Assembly: GCA_030390025.1 (NCBI GenBank)
Contig: JASTWF010000033.1
Span: forward strand, 2,048,001 to 2,112,000
Length of the DNA: 64,000 bases
Source of the DNA: Squalus acanthias
Taxonomy: Eukaryota
Direction of reading: 5' to 3'
Part shown: one piece after another, positions 1 to 64,000 of the stretch
How the letters are laid out: every line of letters begins with the position of its first letter
Numbering within the stretch: position 1 is the first letter of the stretch
The notes under the pieces: generated by a model
What the model was told of the DNA's origin: nothing
Databases searched by the model: none
The model's input: only the letters and a program-made list of their open reading frames with translations
Translations under genes and position numbers: made by a program

Positions 1-340
1 GGCTCAATGGGACCTTCCCATTGCTCGTCAAACAAATCCTTTTGCCGACGGTAACACTGATTCTGGGTGCAATGATCCTCACCCTGGGACACAGTAAATA
101 AGTCTCTTTGTAGGCAAATCCGGATGCGCTGGAGTATTCCGTCGAATTCGTTCCCAGCCATCCCGGCCACCTTCCCTTGTGGAAATAAGTGGCGGTTTCC
201 TCAGCCTTTCGCTCCCCGGTCCCATCCATCGTGATGGGGCCCGTGTCCCCGGAGCAACCGAACACAACGACATCCTTGGTGAGGCCCCGATAGGCCAATC
301 CATATCCGATCGTTGCGAGCACTATCAGAATCCTTTCCAT
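1..340 (-). CDS. env-like glycoprotein, N-terminal 113 aa (open to window edge)
   Basis: Manual translation from ATG at 340: MERILIVLATIGYGLAYRGLTKDVVVFGCSGDTGPITMDGTGERKAEETATYFHKGRWPGWLGTNSTEYSSASGFAYKETYLLCPRVRIIAPRISVTVGKRICLTSNGKVPLS, with no stop. It has a hydrophobic signal-peptide-like start, an NST sequon and 3 Cys, and lies downstream of pol. A candidate splice acceptor (ttttatctgatcacAG) ends at 353. Confidence 0.7.
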   Translation of the reverse strand, partial: MERILIVLATIGYGLAYRGLTKDVVVFGCSGDTGPITMDGTGERKAEETATYFHKGRWPGWLGTNSTEYSSASGFAYKETYLLCPRVRIIAPRISVTVGKRICLTSNGKVPLS

Positions 341-609
341 CTTTCCTGGTTCCTGTGATCAGATAAAATGATGTAGCCAGCCTCCCAAGAGTCTCTGGCT
401 TTTGTGAAGCGTGAGCGGGTCCCTTGACCTCGTCTCACGTACAAAGACACGTATGCTGGATAGACCTTAACTATTCCTATCACTAACTCCCATCATTTTA
501 CCATTTACTTTTAAAATTAAACTACAATCTTACCAAACTTAAAACATTATAAACTTAAACTTATCCTAAACGTAACTGTACAGCGCCGCCCGTTCCCAGG
601 GCGGCCTAC

Positions 610-3600
610 CTAAATTCTGTGAAGGCTGCCACGAGCTTTTCCCAGTGGCGGGGGGGCACTGACCCCTTCCATTGATCTGCCGCAGCCTGTCGTCACTGCG
701 CTGGGACTGGGATCTCCCTGGAGTGCCTTGAACTTACGCCTGGGGGTGTACGAGGGATTTGACCACAACTTCCTGGGCTGGGGTGTCCGACTCGACCTAC
801 GGAGGGCTACCTTGGGCAAGATTCCCAGGACCGACGGACCGGGAACCGAGACTTCCACCGTCACGGCCTGTGGTCCCACCACAGCCGCCGGCTCTGTCTC
901 CCCTGGCCCCGCCCCCTGGGCTCGGGACCTGCAGTTTCTGACTCCACCCTACTTGTCTCTCCAGTATGTTGAACTCCACTCACAGTCCCTGTCTCCCCTG
1001 GCCCCGCCCCCTGGGCTCCGCCCCCCTGGCCCCGCCCCCCTGGCCCCGCCCCCTGGGCTCGGGAGCTGCAGTTTCTGACTCCACCCTACTTGTCTGTCCA
1101 GTATGTGGATCTCCACTCACAATCCCTATCTCCCCTGGCCCCGCCCCCCTGGCCCCGCCCCCTGGCCCCGCCCCCTGGGCTCGGGACCTGCAGTTTCTGA
1201 CTCCACCCTACTTGTCTCTCCAGTATGTTGAACTCCACTCGCAGTCCCTATCTCCCCTGGCTCCGCCCCCTGGCCCCGCCCCCCTGGGCTCGGGAGCTGC
1301 GGTTTCTGACTCCACCCTACTTGTCTCTCCAGTATGTGTAACTCCACTCACAATCCCTGTCTCCCCTGGCCCCGCCCCCTGGCTCCGCCCCCCCTGGCCC
1401 CGCCCCCTGGCCCCGCCCCCTGGCTCCGCCCCCTGGCCCCGCCCCCTGGGCTCGGGACCTGTGGTTTCCGACTCCACCCTACTTGTCTCTCCAGTATGTT
1501 GAACTCCACTCACAGTCCCTATCTCCCCTGAGCTTGGGTCGAGGGCGGAACCTCCGTCCTCTGTCCCCACCACCTCTCCGACCGGGTCACTACCTTGGTC
1601 GAGCTCTCCGAGCTCTTCCTCATCTGAATCCCAACACCAAGAAAAGATCCTACACTTTTCCAGAATGTCCTCTCCCCTCAAGCAGGCTGCTTTACCGGCC
1701 TGTGTGCCCTGCGGTTCTACCTGGGGCTGAGAGTCCCCACTCGCAGGTTTGGCCCCTGTGATTGGCCCCTGTGCACCCGGCTTGTACAGCTTGCACTGGT
1801 TAATGTGGAACCATTTCGTGCGCCGGGGTACCTTCACGGCATACACCATGGGACTCGCCTTATCTACAATACTGTGGGGTCCCATATACAGTGGTTCCAA
1901 ACTCCCTACTCTGGCATAGTTCCTAACCATGACCTGATCTCCGACTTCCCACTCCTGCTTCTTACGGGGTTCCAGCAACAGTCGATTGCCCTGATGCTGT
2001 CTTCCCATGTTCCCAGCCGCCTGCTCGTAAACCTGCTTCAGGCGCTCCAAGAGGGTCTGGACAAACTTGTCCTTTTTCACCTTTTGGAGCTGAACCTCAG
2101 TGAGCACCGGGGCTAGTACATGGGTGGGGGTTCGCATGATCCTCCCAGTCATCACCTCGTACAGGGAATACCCCGTACTCTTCGACTGGCTGGCCCGGAT
2201 TCCCATGAGGACTAGAGGCAGAACCACCGCCCATTTTTGGGGCGAGTTCATAGTCTCTTTCCTCAGTTTCTCCTTGAGAGTCCGGTTCATGCGTTCAACA
2301 ATCCCTGATGACTGGGGATTGTGCGCTACGTGCCACTTCCCTTCAATGCCCAAAAGCATGAGGGTGTTCTGCATCACCTGGCCGGTGAACTGACTCCCTT
2401 GGTCTGACTCCACGAAACGGGGGAGTCCCCACCGCGAGAACACTTCCCGGACCAAGATCTTGGCAGTACCCAGCGCCGTAGCTGTTCTACAGGGGAAAGC
2501 TTCTACCCACTTGGAAAACACATCCACCAAGACGAGGCAGTATTTGTAGCCTCCCTGGGTGGTGGGCAGGGGCCCTATGTAATCGATCTGTATCGACTGC
2601 CATGGTCCCTCCACCCTCCTGATGTGCCCCATGTGCACTTTCCTTTTCTGGGGGTCTGGGTTGTTTGCAGCGCACACAAGACAGCTTGCACAGAACTCGC
2701 GGACCTGCTCCCTGAGTCCCGGCCACCATCCTGCCTGCTCTACCCGTTCCCAGGTAACCTCAGGCCCGGGGTGTCCTGCCCCAGGCCCCTCATGAGCCAA
2801 CTGGAGGAATTCCCTCCTGTGCTGCTGCGGCACAATCCACTGTTCCTCGCGGAACAGCATGCCTTCTTTAACGGAGAGGGTTGCCGTACTGTACGGGCCC
2901 TCTACCTGCTTGCCCTCAGTAATCGTTCTGAGAACTACTTTTAGGGCGGGATCCTGGCTCTGGACGGTCTAAAGGTCTAGGGGCAGTGCTACCCTGGTGT
3001 TCCCGGGATTCCCTTCCCTGCCTTGGATCGCTGCCACGGGTCCGGGTCCATAGGGGTCCCAGAAAATGCCGTTACGGGCACCTCCCTGGCTAGCGCATCC
3101 GCCTGCTGGTTGCCCTCCCCGCGGGGTTCTGTGGAGGAGTGAGCCTTCACCTTATGGATGAAAATCTCCCCTTCCTCCCCCACTGCTGCTAGGATCTTTT
3201 CCAGCAAGGGCTTCACCGTTAAAGGTCGTCCGTCCGCGGAGGTGTAGCCACGGCGGGACCAAATGACCAGATATTCCTTACACGAATTGCACGTAAACAT
3301 ACTGTCCGAACTAATCGTGTATGGTGTTGGGAAGATCTCTCGGTGGGTAACTACGTACGCCACCGCAGACAGCCCAGTCTGCTGCGCGCTCATCGTGCTG
3401 GGGAGTTTAATTGCCAAGGCAAGGTTTGCCGCAGGGTCATAAACTCCACACCCTGTGAGTTGTTCGCCAGCGGACACTGTGCTGGAACCATAAACATAAA
3501 TCTCGCGGCCTGTGGGATGTATCCCGGCCCGCAAACCTATGTTGACCTCCCACACGCCTTCCACCGAACACTGGTGGGCTGTCCGGGGTATACCAGGTTG

Positions 3601-5450
3601 GCCGCGAGCCTGGGCTCGCAAAGACCTTTAACTCTAAGATCCATCTGGGAAAGGAGAAGGGTCCAACGCGCAATACGAGTGCTGCTTACGGTCCCATCCT
3701 TAATCCTCCCATCCAGAAGCATCTTGGTTGGCGTGTGATGGGTGAGGAGAATGATGGGAGTGAGCCCTGTGAAGATCGCTGATCTTTTCACAGCCCAATG
3801 CGTGGCTAAAAGATGCCTCTCGCAGTTGGAAAAACTCCTCTCCACATCCGTTAACACCCTGGACGAATAGACAACCGGCCTCAGCTTGCCGTGACGCTCT
3901 TGGAGCAGCACAGCGCTCAAGCTGTCTCCGCTGGCAGCTACCTCCAGGAAAAACTCCTCCCCCCAGTCTATGGCCCCTAAAGCTGGCGCGGTCTGCAGAT
4001 CCCTTTTTAACTTCTCGAATACTGCCTGACAGCCCTCGTCCCAAGACCACTACACTCCCTTATGGAGGAGTCGGAGCAGCGGAGCTGCTGTGGCCGCATA
4101 GTCCTCGATGAAGTCTCTACAGTATCCGGTCAGTCCCAGAAAGGACCTCACACCCGTTATGGTGTTGGGAATCGGTAACTCCTGCACCGACTCCCTCCTA
4201 GCCTTATCTATGGCTCTTTCCCCAGCGCGAATGGTCAGACCCAGGAATTTTACTTCCTGCTGACCGATCCGTGCTTTCTTAGGGTTAACTTTAAAACTCT
4301 TTCTCGCTAGCAGCTCCAATAACTCGGCTAGCAGTGGTCCATGCTCCTCCCTTGAGTCCGTGAACAGGAGCAAATCATCCACGTGCTGCACTATCTGATT
4401 GGGCTGATTAAACTCCTTTAAACTTCCTGCCATACACTGATGGAAAATACTGGGGCTGTTGTGAAAACCCTGTGGCAAACAGTTCCATGTGTACTGTTGT
4501 CCTTTAAAAGTAAAGGCAAACTTGTACTGGTCCTCTCGCCGCAGCGGGATGGACCAAAAACCGTTCGAGATATCCAGAACCGTGAACGTGGTCGCGGATG
4601 CTGGGATACTCCCTATTAGGTCAGCAACTGCTGCTACTGTAGACGCGCAGGCAGGGATGTTACTGTTAAGGACTCTGTAGTCCACCGTGGCCCTCCACGA
4701 ATTATCCGGCTTCCTTACCGGCCATAATGGGGAGTTCACGTGTGTGGCTATCGGCCTCAACACGCCCTGCTGCACCAATGAGGACATTGCTGTCTCCATA
4801 TGGGGTTCTGCTTCTTTGGGGAAGTTATACTGCTTTTGGGGCCGGATCATGGGGTCCCCGTCTATGCTGACCTCAAACCCGGTAACCCTCCCACAATCGT
4901 GCTTGTGGGTTGCAAATGCGTGCATATTATCTGACACGTACGTTTGCATGTCCGTTGGGACATCCGCGAACATAAGCCTGAGGTCGTAACCTCCGGATGG
5001 CTTCATGGTACATAGGGCCCCTTTACCTTCCTTCCCCGGGATTACAACTACCTTGCCTTTCCCACCCTTGGCTCCCCAGAGACAGTGATTCCTAAGGTCC
5101 ACGAGGATCCCGTGTTCCGCTAGGAGATCCGATCCGAGGATACCTCTGCCACCCCCCTCTTGCCATTTCATCAGTATGCACTTCCATGTGGTGTGGAGTT
5201 CTCCTAAATGAATGGAGAGCGGAATGGAGAACGCGCCAGCCTGCTCTTTTCCCGTGAACCCCGCTAATGTGAATGGGACCTTGGTAGACAGTGGTGAGTC
5301 AAAGGGGCTATCCATTAGGATCACGGTGCATGAAGCTCCCGTGTCCAACAAGTAACTACCCTTCTGCTTCTCTACCTCCATCTCCACCAGGGGTCTTTTC
5401 CACGCATCATAGCTGAGCGGACACAGGTAAACTGGCTGCGCGGGCTTTAG
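610..5450 (-). pseudogene. pol: pro-pol (protease, RT, tether/RNase H-like, RNase H, integrase), disrupted
   Basis: Protease LLDTGA; RT LDISNGF, LPQGFHNSP and HVDD (YxDD altered); first RH fold SAVLLQ..RPVVYSSR..ERHLLA; second RH fold YVYGSS..SDS..HKVKAH..GNQQADALA; integrase HHCC, IDYIGP, SDQGSQF, ERMN. In-frame TAG at 4050-4052, frameshifts near 3580 and 3085, stop near 2968. Tail ORF 610-882 has an LRRSSRTPQP motif typical of integrase tails. Confidence 0.92.
896..1530. repeat. Composite GC-rich tandem repeat (5 copies of a ~110-160 bp unit with GGGGCGGGGC boxes) inside the integrase C-terminal tail
   Basis: The core CTCCACCCTACTTGTCT recurs at ~942, 1079, 1201, 1309 and 1472, separated by variable numbers of CCCTGGCCCCGCCCC subunits. 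Confidence 0.95.
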
Positions 5451-7224
5451 TCATTGGGTACTGGTGGACGGGGTTGTGGCATCTGTGGGGCCGGTAACGA
5501 CTGCCACCCTCCCGTGCGAAATCATAAGGGACCGCATGGCTCCCAACATTGATTCTATCGCATCGGGATGGATAGGCACACCAGCTCCTTTCTCAGAGAC
5601 AGGCGCTTGGGTTCGGACTGCGGGAGCTTTGTTCCTGGAGTCCTTCCAGGGATTCCTGCAGTTTTTACGCCAGTGACCTGTCTTCCCGCACCCGTAACAA
5701 ACACCACTGGTTTGTGGGGCGCGATTTCGCTCCTGATGCCACTCTTTCTGAGCCGGAGCTGCGGGCTTTGCCTCATGCACCTTTCCCTTAAGGGGACGCG
5801 CTCCCATGCTCCTAGTGTTCCGATACCATATGGTGAGTCGATTCAGGACAGACTCCTCCGTTGTGGCGGGGTTAGTGGCAAGCTGTTGGCTACCATGCAC
5901 CTGAGCCAATGAGCTTTCCCGGCGCCGTCCAGGTAGTGGCGCGCTGGCGCACCTGGGCAGCTACGCTGGTATACTGGCCACAGTCTGGCGGCGAAAACCC
6001 GCGGGGGTTCTCCCTCCATCTGTACGGTCTGACCCAATCTGACGAATGGATCTTCGTCATCCGCCCCTAACACTTCTTGGACCTCGTCCCGTAACTCCCC
6101 ATAGGTTTTATTTCCCTTCTTGGTCTCATCGGAGAGACACTGAAGGATCGAGCTATCTAAAGAGAACAGCAACATTTTGGTCTTTTCCTCGTCGTCGCTG
6201 CCATTAATTGCTGCGGTCTGTTCTACTTCCCTAAAATGTACGGAAGGGTCTTCTGACTCGGACAGCTTCCGTACATGGCTAGTCATTGCTCTCAGCTGGT
6301 GTGAGCTGTGGGGCAATACAAGTTGGTTCAGGATATCCCCGTCTGCCCCATTTGCCCCATTCGGGCCTCTCTTGTGACCTCGGAGCGGACACATCGGTCC
6401 CGGTCTCGACGTTACCTCCGGGGATTGTCCTACCTCGGGAACCTTCTTCTCTATTTCCACCACTTCCTCCCTTACCCAGGTTGCCGAATAGCTGGGTGGC
6501 GCGGAGGGCATAGTGGCAGATACCTCTTCTGCTTTTTCCGGTAGGGATTTTGGGAAATCCCTACCCGCCTGTGGCTGGCTCGCTGACGGGCTGATGAGAC
6601 ACACCAAGCCGTTTGCCTTATTCAGGGCCTCTCTTAGGTTCCCTATCTCCTTCTGGCAAACACTGTGGTCGGCTCCTCGAGAGCCATCTTGTATGCCGCC
6701 CTAACTCCCTTCAAGCTTTCTTCCTGGGCTTTTATCTGGCTAGCTAGGCGGATACACCGTTCTCTAATCCTGCCCTCGTTTAATTTTGCTTCCGTGACCT
6801 GACATTCTAGGTCATCAATTTTAGCCTCATGGTGGTTGGCTACTATTTGGCGTTCCTGATGTAACGCATTCAATGACACAATGAGTTTCTGTCCTCCCGT
6901 GACCTTTTCCTCCATCTCAACTTCCAATTCCCTGATCTGAGCTGCCTGTGCTGCAATGACCTGCTCCGAAAGTTGGACTTGCTTCTTGTAGCACATCAGC
7001 CAGACCGCTTTCTCTACCGACTTCTTATGATCTTTACTGCCTGTCCATTTGATGGCGGCGTCTAGCGGTCGCGTATCCATCAGTAGGTCACTTATCCACT
7101 TTTTGGTTAAGTTAACCTTCCCAAACACATAGTCGGCTACCCTCTCATCCATCACATTTCGCCTATTCAAACCAGGGTCTAAAACATTACTCTCCTGCTG
7201 CCAGAGTCCTGCCGCGGTCTCCAT
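5451..7224 (-). pseudogene. gag: gag, split by two frameshifts (~6660, ~5900): coiled-coil N-terminus, capsid-like middle, single CCHC zinc knuckle
   Basis: ORFs 6643-7224 (heptad-rich QIRELEVEMEEK..KIDDLECQV), 5843-6607 and 5451-5909 (CYGCGKTGHWRKNC), located between the LTR and the protease. Confidence 0.85.
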
Positions 7225-7228
7225 TTTC

Positions 7229-8895
7229 TGAAAGGGGGCGTGTCTCAGACGGTGCTGGTGCGAGGTTAGGCCTTCGTTGCCTAATACTATTGCTTGCTCT
7301 GGTATCCGGCCAGCCTTTTTGCAATAAGCACCTGTTAGTGGTTCGACCCACTCGCCCTTACGGTTCTAACACTGGACTTAGGTGCAAGGAGCAGTAATGC
7401 AGAGAAAACTCAAATAGACCCTGTTGAATAGTACGAAATGGAAATCTTTATTGCATGGCGTCTAAAATCATTAAGTACATGTCATAGGCGCAAATCAACG
7501 AGAGTACAAGTATACATACATTCATAAAGCTTGGTCTATGGAAATGAAGAACACACGGCACATCGTAAAAAGGGGAACATATTATACCTTAACCTTATTA
7601 AAAACCACCCTCACTTAACAATACCTACATTACGTCTAGATTTGTAGGATCGAAAAACATGCTCACCACTCCTGTTACTTCGGAGATTTTTAAAGTGAGG
7701 CACTCAGCTCGTTTCGCTGCAGCGCCTGACTGTCACGTGTTTGGAAGGGTCTCTGCACCCCACTTGTTTACTTTCGCTGCTGCGAAAAGCAGGCCAGACT
7801 CTCTGTTGTCATGAAGAACTCGGCAGAACTCGGAACGTTTGTAAAATTCAAAGAAGAGGCTTCCTGTGCTCGAAACAGGTTGTAGTCGGTAGAACTCAAA
7901 GAAGAGTTCTTTATTTATATTTACGGGCGCGGTCGGGGTTTACTGACCGTGGCGGCACGTGGATTCTTCTCGTCTTCTTCTCGTCTCATCTCTTCAGGCC
8001 TCCAGGTCCAGACACCATTTACCGACACTCGGGAAGGTGTACCCTGTTACTTGCCCTTGTCGGGGTGGCTCGTTCCGATTGAGCTGCACCCAACATTCGA
8101 ATAACCGACCAGTACGGCTTAGAGTCAAGAGTCAACAAAGTCCAGAGAAACACAAAGTCCAGCCCTAAGGAAAAGCTTCAGCAAGGATCTACCGAGAGAT
8201 AAGAGCCAGCCGGGAGAATAAGAGTTCAGCAGTCAGCAGCGAGATAAGAGACCGATGGACATTTGTTCTCTATAGTTATAGTGATGTGTCCCCTTATCTC
8301 CCGCTCAAATCTTAATGTTTGTCCTTTGTGTAATATTGGCGCACAAAACTCCCAGCATGGGGCGATTCTTTTCTTTAACGGGTTTCGGTAGCACCTGAAA
8401 CTGGCCAACCAGCCATTAATGTCTTCCCCATTGTTAACCAGCCAGGATGTGTATGAATCGTCTCCCTTACTGGTTTTGGGGCCTCCCCGAATATTGACTT
8501 AATCACCCGTCAATGTCTCTCTCATTGTAGAGCCGTGGTGGTATTTGTGTATTGGTATGTCTGGATGGGCCTTCAATTGCCCAGTACAATGGTCCATACT
8601 GTGAATAGGAAAACGATTCCAGCACTTATATCTTTGCTATTGTTCCAAATGCAACGGGTTGCATCCTGTCTTTATCAGTGTTTACCGAGTATGATCCAAT
8701 TTTTTACTGATTGTTTCTTCGACGCCATCTTGTCTGCTCACTGTTTTTCTGGAAGCTTCTGCCACGATGCGCGGCGGCCATTTTACAGGCTTCTGTGTCA
8801 TTTATTATCAGGACAGCAATTTGTTTAATAAAACTGATCAAACGAATCTGCTTCTCTCTTGTTATTTTGAATCGCGATAATTGCGAAACTTTACA
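7229..8895 (-). repeat. 5' LTR (~1.67 kb) of the provirus
   Basis: The minus strand begins TGTAAAG and ends CTTTCA. It shows colinear block homology over its whole length with the TSD-bounded solo LTR 54896-56527. AATAAA (minus) at 7447-7452; TATAACTATA (minus) at 8271-8280. Confidence 0.88.
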
Positions 8896-8904
8896 GATTG
8901 GCGG

Positions 8905-9003
8905 TTAGGATCAGATCAGCCATGATCTTATTGAATGACGGAGCAGGCTCGAGGGGCCAATTGGCCTTCTCCTGCTCCTATTTCTTACGTTCTTATGTTC
9001 TTA
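8905..9003 (+). mobile_element. CR1 LINE 3' tail fragment
   Basis: GATCAGCCATGATCTTATTGAATG..GGAGCAGGCTCGAGGGGCC..CCTGCTCCTATTTCTTA(TGTTCTTA) terminus, shared with other CR1 copies in the window. Confidence 0.8.
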
Positions 9004-9485
9004 CTATTTCTACGGCCACTTCCTTAAGTACCCTAGGATGTAGATTATCAGGCCTTGGGGATTTATCGGCCTTCAATCCCGTCAATATCCCTGCAATTGT
9101 TTTAATTCAATTCCTCCCTCTCATTAGACAGGATGAATATTGGGCTGTGGTTATTGATTATTCCACTTCTGTAACTGATTAAGGTTTGACGAACCAGTTC
9201 TTACCTCTGATTCAGAGTCTCTGCACAGGTAACCTGCAACGATCTCTGGCCTTAGCTCAGTGAGGTGTGTCCCTGCGAGGAGAGACATGCATAACTGAAG
9301 AACATGTATATCAGGTTTTCATAATACACATATCAGTCCCGAGGGCAGTAAATAATAGCATTAATAAATTGATAAATATGTAATATATAGGGCAATGCCT
9401 CAATAAATAAAACACTTCAATATCCGCAATGATTAAAGGAACTGATGAATGTGATTAATTTGTACTCAAGTTACGGAGAACTCCT

Positions 9486-10699
9486 TAGAATTTACAGCAC
9501 AAAACAGGCCATTCGGCCACACTAGGTTATGCCAGTGTTTATGCTCCACAGGAGCCTCCTCCCACCCCTCTTCATCTCACCCGATCAGCATAACCTTCTA
9601 CTGCTTTCTACCTCGTGTACTTCTCTCGCTTCCCCTTAAATGCATCTCTGCTATTCGCCTCAAGTACTCCAAGTTGTAGGGAGTTCCACATTCTAACCAA
9701 TCTCTGAGTAAAGACATTTCTCCTCAATTCCGTATTGGATTTATTAGTGACTCTCTTTTATCGATAATCTCCAATTTTGCACTCACGTCACGAGTATAAA
9801 CATCTACCCTATGTTACCCCTTCAAAATTTAAAGGCCTCTATTAGGCCACCCCTCAGCCTTCTCTTTTGTAAAGAAAGGAGCCCCAGCCTGTTCAATCTT
9901 TCCTGATGCTTATAATGTCTCAGTTCTGGTGTCATCCTTGTAAAAATATTACACTTTCTCCAGAGCCTTAATATCCTTTATGTAATATGGAGATCAGAAC
10001 TGCACACAGTCCGCTCAGTGTGGTATAACCAAGGTTCGATATAAGTTTAAGCTAACCACTTTGCTTTACGATTCTATTCTTCTAGAAATGAACCCCAGTG
10101 CTTTGTTTCCATGTTTATGGTCATGTTAACATGCGTTGCTACTTTAAATGATTTGTTAATCGGTGCCCCTCTACCCCATTCCCACTCTGATTTCCAAGGA
10201 GTATTTGGGAAACTTATTCTTCCTAGCAAAATGCAGTACCTCTCACTTAGCTATATTGAAATTAATTTGCCATTTAAACGCCCTTTCTGCAAGTGTATTA
10301 ATGTCTGGCGGTATTGTATTGCATTCTTCCTCTGTATTAACTGTACTTCCAATTTGGATTCATCTGCAAATTTTGAATTTGTTCTTCTGCTTCCCGATTC
10401 AATATCGTTTATGTAAATGGTGAACAACAATGATTGCAACGCCGATCCTTGTGGAACATCACTTCTCACCATCCACCTATCTGAGTAAATAGCTTTATCC
10501 ACTACTCCCTATTTTCTGTTCTTGCAGCCATCTTGCTATCCATTCTGCTGCTTGTCTCCTAACTCCACTTGCTCTGTGATTCAGTCTGCTATGTGGTACC
10601 TTATCGAATGGCTTTAAAAAATCAAATATATCTCCTGCATAACCCTTATCTAATCTTTCTGATACTTATTCAAATAATTCACTAAGGTTACTCAAGCAA
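9486..10699 (-). mobile_element. Old degenerate CR1-type LINE fragment (continues at ~11435-11610 after a nested insertion)
   Basis: Minus-strand remnants VPQGS..LFTIYIND..SKFADESKL, with a 3' tail at 9486. The distal part has RPVSITSMVGKLMES. Confidence 0.75.
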
Positions 10700-11434
10700 G
10701 ACATTCCAAAGTGGGTGCAGGAACAGAGGGACCTGGGGGTACATGTACAAAAATCATTGAAGGTGGCAGGGCAGGTTGAGAAAGCGGTTAAAAATGCTTA
10801 CGGGAATCTGAGCTTTATAAATAGAGGCATAGAGTACAAAAGCAAAGAAGTTATGATGAACATTTATGAAACATTGGTTCGGCCACAACTGGAGTATTGT
10901 GTCCAATTCTGGGCACCGCACTTTAGGAAGGGGCATGAAGGCTTTAGAGAGGGTGCAGAAAAGATTCACAAGAATGTTTCCAGGGATGAGGGACTTCAGT
11001 TATGTAGATATACTGGAGAAGCTGGGGTTGTTCTCAGTAGAGCAGAGAAGATTGAGAGGAGATTTGATAGAATGGATCAAAATCATGAGGGTTCTAGACA
11101 GAGTAGATAGAGAGAAGCTGTTCCCATTGGTAGAACGGTCAAGAACCAGAGGGCACAGGTTTTAGGTGATGTGCTGAAGATCCAAAGGTGACATGAGAAA
11201 CAACTTTTTAAGGCAGCGTTGGGTTATGATCTGTAATGCACAGCCTGAAAGGGTGGTGCAGGCAGATTCAATCGTGGCTTTCAAAAGGAAATGGGGTAAG
11301 TACCTGAAGGAAAATAATTGCAGGGCTACGGTGAAAGGGCAGGGATTGGGATTAGCTGCACTGCATGTGCAGAGAGTGAGCACGGGCTCGACAGGCCGAA
11401 TGGCCTCCTTCTGTGCTGTAACCATTTTATGATT
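10700..11434 (+). mobile_element. 5'-truncated CR1 LINE (RT C-terminus and 3' tail)
   Basis: QRDLGVHV, LVRPQLEYCVQFWAP, RRLRGDLIE, RTRGH; tail GGCCGAATGGCCTCCTTCTGTGCTGTAA. Confidence 0.9.
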
Positions 11435-11629
11435 TCCTTTTGGAAAACCTGCTGACTACTCGTTATTATATTTTGTGTTTCTAGATGTTTTTCTGTTACA
11501 TCTTTGAGTAAGGATTCCATTAACTTTCCTACCATCGACGTTATGCTAACTGGTCTGTAGATCCATGGAATTGTTCTATCTTCCATTTTAAATACAGGAA
11601 TAACATTTTAATGCTGAACCACAGTGATC

Positions 11630-13015
11630 TTCCATTCCCTTCCTCGACTTCTCGATCTTCATTTCAGGTTCTAGGCCATCCACCAATATCTACTATAATC
11701 CCACCAACTCCCACAGTCATCTTGAGTAGACTTCCTCCCACCCGGCTTCCTGGAAGGGCTATATTCTATTCTCAAAGTTTCTCCGCCACCGTTGCATATG
11801 TTCTGACGATGCCACCTTTCACACCAGTGCTTCCGAAATGTCTTCATATTTCCTCAGCCGAGTATTCACCTCCATTGTGAATGACAGGGCCCTCGACCGT
11901 GTCAATCTGCATTCCTCCCATCACCCCTTGTCCTCATCTTCCACTGCACCAGCCTTCACCTTCAACGGATCATCCTCTGCCATTTCCATCATGTCCAGCT
12001 AAGGCCAACAACAAACATATCTTCCCCTGCACTCCCATCCTCCCGGCCCTCGCAACACCCTGGTCCACTCTTCCATCACCACTAACATCTGTTCCCCTTC
12101 CCCGGCACCTTCCTATGCAAGCGCAGGAGATACAACAGCTGCCCTTTCCCATCTTTCCATCCCACCAGCCAAGGCCCCAAACATTCCATCCACGTGAAAG
12201 ACTAATTTACTTGTACTTCCACCTATTTAGTAAATCATACTCGCTGCCCACGATCCAGTCTCCTGTACATTGGGTGGACTAAGCACAGATTGGGTGATTG
12301 CTTTGCTGAACGCCTCCGTTCAGTCCACAAGTGTAATCCAGAGCTTCAGGTCACTTCTCACTTTAATTCTACATCCCACTCCCACTCTGAACTCTCTGTT
12401 CTCGGCCTCATGCACTGTTCCCATTTTAAACTCAATGAGGAGCAGCACCTTATTTTTCGATTCGGCATTTTATTGCCTGCCGGATTCAACACTAAGTTTA
12501 AAAACTTCAGATCATAACCTCCGCTCCCGTTTTCTCGGACGACATGTGCTGGTAATGGAGGATGGCTCCACCAGAGCCACTGGGAGTGGAGGAGGTTTGG
12601 GCTGGGGCTTGGGGTGGCGATCCCGGTACACGGTCAGCGGGCTGGCCCAAACACCTGGGGTCTACCCAACTTTCTCTGCCACATGTGCCCTACTTCCCCT
12701 CCCCCTTGTTATTCTGCTGTAACCATTTACACCTCCTCTAGACCCATCTTCTGTTTCTTTAATTGTCCCATTCGCCTTGCACCATCATCCCTTTAGTCAT
12801 TGAATCACTCCTGCCCTCCAACCAATCACAGAGATTCCTATTTTTTCTATCCTTATGCTAAAGCACTTTTCTGCGACTCTATCATTGCTTTAATACTGAT
12901 AATATCTAGAATCGTCCAGTTCTGATGAAAGGTCATGGACCTGAAATGTTAACTCTGTTTCTCTCTGCACAGATGCTACCTGACCCGCTGAGTGTTTTCA
13001 GCATTGTCTTTTTTA
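11630..13015 (+). mobile_element. Degenerate Penelope-like element 3' part (RT thumb, GIY-YIG remnant, tail)
   Basis: Homologous to the reverse complement of 38517-39500 (GDCFAERLRSV..EEQHLIFRFG..P.GFN). The tail has a hammerhead-like core at 12922-12955. Confidence 0.8.
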
Positions 13016-13017
13016 AT

Positions 13018-15039
13018 AAATTAAAGCCAGTATTAAGTAAAAGGAGGAAGCTTATAAAGTTGCCAGAAAACACAGTCAGCCTGAGGATTGGGATCTTTTA
13101 GAAATCAGCAAAGGGGGACCAAGAAATGGATAAAGAAAGGGAAAATGGAATATGAGCACAAATTAGCGAAAAATATAAAAACGGATTGTAAAAGCTTCTA
13201 TAGGTATGTGAAAAGGAAAAGACTGGTGAAGGTAAATGTAGGTCCTTTACACTCAGAGATAGGATCATTTATAATGGGGAATGAGGAAATGTCCGAGAAA
13301 TTAAATAAATACTTTGTTTCTGTCTTCACGGAGGATGACACAAAAAACCTCCCAGAAATACAAGAAAACCAATGGTGTGGCGAGAATGAAGAACATAATG
13401 AAATTATTATTAGTAAAAAAAACAGTACTAGGAAAATTAATGGGACTAAAAGTTAATAAATCCCAAGGAACGGATGACCTACATCCTACGGTTTTGAAAG
13501 AGGTGGCCATTGGGATAGTGGACGCATTGGTTGTCATCTTCCAAAATTCTATAGATTCTGGAATGGTTCCTGCAGATTGGAGGATAGAAAATATAACACC
13601 GCTTTTTAAGAAAGGAGGGAGAGAGAAAAGGGGAACTACAGACCTGCTAGTCTCACATCAGTCGTTGGGAAAATGCTGGAATCTATTATAAAGGATGCAA
13701 TAACTGGGCACTTCGAAACTAATAGTAAGATTGGGCAGAGTCAACATGGATTTATGAAAGGGAAGGCCTGTTTGACAAATCTATTGGAGTTCTTTGAGGA
13801 TGTAACTAGTGAAGTAGACAAAGGGGAACCGGTAGATGTGGTGCATTTGGATTTTCAGAAGGCCTTCGATAAGGTCCCATACAAGAGGTTGGTGATAAAA
13901 ATTAGGGCACTTGGAATTGGGGGTAATATACTAGCATGGATTGAGAATTGGTTAACAGACAGGAAACAGAGTAGGGATAAATTAGTCTTTTTCACGATGG
14001 CAGGCTGTGACTAGTGAGGTACCGCAAGGATCGGTGCTTGGGCCCCAGCTATTCACAATTTATATCAATAATTTGGATGATGTGACTAAATGTAACATTT
14101 CCAAATTTGCTGATGACACAAAGCTAGGTGGCAGTGTCAGTTGCGAAGAGGATCTGAAGAGGCTTCAAGGGGATGTCGACAAGCTCAGTGAGTGGGCGAG
14201 AACATAGCAGATGGATTATAATGAGGATAAATGTGAAGTTATCTACTTTGGTCGAAAAAACGGAAAGGCAGAGTATTTCCTAAATGGTGAAAGATTGGGG
14301 AATGCATATGCTCAAAGGTACCTGTGTGTTCTTGTACATGAGTCACTGAAAGTGAATGTGCAGGTGCAGCAAGCCATTAGGAAGGCAAATGGTATGCTGG
14401 CCTTCATTACAAGAGGATACTTGCATACAGGAGTAAAGAAGTCTTCCTCCAATTCTATAGGGCCTTGGTGAGACCACACCTGGAGTAATGTGTACAATTG
14501 CGGTCTCCTTACATAAGGAAGGATATACTTGCCATAGAGGGAGTGCAACGAAGGTTCACGAGATTTATTCCTGGGATGACGGATTTGTCGTATGAGAAGA
14601 GATTGAGTAAACTAGGCCTGTATTCTCTTGAATTCAGAAGAATGAGAGGGGTTCTCATTGAAGCATACAAAATTATTACAGGGCTTGATAGGGTGGGTGC
14701 TGGGAGAATGTTTCCCTTGGCTGGGGAGTCCAGAACCAGGGGCCACTGCCTTTGGATAAAGGGTAGGCCATTCAGGACAAGGATAAGAAGAAATTTCTTC
14801 ACACAGAGGGTGGTAAATCTTTCGAATTCTCTACCCCAGAGGGCTGTGGATGCTCAGTCATTGGGTATATTCAAAACAGGTCGATAGATTCCTGACTAGT
14901 AAGGGCATCAAGGGATATGGCATTAAGGCCGGTGAATGGAATTGAGGCAGAAGATCAGCCATGATCTCATTGAATGGTGGAGCAGTCTCGAAGGGCCAAA
15001 TGGCCTACTCCTGCTCCTATTTCTTATGTTCTTATGTTC
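13018..15039 (+). mobile_element. CR1 LINE ORF2 fragment with 3' tail, frameshifted
   Basis: QHGFMKGKACLTNLLEFFE, DFQKAFDKVP, VPQGSVLGP, KFADDTKL, LYSLEFRRMRG; tail ends TTCTTATGTTCTTATGTTC. Confidence 0.95.
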
Positions 15040-15381
15040 ATATCAGAATTAAAGCAGTCTCCGTATTTTGCATCTGCTCATATACTTCCGCCTGGATATT
15101 AAGAGAGGCGGGTTATGTACGATGGCCGGAGGGTACGGTGTGGATGAGGAATATCAGACAGGATACCAGGAAGTCCAGCTATTCCCGGACGTTGGGGTGT
15201 CTTAACTCCACAGCATACGTACTTTCTCCTTGACTGTTTCCCCACCCCGGAAGTCAGCCTGATTAACAGTCGGGCTTCCAGTCGGACGGGGTGGGGGGAC
15301 TCCGGAGCAGGACCAGGTAGGTCGGATGGATGAAACTGGGTTGGATGGGGCGTCTGATCCCGCGATGTGTCCGATCATGGA

Positions 15382-15886
15382 CCAGGGGATTTGACCTGTC
15401 CCGGGGGGTGTGACCGATCCCCGGGGGTTTGAATGGTTCCAGGACTTTGACTGGTCCCGGGGGATTGACCGGTCCCGGGAGTTTGACCGGTCCCGGGGTT
15501 TGACCAGTCCCGGGAGTTTCACCAGTCCCGGGGGATTGACCGGTCCCGGGAGTTTGACCGGTCCCGGGGTTTTGACCAGTCCAGGGGTTTGAATGGCCCC
15601 GGAAGTTTGACCAGTCCTGGGGGTGTGACCTGTCCCGGGGGTTTGACCGGTCCAGGGGCTTTGACTGGTCCCAGGGGGTTGTCCGGTTCCGGGGCTTTCA
15701 ACGGTCCTGGGGTGTGTGGCCGCACCCGGGGGTTTGACCGGTCCCGGGGGGTTTGACAGGTCCCGGGGGTTTGACCGGTCCTGGGGGGTTGACCGGTCCC
15801 AGGGGTTTGACTGCTCCCAGGGGATTTGACCAGTCCCGGGGGTTTGACCGGTCCCGGGGGTTTGACCGGTCTCGGGGGCGTGACCA
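15382..15886. repeat. ~19-21 bp GC-rich minisatellite (GGGGTTTGACCGGTCCCGG)
   Basis: Directly visible tandem units containing the palindrome GACCGGTC; explains the low-complexity PG-rich ORFs. Confidence 0.9.
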
Positions 15887-15916
15887 ATCCCCAGTCTTGG
15901 AGATGTCCGATCCGGA

Positions 15917-17133
15917 CACAGAAACATAGAAACATAGAAGATAGGAGCAGGAGTAGGCCATTCGGCCCCTCGAGCCTGCTCCGCCATTCGATGAGATCAT
16001 GGCTGATGATCCAAACTCAGTACCCTGTACCTGCCTTCTCCCCATATCCCTTGATACCTTTAGCTTTAAGAAATATATCTATCTCCTTCTTGAATATATT
16101 TAATGACTTGGCCTGAACTACCTTCTGTGGTAAAGAATTCCACAGGTTCACCCCTCTCTGGGTGAAGAAATTCTTCCTCATTTCTGTCCTAAATGGCTTA
16201 CCCCTTATCCTTAGATTATGACCCCTGGTTCTTGACTCTCCGACCATCGGGAACATTCTTCCTGCATCTAGTTTGACCAGACCTGTCAGAATTTTATATG
16301 TTTCGATGAGATCCCCTCTCATTCTTCTATACTCCAGCGAGTACAAGCCCAATCGACCCAATCTCTCCTCATATGTCATTCCTGCCATCCAAGATATCAG
16401 CCTTGTGAATCTTCGCTGAACTCCTTCCATGGCAAGAACATCCTTCCTCAGATAAGGCGACCAAACTGCACACAGTACTCAAGGTGTTGTCTCACCAAGG
16501 CCCTGTACAACTGCAGCAGGACATCCCTGTTCCTATACTCAAAACCTTTCGCTATGAAGGCCAACATACCATCTGCCTTCTTCACCGCCTGCTGCACCTG
16601 CATGCTTACTTTCAGCGACTGGTGCACAAGGACACCCAGGCCTCGTTGCACTTCCCCTTCTCCCAATCTATTGCAATTCAGATAATAGTCTGCCTTTCTG
16701 TTTTTGACACCAAAGTGGATAACCTCGCATTTAACCATGTTATATTGCATCTGCCACACTTCTGCCCACTCACCCAACCTGTCCAAATCATCCTGGAGTT
16801 TCTCGGTATCCTCCTCGGAGCACACACGCCCATCCAGCTTTGTGTCATCTGCAAACTTGGAGATATTACATTTAGTTCCCTTATCCAGATCATTAATGTA
16901 TATTGTGAATAGCTGGGATCCAAGGACCGATCCCTGCGGCACCCCAGTAGTCACTGCCTGCCACTCGGAAAAAGACCCATTAATTCCTACTCTCTGCTTT
17001 CTGTCCCCCAACCAGTTCTCTATCCAAGTCAATACCTTGCCCCCAATCCCATGTGCCTTAGCTTTACACGCTAATGTCTTATGCCGGACCTTATCGAAAG
17101 CCATTTGAAATTCCAAATACACCACATCCACTT
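15917..17133 (-). mobile_element. 5'-truncated CR1 LINE
   Basis: AFDKV, VPQGSVLG, KFADDTKL, LEYCVQF, RTRGH on the minus strand; (TTCTATGT)n tail at 15917. Confidence 0.95.
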
Positions 17134-17189
17134 GACCCCAGGTTTCTATCCATGGGGGGTTTCGGGCGATGGATAGAGTTTGGGGGGTG

Positions 17190-17459
17190 GGGGGCGAAAT
17201 CATTCCCGAGGCACAGGAAGCCCGGCCAGCCGTAGTTAAACCTGTAAAACAGAGTAAATCAGAGCCTGCCCGCCTCATTAAAATATTTAACTTGCCAACC
17301 CGCCTCCTGGGAGCGGTTCGCTGCCCGCTCTCTGTCCCGTCTCCGTTAAACTCGGAAGCGGGCGGGTTGGAGGCGGGTTGGGGTCGGGTGGATATTGTTC
17401 AATTTTCACCTATTACCTGACCCCAATCCGCCGGTTTTTGGGGTGTTAAAATCCAGCCC
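17190..17459. mobile_element. Possible end of a non-autonomous DNA transposon (Harbinger/PIF-like)
   Basis: GC-rich segment with internal inverted GGCGGGTT/AACCCGCC motifs, ending AAAATCCAGCCC followed by TTA. A degenerate counterpart CCTGGATATTAA lies near 15091. The family call is inference. Confidence 0.4.
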
Positions 17460-17533
17460 TTACTGTCTGGGCTCAGACACGGAGAATGTGTGATCAGTAA
17501 TTTCCAGTCTCTTTTCCCTTCTGTGTTTTACAG

Positions 17534-18519
17534 TGAATTTGCTGGCGATTGTGATCCTGTCCCGGGGAAAGTGCGGGCTCTCCACCTGCACCACTCGCTA
17601 CCTGGTGGGCATGGCAGCGGCGGATCTCCTGACCATTGTCACTGAGATCATACTGAGGATGCTCAGTTATTATTATTTCCCAGTGTCTTTCCTGTCCATC
17701 ACCCCTGTGTGTAGTCTTCTCACTGTCCTGGCCCGTGCAGCCACACACTGTTCTGTCTGGTTCACCGTCACTTTCACCTTTGATCGATTTGTGGCCATTT
17801 GTTGCCAGAAGCTGAAAACTAAATATTGCACCCAGAAAACAGCAGCTGTGGTTCTGGGAACAACCGGCATTCTGCTCTGTTTAAAAAACGTTCCCTTCTA
17901 CTTTACATTTCAACCCGGGTTCATAATCGACAATGTGCCGTGGTTCTGTGACACAATCCCAAACTATTATACTGAGCCCGGGTGGGTGGGATTTGACTGG
18001 TTTAACACGGTTTTAACCCCATTGCTCCCATTCGCTTTAATTCTGTTGCTCAACGCTCTGACAGTCAGACACATTTTAGTGGCCAGTCGGGTCCGTAAGG
18101 GACTGAGGGGTGAGAGCAAGGGAGAGAATGGCAGAGACCCAGAGATGGAGAGCAGAAGGAAGTCTGTGATTTTACTCTTCACCATATCCGGCAGCTTTAT
18201 ACTGCTGTGGCTGGTGAATGTTATAGAATTCTTATATTATACCATTACAGGAACAAATCCCGTTCTTTACACTGGTTCTTTATATATTTTTGGACGAGTC
18301 GGAATTATGCTGCGGGATTTAAGTTGCTGCACAAACACATTTATTTATGGGGTGACCCAGTCCAAGTTCAGGGAGCAGGTGAAGAGGGCGGTGAAATATC
18401 CGCTTACCTCAATTATTCAATTCATTAATAATCAGAAACAAGTGAGCACAGCCGAGAGGCGGCTCCCAGTGTTTCCAGCCCAGGAATGTAATATTCAGCC
18501 CCAGACCGCCACCCACTGA
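17534..18519 (+). CDS. GPR139/GPR142-like class A GPCR, main coding exon (TM1 end to TM7); short first exon not found in window
   Basis: Pyrimidine tract plus CAG acceptor at 17532-17533, then NLLAIVILSRGKCGLS, MAAADLL, SVWFTVTFTFDRFVAICC, LTPLLPFALILLLN, SCCTNTFIYGVTQSKFR. The frame is intact to TGA 18517-18519. Confidence 0.88.
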
Positions 18520-18987
18520 ATCACACCAGCAATCGCTGGAGATCTGAAGATACAGCCAGCGGCGGGGCGAGCACTGTGTTTAGGACTCGGCACTGTTTCT
18601 GCCTGACATTTCCCACATTGTCTTTCGGGACAGGACCAATAGTTTGCTGCTTTCACTCTGAGCTCTTCTGTAAAGTGTCCCTTCAGCGATTGAGGGCAGC
18701 AATTCATTCGCTGCTTCCAGAGTAAGAGCCTGGTCAATAGGTAGGCAGACAGAGCGGAGCTGAACTGCAGTTGAGAGGATTATATTACATGGAATATACA
18801 GCACACAAACAGGCCATTCGGCAGTCAGTCTGTGCTGGTGTTTATCCTCCATATCAGTCTCCTCTCATTGCATCTACCTCATCTCAGTCTCTCCGAATAT
18901 CTTTCTATTCCCCTTTCTTGCATTTACTGGTTTAGTTTCATTCTGAAATAATCTAAACTATTTTCCTCAAGCACTTCCTGTGGTAGT

Positions 18988-20477
18988 AACATAGAAGATA
19001 GGAGCAGGAGTAGGCCATTCGGCCTCTCGAGCCTGCTCCGCCATTCGATGAGATCATGGCTGATCATCCAAACTCAGTACCCTGTACCTGCCTTCTCCCC
19101 ATATCCCTTGATACCTTTAGCTTTAAGAAATATATTTAACTCATTCTTTAATATATTTAATGACTTGGCCTCAACTATCTTCTGTGGTAGAGAATTCCAC
19201 AGGTTCACCACTCTCTGGGTGAAGAAATTTCTCCTCATTTCTGTCCTAAATGGCTTACCCGTTATCCGTAGATTATGACCCCTGGTTCTGGACTCTCCGA
19301 CCATCGGGAACATTCTTCCTGCATCTAGTTTGTCCAGACCTGTCAGAATTTTATATGTTTCGATGAGATCCCCTCTCATTCTTCTATACTCCAGCGAGTA
19401 TAAGCCCAATCGACCCAATATCTCGTCATATGTGATTCCTGCCATCCCAGGTATCAGCCTTGTGAATCTTCGCTAAACTCCTTCCATGGCAAGCACATCC
19501 TTCCTCAGATAAGGCGACCAAAACTGCACACAGTACTCAAGGTGTGGTCTCACCAAGGCCCTGTACAACTGCAGCAGGACATCCCTGTTCCTATACTCAA
19601 ACCCTTTCGCTATGAAGGCCAACATACCATTTGCCTTCTTCACCGCCTGCTGCACCTGCATGCTTACTTTCAGCGACTGGTGCACAAGGACACCCAGGTC
19701 TCGTTGCACTTCCCCTTCTCCCAATCTATTGCCATTCAGATAATAGTCTGCCTTTCTGTTTTTGACACCAAAGTGGATAACCTCGCACTTATCCACGTTA
19801 TATTGCATCTGCCACGCTTCTGCCCACTCACCCAACCTGTCCAAATCATCCTGGAGTTTCTCGGTATCCTCCTCGCAGCACACACTCCCACCCAGCTTTG
19901 TGTCATCTGCAAACTTGGACATATTACATTTACTTCCCTTATCGAGACCATTAATGTATATTATGAATAGCTGGGGTCCAAGGACCGATCCCTACGGTAC
20001 CCCACTAGTCACTGCTTGCCACTCAGAAAAAGACCCATTTATTCCTACTCTCTGCTTTCTGTCCGCCAACCAGTTCTCGATCCAAGTCAATACCTTGCCC
20101 CCAATCCCATGTGCCTTAACTTTACACGCTAATCTCTTATGCGGGATCTTATCAAAAGCCTTTTGAAATTCCAAATACACCACCTCTACTGGTTCTCCCC
20201 TATCTATTTTCCCAGTTACATCCTCAAAAAATTCCAGTAGATTAGTCAAGCACGATTTACCTTTTGTAAATCCATGTTGAAATTGTCCGATCCTGTCACT
20301 GTTTTTCAAGTGCTCAGCTATTACATCCTTTATAATGGACTGTAGCATTTTCCCTAATGCCGATGTCAGGCTTACCGGTCTGTAATTCCCCGCTTTCTCT
20401 CTACCACCCTTTTTGAATATTGGGGTAACATTAGCTACCCTCCAATCCATGGGTACAGTTGCAGATTCCATCGAATG
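18988..20477 (-). mobile_element. 5'-truncated CR1 LINE, very similar to the 15917-17133 copy, nested in an older CR1 fragment (18780-20760)
   Basis: [56 protein letters not shown] occurs at both junctions (possible short TSD). Confidence 0.95.
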
Positions 20478-20769
20478 TAGTGAGGTCTACATTCTAGCCA
20501 CTCTGAGTACAGAAATTGCTCCTTATTTCCCAATTGAATTTATTAGTAAATATCTTGTATTTATGACCCCAAGTGTTGCATTCTCCCACAAGTGTGAACA
20601 TTATCTCCACATCTACCCTGTCCAACCAATTCATAATTTTCAAGATCTCTATCAGGCCTCAGCAAAGTCCTCTCTCTTCTACAGCAGAAAGGCCCAACCT
20701 GTTCAATCTTTCCCGATAGCTGCAATCTTTCAGTTCTGGTGCCATCCACCTAATTATTTGTAAGAACGA

Positions 20770-21575
20770 AGCTATAGGCCCACTTCACAAACTCCGTTAC
20801 CTAAACACCGACTCCATCCCTCTCCTTAGCACCAGTTTGCTGTTTGCAACCTTGGTGTCGTACTTGACCACGGGATGATCTTCCGACCGGATATTCACTC
20901 CATCACCAGGACGGCTTACTTCCACCTCGGTAACATCGCCGAAATTCGCCCCTGCCTCAGCTCATCTGCTGCTCAAACCATCATCCATGCCTTTGCTAGC
21001 TCTAGACTTGATAACACCAACTCTCTCCTGGCTGGCTTACCAAAACCCACCCTCCATAACTTGAGCTCATCCAAAGCTGTGCTGCCCCTAACCTAACCCA
21101 CATCAAATCCCAGTAAACCACCACCCCTGTGCTCGCTGACCTACAGTGACTCCCGTTCCGGCAATGCCTCCATTTTAAAATGATCATCCTTGCTTTGAAA
21201 TCCTTCCATGACCTCGCCCTCCCTACCTCTGCAAGCTCCACCAGCCCCTCAACACTCCCGAGATCTCTGTGTTCCTCTAATTCTGGCCTCTTTCACATCC
21301 CCGATTGAAACCGCTCCACCATTGGCGGCTGTGCTTTCAGCTGCCTGGGCCCTAAGCTCAGGAATCTCCTCCCTAAACCTCTCTGCTTCTCTAAATCTCC
21401 CTCCTCCTTTAAGATGCTGCTTAAAACTTACCTCTTTGACTAAGCTTTTGGTCATCTTTCCAGATATCTCATTATGTGGCTCAGGGTCAGGTGTTGTTCA
21501 ATATCGCTCCCGTGAATCGCTTGGGTCATTTTACTATGTTAAAGGCGCTATATAAATACAAGTTGTTGTTGTTGT
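20770..21575 (+). mobile_element. L2-clade LINE 3' end
   Basis: NLGV..TAYFHLGNIA..IIHAFASSRLD..SLLAGLP; tail AAAGGCGCTATATAAATACAAGTTGTTGTTGTTG. Confidence 0.85.
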
Positions 21576-24470
21576 AAGTTTTTTTTTGCACTTTCTCCAG
21601 TTCTTCTATGTCTTTTTTATATTATGGAGACCATAACTACGCTCAGTTCTCTAAGTGTGACGTGACCCGGGTCCTATACATGTTTAATACAATTTACAAA
21701 GTATTTACAGCACAGAGACAGGTCATTCGACTCAAAATGTTCATGTTGGTGTCCATGCTCCACACGACCCTCCACCCACCCTCCTTCATCGAACCCAGTA
21801 AAAATATCATTCTATTCCTTTCCCCCTCTAAATGTGTCTGTGCTATTCGCATCAACTGCTCCTTGTGGTAGCGAGTTCCACATTCTGACCACTCATTTGG
21901 TAAAAAGGTTTCTCCTGAATTCCCTATTAGATTTATTAATGACTATCTTAAATCTATGGCCCCGAGTTCTAGTCTCTCCTGAAAGTGGAAACACCTTCTC
22001 TAATCTACCCTATGAAACCCTTTCATAATCTCAAAGAACTCTATCTGATCATCCCTCAGTCTTCACTTCCCTAAAGAAAAGAGCCCCAGCCTGATCAGTC
22101 TTTCCTGACAGGTATAACCTCTCAATTCTGGTATCATTCTAGTAAATACAGTTTGTACCTTCGCCAGTCCCTCTATGTCCTTTTTATAAGATGGAGAGCA
22201 TGTTCGCAGTACACCAAGTGTTGTCTGACCAAGGTTCCATACAAGTTTAACATAACTTCTATTCTTTACAATTCTATCCCTCTAGAAATGAACCCCAGTG
22301 CTTTCTTTGTTTTTATGGCCTTATCAACCTGCATTGCAACTTTTAGTGAATTATTTAACTGTATCCTTACATCGCTCTGTCCCTCAACCCCGTTTAGAAC
22401 TTATTCTCCAAGGAGTCTGTGACTTCCGTATTCTTCCTATTAAAATGCACTACCTCGCATTTCTCTATATTGAGGTTAATTTGCCAGTTACACACACATT
22501 CTGCAAGTTTATTAACGTCCTCCTGTATTTTGTCGCAGTCCTCCTCTATATTAAGTATAAACCCCCATTTGGGTGGCATCCACAATGTTTGAAATTGCAC
22601 TTCCGATTCCTGAGTCCTAATTGTTGAAGTAAATGGTGAACAAAAGTGTTGCCAGCACCGATCCTTGTGAAGCACCACTTCCCACCACTGGCCAACTTCA
22701 CTTCTTTTGAATTCTATTGCCTTAGAAATAAACCCCAATTCATTGTTAACATTTTAATTGCTTTGCTGTCCAGTGATATTGCTTTTAATTATTTGTTCAC
22801 CTTTATCCCGAGACCCCTTTTCTCTTCTGCCACGTTCAGTTTCTTATTTTCCAAGGTATCGGTGATTATAGAATCATGGAATGATACAGCACAGAAGGAT
22901 GCCATTCGGCCCACCGTACCTGTGCCGGCTCTTTGGTACAGCTGTCCAATTAATTCCACTCCTCTGCTCTTTCCACAGTATTTTATTTTATCTCAAGTAT
23001 TTTTTCCAAATCCCCCTTGAAAGTTACTATTGAATCTGCTTCCACCGCCCTTTCAGGCAACGCATTCCAGATGACAACAGCTCGCTGTGTAAAACAAAAG
23101 TTTCCTCATGTTGTCTCGGGTTCTTTTGCCAATCACATTAAATCTGTGTCATCTGGTTACCGACCCTACTTCCACTGGAAACAGTTGCTCCTTAATTACT
23201 CTATTAAATCTATGTAGTCTTTAGAACACCTCTATCAAATCTCCTCTTAACCTTCTCTGCTCTAATCAGAACAACCCCAGCTTCTCCAGTCTCTCCACAT
23301 AACTGAAGTCCCTTGTCTCTGGTACCATTCTAGTAAATCTCTTCTGCACACGCTCCAAGGCCTTGACATTTTCCTAAAGTGTGGTGTCCAGAATTGGACA
23401 CAATGCTCCAGCTGAAGCCTAATCAGTGCTTTATAATGTTTTCGCATAACTTCATTGCTTTTGTACTCTACTGCTTATTAATAAAGCGAATGATCCCGTA
23501 TGCTTTATTAACATACTTCTCAAATTGTCCGGCCGCATTCAAAGATTAGTGTACATACATGCCTAGGTCCCTCTGTTCCTGCACTCCCTTTATAGTTACA
23601 TCATTGAGATTACATTGCCTCTTCTCATTTTTCACTTCACAATTCTCTGTGATCAATAGAATCTGCCCAGTGTCTGCCTAATTGAAGCAGAGTTCGGGTT
23701 ATGCTGTAAGCAAAGGGATTGGATTCCGAAAGAAACGCCATCAGAGAAGTGTAGGATCATGTCAGGGACGTCTCTGAAGCTCTCAATCCCTCCAGCCTGA
23801 GGAACAGTTTATAAGGGTAAAGACCCAGCCAAATCTTCTTGGCATTTAGTGTCTTGATTTCGGCTCCAATTATATTTTATTCTGCTAATGGAAAATATGC
23901 CAGTAAACTGAGTAAGGAGATAACTTTATATGCAGGAATGAGGGTCAGTTAGAAGGTGTTGCATGAATGACTTTTAAACCGAAGGTCAGCCAGGAGCTTA
24001 TTGAATGGTGAAGTAGGCTTGAAGGGCCGAATGGCCAACTCCTGCTCCTATTGCTTATGTTCTCTTGTTGACCAGTCAGTCTACGTCCTCCTGAAGTCTG
24101 TTACTATCCTCCTCATTGTGTGCTACATTTCCGAGTTTTGATGCCCTGTATACCCAACTCTAGGTCATTAAAATATATCAAAGAGAGCACTGGTCCTAAT
24201 AGCGACCCCTGGGGAACACCTCTGTATAATTCCCTCCAGACTGAAAAACAACCGGCCACCACTACACTCTGCTTTCTGACCCTTAGCCAATTTGGTATCC
24301 ATGCTGCGCTGTCCCATTAATCCCATGGACTACAATTTTATGAACAGTTATGTCATGTGGTACTTTGTCAAACGCCTTTTGAAAGTCCATATACACAACA
24401 TCAACTGCACTACCCTCATGATGTTATATTTTCCTACCAAAGTGCATCACCACGCGTTCATCTCTGTTAA
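21576..24470 (-). mobile_element. Cluster of nested degenerate CR1-type fragments, including a younger copy starting ~22868 and a plus-strand tail at ~23980-24065
   Basis: Repeated CR1 3' tails (GGCCATTCGGCCC), LEHCVQFWTPHFRK, KCEVVHF and GVPQGS remnants. Confidence 0.75.
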
Positions 24471-24812
24471 TGGTCACTTGTCACTTAACTGCGCAGTCTG
24501 TATGTTTTCTAATGTCCATTGTGAGATGTCATGTAGAGAAATGTCTTTTCAATATTTGAAGCAAAGCATCAGTGTATTGAATAAAAAACAATAATAATTA
24601 ATAAAGGCAGCCATCTAAAACTGTGTGTGGATTTGGAATTTTATCAGAAAATCTGAGGATTTATTGCAAAGTAAACTCTTGGCTTCTCACATTGCACCAC
24701 TGCTTTTCGAAGAAGTTGGTGATGATATTATTTATTTCAAATAAAAGAACTGCTCTCCTGTTTGCATCAGGCTCCCTTTGTGACTTCCGATATATGCATC
24801 GAACATCGTAAA

Positions 24813-27800
24813 CTCCTCCCCACCCCACCTAATATCCTCAGCTCCTCCCCACCCCACCTAATATCCTCAGCTCCTCCCCACCCCACCTAATATCCTCAGC
24901 TCCTCCCCACCCCACCTAATATCCTCAGCTCCTCCCCACCCCACCTAATATCCTCAGCTCCTCCCCACCCCACCTAATATCCTCAGCTCCTCCCCACCCA
25001 CCTAAAATCCTCAGCTCCTCCCCACCCCGCCTAATATCCTCAGCTCCTCCCCACCCCACCTAATATCATCAGCTCCTCCTCACCCCACCAGATATCCTCA
25101 GCTCCTCCCCACCCCACCTAATATCCTCAGCTCCTCCCCACCCCACCTAATATCCTCAGCTCCTACCCACCCCACCTAATATCCTCAGCTCCTCCCCACC
25201 CCACCTAATATCCTCAGCTCCTCCCCACCCCACCTAATATCCTCAGCTCCTCCCCACCCCACCTAATATCCTCAGCTTTCAACACCCCACCTAATATCCT
25301 CAGCTCCTCTCCACCCCATCTAATATCCTCAGCTCCTCCCCACCCCACCTAATATCCTCAGCTCCTCCCCACCCCATCTAATATCCTCAGACCCTCCCCA
25401 CACCACCTAATATCCTCAGCTCCTCCCCACTCCACCTAATATCCTCAGCTCCTGCCCACCCCATCTAATATCCTCAGCTCCTCCCCACCTCACCTAATAT
25501 CCTCAGCTCCTCCCCACCCCTCCTAATATCCTCAGCTCCTCCTGAACCCACCTCATATCCTCAGCTCCTCCCCATCTAATATCCTCAGTTCCTCCCCACC
25601 CCACCTAATATCCTCAGCTCCTCCCCACCACACCTAATATTCTCAGCTCCTCCCCACCCCACCTAAAATCCTCAGCTCCTCCCCACCTAATATTCTCAGC
25701 TCCTCCCCACCCCACCTAATATCCTGAGCTCCTCCTGAACCCACCTAATATCCTCAGCTCCTCCCCACCCCATCTAATATCCTCAGCTCCTCCCCACCCC
25801 ACCTAATATCCTCAGCTTCTCTCCACCCCACCTAATATCCTCAGCTCCTCCCCACCCCACCTAATATCCTCAGCTTCTCTCCACCCCACCTAATATCCTC
25901 AGCTTCTCTCCACCCCACCTAATATCCTCAGCTCCTCCCCACCCAACCTAATATCCTCAACTCCTCCCCACCCCACCTAATGACCTCAGCTCCTCCCCAC
26001 CCCACGTAATATCCTCAGCTCCTCCTGAACCCAACTAATAACCTCGGCTCCTCCCCACCCCACCCAATATCCTCAGCTCCTCCTGAAATCACCTAATATC
26101 CTCAGCTCCTCCACACCCCATCTAATATCCTCAGCTCCTCCCCACAGCACCGAATATCCTCAGCTCCTCCCCACCCCACCTAATATCCTCAGCTCCTCCC
26201 CACCCCACCTAATATCCTCAGCTCCTCCCCACCCCACGTAATATCCTCAGCTCCTCCTGAACCCACCTAATAACCTCGGCTCCTCCTCACCCCACCTAAT
26301 ATCCTCAGATCCTCCCCACCCCACCAGATATCCTCAGCTCCTCCCCACCCCACCTAATATCCTCAGTTCCCCCCCACCCCACCTAATATCCTCAGCTCCT
26401 CCCCACCCCACCTAATATCCCCAGCTCCTCTGCACCCCATCTAATATTCTCAGCTCCACCCCACCCCACCTAATATCCTCAGCTCCTCCTGAACCCACCT
26501 AATATCTTCAGCTCCTCCCCACCCCACTTAATATCCTCAGCTCCTCCCCACCCCAGCTAATATCCTCAGCTCCTCCCCACCCCACCTAATATCCTCAGCT
26601 CCTCCCCACCCCACCTAATATCCCCAGCTCCTCTCCACCCCATCTAATATTCTCAGCTCCACCCCACCCCACCTAATATCCTCAGCTCCTCCTGAACCCA
26701 CCTATTATCTTCAGCTCCTCCCCACCCCACCTAATATCCTCAGCTCCTCCCCACCCCACCTAATATCCTCAGCTCCTCCCCACCCCACCTAATATCCTCA
26801 GCTCCTCCCCACCCCACCTAATATCCGCAGCTCCTCTCCACCCCATCTAATATTCTCAGCTCCACCCCACCCCACCTAATATCCTCAGCTCCTGCCCACT
26901 CCACCTAATATCCTCAGCTCCTCCCCACCCCACCTAATATCCTCAGACCCTCCCCACACCACCTATTATCCTCAGCTCCTCCCCACCCCACCTAATATCC
27001 TCAGCTCCTCCCCACTCAACCTAATATCCTCAGCTCCTGTCCACCCCACCTAATATCCTCAGCTCCTCCCCACTCCACCTAATATCCTCAGCTCCTGCCC
27101 ACCTCACCTAATATCCTCAGCTCCTCCCCACCCCACCTAATATCCTCAGCTCCTCCTGAACCCGCCTCATATCCTCAGCTCCTCCCTATCTAATATCCTC
27201 AGTTCCTCCCCACCCCACCTAATATCCTCAGCTCCTCCCCATCCCACCTAATATTCTCAGCTCCTCCCCACCCCATCTAATATCCTCAGCTCCTCCTGAA
27301 CCCACCGAATATCCTCAGCTCCTCCCCACCCCACCTAATATCCTCAGCTCCTCCTGAACCCACCTAATATCCTCAGCTCCTCCCCACCCCACCTAATATC
27401 ATCAGCTCCTCCCCACCTAATATCCTCAGCTCTGCCTGAACCCACCTAATATCCTCAGGTCCTCCCCACCCCACCTAATATCCTCAGCTCCTCCCCACCC
27501 CACCTAATATCATCAGCTCCTCCCCACCTAATATCCTCAGCTCCTCCTGAACCCACCTAATATCCTCAGCTCCTCCACACCCCACCTAATATCCTCAGGT
27601 CCTCCCCACCCCATCTAATATACTCAGCTCCTCCCCACCCCACCTAATATCATCAGCTCCTCCCCACCTAATATCCTCAGCTCCTCCTGAACCCACCTAA
27701 TATCCTCAGCTCCTCCACACCCCACCTAATATCCTCAGGTCCTCCCCACCCCATCTAATATAAACAGCTTCTCTCCACCCCACCTAATATCCACAGCTCC

Positions 27801-30800
27801 TCCCCACCCCACCTAATGTCCTCAGCTCCTCCCCACCCCAACTAATATCCTCAGTTCCTCCCCACCCCACCTAATATCCTCAGCTCCTCCCCACCCCACC
27901 TCATATTCTCAGCTCCTCCCCAACCCATCGAATATCCTCAGCTCCTCCCCACCGCACCAAATATCCTCAGCTCCACCCCACCCCACCTAATATCCTCAGC
28001 TCCTCCCCACCCCACCTAATATCCTCAGCTCCTCCCAACCCCACCTAATATCTTCAGCTCCTCCCCACCCCACCTAATATCCTCAGCTCCTCCCCACCTC
28101 ACCTAATATCTTCAGCTCCTCCCCACCCCACCTAACATCCTCAGCTCCCCCCCACCCCAACTAATATCCTTAGCTCCTCCCAACCCCACCTAATATCCTC
28201 AGCTCCCCCCACCCCACCTAATATCCTCAGACCCTCCCCACACCACCTAATATCCTCAGCTCCTCCCCACCCCACCTAATATCCTCAGACCCTCCCCACA
28301 CCACCTAATATCCTCAGCTCCTCCCCACCCCACCTAATATCCTCAGCTCCTCCCCACTCCACCTAATATTCTCAGCTCCTGCCCACCCCATCTAATATTC
28401 TCAGCTCCTCCCCACCTCACCTAATATCCTATGCACCTCCCCACCCCACCTAATTTCCTCAGCTCCTCCTGAACCAACCTAATATCCTCAGCTCCTTCCA
28501 CAACCCACAATATCCTTAGTCCTCCCCACCCCACCTAATATCCTCAGTTCCCTTTCACCCCACCTATATCCTCAGCTCTCCCCACCCCACCTAACTCCCC
28601 AGCTCCTCGCTCCCCCACCTAATATCTCAGCTCTCCTCACCCCATCCTAATATCCCAGCTCCACCCCACCCCACCTAATTCCTCAGCTACCTGCCCCACT
28701 CCCACCTATATCCTCAGCTCTCCCCCACCCCACCTATATCCTCAGGCTCCCCTCAACCCACCTAATATCTCAGCTCTCCCCACCCCACCTAATACCTCAG
28801 CTCCTCCCCACCCCACCTAATATCCTCAGCTCCTGCCCACCCCACCTAATATCCTCAGCTCCTCCCCACCACACCTAATATCCTCAGCACCTCCCCACCC
28901 CACCTAATATCCTCAGCTCCTCCTGAACCCACCTAATATCCTCAGCTCCTCCCCATCTAATATCATCAGTTCCTCCCCACCCCACCTAATATCCTCAGCT
29001 CCTCCCCACCCCACCTAATATTCTCAGCTCCTCCCCACCCCACCTAATATCCTCAGCTCCTCCCCACGCCATCTAATATCCTGAGCTCCTCCTGAACCCA
29101 CCTAATATCCTCAGCTCCTCCCCACCCCATCTAATATCCTCAGCTCCTCCCCACCCCATCTAATATCCTCAGCTCCTCCCCACCTAATATCCTCAGCTTC
29201 TCTCCACCACACCTAATATCTTCTGCTCCTCCCCACCGCACCTAATATCCTCAACTCCTCCCCACCCCACCTAATATCCTCAGCTTCTCCCCACCCCACG
29301 TAATATCCTCAGCTCCTCCCCACCCCACCTAATATCCTCAGCTCCTCCTGAACCCACCTAATATCCTCAGCTCCTCCCCACCCCACCTAATATCATCAGC
29401 TCCACCCCACCTAATATCCTCAGCTCCTCCCGACCCCACCTAATATCCTCAGCTCCTACCCACCCCACCTAATATCCTCAGCTCCTCCCCAACCCACCTA
29501 ATATCCTCAGCTCCTCCCCACCCCACCTAATATCCTCAGCTCCTCCCCACCCACCTAATATCCTCAGCTCCCCCCACCCCACCTAATATCCTCAGCTCCT
29601 CCCCACCCCACCTAATATCCTCAGCTCCTCCCCACCCCACCTAATATCCTCAGCTCCTCCCCACCCCACCTAATATCCTCAGCTCTCCCACCCCACCTAA
29701 TATCATCAGCTCCTCCCCACCCCACCTAATATCCTCAGCTCCTCCTAACCCACCTAATATCCTCAGCTCCTCCCCACCCCACCTAATATCCTCAGCTCCT
29801 CCCCACCCCACCTAATATCCTCAGCTCCTCCCCACCCCACCTAATATCCTCAGCTCCTCCCCACCCCACCTAATATCCTCAGCACCTCCCCACCCCACCT
29901 AATATCCTCAGCTCCTCCCCACCCCACCTAATATCCTCAGCTCCTCCCCACCCCACCTAATATCCTCAGCTCCTCCCCACCCCACCTAATATCCCCAGCA
30001 TCCTCGCCACCCCATCTAATATTCTCAGCTCCACCCCACTCCACCTTTTATCCTCAGCTCCTCCCCACCCCACCTAATATCCTCAGCTCCTGCCCACTCC
30101 ACCTAATATCCTCAGCTCCTCCCCACCCCACCTAATATCCTCAGACCCGCCCCACACCACCTAATATCCTCAGCTCCTCCCCACCCCGCCTAATATCCTC
30201 AGCTCCTCCCCACTCCACCTAATATCCTCAGCTCCTGCCCACCCCATCAAATATCCTCAGCTCCTCCCCTCCTCACCTAATATCTTCTGCACCTCCCCAC
30301 CCCACCTAATATCCTCAGCTCCTCCTGAACCCACCTCATATCCTCAGCTCCTCCCCATCTAATATCCTCAGATCTTCCCCACCCCACATAATATTCTCAG
30401 CCCCTCCCCACCCCACCTAATATCCTCAGCTCCTCCCCACCCCATCTAATATCCTGAGCTCCACCTGAACCCACCTAATATCCTCAGCTCCTCCCCACCC
30501 ATCTAATATCCTCAGCTCCTCCCCACCACATCTAATATCCTCAGCTCCTCCCCACCTAATATCCTCAGCTTCTCTCCACCCCACCTAATATCCTCAGCTC
30601 CTCCCCACCGCACCTAATATCCTCAACTCCTCCCCACCCCACCTAATATCCTCAGCTTCTCCCCACCCCACGTAATATCCTCAGCTCCTCCCCACCCCAC
30701 CTAATATCCTCAGCTCCTCCTGAACCCACCTAATATCCTCAGATCCTCCCCACCCCACCTAATATCCTCAGCTCCTCTCCACCCCATCTAATATTCTCAG

Positions 30801-33800
30801 CTCCACCCCACCCCACCTAATATCCTCAGCTCCTGCCCACTCCACCTAATATCCTCAGCTCCTCCCCACCCCACCTAATATCCTCAGACCCTCCCCACAC
30901 CACCTAATATCCTCAGCTCCTCCCCACCTCACCTAATATCCTATGCACCTCCCCACCCCACCTAATATCCTCAGCTCCTCCTGAACCCACCTCATATCCT
31001 CAGCTCCTCCCCATCTAATATCCTCAGTTCCTCCCCACCCCACCTAAAATCCTCAGCTCCTCCCCACCCCACCTAATATTCTCAGCTCCTTCCCACCCCA
31101 CCTAATATCCTCAGCTCCTCCTGAACCCACCTAATATCCTCAGCTCCTCCCCACCCCACCTAATATCATCAGCTCCTCCCCACCTAATATCCTCAGCTGC
31201 TTCTGAACCCACCTAATATCCTCAGCCCCTCCACACCCCACCTAATATCCTCAGCTCCTCCACACCCCATCTAATATCCTCAGCTCCTCCCCACCCCACC
31301 TAATATCCTCAGCTCCTCCCCACCTAATATCCTCAGCTTCTCTCCACCCCACCTAATATCCACAGCTCCTCCCCACCCCACCTAATATCCTCAGCTCCTC
31401 CACACCCCATCTAATATCCTCAGCTCCTCCCCACCTAATATCCTCAGCTTCTCTCCACCCCACCTAATATCCTCAGCTCCTCCCCACCCCACCTAATATC
31501 CTCAACTCCTCCCCACCCCACCTAATATCCTCAGCTCCTCCCCACCCCACGTAATATCCTCAGCTAATCCCCACCCCACCTAATATCCTCAGCTCCTCCT
31601 GAACCCACCTAATATCCTCAGCTCCTCCCCACCACACCTAATATCCTCAGCTCCTCCCCACCTATTATCCTCAGCTCCTCCTGAACCCACCTAATATCCT
31701 CAGCTCCTCCACACCCCACCTAATATCCTCAGGTCCTCCCCACCCCATCTAATATCCTCAGCTCCTCCCCTCCCCACCTAATATCCTCAGCTCCTCCCCA
31801 CCCCACCTAATATCCTCAGCTCCTCCTGAACCCACCTAATATCTTCAGCTCCTCCCAACCCCACCTAATATCCTAAGCTCCCCCCCACCCCACCTAATAT
31901 CCTCAGCTCCTCCTAAACCCACCTAATATCTTCAGCTCCTCCCCACCCCACCTAATATCCTCAGCTCCTCCCCACCCCACCTAATATCCTCAGCTCCTCC
32001 ACACCCCACCTAATATCCTCAGCTCCTCCCCACCCCACCTAATATCCTCATCTCCTCCCCACCCCACCGATATCTTCAGCTCCTCCCCACCCCATCTAAT
32101 ATCCTCAGCTCCTCCCCACCCCACCTAATATCCTTAGCTCCCCCCCACCCCACCTAATATCCTCAGCTCCTCCCCACCCCACCTAATATCCCCAGCTCCT
32201 CTCCACTCCATCTAATATTCTCAGCTCCACCCCACCCCACCTAATATCCTGAGCTCCTGCCCACTCCACCTAATATCATCAGCTCCTCCCCACCCCACCT
32301 AATATCCTCAGACCATCATCACACCACCTAATATCCTCAGCTCCTCCCCACTCCACCTAATATCCTCAGCTCCTGCCCTCCCCATCTAATATCCTCAGCT
32401 CCTCCCCACCTCACCTAATATCCTATGCACCTCCCCACCCCACCTAATATCCTCAGCTCCTCCTGAACCCACCTCATATCCTCAGCTCCTCCACATCTAA
32501 TATCCTCAGTTCCTCCCCACCCCACCTAATATCCTCAGCTCCTCACCACCCCACCTAATATCCTCAGCTCCTCCCCACCCCATCAAATATCCTGAGCTCC
32601 TCCTCAACCCACCTAATATCCTCAGCTCCTCCCCACCCCATCTAATATCCTCAGCTCCTCCCCACCCCATCTAATATCCTCAGCTCCTCCCCACCTAATA
32701 TCCTCAGCTTCTCTCCACCCCACCTAATATCCTCAGCTACTCCCCACCGCACCTAATATCCTCAACTCCTCCCCACCCCACCTAATATCCTCAGCTCCTC
32801 CCCAACCCACGTAATATCCTCAGCTCCTCCCCACCCCACCTAATATCCTCAGCTCCTCCCCAACCAACCTAATATCCTCAGCTCCTCCACTCCCCACCTA
32901 ATATCCTCAGGTCCTCCCCACCCCATCTAATATCCTCAGCTCCTCCCCACCCCACCGAATATCCTCAGCTCCTCCCCACCTAATATCCTCAGCTTCTCTC
33001 CACCCCACCTATTATCCACAGCTCCTCCCCACCCCTCCTAATATCCTCAGCTCCTCCCCACCCCACCTAATATCCTCAGCTCCTCCCCACCCGACCTAAT
33101 ATCCTCAGCACCTCCCCACACCACCTAATATCCTCAGCTCCTCCCCACCCCTCCTAATATCCTCAGCTCCTCCCACACCACCTAATATGCTCAGCTCCTC
33201 CCCACCCCACCTAATATACTCAGCTCCTCCCCACCCCACCTAATATCCTCAGCTCCTCCCCGGCCCTCCTTATATCCTGAGCTCCTCCCCACCCCACCTA
33301 ATATCCTCAGCTCCTCCTGAACCCACCTAATATCCTCAGCTCCTCCCCACCCCACCTAATATCCTCAGCTCCTCCCCACCCCACCTAATCTCCTCAGCTG
33401 CTCCCCGCCCCTCCTAATATCCTCAGCCCCTCCCCACCTAATATCCTCAGCTCCTCCCCACCCCACCTAATATCCTCAGCTCCTCCCCACCCCATCTAAT
33501 ATCCTCAGCTCCTCCCCACCTAATATCTTCAGCTTCTCTCCACCTCAGCTAATATCCTCAGCTCCTCCCCACCCCACCTAATATCCTCAAGTCCTCCCCA
33601 CCCCACCTAATATCCTCAGCTCCTCCCCACCCCACGTAATATCCTCAGCTAATCCCCACCCTACCTAATATCCTCAGCTCCTCCTGAACCCACCTAATAT
33701 CCTCAGCTCCTCCCCACCCCATCTAATATCCTCAGCTCCTCCCCACCCCATCTAATATCCTCAGCTCCTCCTGAACCCACCTAATATCCTCAGCTCCTCC

Positions 33801-34980
33801 CCACCTAATATCCTCAGCTCCTCCTGAACCCACCTAATATCCTCAGCTCATCCCCACCCCACCTAATATCCTCAGCTCCTCCACACCCCACCTAATATCC
33901 TCAGCTCCTCCCCACCCCACCTAATATCCTCAGCTCTTCCACACCCCACCTAATATCCTCAGCTCCTCCCCACCCCACCTAATATCCTCAGCTCCTCCCC
34001 ACCCCACCTAATATCCTCAGCTCCTCCCCACCCCACCTAATATCCTCAGCTCCTCCCCACCCCACCTAATATCCTCAGCTCCTCCCCACCCCACCTAATA
34101 TCCTCAGCTCCTCCCCACCCCACCTAATATCCTCAGCTCCTCCCCACCCCACCTAATATCCTCAGCTCCTCCCCACCCCACCTAATATCCTCAGCTCCTC
34201 CCCACCCCACCTAATATCCTCAGCTCCTCCCCACCCCACCTAATATCCTCAGCTCCTCCCCACCCCACCTAATATCCTCAGCTCCTCCCCACCCCACCTA
34301 ATGTCCTCAGCTCCTCCTGAACCCACCTAATATCCTCAGCTCCTCCCCACCCCACCTAATATCCTCAGCTCCTCCCCACCCCACCAGATATCCTCAGCTC
34401 CTCCCCACCCCACCTAATATCCTCAGCTCCCCCCCACCCCACCTAATATCCTCAGCTCCTCCCCGCCCCACCTAATATCCCCAGCTCCTCTCCACCCCAT
34501 CTAATATTCTCAGCTCCACCCCACCCCACCTAATATCCTGAGCTCCTGCCCACTCCACCTAATATCCTCAGCTCCTCACCACCCCACCTAATATCCTCAG
34601 ACCCTCCCCATGCCACCTAATATCCTCAGCTCCTCCCCACCACACCTAATATCCTCAGCTCCTCCCCACTCCACCTAATATCCTCAGCTCCTCCCCACCC
34701 CACCTAATATCCTCAGCTCCTCCCCACCCCACCTAATATCCTCAGCTCCTCCCCGCCCCTCCTAATATCCTCAGCCCCTCCCCACCTAATATCCTCAGCT
34801 CCTCGCCACCCCACCTAAAATCCTCAGCTCCACCCCACCTCACCTACAATCCTCAGCTCCTCCCCACCCCACCAAATATCCTCAGCTCCTCCCCACCTCA
34901 CCTAATATCCTCAGCTCCTCCCCACCCCACCTACAATCCTCAGCTCCTCCCCAGCTAATAGTCTCAGCTCCTCCCCACCA
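24813..34980. repeat. 29-bp minisatellite array (CTCCTCCCCACCCCACCTAATATCCTCAG)n, ~10.2 kb
   Basis: Directly visible, with recurring variants (CTGAAC, 24-bp deletion units) and a nearly pure stretch at ~33960-34300. Confidence 0.99.
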
Positions 34981-35194
34981 ATGTTTCCTCGAATTTTTTT
35001 GCACTGAGCGGCCATGAACTCCTTTGAGCGACCTTTTCGGCCGTGGGCAAATTTTACAACAACAAATTTTAGAACAACTTTTAGTAAAGCAACTTTTACA
35101 ACAGCGACAGCAACAACAACAACAAGTTAAAATCATATATACAGTAATGAGGTATTCTCACCCCACCGTCTCAAATCATGAGACAATCAGACAA

Positions 35195-35470
35195 GATTCT
35201 GCAAGTTTAACATAACTTCCCTTCTTTTGAAATCTATTCCTCTAGAAATGAACCCGTGCTTTATTTCCACTTTTATGGCATTTTAACCGGCGTTGCTCCT
35301 TCTGATGATTCATGAATCTATACCCCGAGATCCCTTTGCACCTCTACCCCATTTAGACTCTTACGTTCCAAGGAGTAGCTGGGCTCCTTTTTCCTGCTAA
35401 CAAAATGCACCACCTCACACGTACCCATATTGAAATTCATTTGTCATTTACAGCCCATTCTGCATGTTTG
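35195..35470 (-). mobile_element. Old CR1-type fragment
   Basis: Similar to 10040-10300 and 22240-22510 (AAGTTTAACATAACTTC..TCTAGAAATGAACCC..AAAATGCACCACCTCACA). Confidence 0.6.
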
Positions 35471-36544
35471 ATTACGGTAGAATTAATTAAAAGCTTTTAG
35501 TTCGTCATGTACAAACTCTATTTAAATAAATCCTTGTCAGAAATGAATAGGATATAAAAGAACTGCAGAATAATAAATTAACACTTCAGAAACGTCACTC
35601 AGTTACACATCGACATATGATCCAAAAGCCCAAGGTGAGCTGAATGAGGCAGATCTATTCGTGCAATTTGTATTAATTTTAATGTTTTCAACGTATTAGC
35701 AAATCCCTCATGTCACTATAGCAATGGCAGCTCAAGCAGCAGGAGCAGCGGCTTTCCTATGACGCTGACGTGCTCTACATCCAGATATGTCATTAGAATA
35801 TTAATCACAATGCAACCAGGCAACCAACAAATATAAAGTGCTGTAGTTCTTTAGTTCACACCATTAAAAAGAATTGAACAAAAACGGGTATCCGTATTTC
35901 CAACTTCAACGACTTCCATTAATAACCGTGGTGTTATTGAACCAGTACACCCTCCATGTAACATGTCAGAAATGCAGCACTTATTCACAAGTGCAGAAAA
36001 ACACACACACAATGTGTGTCACTGAATTAAATCAAAAAGCAGGAAAAACTACGATTTAGCACAAATAAATATTCATAATTCTTCCTGGACAAGAGAACCA
36101 ATCAGACTGACTTGGAAATGTTTACTAATATGTTGATTTAAAGATGTTAATTTACAAATTTCGCTTCCAATATATTTTCTCTCAAACATTCTCCACAATA
36201 TTAATCCCTGCTCTTTTCACGAAAAGTGTTGAATTATTTTAGGTACTTCCCAATTAAACAGCAGGAAAAAATTTCATTTTGGTCTCAATTTTCAATCTCC
36301 TAATTCGAACATTTATACCAAATCGAAATTGTACATTATCAGTTTAATCAAAGTATTTTGTGTGTCTTTCTCAATAAACAAATAATGGTTTCTTCTAAAG
36401 TAGCTTCCTTCATTTTTCATACATCAGTACAGAGTTCTTGTTTCTATTAACGCTCCACTAAACATTTAAGAAGAAATCTATAGTTACGTTATTCCTGGGA
36501 CTTGTTCAGACTAGAACGACAGACAAAATAAAATCGGTCACAAT

Positions 36545-36955
36545 AGCAAAATACAGCGGATGCTGGAATCTGAAATATAAACAGAAAATGCTGGAAATAC
36601 TCAGCAGGTCAGGCAGCATCTGTGGAGAGCGAGAGAGAAACAGAGTTAACGTTTCAGGTCTGTGACCTTTCGTCCGAACTGGAAAAAGTTAGAGATGTAA
36701 CAGATTTTAACCAGGTGCAGAGGGCGGATTTAACCACTCCTGCCTTCCACCATATCACAGACCATCCCTTGTGTTCCTTCCTCCCCTCCCGCCTTTCCCT
36801 GCCTCTGCACCTGGTTAAAATCTGTTACAACTCTAACATTTTCCAGTTCTGACGAAAGGTCACAGACCTGAACCGTTAGATATGTTTTTCTCTCTCTCTC
36901 CCCCCACAGATGCAGCCTGACCTGCTGAGAATTTCCAGCATTTTCGGTTTTCAAA
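36545..36955. mobile_element. Two Penelope tail (pLTR) segments in inverted arrangement
   Basis: 36580-36723 is the reverse complement of 36802-36953 (GAAAATGCTGGAAAT..CAGGTCTGTGACCTTTCGTC..AACCAGGTGCAGAGG); same family as the tails at 12915-13010 and 37547-37720. Confidence 0.8.
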
Positions 36956-37546
36956 TTATGTAAAATAAAACGGTTTGTGTTTTCCTCTTTTTTGGTTCTC
37001 TTCCTAAACGTTTTAATGATATTTTAAAAAGTCAATAAAAAGTAATAAGTAACTCCTCCAAATCCTCCCCTGCCCTCCCCCTCCTCAACAGCATGATTGA
37101 ATCTTTTTGTGCAGCTACTCACTTCAGTCGATCGTTCAAAATCAAATATTGAGAAATTTAAGTTTTAAAATGTTTTAAGCAATTCAGAGGCTCCTTAAAA
37201 GTGTTTGAACATCAAGATCTGCTTGAAACTTGTTTAGATGAGGGGAACATTGATTTTCCCTTGTTGTTTCTTCCAAAATCGTTCCAGAAACTTAGGGTGA
37301 AAAAAGTGTTTTTAACGTTCACTTTTTGTGAAAAGTTCATTAAAAATCTTTAAATTCTTTCTAGTCTCATTGCAGCTTTGACAGAAGAAGTTGATCTAAG
37401 TTTCTCTTTCCATCTTCAATGCTATCGTTAAATATGCAACAATAAAATAAAATAAACTCTAACTCCAAACGGAGCTCAAATAAGAAAGTGTATAAAGTGA
37501 TTAAACTTCCTAAGGAGGCGGTTTGGTTATCTCTCCCCAGTACAAG

Positions 37547-40500
37547 AGCAAAATACTGTGGATGCTCCAAATCTGAAATAACAACAGAAAATGCTGGAAA
37601 TACTCAGCAGGCCAGGCAGCATCCGTGGAGAGAGAAACAGAGTTAACGTTTCAGTTCTGTGACCCTTCATCAGAACTGTTAAAAGTAACCGGTTTTAAGC
37701 AGGTGCAGAGGCAGGGAAAGTGGGTGGAGGGGAGGAAGGAACTAAAGGGACAGTCTGTGCTAGGATTAGGAAGGCAAATGGTATGCTGGCCTTCATTACA
37801 AGAGGATTTGAGTGCAGGAGTAAAGAAGCCTTACTCCAATTATATAGGGCCTTGGTGAGACCACACCTGGAGTACTGTGTACTATTGTGCTCTCCTTACA
37901 TAGGGAAGGATATACTTGCCATAGAGGGAGTGCAGCGAAGGTTCACGAGATTGATTCTTGGGATGGCGGGACTGTCGTATGAGAAGAGATTGAGTAGACT
38001 CGGCCTGTATTCTCTTGAATTCAGAAGAATGAGAGGGGATCTCATTGAAGCATACAAAATTATTACAGGGCTTTATAGGGTGGATGCTGGAAGAATGTTT
38101 CCCTTGGATGGGGAGTCTAGAACCAGGGGCCACAGCCTCAGGATAAAGGGTAGGCCATTCAGGACTGAGATGACAAGACATTTCTTCACACAGAGGTTGG
38201 TAAATCTTTGGAATTCTCTACCCCAGAGGGCTGTGGAGGTTCAGTCATTGGGTATATTCAAAACAGAAGCCGCTAGATTTCTGACTAGTAAGGGCATCAA
38301 GGGATATGGCGATAGGGCTGGTGAATGGAGTTGAGGCAGAAGATCAGCCATGATCTCATTGAATGGCGGAGCAGGCTCGATGGGCCGAATGGCCTACACC
38401 TGCTCCTATTTCTTATGTTCTTCTGTTCTTATGATTGAAGGCAGGACAGATTAAATGTTGCAAATGGGAATGACAGAATCATCAACAACAGCCACCTGAA
38501 AAAATAGGAGCAGGGGTTATCGTCTGAAATGGTTGAACTCTCTGTTGAGCCCAGAAGGCTGTAAAGTGCCTAATCGAAAGATGAGGTGCTGTTCCTCGAG
38601 CTTACGTTGAGCTTCATTGGAACAGTGTAAGAGGCCGTGGATGGAGAGGTCAGAGTGGGAGTGGAGCAGAGAATTAAAGGGACAGGCGACCGGAAGCTCG
38701 GGGTTACACTTACGGACTGAATGGAGGTGTTCCGCAAAGCGGTCACCCAATCTGCGTTTGGTCTCCCCAATGTAGAGGAGACCACATCGTGAGCAGCGAA
38801 TACAGTATACTAAATTGCAAGAAGTACAAGTAAATCGCTGTTTCACCTGGAAGGAGAGTTTGGGGCCCTGGACAGTGGGAAGGGAGGAGGTAAAAGGGCA
38901 TGTGTTGCATCTCTTGCGCTTGCACAGGAAGGTGCTGGGCGAAGGGGAAGGGGTGTTGGGGGTGATAGAGGAGTGGACCAGGGTGTCGCGGAGGGAGTGG
39001 TCCCTTCGGAATGCTGAAAGGGGAGGTGAGGGGAAGATGTGCTTGGTGGTGGGATCACGCTGGAGGTGGCGGAAAAGGCGGAGGATGATCCGTTGAATGT
39101 GGAGGCTGGTGGGGTGGAAGGTGAGGACAAGGGGAACCCTATCGTGGTTCCGGGAGGAAGAGTAGGGGAGACAGCAGAAATGCGGGAAATGGAACAGACA
39201 CGGTCAAGGGCCATGCCAACTGCAGTAGAGGGGAATCCTTGGTTGAGGAAAAAGGAAGACATGTTGGAAGCACTGGTATGGAACATTGCATCGTCAGAGC
39301 AGATGCGGCGGAGACAGAGAAACTGGGAGAATGGAATAGAGTCCTTACAGGAAGCGGGGTAGGAGGAAGTATAGTCCAGGTAGCTGTGAGAGTCAGTGGG
39401 CTTGTATTGGATGTTTGTCGATAGCCGATCGCCAGAAATGGAGATAGAGAAGTTGAGGAAGGGAAGGGAAGGGAAGAGTTAGAGATGGACCATGTGAAGG
39501 TGAGGGAAGGGTGGAAATTGGAAGCAAAGTGTATGACATTTTCTAGTTCAGGGCGAGAGCAGGAACCAGCACCGATACAGTCATCAATGCACCGGAAAAA
39601 GAGGTGAGGGAGGGGATCTGAGTAGGACTGGAACAAAGAATGTTCCACATATCCCAGAAAAGGTAGGCATAGCTAGGACCCATGCGGGTACCCATAGCAA
39701 CGCCTTTGATTTGGAGGAAATGAATGGATCAAAGGAGAAGTTGTTCAAGGTGAGAACAAGTTCAGCCAGGCGGAGGAGGGTGGCGGTGGATGGGGACTGG
39801 TTGTGCCTTTTTTCAAGGAAGAAGCGGAGGGCCCTCAGGCCATCCTGGTGGGGGATGGAGGAGTAGAGGGATTGTACATCCATGGTGAAAAGGAGGCGGT
39901 TGGGGCCTGGAAACTGGAAACTGTTAAAGTGGCGGAGGGCGTCAGAGGAATTGCGGATGTAGGTGGGAAGAGACTGGACAAGGGGAGAAAAAATAGAGTC
40001 GAGATAGGAAGAGATAAGTTCCGTGGGCTGAAAAGATGGGTCTACCAGGCCAGTCCTGTTTGTGGATCTTGGGAAGGAGGTAGAAGCGGGCTGTGCGGGG
40101 TTGGGGAACTATGAGATTGGCGGCCATGGGGGAAGATCCCCAGAGGAGATGAGGTCAGTGACAGTCTTGGAAATGGTGGCTTGATGTTCGGTAGTGGGTC
40201 ATGGTCCAGGTGGAGGTAGGAGGAGGTGGCGGAGAGTTGGCGTTCAGCATCTGCTAGGTAGAGGTCGGTTCACCAAACAACAACAGCACCACCCTTGTCA
40301 GCAGGTTTAATGACAATGTCGGGGTTGGATCGGAGAGAATGGAGTGCTGCAAGTTCAGAGGGAGGTAGGTTGGAGTGAGTGAGGGGAGCAGAGAAATTGA
40401 GATGGCCGATGTCACGGCGGCAGTTAGCAATGAAAAGATCTAGAGAGGGTAAGAGGCCAGAGGGAGGGGTCCAGGTGGAACGAGAATTCTGAAAGCGGGA

Positions 40501-40915
40501 GAAAGGGTCAGCCGTGCGGGGGGAAGACTCCTGGCCAAAGAAGTGGGCACGGAGACGAAGGCGGCGGAAAAAGAGCTCAGCATCATGCCGAGCTCGAAAT
40601 TCATTGAGGTGGGGGCGTAAGGGGATGAAGCTCAGGCCTTTGCTGAGGACTGATCGATCGGGGTCAGAGAGGGGAAGTTAAGAGGGGAAGTCTCTACTTA
40701 CCATAGACCACCCCTTTTGTTCTTTTATTCCTCCCCCCAGCCTCCCCCTTGCTTTTTTATCTGTTTCATTTCCTGCTGTTTTCTCAGTTCTGACGAAGGG
40801 TTTCGACCTGAAACGTTCACTCTGTTTCTCTCTCCACGGATGTTGCCTGGCCTGCTGAGTTTTTCCAGCGTTTTCTGTTGTTGTTTCAATTTTCCAGCAT
40901 CCGCAGTATTTTGCT
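37547..40915 (-). mobile_element. Penelope-like element (RT + GIY-YIG endonuclease), degenerate, with an inverted tail at its 5' side; interrupted by CR1
   Basis: Minus strand ARFYLLPKIHK, MDVQSLYSSIPH, FFRCIDDCIG, FTCTSCNLVYCIRCSRCGLLYIGETKRRLGDRFAEH..GLN. Tail at 37547-37760 (minus) and inverted tail at 40700-40915 (plus). Confidence 0.9.
37765..38432 (+). mobile_element. 5'-truncated CR1 LINE inserted in the Penelope tail
   Basis: [25 protein letters not shown] plus the canonical tail; close to the 14375-15039 copy. Confidence 0.93.
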
Positions 40916-40923
40916 ATCGTACA

Positions 40924-41660
40924 TGAATGGTGGAATTGGCTGAGTGAGGAATAACCTCCTCCTGTTCCTATGTCACAGGCTCGAGGGGCTGAATGGCCTC
41001 CTCCTGTCCCTATATAACAGGCTCGAGGGGCTGAATGGCCTTTCCTGTTCCTATGTAACAGGCTCGATGGCCTGAATGACCACCTCCTGTTCCTATGTAA
41101 CAGGCTCGAGGGGCTGAATGGCCTCCTCCTGTTCCTATATAACAGGCTCGAGGGGCTGAATGGCCTTTCCTGTTCCTATGTAACAGGCTCGAGGGGCTGA
41201 ATGGCCTCCTCCTGTTCCTAATGTAACAGGCTCGAGGGGCTGAATGGCCTCCTCCTGTTCCTGTGTAACAGGCTCGAGGGGCTGAATGGCCTCCTCCTCT
41301 TCCTATATAATAGGCTCGATGGCCTTTTGACTTCCTCCTGTTCCTATGTAACAGGCTCGAGGGGCTGAATGGCCTCCTCCTGTTCCTATGTAACAGGCTT
41401 AATGGACTGAATGGCCCACTCCCTTTGCTATATACCTGTCTTTAGGATCTTCATGAACTGCTTATTTTCCTACGTAGCAGGCTTGTGGGGTTTAATGGCT
41501 TTGTCCGATGTAACAACCTCGAGGGGTTTAATGGCCTACTCCTGTGCCTATGTAACTCGCTCAAGATTCTGAATTGCCTATTTCATTACGTTTTTAACAG
41601 GCTTGAGGGACTGAATGTCCAATCAATGTTTATATGTAACAGGTTCGATGGGTTGAATGT
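40924..41660 (+). repeat. 42-bp minisatellite derived from the CR1 3' terminus
   Basis: Unit ACAGGCTCGAGGGGCTGAATGGCCTCCTCCTGTTCCTATGTA (period 41101 to 41143) matches the CR1 tail GCAGGCTCGA.GGGCCGAATGGCCT..TCCTGCTCCTAT at ~38370-38410. Confidence 0.9.
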
Positions 41661-44600
41661 CCCGGCCAATATTTATCCCAGGTGTCACAGCCAATATTTA
41701 TCCCCGGTAACCTGGGCCAATATTTATCCCCGGTGTCCTGGGCCAATATTTATCCCCGGTGTCCTGGGCCAATATTTATCCCCGGTGTCCCAGCCAATAT
41801 TTATCCCCAGTGTCCTGGGCCAATATTTATTCCCGGTGTCCCAGCCAATATTTATCCTCGGTGACCTGGGCCAATATTTATCCCCGGTGTCCTGGGCCAA
41901 TATTTATCCCCGGTGACCTGGGCCAATGTTTATTCCCGGTGTCCTGGGCCAATATTTATCCCCGGTGTCCTGTGCCAATATTTATCCTCGGTGACCTGGG
42001 CCAATATTTATCCCCGGTGTCCCGGGCCAATATTTATCCCCGGTGTCCTGGGCCAATATTTATCCCTGGTGTACTGGGCCAATATTTATCCCCAGTGTCC
42101 TGGGCCAATATTTATCCCTGGTGTCCTGGGCCAATATTTATCCCCAGTGTCCTGGGCCAATATTTATCCCCGGTGTCCCGGACAATATTTATCCCCGGTG
42201 TCCTGTGCCAATATTTATCCCCGGTGTCCCGGGCCAATATTTATCCCCGGTGTCCCGGACAATATTTATCCCCGGTGTCCTGGGCCAATATTTATCCTCG
42301 GTGACCTGGGCCAATATTTATTCCCGGTGTCCTGGGCCAATATTTATCCTCGGTGACCTGGGCCAATATTTATTCCCGGTGTCCCGGGCCAATATTTATC
42401 CCTGGTGTCCTGGGCCAATATTTATCGCCGGTGTCCTGGGCCAATATTTATCCCCGGTGTCCTGGGCCAATATTTATCTCCGGTGTCCTGGGCCAATATT
42501 TATCCCCGGTGTCCCGGACAATATTTATCCCCGGTGTCCCGGACAATATTTATCCCCGGTGTCCCGGGCCAATATTTATCCCTGGTGTCCTGGGCCAATA
42601 TTTATCGCCGGTGTCCTGGGCCAATATTTATTCCCGGTGTCCTGGGCCAATATTTAGCTCCGGTGTCCTGGGCCAATATTTATCCCCGGTGTCCCAGCCA
42701 ATATTTATCCTCGGTGACCTGGGCCAATATTTATTCCCGGTGTCCTGGGCCAATATTTATCCTCGGTGACCTGGGCCAATATTTATCCCCGGTGTCCTGG
42801 GCCAATATTTATCCCCGGTGTCCTGGGCCAATATTTATCCCTGGTGTACTGGGCCAATATTTATCCCCAGTGTCCTGTGCCAATATTTATCCAGGGTGTC
42901 CTGGGCCAATATTTATCCCCAGTGTCCTGGGCCAATATTTATCCCCGGTGTCCCGGACAATATTTATCCCCGGTGTCCCGGACAATATTTATCCCCGGTG
43001 TCCTGGGCCAATATTTATCCCCGGTGTCCCGGACAATATTTATCCCCGGTGTCCTGGGCCAATATTTATCCTCGGTGACCTGGGCCAATATTTATCCCCG
43101 GTGTCCTGGGCCAATATTTATCCTCGGTGACCTGGGCCAATATTTATCCCCAGTGTCCTGGGCCAATATTTATCCCTGGTGTCCTGGGCCAATATTTATC
43201 CCCAGTGTCCTGGGCCAATATTTATCCCCGGTGTCCCGGACAATATTTATCCCCGGTGTCCTGGGCCAATATTTATCCCCGGTGTCCCGGGCCAATATTT
43301 ATCCCCGGTGTCCCGGACAATATTTATCCCCGGTGTCCTGGGCCAATATTTATCCTCGGTGACCTGGGCCAATATTTATTCCCGGTGTCCTGGGCCAATA
43401 TTTATCCTCGGTGACCTGGGCCAATATTTATTCCCGGTGTCCCGGGCCAATATTTATCCCTGGTGTCCTGGGCCAATATTTATCGCCGGTGTCCTGGGCC
43501 AATATTTATCCCCGGTGTCCTGTGCCAATATTTATCTCCGGTGTCCTGGGCCAATATTTATCCCCGGTGTCCCGGACAATATTTATCCCCGGTGTCCCGG
43601 ACAATATTTATCCCCGGTGTCCCGGGCCAATATTTATCCCTGGTGTCCTGGGCCAATATTTATCGCCGGTGTCCTGGGCCAATATTTATTCCCGGTGTCC
43701 TGGGCCAATATTTAGCTCCGGTGTCCTGGGCCAATATTTATCCCCGGTGTCCCAGCCAATATTTATCCTCGGTGACCTGGGCCAATATTTATTCCCGGTG
43801 TCCTGGGCCAATATTTATCCTCGGTGACCTGGGCCAATATTTATCCCCGGTGTCCTGGGCCAATATTTATCCCCGGTGTCCTGGGCCAATATTTATCCCT
43901 GGTGTACTGGGCCAATATTTATCCCCAGTGTCCTGGGCCAATATTTATCCAGGGTGTCCTGGGCCAATATTTATCCCCAGTGTCCTGGGCCAATATTTAT
44001 CCCCGGTGTCCCGGACAATATTTATCCCCGGTGTCCCGGACAATATTTATCCCCGGTGTCCTGGGCCAATATTTATCCCCGGTGTCCCGGACAATATTTA
44101 TCCCCGGTGTCCTGGGCCAATATTTATCCTCGGTGACCTGGGCCAATATTTATTCCCGGTGTCCTGGGCCAATATTTATCCTCGGTGACCTGGGCCAATA
44201 TTTATTCCCGGTGTCCCGGGCCAATATTTATCCCTGGTGTCCTGGGCCAATATTTATCGCCGGTGTCCTGGGCCAATATTTATCCCCGGTGTCCTGGGCC
44301 AATATTGATCTCCGGTGTCCTGGGCCAATATTTATCCCCGGTGTCCCGGACAATATTTATCCCCGGTGTCCCGGACAATATTTATCCCCGGTGTCCCGGG
44401 CCAATATTTATCCCTGGTGTCCTGGGCCAATATTTATCGCCGGTGTCCTGGGCCAATATTTATTCCCGGTGTCCTGGGCCAATATTTATCCCCGGTGTCC
44501 TGGGCCAATATTTATCTCCGGTGTCCTGGGCCAATATTTATCCCCGGTGTCCCGGACAATATTTATCCCCGGTGTCCTGGGCCAATATTTATCCTCGGTG

Positions 44601-47600
44601 ACCTGGGCCAATATTTATCTGCGGTGTCCTGGGCCAATATTTATCCCCGGTGTCCTGGGCCAATATTTATCCCCGGTGTCCTGGACAATATTTATCCCCG
44701 GTGTCCTGGGCCAATATTTATCTCCGGTGTCCTGGGACAATATTTATCCCCGGTGTCCTGGGCCAATATTTATCTCCGGTGTCCCAGCCAATATTTATCC
44801 CCGGTGTCCCGGACAATATTTATCCCCAGTGTCCTGGGCCAATATTTATCCCCGGTGTCCTGGGCCAATATTTATCCCCAGTGTCCTGGGCCAATTTTTA
44901 TCCCCAGTGTCCTGGGCCAATATTTATCCCCGGTGTCCTGGGACAATATTTATCCCCGGTGTCCCAGCCAATATTTATCCCCGGTGTCACAGCCAATATT
45001 TATTCCCGGTGTCCCAGCCAATATTTATCCCCGGTGTCCTGGGCCAATATTTATCCCCGGTGTCCTGGGCCAATATTTATCCCTGGTGTACTGGGCCAAT
45101 ATTTATCCCCAGTGTCCTGGGCCAATATTTATCCAGGGTGTCCTGGGCCAATATTTATCCCCAGTGTCCTGGGCCAATATTTATCCCCGGTGTCCCGGAC
45201 AATATTTATCCCCGGTGTCCTGGGCCAATATTTATCCTCGGTGACCAGGGCCAATATTTATTCCCGGTGTCCTGGGCCAATATTTATCCTCGGTGACCTG
45301 GGCCAATATTTATTCCCGGTGTCCCGGGCCAATATTTATCCCTGGTGTCCTGGGCCAATATTTATCGCCGGTGTCCTGGGCCAATATTTATCCCCGGTGT
45401 CCTGGGCCAATATTGATCTCCGGTGTCCCGGACAATATTTATCCCCGGTGTCCCGGACAATATTTATCCCCGGTGTCCCGGGCCAATATTTATCCCTGGT
45501 GTCCTGGGCCAATATTTATCGCCGGTGTCCTGGGCCAATATTTATTCCCGGTGTCCTGGGCCAATATTTATCCCCGGTGTCCTGGGCCAATATTTATCTC
45601 CGGTGTCCTGGGCCAATATTTATCCCCGGTGTCCCGGCCAATATTTATCCCCGGTGTCCTGGGCCAATATTTATCGCCGGTGTCCTGGGCCAATATTTAT
45701 CCTCGGTGACCTGGGCCAATATTTATCTGCGGTGTCCTGGGCCAATATTTATCCCCGGTGTCCTGGGCCAATATTTATCCCCGGTGTCCTGGACAATATT
45801 TATCCCCGGTGTCCTGGGCCAATATTTATCTCCGGTGTCCTGGGACAATATTTATCCCCGGTGTCCTGGGCCAATATTTATCTCCGGTGTCCCAGCCAAT
45901 ATTTATCCCCGGTGTCCCAGCCAATATTTATCCCCGGTGTCCCGGACAATATTTATCCCCGGTGTACTGGGCCAATATTTATCCCCAGTGTCCTGGGCCA
46001 ATATTTATCCAGGGTGTCCTGGGCCAATATTTATCCCCAGTGTCCTGGGCCAATATTTATCCCCGGTGTCCCGGACAATATTTATCCCCGGTGTCCCGGA
46101 CAATATTTATCCCCGGTGTCCTGGGCCAATATTTATCCCCGGTGTCCCGGACAATATTTATCCCCGGTGTCCTGGGCCAATATTTATCCTCGGTGACCTG
46201 GGCCAATATTTATTCCCGGTGTCCTGGGCCAATATTTATCCTCGGTGACCTGGGCCAATATTTATTCCCGGTGTCCCGGGCCAATATTTATCCCTGGTGT
46301 CCTGGGCCAATATTTATCGCCGGTGTCCTGGGCCAATATTTATCCCCGGTGTCCTGGGCCAATATTGATCTCCGGTGTCCTGGGCCAATATTTATCCCCG
46401 GTGTCCCGGACAATATTTATCCCCGGTGTCCCGGACAATATTTATCCCCGGTGTCCCGGGCCAATATTTATCCCTGGTGTCCTGGGCCAATATTTATCGC
46501 CGGTGTCCTGGGCCAATATTTATTCCCGGTGTCCTGGGCCAATATTTATCCCCGGTGTCCTGGGCCAATATTTATCTCCGGTGTCCTGGGCCAATATTTA
46601 TCCCCGGTGTCCCGGACAATATTTATCCCCGGTGTCCTGGGCCAATATTTATCCTCGGTGACCTGGGCCAATATTTATCTGCGGTGTCCTGGGCCAATAT
46701 TTATCCCCGGTGTCCTGGGCCAATATTTATCCCCGGTGTCCTGGACAATATTTATCCCCGGTGTCCTGGGCCAATATTTATCTCCGGTGTCCTGGGACAA
46801 TATTTATCCCCGGTGTCCTGGGCCAATATTTATCTCCGGTGTCCCAGCCAATATTTATCCCCGGTGTCCCGGACAATATTTATCCCCAGTGTCCTGGGCC
46901 AATATTTATCCCCGGTGTCCTGGGCCAATATTTATCCCCAGTGTCCTGGGCCAATTTTTATCCCCAGTGTCCTGGGCCAATATTTATCCCCGGTGTCCTG
47001 GGACAATATTTAACCCCGGTGTCCCAGCCAATATTTATCCCCGGTGTCACAGCCAATATTTATTCCCGGTGTCCCAGCCAATATTTATCCCCGGTGTCCT
47101 GGGCCAATATTTATCCCCGGTGTCCTGGGCCAATATTTATCCCTGGTGTACTGGGCCAATATTTATCCCCAGTGTCCTGGGCCAATATTTATCCAGGGTG
47201 TCCTGGGCCAATATTTATCCCCAGTGTCCTGGGCCAATATTTATCCCCGGTGTCCCGGACAATATTTATCCCCGGTGTCCTGGGCCAATATTTATCCTCG
47301 GTGACCAGGGCCAATATTTATTCCCGGTGTCCTGGGCCAATATTTATCCTCGGTGACCTGGGCCAATATTTATTCCCGGTGTCCCGGGCCAATATTTATC
47401 CCTGGTGTCCTGGGCCAATATTTATCGCCGGTGTCCTGGGCCAATATTTATCCCCGGTGTCCTGGGCCAATATTGATCTCCGGTGTCCCGGACAATATTT
47501 ATCCCCGGTGTCCCGGACAATATTTATCCCCGGTGTCCCGGGCCAATATTTATCCCTGGTGTCCTGGGCCAATTTTTATCGCCGGTGTCCTGGGCCAATA

Positions 47601-50600
47601 TTTATTCCCGGTGTCCTGGGCCAATATTTATCCCCGGTGTCCCAGCCAATATTTATCCCCGGTGTCACAGGCCAATATTTATTCCCGGTGTCCTGGGCAA
47701 TATTTATCCCCGGTGTCCTGGGCCAATATTTATCTCCGGTGTCCTGGGACAATATTTATCCCGGTGTCCTGGGCCAATATTTATCTCCGGTGTCCCAGCC
47801 AATATTTATCCCCGGTGTCCCGGACAATATTTATCCCCAGTGTCCTGGGCCAATATTTATCCCCGGTGTCCTGGCCAATATTTATCCCCAGTGTCCTGGG
47901 CCAATTTTTATCCCCAGTGTCCTGGCCAATATTTATCCCCGGTGTCCTGGGACAATATTTAACCCCGGTGTCCCAGCCAATATTTATCCCCGGTGTCACA
48001 GCCAATATTTATTCCCGTGTCCCAGCCAATATTTATCCCCGGTGTCCTGGGCCAATATTTATCCCCGGTGTCCTGGGCCAATATTTATCCCGGTGTACTG
48101 GGCCAATATTTATCCCCAGGTGTCCTGGGCCAATATTTATCCAGGTGTCCTGGGCCAATATTTATCCCCAGTGTCCTGGGCCAATATTTATCCCCGGTGT
48201 CCCGGACAATATTTATCCCCGGTGTCCTGGCCAATATTTATCCTCGGTGACCAGGGCCAATATTTATTCCCGGTGTCCTGGGCCAATATTTATCCTCGGT
48301 GACCTGGGCCAATATTTATTCCCGGTGTCCCGGGCCAATATTTATCCCTGGTGTCCTGGGCCAATATTTATCGCCGGTGTCCTGGGCCAATATTTATCCC
48401 CGGTGTCCTGGGCCAATATTGATCTCCGGTGTCCCGGACAATATTTATCCCCGGTGTCCCGGACAATATTTATCCCCGGTGTCCCGGGCCAATATTTATC
48501 CCTGGTGTCCTGGGCCAATTTTTATCGCCGGTGTCCTGGGCCAATATTTATTCCCGGTGTCCTGGGCCAATATTTATCCCCGGTGTCCTGGGCCAATATT
48601 TATCTCCGGTGTCCTGGGCCAATATTTATCCCCGGTGTCCCGGCCAATATTTATCCCCGGTGTCCTGGGCCAATATTTATCGCCGGTGTCCTGGGCCAAT
48701 ATTTATCCTCGGTGACCTGGGCCAATATTTATCTGCGGTGTCCTGGGCCAATATTTATCCCCGGTGTCCTGGGCCAATATTTATCCCCGGTGTCCTGGAC
48801 AATATTTATCCCCGGTGTCCTGGGCCAATATTTATCTCCGGTGTCCTGGGACAATATTTATCCCCGGTGTCCTGGGCCAATATTTATCTCCGGTGTCCCA
48901 GCCAATATTTATCCCCGGTGTCCCAGCCAATATTTATCCCCGGTGTCCCGGACAATATTTATCCCCGGTGTCCTGGGCCAATATTTATCCCCGGTGTCCT
49001 GGGCCAATATTTATCCCCAGTGTCCTGGGCCAATTTTTATCCCCTTGTCCTGGGCCAATATTTATCCCCGGTGTCCTGGGACAATATTTATCCCCGGTGT
49101 CCCAGCCAATATTTATCCCCGGTGTCCTGGGCCAATATTGATCCCCGGTGTCACAGCCAATATTTATCCCCGGTGTCACAGCCAATATTTATCCCCGGTG
49201 TCACAGCCAATATTTATCCCCGGTGTCCTGGGCCAATATTTATCCCCAGTGTCCTGGGCCAATTTTTATCCCCTTGTCCTGGGCCAATATTTATCCCCGG
49301 TGTCCTGGGACAATATTTATCCCCGGTGTCCCAGCCAATATTTATCCCCGGTGACCTGGGCCAATATTGATCCCCGGTGTCACAGCCAATATTTATCCCC
49401 GGTGTCACAGCCAATATTTATCCCCGGTGTCACAGCCAATATTTATTCCCGGTGTCCCAGCCAATATTTATCCCCGGTGTCCTGGGCCAATATTTATCCC
49501 CGGTGTCCTGGACAATATTTATCCCCGGTGTCCTGGGCCAATATTTATCTCCGGTGTCCTGGGACAATATTTATCCCCGGTGTCCTGGGCCAATATTTAT
49601 CTCCGGTGTCCCAGCCAATATTTATCCCCGGTGTCCCAGCCAATATTTATCCCCGGTGTCCCGGACAATATTTATCCCCAGTGTCCTGGGCCAATATTTA
49701 TCCCCGGTGTCCTGGGCCAATATTTATCCCCAGTGTCCTGGGCCAATTTTTATCCCCAGTGTCCTGGGCCAATATTTATCCCCGGTGTCCTGGGACAATA
49801 TTTATCCCCGGTGTCCCAGCCAATATTTATCCCCGTTGTCACAGCCAATATTTATTCCCGGTGTCCCAGCCAATATTTATCCCCGGTGTCCTGGGCCAAT
49901 ATTTATCCCCGGTGTCCTGGGCCAATATTTATCCCTGGTGTACTGGGCCAATATTTATCCAGGGTGTCCTGGGCCAATATTTATCCCCAGTGTCCTGGGC
50001 CAATATTTATCCCCGGTGTCCCGGACAATATTTATCCCCGGTGTCCCGGACAATATTTATCCCCGGTGTCCTGGGCCAATATTTATCCCCGGTGTCCCGG
50101 ACAATATTTATCCCCGGTGTCCTGGGCCAATATTTATCCTCGGTGACCTGGGCCAATATTTATTCCCGGTGTCCTGGGCCAATATTTATCCTCGGTGACC
50201 TGGGCCAATATTTATTCCCGGTGTCCCGGGCCAATATTTATCCCTGGTGTCCTGGGCCAATATTTATCGCCGGTGTCCTGGGCCAATATTTATCCCCGGT
50301 GTCCTGGGCCAATATTGATCTCCGGTGTCCCGGACAATATTTATCCCCGGTGTCCCGGACAATATTTATCCCCGGTGTCCTGGGCCAATATTTATCTCCG
50401 GTGTCCTGGGCCAATATTTATCCCCGGTGTCCCGGCCAATATTTATCCCGGTGTCCTGGGCCAATATTTATCGCCGGTGTCCTGGGCCAATATTTATCTC
50501 CGGTGACCTGGGCCAATATTTATCTGCGGTGTCCTGGGCCAATATTTATCCCCGGTGTCCTGGGCCAATATTTATCCCCGGTGTCCTGGACATTATTTAT

Positions 50601-53600
50601 CCCCGGTGTCCTGGGCCAATATTTATCTCCGGTGTCCTGGGACAATATTTATCCCCGGTGTCCTGGGCCAATATTTATCTCCGGTGTCCCAGCCAATATT
50701 TATCCCCGGTGTCCCAGCCAATATTTATCCCCGGTGTCCCGGACAATATTTATCCCCGGTGTCCTGGGCCAATATTTATCCCCGGTGTCCTGGGCCAATA
50801 TTTATCCCCAGTGTCCTGGGCCAATTTTTATCCCCTTGTCCTGGGCCAATATTTATCCCCGGTGTCCTGGGACAATATTTATCCCCGGTGTCCCAGCCAA
50901 TATTTATCCCCGGTGTCCTGGGCCAATATTGATCCCCGGTGTCACAGCCAATATTTATCCCCGGTGTCACAGCCAATATTTATCCCCGGTGTCACAGCCA
51001 ATATTTATCCCCGGTGTCCTGGGCCAATATTTATCCCCAGTGTCCTGGGCCAATTTTTATCCCCTTGTCCTGGGCCAATATTTATCCCCGGTGTCCTGGG
51101 ACAATATTTATCCCCGGTGTCCCAGCCAATATTTATCCCCGGTGTCCTGGGCCAATACTGATCCCCGGTGTCACAGCCAATATTTATCCCCGGTGTCACA
51201 GCCAATATTTATCCCCGGTGTCACAGCCAATATTTATCCCCGGTGTCCTGGGCCAATATTTATCCCCGGTGTCCTGGGCCAATACTTATCCCCGGTGTCA
51301 CAGCCAATATTTATCCCCGGTGTCCCAGCCAATATATATCCCCGGTGTCCTGGGCCAATATTTATCCCCGGTGTCCTGAGCCAATATTTATCCCCGGTGT
51401 CCCAGCCAATATTTATCCCCGGTGTCCTGGGCCAATATTTATCCCCAGTGTCACAGCCAATATTTATCCCCAGTGTCCTGGGCCAATATTTATCCCCAGT
51501 GTCCTGGGGCAATATTTATCCCCGGTGTCCCAGCCAATATTTATCCCCGGTGTCCTGGGCCAATATTTATCCCCGGTGTCCCAGCCAATATTTATCCCCG
51601 GTGTCCTGGGCCAATATTTATCCCCGGTGTCCCAGCCAATATTTATCCCCAGTGTCCTGGGCCAATATTTATCCCCAGTGTCCTGGGCCAATATTTAGCC
51701 CAAGGTGTCCTGGGGCAATATTTATCCCCGGTGTCCTGGGCCAATATTTATCCCCGGTGTCCTGGGCCAATATTTATCCCCGGTGTCCTGGGCCAATATT
51801 GATCCCCGGTGTCCTGGGACAATATTTATCCCCGGTGTCCTGGGACAATATTTATCCCCGGTGTCCTGGGACAATATTTATCCCCGGTGTCCTGAGCCAA
51901 TATTGATCCCCGGTGTCCTGGGCCAATATTGATCCCCGGTGTCCTGAGCCAATATTTATCCCCGGTGTCCTGAGCCAATATTTATCCCCGGTGTCCCAGC
52001 GAATATTTATCCCCGGTGTCCTGCACAATATTTATCACCGGTGTCACAGCCAATATTTATCCAGGGTGTCCTGGGACAATATTTATTCCCGGTGTCCTGG
52101 GCCAATATTTATCCCCGGTGTCCCAGCCAATATTTATCCAAGGTGTCCCAGCCAATATTTCTCCCCAGTGTCCTGTGCCAATATTTATCCCCGGTGTCCC
52201 GGGCCAATATTTATCCCTGGTGTCCTGGGCCAATATCTATCCCCGGTGTCCTGGGCCAATATTTATCCCCGGTGTCCCAGACAATATTTATCCGCAGTGT
52301 CCTGGGACAATATTTATCCCGGTGTCCCGGGCCAATATTTAGCCCCAGTGTCCTGGTCCAATATTTATCCCCAGTGTCCTGGGCCAATATTTATCCCCGG
52401 TGTCCCAGCCAATATTTATCCCCGGTGTCACAGCCAATATTTATCCCCGGTGTCCTGGGGCAATATTTATCCCCGGTGTCCTGGGGCAATATTTATCCCC
52501 GGTGTCCTGGGGCAATATTTATCCCCGGTGTCCCAGCCGATATTTATCCCCGGTGTCCCGGGCCAATATTTATCCCCAGTGTCCTGGACCAATATTTATC
52601 CCCGGTGTCCTGGGCCAATATTTATCCCCGGTGTCCCAGCCAATATTTATCCCCGGTGTCCTGGGCCAATATTTATCCCCGGTGTCCTGGGCCAATATTT
52701 ATCCCCGGTGTCACAGCCAATATTTATCCCCGGTGTCCTGGGGCAATATTTATCCCCGGTGTCCTGGGGCAATATTTATCCCCAGTGTGCTGGGCCAATA
52801 TTTATCCCCGGTGTCCTGGGCCAATATTTATCCCCGGTGTCCTGGGGCAATATTTATCCCCAGTGTCCTGGGGCAATATTTATCCCCAGTGTCCCAGCCA
52901 ATATTTATCCCCGGTGTCCTGGGGCAATATTTATCCCCGGTGTCCCAGCCAATATTTATCCCCGGTGTCCCAGCCGATATTTATCCCCGGTGTCCCGGGC
53001 CAATATTTATCCCCAGTGTCCTGGCCAATATTTACCCCAGTGTGCTGGGCCAATATTTACCCCAGTGTGCTGGGCCAATATTTATCCCCGGTGTCCTGGG
53101 CCAATATTTATCCCCGGTGTCCCAGCCAATATTTATCTCCGCTGTCCTGGGTCAATATTTATCCCCGGTGTCCTGGGCCAATAGTTATCCCCAGTGTCCT
53201 GGGCCAATATTTATCCCTGGTGTCCCAGCCAATATTTATTCCCGGTGTCCTGGGCCAATATTTAGCCCCGGTGTCCTGGGCCAATATTTAACCCCGGTGT
53301 CCTGGGCCAATATTTATCCCCAGTGTCCCAGCAAATATTTATCCCCAGTGTCCTGGGCCAATACTTAGCCTCAGTGTCCCAGCCAATATTTATCCCCGGT
53401 GTCCCAGCCAATATTTATCCCCGGTGTCCCAGCCAATATTTATCCTCGGTGTCCTGGGGCAATATTTATCCTCGGTGTCCTGGGGCAATATTTATCCCCG
53501 GTTTCCCAGCCAATATTTATCCCCAGTGTCCTGGGCCAATATTTATCCCCAGTGTCCTGGGCCAATATTTATCCCCAGTGTCCCAGCCAATATTTCACAG

Positions 53601-54285
53601 AATTTCACAGAATCCCCACAATGCAGATAGAGGCCATTTCGGCCCATCGAGCCTGCACCGACACATATCCCACCCTATCCCCGTAACCCTACGTATTTAA
53701 TCCCCCTAACACTAAGGGTCAATTTATCATAGCCAAATCAACCTAACCCGCACATCTTTAGACTGTGGGAATAAACCGGAGCACCTGGAGGAAACCCACG
53801 CAGACACGGGGAGAATGTGCAAACTCCACACAGACAGTCACCCGTGGCCGGATTCGAATCTGGGTCCCTGGCGCTGTGAGGCAACAGTGCTAACCATTAT
53901 GCCACCATGTTGCCCAGCCAATATTTATCCCCGGTGTCCTTGGCCAATACTTATCCCCGGTGTCTTGGACCAATATTTATCCCCGTTGTCCCATGCAATA
54001 TTTATCCCCGGTGTCCCAGCCAATATTTATCCCCGGTGTCCCTGCCAATATTTATCCCCGGTGTCCTGGGCCAATATTTATCCCCGGTGTCCTGGGCCAA
54101 TATATATCCCCGGTGTCCTGGGCCAATATTTATCCCCGGTGTCCTGGGCCAATATTTATCCCCGGTGTCCTGGCTAATATTTATCCCCGGTGTTCTGTGC
54201 CAATATTTATCCCCGGTGTCCTGGGCCAATATTTATCCCCGGTGTCCTGGGCCAATATTTATCCCCGGTGTCCTGGGACAATATT
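41660..54285. repeat. 25/26-bp minisatellite array (GGCCAATATTTATCCCCGGTGTCCTG)n, ~12.6 kb, with higher-order duplications
   Basis: Directly visible. The ORF track shows recurring near-identical blocks offset by 1058, 2060, 1791 and 229 bp. Confidence 0.99.
53596..53915 (-). mobile_element. HE1-like V-SINE (tRNA-derived head, V-domain, CR1-like tail)
   Basis: The minus strand starts GGGCAACATGGTGGC..TGGTTAGCACTG..GATTCGAATCC (A/B boxes), then V-domain GTGTGGAGTTTGCACATTCTCCCCGTGTCTGCGTGGGTTTCC and tail GATGGGCCGAAATGGCCTC. It is flanked by AGCCAATATTT at 53585-53595 and 53916-53926. Confidence 0.9.
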
Positions 54286-54286
54286 T

Positions 54287-57200
54287 AAGAAATAAGAAAG
54301 AAATAGGAGCAGGAGTAGACCAATCAGCCCCTCGAGCCTGCTCCGCCATTCAATGAGATCATGGCTGATCTGATCCAACCTCAACTCTAAAGAACACAAG
54401 AAGTAGGAGCAGGACCAGCCCACTCGGCCCCTGGGCCCGCTCTGCCACCCACAGGGCCTTGACCGATCCGAACTCAAACTCATGTCCAATTTCCAGCCCG
54501 CTCCCCGTAACCCCTAATTCCCTTTACTTCTAGGAAACTGTCTATTTCTGTTTTAAATTTATTTAATGATGTAGCTTCCACTGCTTCCTGGGGTAGCAAA
54601 TTCCACAGACCCACTACCCTCTGAGTGAAGAAGTTTCTCCTCATCTCAGTTTTGAAAGAGCAGCCCCTTATTCTAAGATTATGTCCCCTAGTTCTAGTTT
54701 CACCCATCATTGGGAACATCCTCACCGCGTCCACCTGATCAAGCCCCTTCAGAATCTTATATGTTTCAATAAGATCGCCTCTCATTCTTCTGAACTCCAA
54801 TGAGTAGAGTCCCAATCTACTCAACCTCTCCTCGTATGTCCACCCCCTCATCCCCGGAATTAACCGAGTGAACCTTCTTTGTACTGACTCGAGAGTGTAA
54901 GGGGTTCGGATGGCTCTGTGCTTAGCCTGGGTGCTAGTGCGGGGTTAGGCCTTGTTGCCTTTTCTTGTCTCCAGCCAGACTGGTAACACTAGACACCTGT
55001 GAGTGGTTCGACCCACTCGCCCTTACGGTTCAGACACTGGACTTAGGTGCGAGACCAGTAATGCAGAGAAAACTCAGGTAGACCCGGTTGAATAGTGCGA
55101 AATGGAAAATCTTTATTGCATATTGTTCAAGATTACGAAATACATGTCATAAGCACAGATTAATGACAGTACAAGCTTACATACATTTATGAAACTAGGT
55201 TTACGGAAACGAAGAGCGCACGACACATCGAAAAAGGGGACACACATTATAATTATCCTTAAAACGAAAACCCTCCCCTATTAATACCTGTCCTAATTTA
55301 GATCTGTAGGATCGAGAATCATGCTCACCACTCGCGATAACTCGGAGAATTCTAAAACGATGCTCGGATGTTTTCGCCACAACACCTGAATATTCACGTG
55401 TTGATCAGGGGTCTCTGTACCCCACTTGTTTACTCGCTTATGCTCCGGCTAGCAGGCTGGACCGTCTGCTGCCATGAAGATCTGTGTTGACCTCGGACTC
55501 CAGATAAAATTCAAAGAAGAGTCTTCCTGTGCCCAACACCGGTTGTCGGTAGAACTCGAAGAAAAGTGTTCTGGTGCCAGTTGTGGAGTAGCCAATAAAA
55601 TTCAAAGAAGTAATTAATCGATTTTCGGGCGCGGTCGGGGCTTACTGATCGCGGCGGCACGTGTAGTCATCTTCTTCTCTTCTCATCTCATCTCATCTCA
55701 TCTCATCTCCTCTCGGGCCTTCGGATCCAACACCGTTTACCGACCTCTCGGGATGGTGCGCCCGCTTGCAGGCCTTCGCAGACCAGCTCTCCACAGATCT
55801 TCGCGGCAAGCTACGAGGTTGACTCCCGGAAAATCAGCGGATCAGAGAATAAGAGTCAAGAGTCATCAGGGATAATAGGAATAAGCGCAAGAGAGCGATG
55901 GACGTTTGGACACTACAGTTATAGTACTGTAATTCCTTATCTCCCGCCCAATCTTAATGTTCATCTTTTGTCATGTTTTGGCGCTCAAACTTCTTGTATG
56001 GGGTGGTACTTGTCGTTAATGGGTTTCGGTGATACTTGTAACTGTCTGAGTACCCGTTAATATTTCTCCCATTGTGGAACCGGCTAGGAGTCTCCCTGGA
56101 GGGGTTTTGGGGAACTCCGAATTCTTGCTGTGAGTACCCGCGAACGGCTCTCTCATCGTAGAGCTGCGGGGAATTTGCGTATCAATGTCTTTGGATTGCC
56201 CAGTACAATAGCCCTCGTCTGTGCATGGAAAAACCGATTCCAGCACTTATATTTCTTGCTTAGGTGTTAAAAATGCAAAACGATCGCGTCTTGTCTTATA
56301 TCAATATGCTGAGTGCTGTCCGATCTTGCTGAAATGTTTATTGAAACGCCATCTTGTCTGCCCACTGAAAGTCTAGAACCTTCTGCCACGAGGCGCGGCG
56401 GCCATTTTACAGGCTTCTTGTGTCCGTTTTGAAACCTGACAGCATTTTGCTGAAATAAAGCTGTTTATACAAATCTGTATGTCTCTATCTCGTTATTACG
56501 AAATCGCGATAATTTGCGAATTCTACAAGAGCAAGTATGTCTTTTCTTAAGTATGGACACCAAAACTGTATGCAGTACTCCAGGTGCGGTCTCACCAATA
56601 CCCTATACAACTGCAGCAATACCTACCTGTTTTTATATTCTATCCCCCTAGCAATAAAAGCCAACATTCCATTGGCTTTCTTGATCACCTGCTGCACCTG
56701 CATACTAACTTTTTGATTTTCTTGCACCAAGACCCCCAGATCCCTTTGTACTGCAGTACTTTCCAGTTTCTCGCCATTAAGATAATAACTTGCTCTCTGA
56801 TTTTTCCTGCCAAAGTGCATAACCTCACATTTTCCAATATTGTATTGCATCTGCCAAATCTCTGCCCACTCACCCAGCCTGTCTATATCCCCTTGTAGTT
56901 TTTTTATGTCCTCCTCACTCTCTACTTTCCCTCCCATCTTTGTATCATCTGCAAACTTTGATATGTTACACTCGGTCCCCTCCTCCAAATCGTTAATATA
57001 GATTGTAAAGAGCTGGGGACCCAGCACCGAGCCCTGCGGAACACCACTGGCTACTGGTTGCCAGTCCGGGAATGAACCATTTATCCCAACTCTCTGCTTC
57101 CTGTTAGATAACCAACCCTCCACCCATGCCAGAATATTACCCCCAATCCAGTGATTTTTTATCTTGAGTAATAATCTTTTATGTGGCACCTTGTCGAATG

Positions 57201-58960
57201 CCTTCTGGAAGGCTAAATACACTACATCCACTGGTTCCCCTTTATCCACCCTGTACGTTATGTCCTCAAAGAACTCGAGCAAATTTGTCAGACATGACTT
57301 CCCCTTCATAAAGCCATGCTGACTTTGTCCTATTAAATTATGTTTATCTAAATGTTCCGTTACTGTCTCCTTAATAATAGACTCCAAAATTTTAACCACC
57401 ACAGATGTTAGGCTAACTGGTCTATAATTTCCAGCCTTCTGCCTACAACCCTTTTTAAATAAGGGTGTTACATTAGCAGTTTTCCAATCTGCCAGGACCT
57501 TTGCTGAGTTCAGGGAGTTTGGGAAAATTATTACCAAAGCATCCACAATTCCTACTGCCACTTCCCTCAAGAACCTAGGGTGTAAGCCATCTGGTTCAGG
57601 GGATTTATCCGCCTTGAGTCCCATTATTTTACTGAGTACCAATTCCTTAGTGATTTTAATCGTATTTAGCTCCTCCCCCACTAGAGCCCCCTGTTTGTCC
57701 AGTGTTGGGATATTCTTAGTGTCCTCTACCGTAAAGACTGAAACAAAATATTTGTTCAGCATTTTTGCCATCTCCATGTTTCCCACCATTAATTTCCCAG
57801 TCTCATCCTCTAAGGGACCTACGTTTGCCTTAACCACTCTCTTTCTTTTTATATAACTATAGAAACTCTTGCTATCTGTTTTTATGGTTTTTGCTAATTT
57901 ATTTTCATAGTCTATTTTCCCTTTCTTAATCAATCCTTTAGTTACTTTTTGTTGTCTTTTAAGACATCCCAATCTTCTATCCTCCCACTAACTTTGGCTA
58001 CCTTATATGTCCTTGTTTTTAGTTGGATACTTTCTTTAATTTCTTTACTTAGCCATGGATGGCTGTCATTTCTTTTTCATCCTTTTTTCCTCAGTGTAAT
58101 ATATTTGTTTTGAAAGTTGTAAAATAACTCCTTGAATGAACACCACTGCTCATGTACCGTCTTACCCTTTAATCTATTTTCCCAGTCCACTTTAATCAAT
58201 TCTGCTCTCATGCCATCATAGTCTCCTTTATTCAAGCTCAGTATGCTTGTTTGAGAACCAACCTCCTCACCCTCCAATTGGATATGGAATCCAACCATGT
58301 TATGGTCACTCATTCCCAGGGAATCCTTAACTAGGACATTATTAATTAATCATGAGTCATTACAAAGGGCCAGGTCCAAGGTTGCTTGCTCCCTTGTAGG
58401 ATCAGTTACATATTGCTCAAGAAATCCATCCCTAAGTCACTCAATAAACTCTTCCTCAAGGCTGCCCTGCCCAATTTGATTTGTCCAGTTAATATGATAG
58501 TTAAAATCCCCCATAATTATAGCTGTTCCCTTAATACATGCCCCAACTATTTCCTGATTAATACTTCTTCCAACAGAGTTGCAACTATTAGGAGGCCTAT
58601 ATACTACGCCCACCAGTGTTTTTTCCACTTATTATTTCTTATCTCTACCCAAACTGTTTCATTATCCTGATCTTTTGACCCAATATCATTTCTCTGTATT
58701 ACACTGATTCCTTCCTTTATTAAAATAGCCACCCCCCTCCCCTTCCTTCCTGCCTGATTGTTAAATACCCTGGCATATTTAATTCCCCGACGTTGTCACC
58801 CTGCAGCCATGTTTCTGTAATGGCCACAAGATCATACCCATACATCGTTATTTGTGCCGTTAACTCGTCGATTTTGTTACGAATGCTACCTGCATTCAGA
58901 TAAAGAACTTTCAAATGTGTTTTGTGACACTTACTTCCTGCTTTTTCCTTATTTAACACT
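54287..58960 (-). mobile_element. Near-complete CR1 ORF2 (APE endonuclease + RT) pseudogene, interrupted by a solo LTR
   Basis: LYLNAGSIRNK, AITETWL, VYRPPN, MGDFN, SDHN (endonuclease); QHGF, AFDKVPH, VPQGSVLGP, KFADDTK (RT); 3' tail at 54287. Confidence 0.95.
54896..56527 (-). mobile_element. Solo LTR (1632 bp) related to the 7229-8895 LTR
   Basis: TGTAA...CTACA termini, exact 4-bp TSD AGAG (54892-54895 and 56528-56531), and CR1 sequence continuous across it. AATAAA (minus) at 55112-55117. Confidence 0.93.
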
Positions 58961-58999
58961 TCCTGACATGCTTTCCTCCGTCTCCCTGTTCAGGTTCCC

Positions 59000-60060
59000 A
59001 ACCCCTTCGTCTCCAGAATGACTGTGCGGTGGTCACTGCTGCCAATGTTGTCATGGACAGATGCATCTGCGACAGGTAGATTGGTGAGGAGGAGGTCAAG
59101 TAGGTTTTTCCCTCTTGTTGGTTCTCTCACCACCTGTCGCAGACCCAGACTGGCAGTTATGGTCTTCAGGACTCGGCCAGCTCGGTCAGTATTGGTGCTA
59201 CCAAGCCACTCTTGGTGATGGACATTGAAGTCCCCCACCGAGAGTATATTCTGTGCCCTTGCTACTCTCAATACTTCTTCCAAGTGGTGATCAACATGGA
59301 GGGGTACTGATTCATCAGCTGAGGGAGGGCGGTAGGTGGCAATCAGCAGGAGGTTTCCTTGCCCATGCTTGACCTGAAGCCATGAAACTTCATGGGGTCC
59401 AGAGTCGATGGGCCACTCCTTCCTTACTGTATACCGCTGTGCCGCCACCCCTGGTTGGTCTGTCCTGCCGGTGGGACAGGACATACCCAGGGATGGTGAT
59501 GGAGGAGTTTGGGACATTGGCTGAAAGGTATGATTCTGTGAGTATGACTATGTCAGGCTGTTGCTTGACTAGTCTGTGGGACAGCTCTCCCAATTTTGGC
59601 ACAAGTCCCCAGATGTTGGTGAGGAGGACTTTGCAGGGTTGACTGGGCTGGGTGTGCCATTGCCGTGTCCATAGCCGGTGCCGAGGTCAATCCGTCCGGT
59701 TTTATTCTTATTACTGTTTCTTGTAGCAGTTAGTTACAACTGAGTGACATGCTAGGCCATTTCAGAGGGCAGTTAAGAGTCAACCACATTACTGTGGGTC
59801 TGGAGACACATATAGGCCAGACCAGGTAAGGACGGCAGATTTCCTTCCCTAAAGGACATTAGTGAACCAGATGGGTTTTTATGACAATCCGATAGTTTTA
59901 GGGTTACCATTACTAATACTATTAATTATTCCAGATTTATTTAATTAATTTAATTTAAATTCCCCAGTTGCCATGGTGGGATTTGAACTCAAGTCTGTGG
60001 CTCATTAGTCCTGGCCTCTGGATTACTCGCCCAGTGACATTACCACTACGCTACCGTTCC
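59000..60060 (-). mobile_element. 5' portion of a second LINE family (APE endonuclease) preceded by a tRNA-like/SINE-like head
   Basis: QPDIVILTESYL, LLIATYRPPS, VGDFNVHH, LDLLLTN, SDHRTV. Head at 59970-60060 has a B-box-like GAGTTCAAATCCC on the minus strand. Confidence 0.8.
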
Positions 60061-60069
60061 CGTTAAAGG

Positions 60070-60255
60070 GGAGGGAGCACCTGGGGCTACTGGCCGTAGC
60101 CTCTCCTCTGGTCAGTGATTCTCTGGTGTGGGGTGGGAGGAGATGACCGGGGCTGTTGGCGCTAGCCTCTCCTCTGGTCAGTGATTCTCTGGGTGGGGTG
60201 GGAGTTGATGACCTGGGCTGTTGGCCGTAGCCTCTCCTCTGGTCAGTGATTCTCT
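60070..60255. repeat. Three ~60-bp tandem units
   Basis: TAGCCTCTCCTCTGGTCAGTGATTCTCT repeated three times just upstream of the APEX1 exon remnant. Confidence 0.85.
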
Positions 60256-60285
60256 CTGAGACTGTCTGTGTATTCCCTGTTGCAG

Positions 60286-60381
60286 TGGGTGAATGCAGAA
60301 GCTCCTGACATCCTATGCCTCCAGGAGACCAAGTGTGTGGAGGAGGCCGATGTGGATCATCTACTCGGCACTTCTAGCTGA
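60286..60381 (+). pseudogene. APEX1: APEX1 penultimate coding-exon remnant
   Basis: Acceptor TTCCCTGTTGCAG, then WVNAEAPDILCLQETKC (human WVKEEAPDILCLQETKC). The sequence then degenerates to TGA at 60379-60381 and runs into a retroposon fragment, with no clear KEGYSG or splice donor. Confidence 0.85.
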
Positions 60382-60394
60382 AGAGGGTTGCAAA

Positions 60395-60820
60395 TGTCCA
60401 GTGGGACAGGACAGGGCAGGGATGGTGCTGGAGGACTCGCGGAACATTGGCTGAAAGGTATGATTCTGTGAGTATGACGATGTCTGTGGGACAGCTCTCC
60501 CAATTTTGGCACAAGTCCCCAGATGGTAGTGAGGAGGACCTTGCAGTGCCGACTGGGCTGGGTGTGTCTATGTCGTATCCAACGCCGGTGCCAAGTTCGA
60601 TGCCGGGTGGTCCGTCCGGTTTTATTATTAATAATAGCGGTTGTGTGCAACTGAATGGCTTGCTAGGCCATTTCAGAGGACAGTTAAGAGTCAACCACAT
60701 TGCTGTGATTATTCCAGATTTATTTAATTAACTGAATTTAAATTCCACAGCTGTCGTGGTGGGATTTGAACTCACGTCTCTGGATTCCTAGTACTGTAAC
60801 ATAACCAATATACTACCGTT
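60395..60820 (-). mobile_element. Shorter, internally deleted copy of the tRNA-headed LINE 5' end
   Basis: Shares CATTGGCTGAAAGGTATGATTCTGTGAGTATGAC, GGGACAGCTCTCCCAATTTTGGCACAAGTCCCCAGATG and GTGGGATTTGAACTC with 59515-60060. Confidence 0.8.
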
Positions 60821-60889
60821 CTCTGACAGGGGTGTGGTCCTTTCCGTCTCTCCCTGTTGGCGACAGGGATATCGCTCCTGTAATGGACC

Positions 60890-61710
60890 AATTCCAGTCC
60901 GGCAACACCTTCATTTAAACGTTGTCATCCTTGTGTTCAGGATTTTAAAATTCTCATCATGTCGGAAGGGTGTCAATGTGCTGCAGAGGAGGTTTGCCAG
61001 GAGTTACGGGGAGAAGCTGGGATTGTTCTCCTTTCGAGCTGAGATGGTTAAGGGGCAGGTCGAATAGAGATATTCAAAATTATGTGGGGGTTTTGATGCA
61101 GCAAGTATGGAGAAATGGTTTCCTCTGGCAAGTGTGTCAGTAACCATTGGTCACAGATTTAAAATAATTCGCAATAGAACTCGAGGGGCAGGAGAGTTGC
61201 TGTGATCTGGACCGCACTGCCTGAAAGAGGAGGCGCTGGGAATTTGCAGGGTAATGGGGATAAAGCTGGAGTGAGGGAATAAATTGGGGAGCTCTTTCAA
61301 AGAGCCGGCACAGGCACAACGGGCCGAATGGCCTCCTTCTGTGCTGTAAGATTCTATGAATCAAATCCCTCCATGGCCTCGCCCCCCTCCCTATCTCTTT
61401 AAACCTCCTCCAGCCCCTACAACACTCCGAGATCTCTGCGCTCCTCCAATTCTGGCCTCTTACGCAACCCCCCCGATTTCCATCGCTCCACCATTGGCGG
61501 CCGTGCCTTCAGCTGCCTGGGCCCTAAGCTCTGGAATTCCCTTCCTCAATCTCTCTGTATCTCCTCCTTAAAACCTACCTCTTCCACACAGCCTTTGGTC
61601 ACCTGCCCATCTGTTTTTGTGGCTCGGTGTCAAATTTGTGTCTGATTTATGCTCCTGTGAAGCGCCTTGGGACGTTTTACTACAATAAAGGCGCTGTATA
61701 AATGGGTGTT
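60890..61710 (+). mobile_element. L2 3' fragment with a nested degenerate CR1 3' end (~60960-61358)
   Basis: 61362-61700 aligns by eye to L2 21198-21560; CR1 tail GGGCCGAATGGCCTCCTTCTGTGCTGTAA at ~61320. Confidence 0.75.
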
Positions 61711-63317
61711 GTATATAATCCTATTAGACGAATCACTGCCTTGTATATAACCCTAATGGGCCAATCACTGCCATTGTATATAACCCGAATGGGCCAATCA
61801 CTGCCATTGTATATAACCCTAATGGACAATCACTGCCGTTGTATATAATCCTATTAGACGAATCACTGCCATTGTATAGAACCCTAATGGCCAACCAATG
61901 CCATTCTATATAACCCTAATGGGCCAATCACTGCCATTGTATAAAACCCTAATGGGACAAGCACTGCCATTGTATATAACCCTAATGGGCCAATCACTGC
62001 CAGTGTACATAACCCTAATGGGCCAATCACTGCCATTGTATATAACCCTAATGGGCCAATCACTGCCATTGTAAATAACCCTAATGGGCCAATCATTGCC
62101 ATTGTATATAACCCTAATGGACCAATCACTGCCACTGTGTATAACCCTAATGGGCCAATCACTGCCATTGTATATAAACCGAATGGGCCAATCACTGCCA
62201 GTGTATATAATCCTAATGGGCCAATCACTGCCAGTGTATATAACCCTAATGGGCCAATCACTGCCAGTGTATATAACCCTAATGGGCCAATCACTGCCAG
62301 TGTATGTAACCCTAATGGGCCAATCACTGCCATTGTATATAACCTTAATGGGCCAATCACTGCCATTGTATAGAACCCTAATGGGCCAATCACTGCCAGT
62401 GTATATAACCCTAATGGGCCAATCCCTGCCAGTGTATGTAGCCCTAATGGGCCAATCACGGCCATTGTATATAACCCTAATGGGCCAATAACTGCCATTG
62501 TATAGAACCCTAATGGGCCAATCACTGCCAGTGTATATAACCCTAATGGGCCAACCACTGCCATTGTATATAACCCTAATGAGCCAATCACTGCCATTGT
62601 ATATAATCCTAATGGGCCAATCACTGCCATTGTATATAACCCTAATGGGCCAATCACTGCCATTGTATATAATCCTAATGGGCCAATCACTGCCATTGTA
62701 TAGAGCCCTAATGGGCCAATCACTGCCATTGTATAGAACCCTAATGGGCCAATCACTGCCATTGTATAGAACCCTAATGGGCCAATCACTGCCAGTGTAT
62801 ATAGCCCTGAATGGCCAATCACTGGCAGTGTATATAACCCTAATGGGCCAATCACTGCCAGTGTATGTAGCCCTAATGGGCCAATCACGGCCATTGTATA
62901 TAACCCTAATGGGCCAATAACTGCCATTGTATAGAACCCTAATGGGCCAATCACTGCCAGTGTATATAACCCTAATGGGCCAACCACTGCCATTGTATAT
63001 AACCCTAATGAGCCAATCACTGCCATTGTATATAATCCTATTGGGCCAATCACTGCCATTGTATATAACCCTAATGGGCCAATCACTGCCATTGTATATA
63101 ATCCTAATGGGCCAATCACTGCCATTGTATAGAACCCTAATGGGCCAATCACTGCCATTGTATATAACCCTAATGGGCCAATCACTGCCAGTGTATATAA
63201 CCCTAATGGGCCAATCACTGCCGTTGTATAGAACCCTAATGGGCCAATCACTGCCAGTGTATATAACCCTGAATGGCCAATCACTGGCAGTGTATATAAC
63301 CCTAATGGGCCAATCCC
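61709..63317. repeat. 33-bp intronic minisatellite (CCCTAATGGGCCAATCACTGCCATTGTATATAA)n
   Basis: Directly visible; the 33-bp period yields 11-aa repeat ORFs on both strands. Confidence 0.98.
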
Positions 63318-63344
63318 ATTGTGTCTTTTTGTGCTGGTTGCTAG

Positions 63345-63859
63345 GAGTCGAAGAGCATGATGGCGAAGGCCGGGTCATCACCGCGGAATTTAACAAGTAC
63401 TTCCTGGTCACTGCGTACGTGCCGAATTCTGGCCGTGGCCTGGTGCGTCTGGATTACCACAAGACCTGGGACGTGGATTTCCTCGCCTACCTGAAGGGGC
63501 TGGAGAGCAAGAAGCCCCTCATCCTGTGTGGAGACCTCAATGTCGCTCACCAGGAGCTCGACCTCAAGAACCCCAAAACGAACAAAAAATCGGCCAGCTT
63601 CACGCCGGAGGAGAGGCAGGGCTTCGGCGCTCTGCTGGGCGAGGGCTTCGTCGACAGCTACTGCCACCTGTACCCCGACACCTCCCACGCCTACACCTTC
63701 TGGACCTACATGGGCAACTGCAGGGCCAAGAACGTGGGCTGGCGCCTGGACTACTTTGTGTTGTCCAAGGCTCTGCTCCCTTGCCTGTGCGACAGCAAGA
63801 TCCGCTCGAAGGCCATGGGCTCCGAGCATTGCCCCATCACCTTGCTCATGGCCATGTGA
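63345..63859 (+). pseudogene. APEX1: APEX1 (AP endonuclease 1) last coding exon, open frame but with substitutions at conserved residues
   Basis: Acceptor TTGCTAG at 63343-63344, then phase-1 [60 protein letters not shown] and stop TGA. The intron position matches that recalled for mammalian APEX1. Confidence 0.9.
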
Positions 63860-64000
63860 AGGTGTGTGTCTCCCCCACCCGCCCTTTGTGGCCGCTTCCA
63901 ATTCAGTCGAAAGGGAGCAATGGCCAAGGGCCTGAGGTCTTGCATTCCTTCCCACCCCGCTTTCATTGTCCAGCAGCTTGGGCCGGCTCAGCTTAGCTCA

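Follow-up and report, generated by a model that had tools for sequence, protein, structure and literature searches.

Does an open reading frame that stays intact beside damaged neighbours mark an envelope gene that the host has kept? The question arises at one edge of a 64,000-nucleotide stretch of the Squalus acanthias genome (hereafter the window; contig JASTWF010000033.1, positions 2,048,001 to 2,112,000). There, a preliminary description had noted an uninterrupted env-like frame next to gag and pol genes carrying several lesions, and had raised the possibility of retention or co-option. We consider it highly probable that the minus-strand segment running from position 340 to position 1 is the start of env in a decayed 12.6-kb provirus, that this provirus belongs to a multi-thousand-copy ERV family likely related to snakehead retrovirus (SnRV), and that the copy is not kept by the host.

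The frame itself is as first described. A minus-strand ATG at positions 340-338, in the strong context AAGATGG, opens 113 stop-free codons up to the window edge, and the translation begins MERILIVLATIGYGLA... The start resembles a signal peptide, both in hydropathy (about 2.2 over 11 residues at Env residues 4-15) and in pattern, and the NST sequon is present at 148-140. The frame was also said to be absent from the list of open reading frames; this holds for the default list, only because the frame is open-ended at the window edge, and it appears once open ends are allowed. A frame of 113 open codons occurred in 92 of 20,000 shuffles in the given frame, and this rarity argues that it is a real coding frame. 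In the family, at least 113 open codons were found in 36 of the 39 other copies that best match the window, and in all 19 copies with a located start among 20 sampled from chromosome 1 (taken in even steps through the first 100 listed on contig C1). The whole 783-aa Env is present in five of these 39 best matches and in eight of the 20 sampled copies, so 113 open codons are normal for the family. At the rate of damage seen in gag and pol of the studied copy (six lesions in 5.5 kb), the probability that the first 339 nt would carry none is 0.69.

The assignment to env was upheld by the setting of the frame: it begins the env gene of a provirus with two LTRs, assembled from the window and the adjoining stretch of a 3.7-Gb genome (Table 1). 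Two TG...CA LTRs, a target-site duplication, a primer-binding site and a PPT were all found, and the gene order is gag, pol (PR-RT-tether-RH-IN), env. The Gag coiled coil was recognized from sequence and from weak Pfam matches. The two LTRs are 95.4% identical (K2P 0.046).

Table 1. Features of the studied provirus inside the window (positions counted from the first nucleotide of the window).
Feature	Position	Strand	Evidence or remark
env, 5' 113 codons	2..340	-	Sequence; whole gene about 1.96 kb in the studied copy, mostly past the window edge (contig positions below 2048001)
First strands of a probable Ig-like domain (Env about 88-180)	2..79	-	Weak, agreeing tests
N-glycosylation sequon NST (N65)	140..148	-	Kept in 12 of 13 unbroken copies
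Signal peptide, predicted, residues about 1-16/18	287..340	-	Hydropathy and pattern
Non-coding block before env, 100 nt	341..440	-	92-93 of 100 matches between subfamilies, against 54-87 in neighbouring 100-nt windows
Candidate env splice acceptor CAG/G (AG at 354-353), pyrimidine-rich stretch before	352..375	-	Conserved
Tandem expansion, 137-bp unit, about 4.8 copies	900..1530	.	Within the extension after integrase
pol: protease, RT, tether (RT_RNaseH), second RNase H, integrase	1208..5450	-	Two stops and two frameshifts before the integrase end
gag: N-terminal coiled coil, one CCHC knuckle, two frameshifting deletions	5451..7224	-	Ends with TGA in frame with pol (TGA-CTA)
Primer-binding site	7204..7223	-	Complementary at 19 of 20 positions to tRNA-Arg(TCG) of the genome (3' end with CCA added)
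5' LTR, 1,667 bp, TG...CA	7229..8895	-	3' LTR outside the window
4-bp target-site duplication AATC	8896..8899	-	Second copy after the 3' LTR, outside the window

Several details of this anatomy can be recorded. The stop of gag is TGA in all 33 copies with a matched junction among the 40 copies examined; its context, UGA-CUA (window 5445-5453, minus strand), is the type II readthrough context of alphaviruses, and does not appear among the retroviral contexts given in the accessible part of PMC13517186. The first in-frame ATG of gag overlaps the primer-binding site, which begins 5 nt past the LTR end (window 7204-7228, minus strand). After integrase, Pol continues into an acidic, Pro/Gly-rich extension (window 600-1760, minus strand) that is retained in copies devoid of pol and tandemly expanded in the studied copy. 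Judged by eye, the provirus is flanked by apparent CR1/L2-type LINE endonuclease and RT frame fragments (L011:700-6200). Elsewhere in the window, two long uniform blocks of skewed composition (25000-35000, with a GC skew of about -0.85, and 41000-55000) are probably satellite arrays, and at another locus (L054, on C26 at about 40.5-40.9 Mb) genes for tRNA-Arg and tRNA-Ser are arrayed in tandem over a long stretch, with a period of 1,623 bp.

The preliminary description had named beforehand a result that would count against its proposal, namely a frame stopping shortly beyond the window. Extended into the adjoining stretch, the env frame of the studied copy ends at 202 aa, 89 codons past the edge, so that the difference between an uninterrupted env and lesioned gag and pol holds inside the window and disappears outside it. 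Relative to an unbroken natural copy (L017, 96.5% identical), env has lost 391 nt at codon 185, through a deletion whose junction occurs once in the genome, and carries single-base indels at codons 462 and 602. The furin site, fusion peptide and TM are consequently out of frame with the start. The six lesions in 5.5 kb of gag and pol predict 2.6 in env, against three observed; an unbroken env in a decayed provirus, as expected of a co-opted env, is therefore not what this locus contains. Nor does it display the purifying selection after insertion that co-option would entail: the private env changes of this copy comprise 6 synonymous and 19 non-synonymous, small numbers, divided 1 to 4 over codons 1-184 and 5 to 15 over codons 316-783. 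With about 3.4 non-synonymous sites per synonymous site in env, these changes look near neutral. The copy also lacks one cysteine that is kept in 13 of 13 unbroken copies. Its LTR distance of 0.046 is the largest of the 20 pairs measurable among 40 copies, the other 19 ranging from 0.007 to 0.023, and would correspond to about 10 or about 105 My, depending on which of two rates is applied (PMC7947760; PMC4422223). Retention or co-option was thus not substantiated, and the locus is very likely a dead copy, broken in env three times past the edge and not kept by the host.

From its own start, this copy could yield at most a 202-aa fragment devoid of the fusion machine. Feline Refrex-1 and FeLIX are receptor-blocking decoys, and the locus could be imagined as a co-opted truncated env of the same kind, secreting a signal peptide plus Ig-like arm: the deletion at codon 185 lies right after the Ig-like domain and takes the membrane anchor out of frame, and the ATG, the acceptor and the 5' LTR are still present. 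Against this stand the ratio of private changes in codons 1-184, the loss of an invariant cysteine and the many other copies that likewise stop between codons 116 and 211, and we regard a decoy as highly improbable. Assembly errors that conceal an unbroken env at the true locus would be more surprising still. The contig is a 6.7-Mb piece and not chromosome-scale, and single-base indels make up two of the three lesions; however, the third is a 391-nt deletion, lesion density is in line with that of gag and pol, and LTR divergence and private substitutions independently mark an old copy.

The dead copy is one among many. Exact matches in the genome number 2,545 for an env 20-mer, 902 for the full gag-pol junction, 229 for a junction without pol and 1,361 for the LTR start of the studied copy, with none for control k-mers in any case. 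Seventeen of the 20 copies sampled on C1 belong to sister subfamilies that are 79-85% identical. Across 36 copies, retained after four likely segmental duplicates were dropped, pN/pS in env was 0.11 for variants common to at least three copies and 0.58 for singletons; the corresponding values in pol were 0.07 and 0.41. Between subfamilies, Env dN/dS was 0.10 overall and 0.05 for residues 88-180 (five by eight unbroken copies, 40 pairs). The low values for shared variants and between subfamilies indicate that Env was needed while the family spread. The family Env was thus under purifying selection during spread, and each copy decays after insertion. A need for Env at that stage would fit spread by reinfection.

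One subfamily (L012, L016, L018, L020, L031, L042 and others) lacks pol and keeps gag and env. In place of pol, these copies carry a short filler that shares 36% identity with the Gag coiled coil (at residues 145-217) and probably derives from a related virus. They have a single common junction, but in gag and env trees they are scattered among the full copies, a pattern suggestive of co-packaging and recombination.

The preliminary description had also placed a splice acceptor 12 nt upstream of the ATG. The exon from this candidate would begin at 352, and the CAG/G is present in all 39 contexts obtained from 40 copies as well as in most of the sister subfamily. The candidate site is conserved. 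Among 15 of 32 joints listed for four of seven contig sets guessed to be RNA, searched against a sister copy, none linked the LTR to env, a result that is uninformative either way. The 100-nt block before env, in which one subfamily-A copy was compared with five subfamily-B copies, is better conserved than its surroundings and is likely a cis-acting splice or RNA element, judging from the alignment. In many copies of the majority subfamily (L075-L092), the env frame reaches upstream of the signal peptide by about 53 codons. An in-frame upstream Env leader was nevertheless rejected: acceptor and ATG lie 12 nt apart in one of the subfamilies but 13 nt apart in its sister, which implies that env uses its own ATG, and three copies with a common upstream frame shift have an unbroken Env, so that the upstream part looks dispensable.

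The protein that the unbroken copies encode can be described over its whole length. The 783-aa Env begins with a hydrophobic N-terminus or signal peptide, followed by an arm of about 220 aa and by a core from about residue 238. An R-X-R-R furin site lies at 325-328 in 13 of 13 unbroken copies, and beyond it come long helices, a Cys-rich beta region, a TM at about 735-757 and a short tail. The features of an F-type class I protein (signal peptide, furin site, fusion peptide, two heptad repeats, Cys-rich beta domains and TM) were all found in unbroken copies. A model of the full Env, built from 40 sequences, is of middling quality (pLDDT 60, pTM 0.43). By Foldseek it matched hPIV3 F with an E-value of 6.4e-12, and by VIA it matched Langya virus F with a Z-score of 12.5 (rmsd 5.8 over 322 residues, model range 245-660); fold matches in the viral library include walleye epsilonretrovirus and feline foamy Env. 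The best PDB match of the Env family profile was foamy gp130 (E 0.007). In Pfam, no significant match to Env was obtained, PF00523 (F) included, and searches with single Env sequences by Pfam and by phmmer against the PDB gave nothing significant. Residues of about 244-717 are thus predicted to fold like the F protein of paramyxoviruses and pneumoviruses, in agreement with the earlier guess of such a protein.

The earlier suggestion that the last residues in the window resemble the first strands of an Ig-like domain also proved probable. The domain would span Env residues of about 88-180, and antibody light chains matched residues 93-170 with an E-value of about 0.7. In two homologues, Pfam Ig_3 was matched with E-values of 0.0027 and 0.0085, below the Pfam cut-off. 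A model of the arm domain (pLDDT 36, about 50 in the core) gave a best Foldseek E-value of 4.5e-3, and the 50 rows listed were, by titles and chains, essentially all antibody complexes. In the ESM Atlas, with a skate homologue as query, 10 of the 10 matches that bore a family fell in one Ig clan (scores 0.83-0.84), which is a lead only. The hallmark of Ig domains is a cysteine on strand B, a tryptophan on strand C and D-x-G-x-Y-x-C on strand F, and this pattern was found in Env. A VIA-wide search with the arm domain reached a best Z-score of 6.4, with non-Ig rows and mixed beta sandwiches among the top, and the arm profile had no match in the PDB. An Ig-like fold is therefore probable for this region, with no single test passing a strict threshold. 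An attachment role of the arm might equally well be right or wrong.

The nearest Env homologues, from skate and sawshark, are 60-78% identical, and the 50 homologues collected include proteins from sharks, skates, coelacanth, eel and frogs (names available for 20). In the distant ones that were compared (P0014, P0015, P0020, P0025, P0038, P0040, P0050, P0051 and P0053), what precedes the F core varies: nothing, an Ig-like piece or a Cys-rich piece. By hhalign, no homology was detected between the arm of the family and the arms of three distant Envs. One of the proteins compared, P0050, is a 677-aa Env with many copies in a frog genome. Two sawshark gene models, P0005 and P0006, fuse pieces of the Env family to Niban-like and zinc-finger proteins, through either an annotation artefact or exonization.

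These comparisons bear on whether the arm is Ig at all and, if it is, whether it acts in folding, trimer capping or triggering without binding a receptor. The weak fold scores are in keeping with such a reading, as are the failure of distant arms to align with that of the family and the very low dN/dS of the domain; the Ig region is the most conserved in Env, and variation might be anticipated in a surface that contacts a receptor and is exposed to immune pressure. On the other side, four partly independent tests favour Ig and the Cys...Trp...D-x-G-x-Y-x-C pattern is kept, and some homologues are armless, so that the F core does not need an arm in every lineage. We find a non-Ig or non-binding arm rather doubtful, if far from negligible, and continue with an Ig-like arm as the preferred reading.

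The affinities of the family were sought in its RT. In a hand count over two blocks, with the sequences printed in the PMC7947760 supplement as references and a single lokiretrovirus among them, identity was 61/106 to SnRV, 47 to WDSV, 47 to FFV, 42-43 to MuERV-L and 41 to Loki-Xtr, which places the RT closest to SnRV among the five references counted. In a 41-row RT tree, which contained no named SnRV, loki or foamy sequences, it groups with frog and coelacanth proteins (50-53% identity, clade support 85/89), outside a starred 20-row clade of gamma/epsilon type and outside the Ty3-type rows. No RT relatives were found in viral_contigs. The provirus also has the Gag coiled coil with one CCHC knuckle, the gag and pol genes in one frame split by a stop and the tRNA-Arg primer site of an SnRV-like element. 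SnRV itself has, in addition, accessory ORFs and complex splicing. An arginine primer site was reportedly described for SnRV by Hart et al. in 1996. In the accessible text of three papers, SnRV has a Gag coiled coil, a single knuckle and an in-frame gag-pol stop (PMC2717909; PMC1224870; PMC13517186), and SnRV-like ERVs are recorded in the elephant shark as CmiERV lineage I in the accessible part of PMC4422223. On these sequence comparisons, the family is likely related to SnRV.

Lokiretroviruses were the first candidate, suggested by the dual RNase H and the F-like Env, and were dropped since the RT is unlike that of the printed Loki-Xtr. The element would have been the first of its kind in cartilaginous fish. 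Its F-like Env with an RXRR site, its dual RNase H and its Gag coiled coil all speak for that assignment, as do the nearest Pol proteins, from frog and coelacanth, which are named "NYNRIN-like". In contrast, its RT scores lowest of the five references against Loki-Xtr and highest against SnRV, and has the retroviral motif LPQGF where Loki-Xtr has LPFGY; foamy viruses too have an F-like Env, as do walleye epsilonretroviruses according to the fold search; and the F core of the printed Loki-Xtr Env apparently starts right after the signal peptide. Four peptide motifs of the nearest Pol matches were not found in the loki supplement (PMC7947760), and in the accessible part of the same paper, the Wang and Han screen has none of six cartilaginous-fish genomes positive. 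We therefore consider a lokiretrovirus improbable and retain the relationship to SnRV.

Compared with what the available portions of the SnRV literature report (PMC12193657, PMC2717909, PMC1224870, PMC4977317, PMC4422223), the family is alike in its Gag coiled coil, single knuckle and in-frame stop, and its host falls among the cartilaginous fish in which the SnRV-like clade is already known (PMC4422223). It differs from SnRV, on the same partial record, in the stop (UGA-CUA instead of a UAG readthrough stop), in the Env tail (about 25 aa instead of 136 aa), in an LTR of 1.67 kb and in an env with its own ATG and signal peptide after a candidate acceptor. Lokiretroviruses, as far as the consulted sections of PMC7947760 and PMC9040795 describe them, share gag-pol-env between LTRs with tether and RNase H, and an Env related to paramyxovirus and pneumovirus F with signal peptide, RXKR-type site, fusion peptide, coiled coil and TM (PMC7947760); the family differs in its non-loki RT and in the additional N-terminal Env arm of about 220 aa. 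The paramyxovirus and pneumovirus F proteins (PDB 1ztm, 3rki, 8tvg) resemble the predicted fold of Env 244-717 at 7-15% identity and have in common with it the order F2, furin site, fusion peptide, HRA, beta domains, HRB and TM, but lack the N-terminal arm. Foamy Env gp130 (PDB 8rm1), in the accessible part of PMC11468914, likewise combines an F-like core with an added receptor-binding domain, that of the family being a candidate; the foamy domain is inserted inside domain III, whereas the extra module of the family precedes the core. Unlike the family, foamy viruses have a Gag without a knuckle and express pol separately. F-like retroviral Envs are thus already known from lokiretroviruses and foamy viruses, according to the same portion of PMC11468914. 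Neither an N-terminal Ig arm on an F-like Env nor an F-like Env on an SnRV-like backbone was found in the accessible literature searched.

On the model of how F proteins work, Env would be made from a singly spliced mRNA through the acceptor at 352. Furin cleavage would then yield an N-subunit, composed of the Ig-bearing arm and an F2-like part, and an F1-like subunit anchored in the membrane, and membranes would be fused as the heptad repeats of the trimer refold. In most cases, the F of paramyxoviruses and pneumoviruses relies on a second protein for attachment. The provirus contains no gene for such a protein, and for this reason the arm may, at about even chances, be a built-in receptor-binding module. 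Tentatively, and with the balance slightly against it, we suggest that the true retroviruses of sharks, rays and frogs include a deep branch, akin to SnRV, that has kept an F-type Env and whose lineages have added different binding heads to its N-terminus. In the present family, the head would be an Ig domain, perhaps acquired from a host gene.

The family combines an F-type fusogen with an SnRV-like backbone, so that an F-like Env is no hallmark of lokiretroviruses. There is also a caution for ERV screens, since the Env of this family matches no Pfam family significantly; in one ERV survey, Env had to contain a TM motif and was annotated through a search for conserved domains. The studied locus is by itself unimportant, being one dead copy among thousands. 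The family, however, bears on the origin of retroviral envelopes: a strongly conserved, probably Ig-like module before an F core, the module being present, absent or replaced among relatives, provides a testable model for the addition of a receptor-binding head to a fusion core. If the tentative reading of lineage-specific binding heads is true, the family Env would unite attachment and F in a single-chain entry machine and would illustrate a way in which the SU domains of retroviruses could arise on an F-like ancestor.

Follow-up and report, generated by a model that had tools for sequence, protein, structure and literature searches.

The gag and pol genes of an endogenous retrovirus on the minus strand of the window (the whole stretch of 64,000 nucleotides that was analyzed) lie in one reading frame, separated by a single UGA codon at 5451..5453. 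Judging from the sequence, the Pol of the once-active virus was probably made by low-level ribosomal readthrough of this UGA. The stop and its context are strongly indicated to be common to the family. Gag-pol readthrough, even at UGA junctions, has already been reported for several fish and frog retroviruses; a UGA-CUA(G) context kept across a retroviral family is apparently unreported, since no such context was found for any retrovirus in the excerpted review PMC13517186, nor in the literature searched, where few subscription journals are covered.

The junction and the element around it

Read on the minus strand from 5459 to 5388, the junction begins ACC CAA TGA CTA AAG CCC GCG CAG, with the TGA at 5453-5451 directly followed by CTA. 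When all stops are listed, this TGA is the only one in the gag-protease-RT frame between 5963 and 4052. In the upstream part of the frame (5454-5960), Pfam recognizes a zinc knuckle (E 3.4e-4; 21 bits, with a cut-off of 20.8); in the downstream part (4053-5450), it recognizes the protease of a retrovirus (E 6.4e-5, over residues 17-114) and a reverse transcriptase (RT; E 4e-34). The original prediction, that gag and pol form one frame across a single UGA, is thus borne out. The last Gag codon, at 5454..5456, is CAA, coding for Gln, the residue which also ends all three full-length skate Gags. The hexamer at the in-frame stop, UGACUA, falls within the definition of type II sites (UGA-CUA/CGG) given in an excerpt of PMC13517186. 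In the window copy the CTA is followed by A (5447..5450), while the other copies mostly read UGA-CUA-G. CTA accounts for only 17 of the 1641 codons (1.0%) in the element's frames, so that a random nonsense change would rarely be found with CTA after it.

The element, all of it on the minus strand, is a decayed, multi-copy endogenous retrovirus. Its gag, with the first ATG at 7224, extends over 5454..7224, as traced by tblastn of the skate Gag P0030 (47-59% identity, three pieces); in the window copy it is split over three frames, with frame changes near 6694-6673 and 5915-5852, and the Gag frame is identified by the nucleocapsid CCHC zinc knuckle at 5655..5702 (PF00098). The aspartic protease domain occupies 5109..5402 (PF00077), with the catalytic DTG at residue 36 after the stop. 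The RT core (4230..4718, PF00078) carries a non-standard residue in its catalytic motif, near 4385, and is followed by a premature stop at 4052-4050. The rest of pol, at 2027..4049, comprises an RNase H-like tether, RNase H and integrase (PF17919, PF00075, PF17921, PF00665); tblastn of P0256, the closest Pol, indicates that the frame changes near 3588-3585 and again near 3238-3043, and that a stop is present at 2971. A further pol stop, at 3154, sits in the overlap of two alignments and may be an alignment effect. Compared with its natural relatives, the window copy has no fewer than two further premature stops and four frame changes in all, and is itself unable to make either protein, Gag or Gag-Pol.

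The presence of a tether and a second RNase H before the integrase, found by Pfam in both the window and P0256, indicates a retroviral layout, as opposed to that of Ty3/gypsy. A frame with a hydrophobic beginning (340-2), running past the window edge, is a possible start of env: it has no Pfam match, and its best atlas score, 0.79, gives no lead. An LTR-like block is found upstream of gag, while the 3' end of the element lies beyond the window, in which no tRNA genes are present.

The closest named Gag belongs to the skate Rhinoraja longicauda (66% in the capsid; one match among 731 candidates), which makes a cartilaginous fish the probable host. The closest Pol, P0256, is unbroken, 1145 aa long and 81% identical; it is annotated as a stand-alone gene, beginning within the protease. 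Trees were built from RT cores. By IQ-TREE (53 chosen sequences, 215 columns, search stopped at 60 iterations), the window RT groups with that of snakehead retrovirus (SnRV) in a clade of 10 (UFBoot 99), inside and above which branching is weak (26-65). By FastTree, it falls with SnRV in a clade of 15 (support 0.90); of 166 sequences with a coverage of 185 residues or more, 148 entered this tree, 18 redundant cluster members having been removed. The SnRV RT, P0036, was matched by eye to the published one, and is 44% identical to that of the window. Feline foamy virus, MLV-like and Loki-like RTs all lie outside the window's clade; the Loki-like ones, labelled by eye from a published alignment, form a separate clade (UFBoot 100). 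The SnRV-related group corresponds to clade Huo, class III endogenous retroviruses (ERVs) included (Xu et al., excerpt of PMC6001957), and the element is an SnRV-like class III member of it. As in SnRV, gag-pro-pol is a single frame with a stop after gag.

Other assignments were rejected. A lokiretrovirus is not supported by the RT tree, and the Gag and Pol ends published for lokiretroviruses look different. Foamy viruses (Spumaretrovirinae) have a Gag without Cys-His box and a pol that starts independently in a different frame (PMC8278194), whereas here Gag has a CCHC motif, and the gag and pol frames are identical. The type III readthrough of gammaretroviruses (UAG-G plus an H-type pseudoknot) does not apply, the codon being UGA. 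Scans for related loci gave no confirmed locus, either from 3 pattern matches in viral contigs or from 68 in metagenome contigs.

Conservation of the stop and possible routes to Pol

According to the proposed mechanism, most ribosomes would terminate at the TGA, producing a Gag some 590 residues long with Gln at its end, while a few percent would decode the UGA as an amino acid and continue through protease, RT, RNase H and integrase. By the usual rules for UGA, this amino acid would be Trp, Arg or Cys. Readthrough would likely be driven mainly by the UGA-CUA(G) context: in human genes, the heptamer UGACUAG gives at least about 1.3% readthrough (excerpt of PMC13517186). Retroviral readthrough stops are located, according to the same excerpt, between zinc knuckle and protease, and the finding of one frame with one stop in just this place speaks for readthrough. 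So does the combination of two other features: no X-XXY-YYZ slippery heptamer occurs within 5301-5650, which led to rejection of a -1 frameshift route to Pol, and the first in-frame Met after the stop, residue 24, is within the protease domain. The calling of the unbroken P0256 Pol as a separate gene, starting inside the protease, was counted on the same side.

Conservation of the stop was evaluated in related copies. Twenty runs, from nine studies, carry part of the stretch; none of them is listed as RNA, although seven are presumed to be, and this says nothing about expression. Four of the twenty, from four different organisms, were aligned on 5200-5980, with 1134, 386, 111 and 11 contig records, mostly at least 90% alike. 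No change at 5448-5453 is found among the best-supported 40 of 147 variable places in the four runs, and no insertions or deletions are listed in the alignment of 5200-5980; minor sense-codon variants, or a change limited to a single run, may still exist beyond these 40 places. At position 5447, in contrast, 89%, 99%, 100% and 100% of the depth (36, 14, 11 and 2 contigs) carry another base than the window, indicating UGA-CUA-G as the usual context of the family; this matches the known vertebrate readthrough motif more closely than the window copy does. Among the 32 listed pieces there is none that spans the stop with 31 letters to either side; in X20, the most distant run, the stop is covered by only 2-3 contigs.

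More distant relatives point in the same direction. Three of the four skate Gags in the cluster are C-terminally full length (the fourth is a 334-aa form, ending early): at 47% local identity, they end 12 residues past the same motif as the window Gag, in Gln, although these records show the position of the Gag end, not the identity of the stop codon or the bases following it. In the elephant-shark CmiERV lineage I provirus, the zinc knuckle is followed by CAA-TGA-CAT-G, in frame into protease (excerpt of the supplement of PMC4422223, by eye). The junction of XtERV-S reads GAT-TGA-CAG-G (supplement of PMC8278194, by eye), and that of an African bullfrog provirus GAT-TGA-CTA-G (PMC8278194, supplementary file 5, assigned by the text's numbering, by eye). 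Distant relatives, then, keep TGA-C. A sense codon in other copies, which would have reduced the TGA to an accident of one copy, is seen in none of the relatives examined, including the four runs (best 40 of 147 places), the skate Gags and the elephant-shark and frog proviruses. The stop does not look copy-specific, and the core of the original prediction, Pol made by UGA readthrough, finds support in the single in-frame stop, in the shared TGA and in the lack of sense codons in these relatives.

Translation of Pol from a spliced mRNA of its own, the strategy of foamy viruses, with an acceptor just upstream of protease and the TGA as an ordinary Gag stop, is the best surviving alternative, albeit an improbable one. 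A pyrimidine-rich stretch ending in CAG (5413..5431, minus strand), identified by eye from sequence only, lies directly upstream of the protease, four codons before the start of the Pfam match, and is taken as a possible splice acceptor on the basis of the acceptor consensus. The closest solved RTs are those of foamy viruses (E 2e-50, vs 1e-42 for the MLV type), but the RT tree places the element with SnRV, apart from feline foamy virus. Moreover, splicing needs neither a shared frame nor a leaky context, yet both recur in the family, in the elephant shark and in frogs, and the Gag features a CCHC knuckle, absent in foamy viruses (PMC8278194). No joints are listed in the four-run alignment, which is made of DNA contigs and hence is uninformative on splicing.

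Less probable still is an inherited defect: a nonsense change would have arisen in an ancestor with single-frame gag-pol, whose defective descendants would have multiplied with the help of other elements. The heavily broken state of the window copy fits with this possibility, as does the similarity of the four aligned runs, which are close relatives (mostly at least 90% alike) and could share one old mutation. Gene models from coelacanth (P0259) and toad (P0045) also feature 235-265 residues, Gag-like or other, in frame before the protease; they lack a CCHC motif, and may be either spliced predictions or true fusions. On the other hand, the skate Gags end at the same register, at 47% local identity, and CAA-TGA-C stands at the corresponding site of the elephant-shark provirus (excerpt of PMC4422223). 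On the pol side, 10 of the 14 variable places listed fall on third codon positions (P 0.004), which points to past selection on pol, and the family includes an unbroken Pol. On the gag side, third positions are 10 of 26 (P 0.36), with no bias.

An independent start of Pol, with ribosomes reinitiating past the Gag stop or entering internally, appears equally remote. Gene callers do begin the Pol of relatives at an internal Met, or at an alternative start, inside the protease, and in Candida Tca2, where a UGA separates gag and pol, its bypass has been questioned (excerpt of PMC2194720). Yet the first in-frame Met, at residue 24, is seven residues into the protease match, so that an independent product would be without the first strand of the protease; we infer that the annotated internal starts are artefacts of the callers.

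Finally, a nonsense mutation private to the window copy was a real rival, worth testing because this copy is broken elsewhere, with its other premature stops and frame changes, but it is scarcely credible: private changes show as rows near 100% (e.g. 5430, 5633, 5729, 5806), none of which falls in 5448-5453 among the best 40 of 147 places, the skate Gags end at the same place, and CTA would follow a chance stop only rarely. The most probable route to Pol is UGA readthrough.

RNA structure after the stop

The original prediction also envisaged the help of a short hairpin, GCGCA...TGCGT, just downstream of the stop. This hairpin can form in a 72-nt fold, but is not supported, being no more stable than expected by chance (z -0.47; 63 of 200 shuffles fold as well). 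Short local folds are at chance level too: z ranges from -0.72 to +0.81 in six folds, and from -1.2 to +1.0 in 16 windows of 40-120 nt.

Of the 24 windows tried, longer ones scored better, the best (z -3.3) being 200 nt long, from base 13 after the stop. It corresponds to a predicted extended stem-loop at 5233..5441 on the minus strand, starting at +13 from the U of UGA (z -2.9, 1 of 200 shuffles as stable). This long, irregular structure scores between -2.3 and -3.3 over the fold tests and, when folded within a longer sequence, runs from +13 to 5233. Throughout the element, z is -2 or lower in 17 of 54 windows and -3 or lower in 7 of 54: the stem-loop, thus, is not exceptional within the element. 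Of the 13 listed variable places in its span, 8 are unpaired, 4 keep the pair and 1 breaks it; pairs are thus broken at 1 of 13 places, where 29% would be expected (P 0.08, or 0.19 when third positions alone are counted), and two-sided changes are not seen among these 13 places. Stimulation of readthrough by the long predicted stem-loop may be taken as a weak lead, suggested by the folding model.

Comparison with known retroviruses and readthrough systems

In the excerpt of PMC13517186, the gammaretroviral UAG with its pseudoknot is the only retroviral readthrough signal verified by experiment, and the cis-elements of fish retroviruses are described as unclear. A family keeping UGA-CUAG across several host species offers a natural, testable case of a retrovirus using a vertebrate cellular motif, and suggests that the class III ERVs of fishes and frogs have TGA-C junctions in common. 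A readthrough junction would also explain the N-terminally clipped, stand-alone Pol genes of class III ERVs found in databases. The known capabilities of retroviruses are unchanged by the finding. A wider proposal, that class III retroviruses of cartilaginous fish and frogs make Gag-Pol by alphavirus-style UGA-CUA(G) plus a long stem-loop from about +13, is possible but rather doubtful. If true, retroviral readthrough would exist in two independent forms, the gammaretroviral one with UAG and pseudoknot and this one, whose age might reach hundreds of millions of years and which would have escaped notice because Gag is annotated separately from a "NYNRIN-like" Pol.

SnRV and clade Huo share with the element the RT clade and the arrangement of gag and pol in one frame with a stop between them, a layout noted for SnRV in the excerpt of PMC1224870 (presumably by Jern et al.). 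The stop of SnRV, in contrast, is UAG-GGC, a near-type III context (excerpt of PMC13517186), so that the UGA-CUA(G) context of the window family is not universal in the clade. In the excerpted part of a pseudoknot survey, none is reported after the stop of either SnRV or WDSV (PMC3835772). CmiERV lineage I from elephant shark (Han 2015, excerpt of PMC4422223) is also SnRV-like, resides in a cartilaginous fish and features a CCHC Gag, followed by CAA-TGA-C into protease; unlike in the window, the codon after TGA is CAT, not CTA. The junction is not discussed in the excerpted main text of that paper.

XtERV-S and the African bullfrog provirus (Yedavalli et al., PMC8278194) are class III elements as well, with gag and pol in frame across TGA, in the contexts TGA-CAG-G and TGA-CTA-G, respectively; the authors state that this TGA can be suppressed. 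They differ in being ERV-L-related, in having a dUTPase-like segment and in a Gag that lacks CCHC (PMC8278194). Stop context is not discussed in the main text of that paper, from which "CUA", "CTAG", "context" and "alphavir" are absent.

Lokiretroviruses (excerpt of PMC7947760) resemble the element in their dual RNase H, in having relatives annotated as "NYNRIN-like" and in the long helical N-terminus of Gag, but form a separate RT clade. Readthrough is not mentioned in the excerpted main text on lokiretroviruses (PMC7947760), nor is a passage on it present in that of the Odin paper (PMC9040795), and gag-pol readthrough is absent from the excerpts of the Troyka and ERVi papers (PMC12440569, PMC10435555).

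The original prediction had opposed UGA-CUA, as a leaky context, to the UAG read through by gamma- and epsilonretroviruses. UGA-CUA is indeed a known leaky context, but a contrast with retroviruses as users of UAG is overdrawn: salmon swim bladder sarcoma virus, a zebrafish ERV and a toad ERV are all on record with UGA junctions (excerpt of PMC13517186), and so is XtERV-S (PMC8278194). The retroviral contexts given in the excerpted review are UAGGGA, UAGGAU, UAGGGC (SnRV), UGAAGA, UGACGA and UGAAGU. In MoMLV, SSSV, ZFERV and RMEV the stop serves the same purpose, and has the same place between zinc knuckle and protease, as in the window; MoMLV, however, uses UAG-GGA plus a pseudoknot, and the contexts of SSSV, ZFERV and RMEV are UGAAGA, UGACGA and UGAAGU, none of them UGACUA (excerpt of PMC13517186).

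The closest counterpart, as for signal, is type II readthrough, defined by UGACGG or UGACUA and used by alphaviruses, coltiviruses and PSIV (Kamoshita 2026 review, excerpt of PMC13517186). The hexamer is that of Sindbis virus, and the heptamer that of human UGA-CUAG genes. The stem-loops of the alphaviruses VEEV and SINV start at +12 to +16 (excerpt of PMC13517186), and the one predicted in the window at +13; the latter would be longer, about 209 nt against 126-177, and the signal would control a retroviral Gag-Pol. Taken together, the sequence comparisons indicate that the UGA junction was most likely functional in the once-active virus, where, by analogy, it would have worked like the type II readthrough of alphaviruses and of vertebrate UGA-CUAG genes.

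Pol proteins of related elements

Many of the long frog Pol proteins of the same clade (the P0031 cluster, P0257 and P0258) are named "protein NYNRIN-like": these begin at a Met, three residues upstream of the protease Asp. Such start positions would fit a readthrough that annotation has missed in intact endogenous retroviruses of frogs. The gene models P0259, from coelacanth, and P0045, from toad, contain 235–265 in-frame residues ahead of the protease, and a CCHC motif is absent from these residues in both. The two models may reflect either predicted introns flanking a stop, or real fusions.

The 3' part of pol and other repeats in the window

Among 54 windows of the element, the best predicted fold is found at 2739–2938, on the minus strand (z -6.2, against 30 shuffles), close to the boundary between RNase H and integrase. 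A G-rich tandem array (900–1530), composed of 3–5 copies of units of about 109–137 nt, lies where the integrase frame continues as an open tail. A further minus strand open frame (2–340), which starts with a Met and a hydrophobic stretch and continues past the window edge, is likely to be the start of a putative env.

Upstream of gag lies an LTR- or leader-like block (7251–8887), with an AATAAA near 7450. A related copy, about 72% identical, is located 48 kb away, at 54930–56520; no internal genes were seen beside it, and it is possibly the solo LTR of a sister family. Three frames (10643–11165, 54480–54944 and 56623–57987) resemble LINE reverse transcriptases, presumably of the CR1/L2 kind. 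Two long satellite arrays are also present, at about 24670–35000 and 41000–54300: one is made of about 340 copies of a 29-nt unit, with a strong strand skew, the other of short units.

The two ends of Gag

When contigs from sequencing runs of four organisms are compared with the window, the match to the gag tail breaks off at 5462, nine bases upstream of the junction stop, in three records per run for three of the four runs, while the pol side matches. This pattern suggests a divergent subfamily, in which similarity returns just ahead of the junction. The Gag N-terminus (6673–7224, minus strand) is long, helical and coiled-coil-like, with only weak Pfam matches; it is reminiscent of the "smc" region described in lokiretroviruses (PMC7947760).
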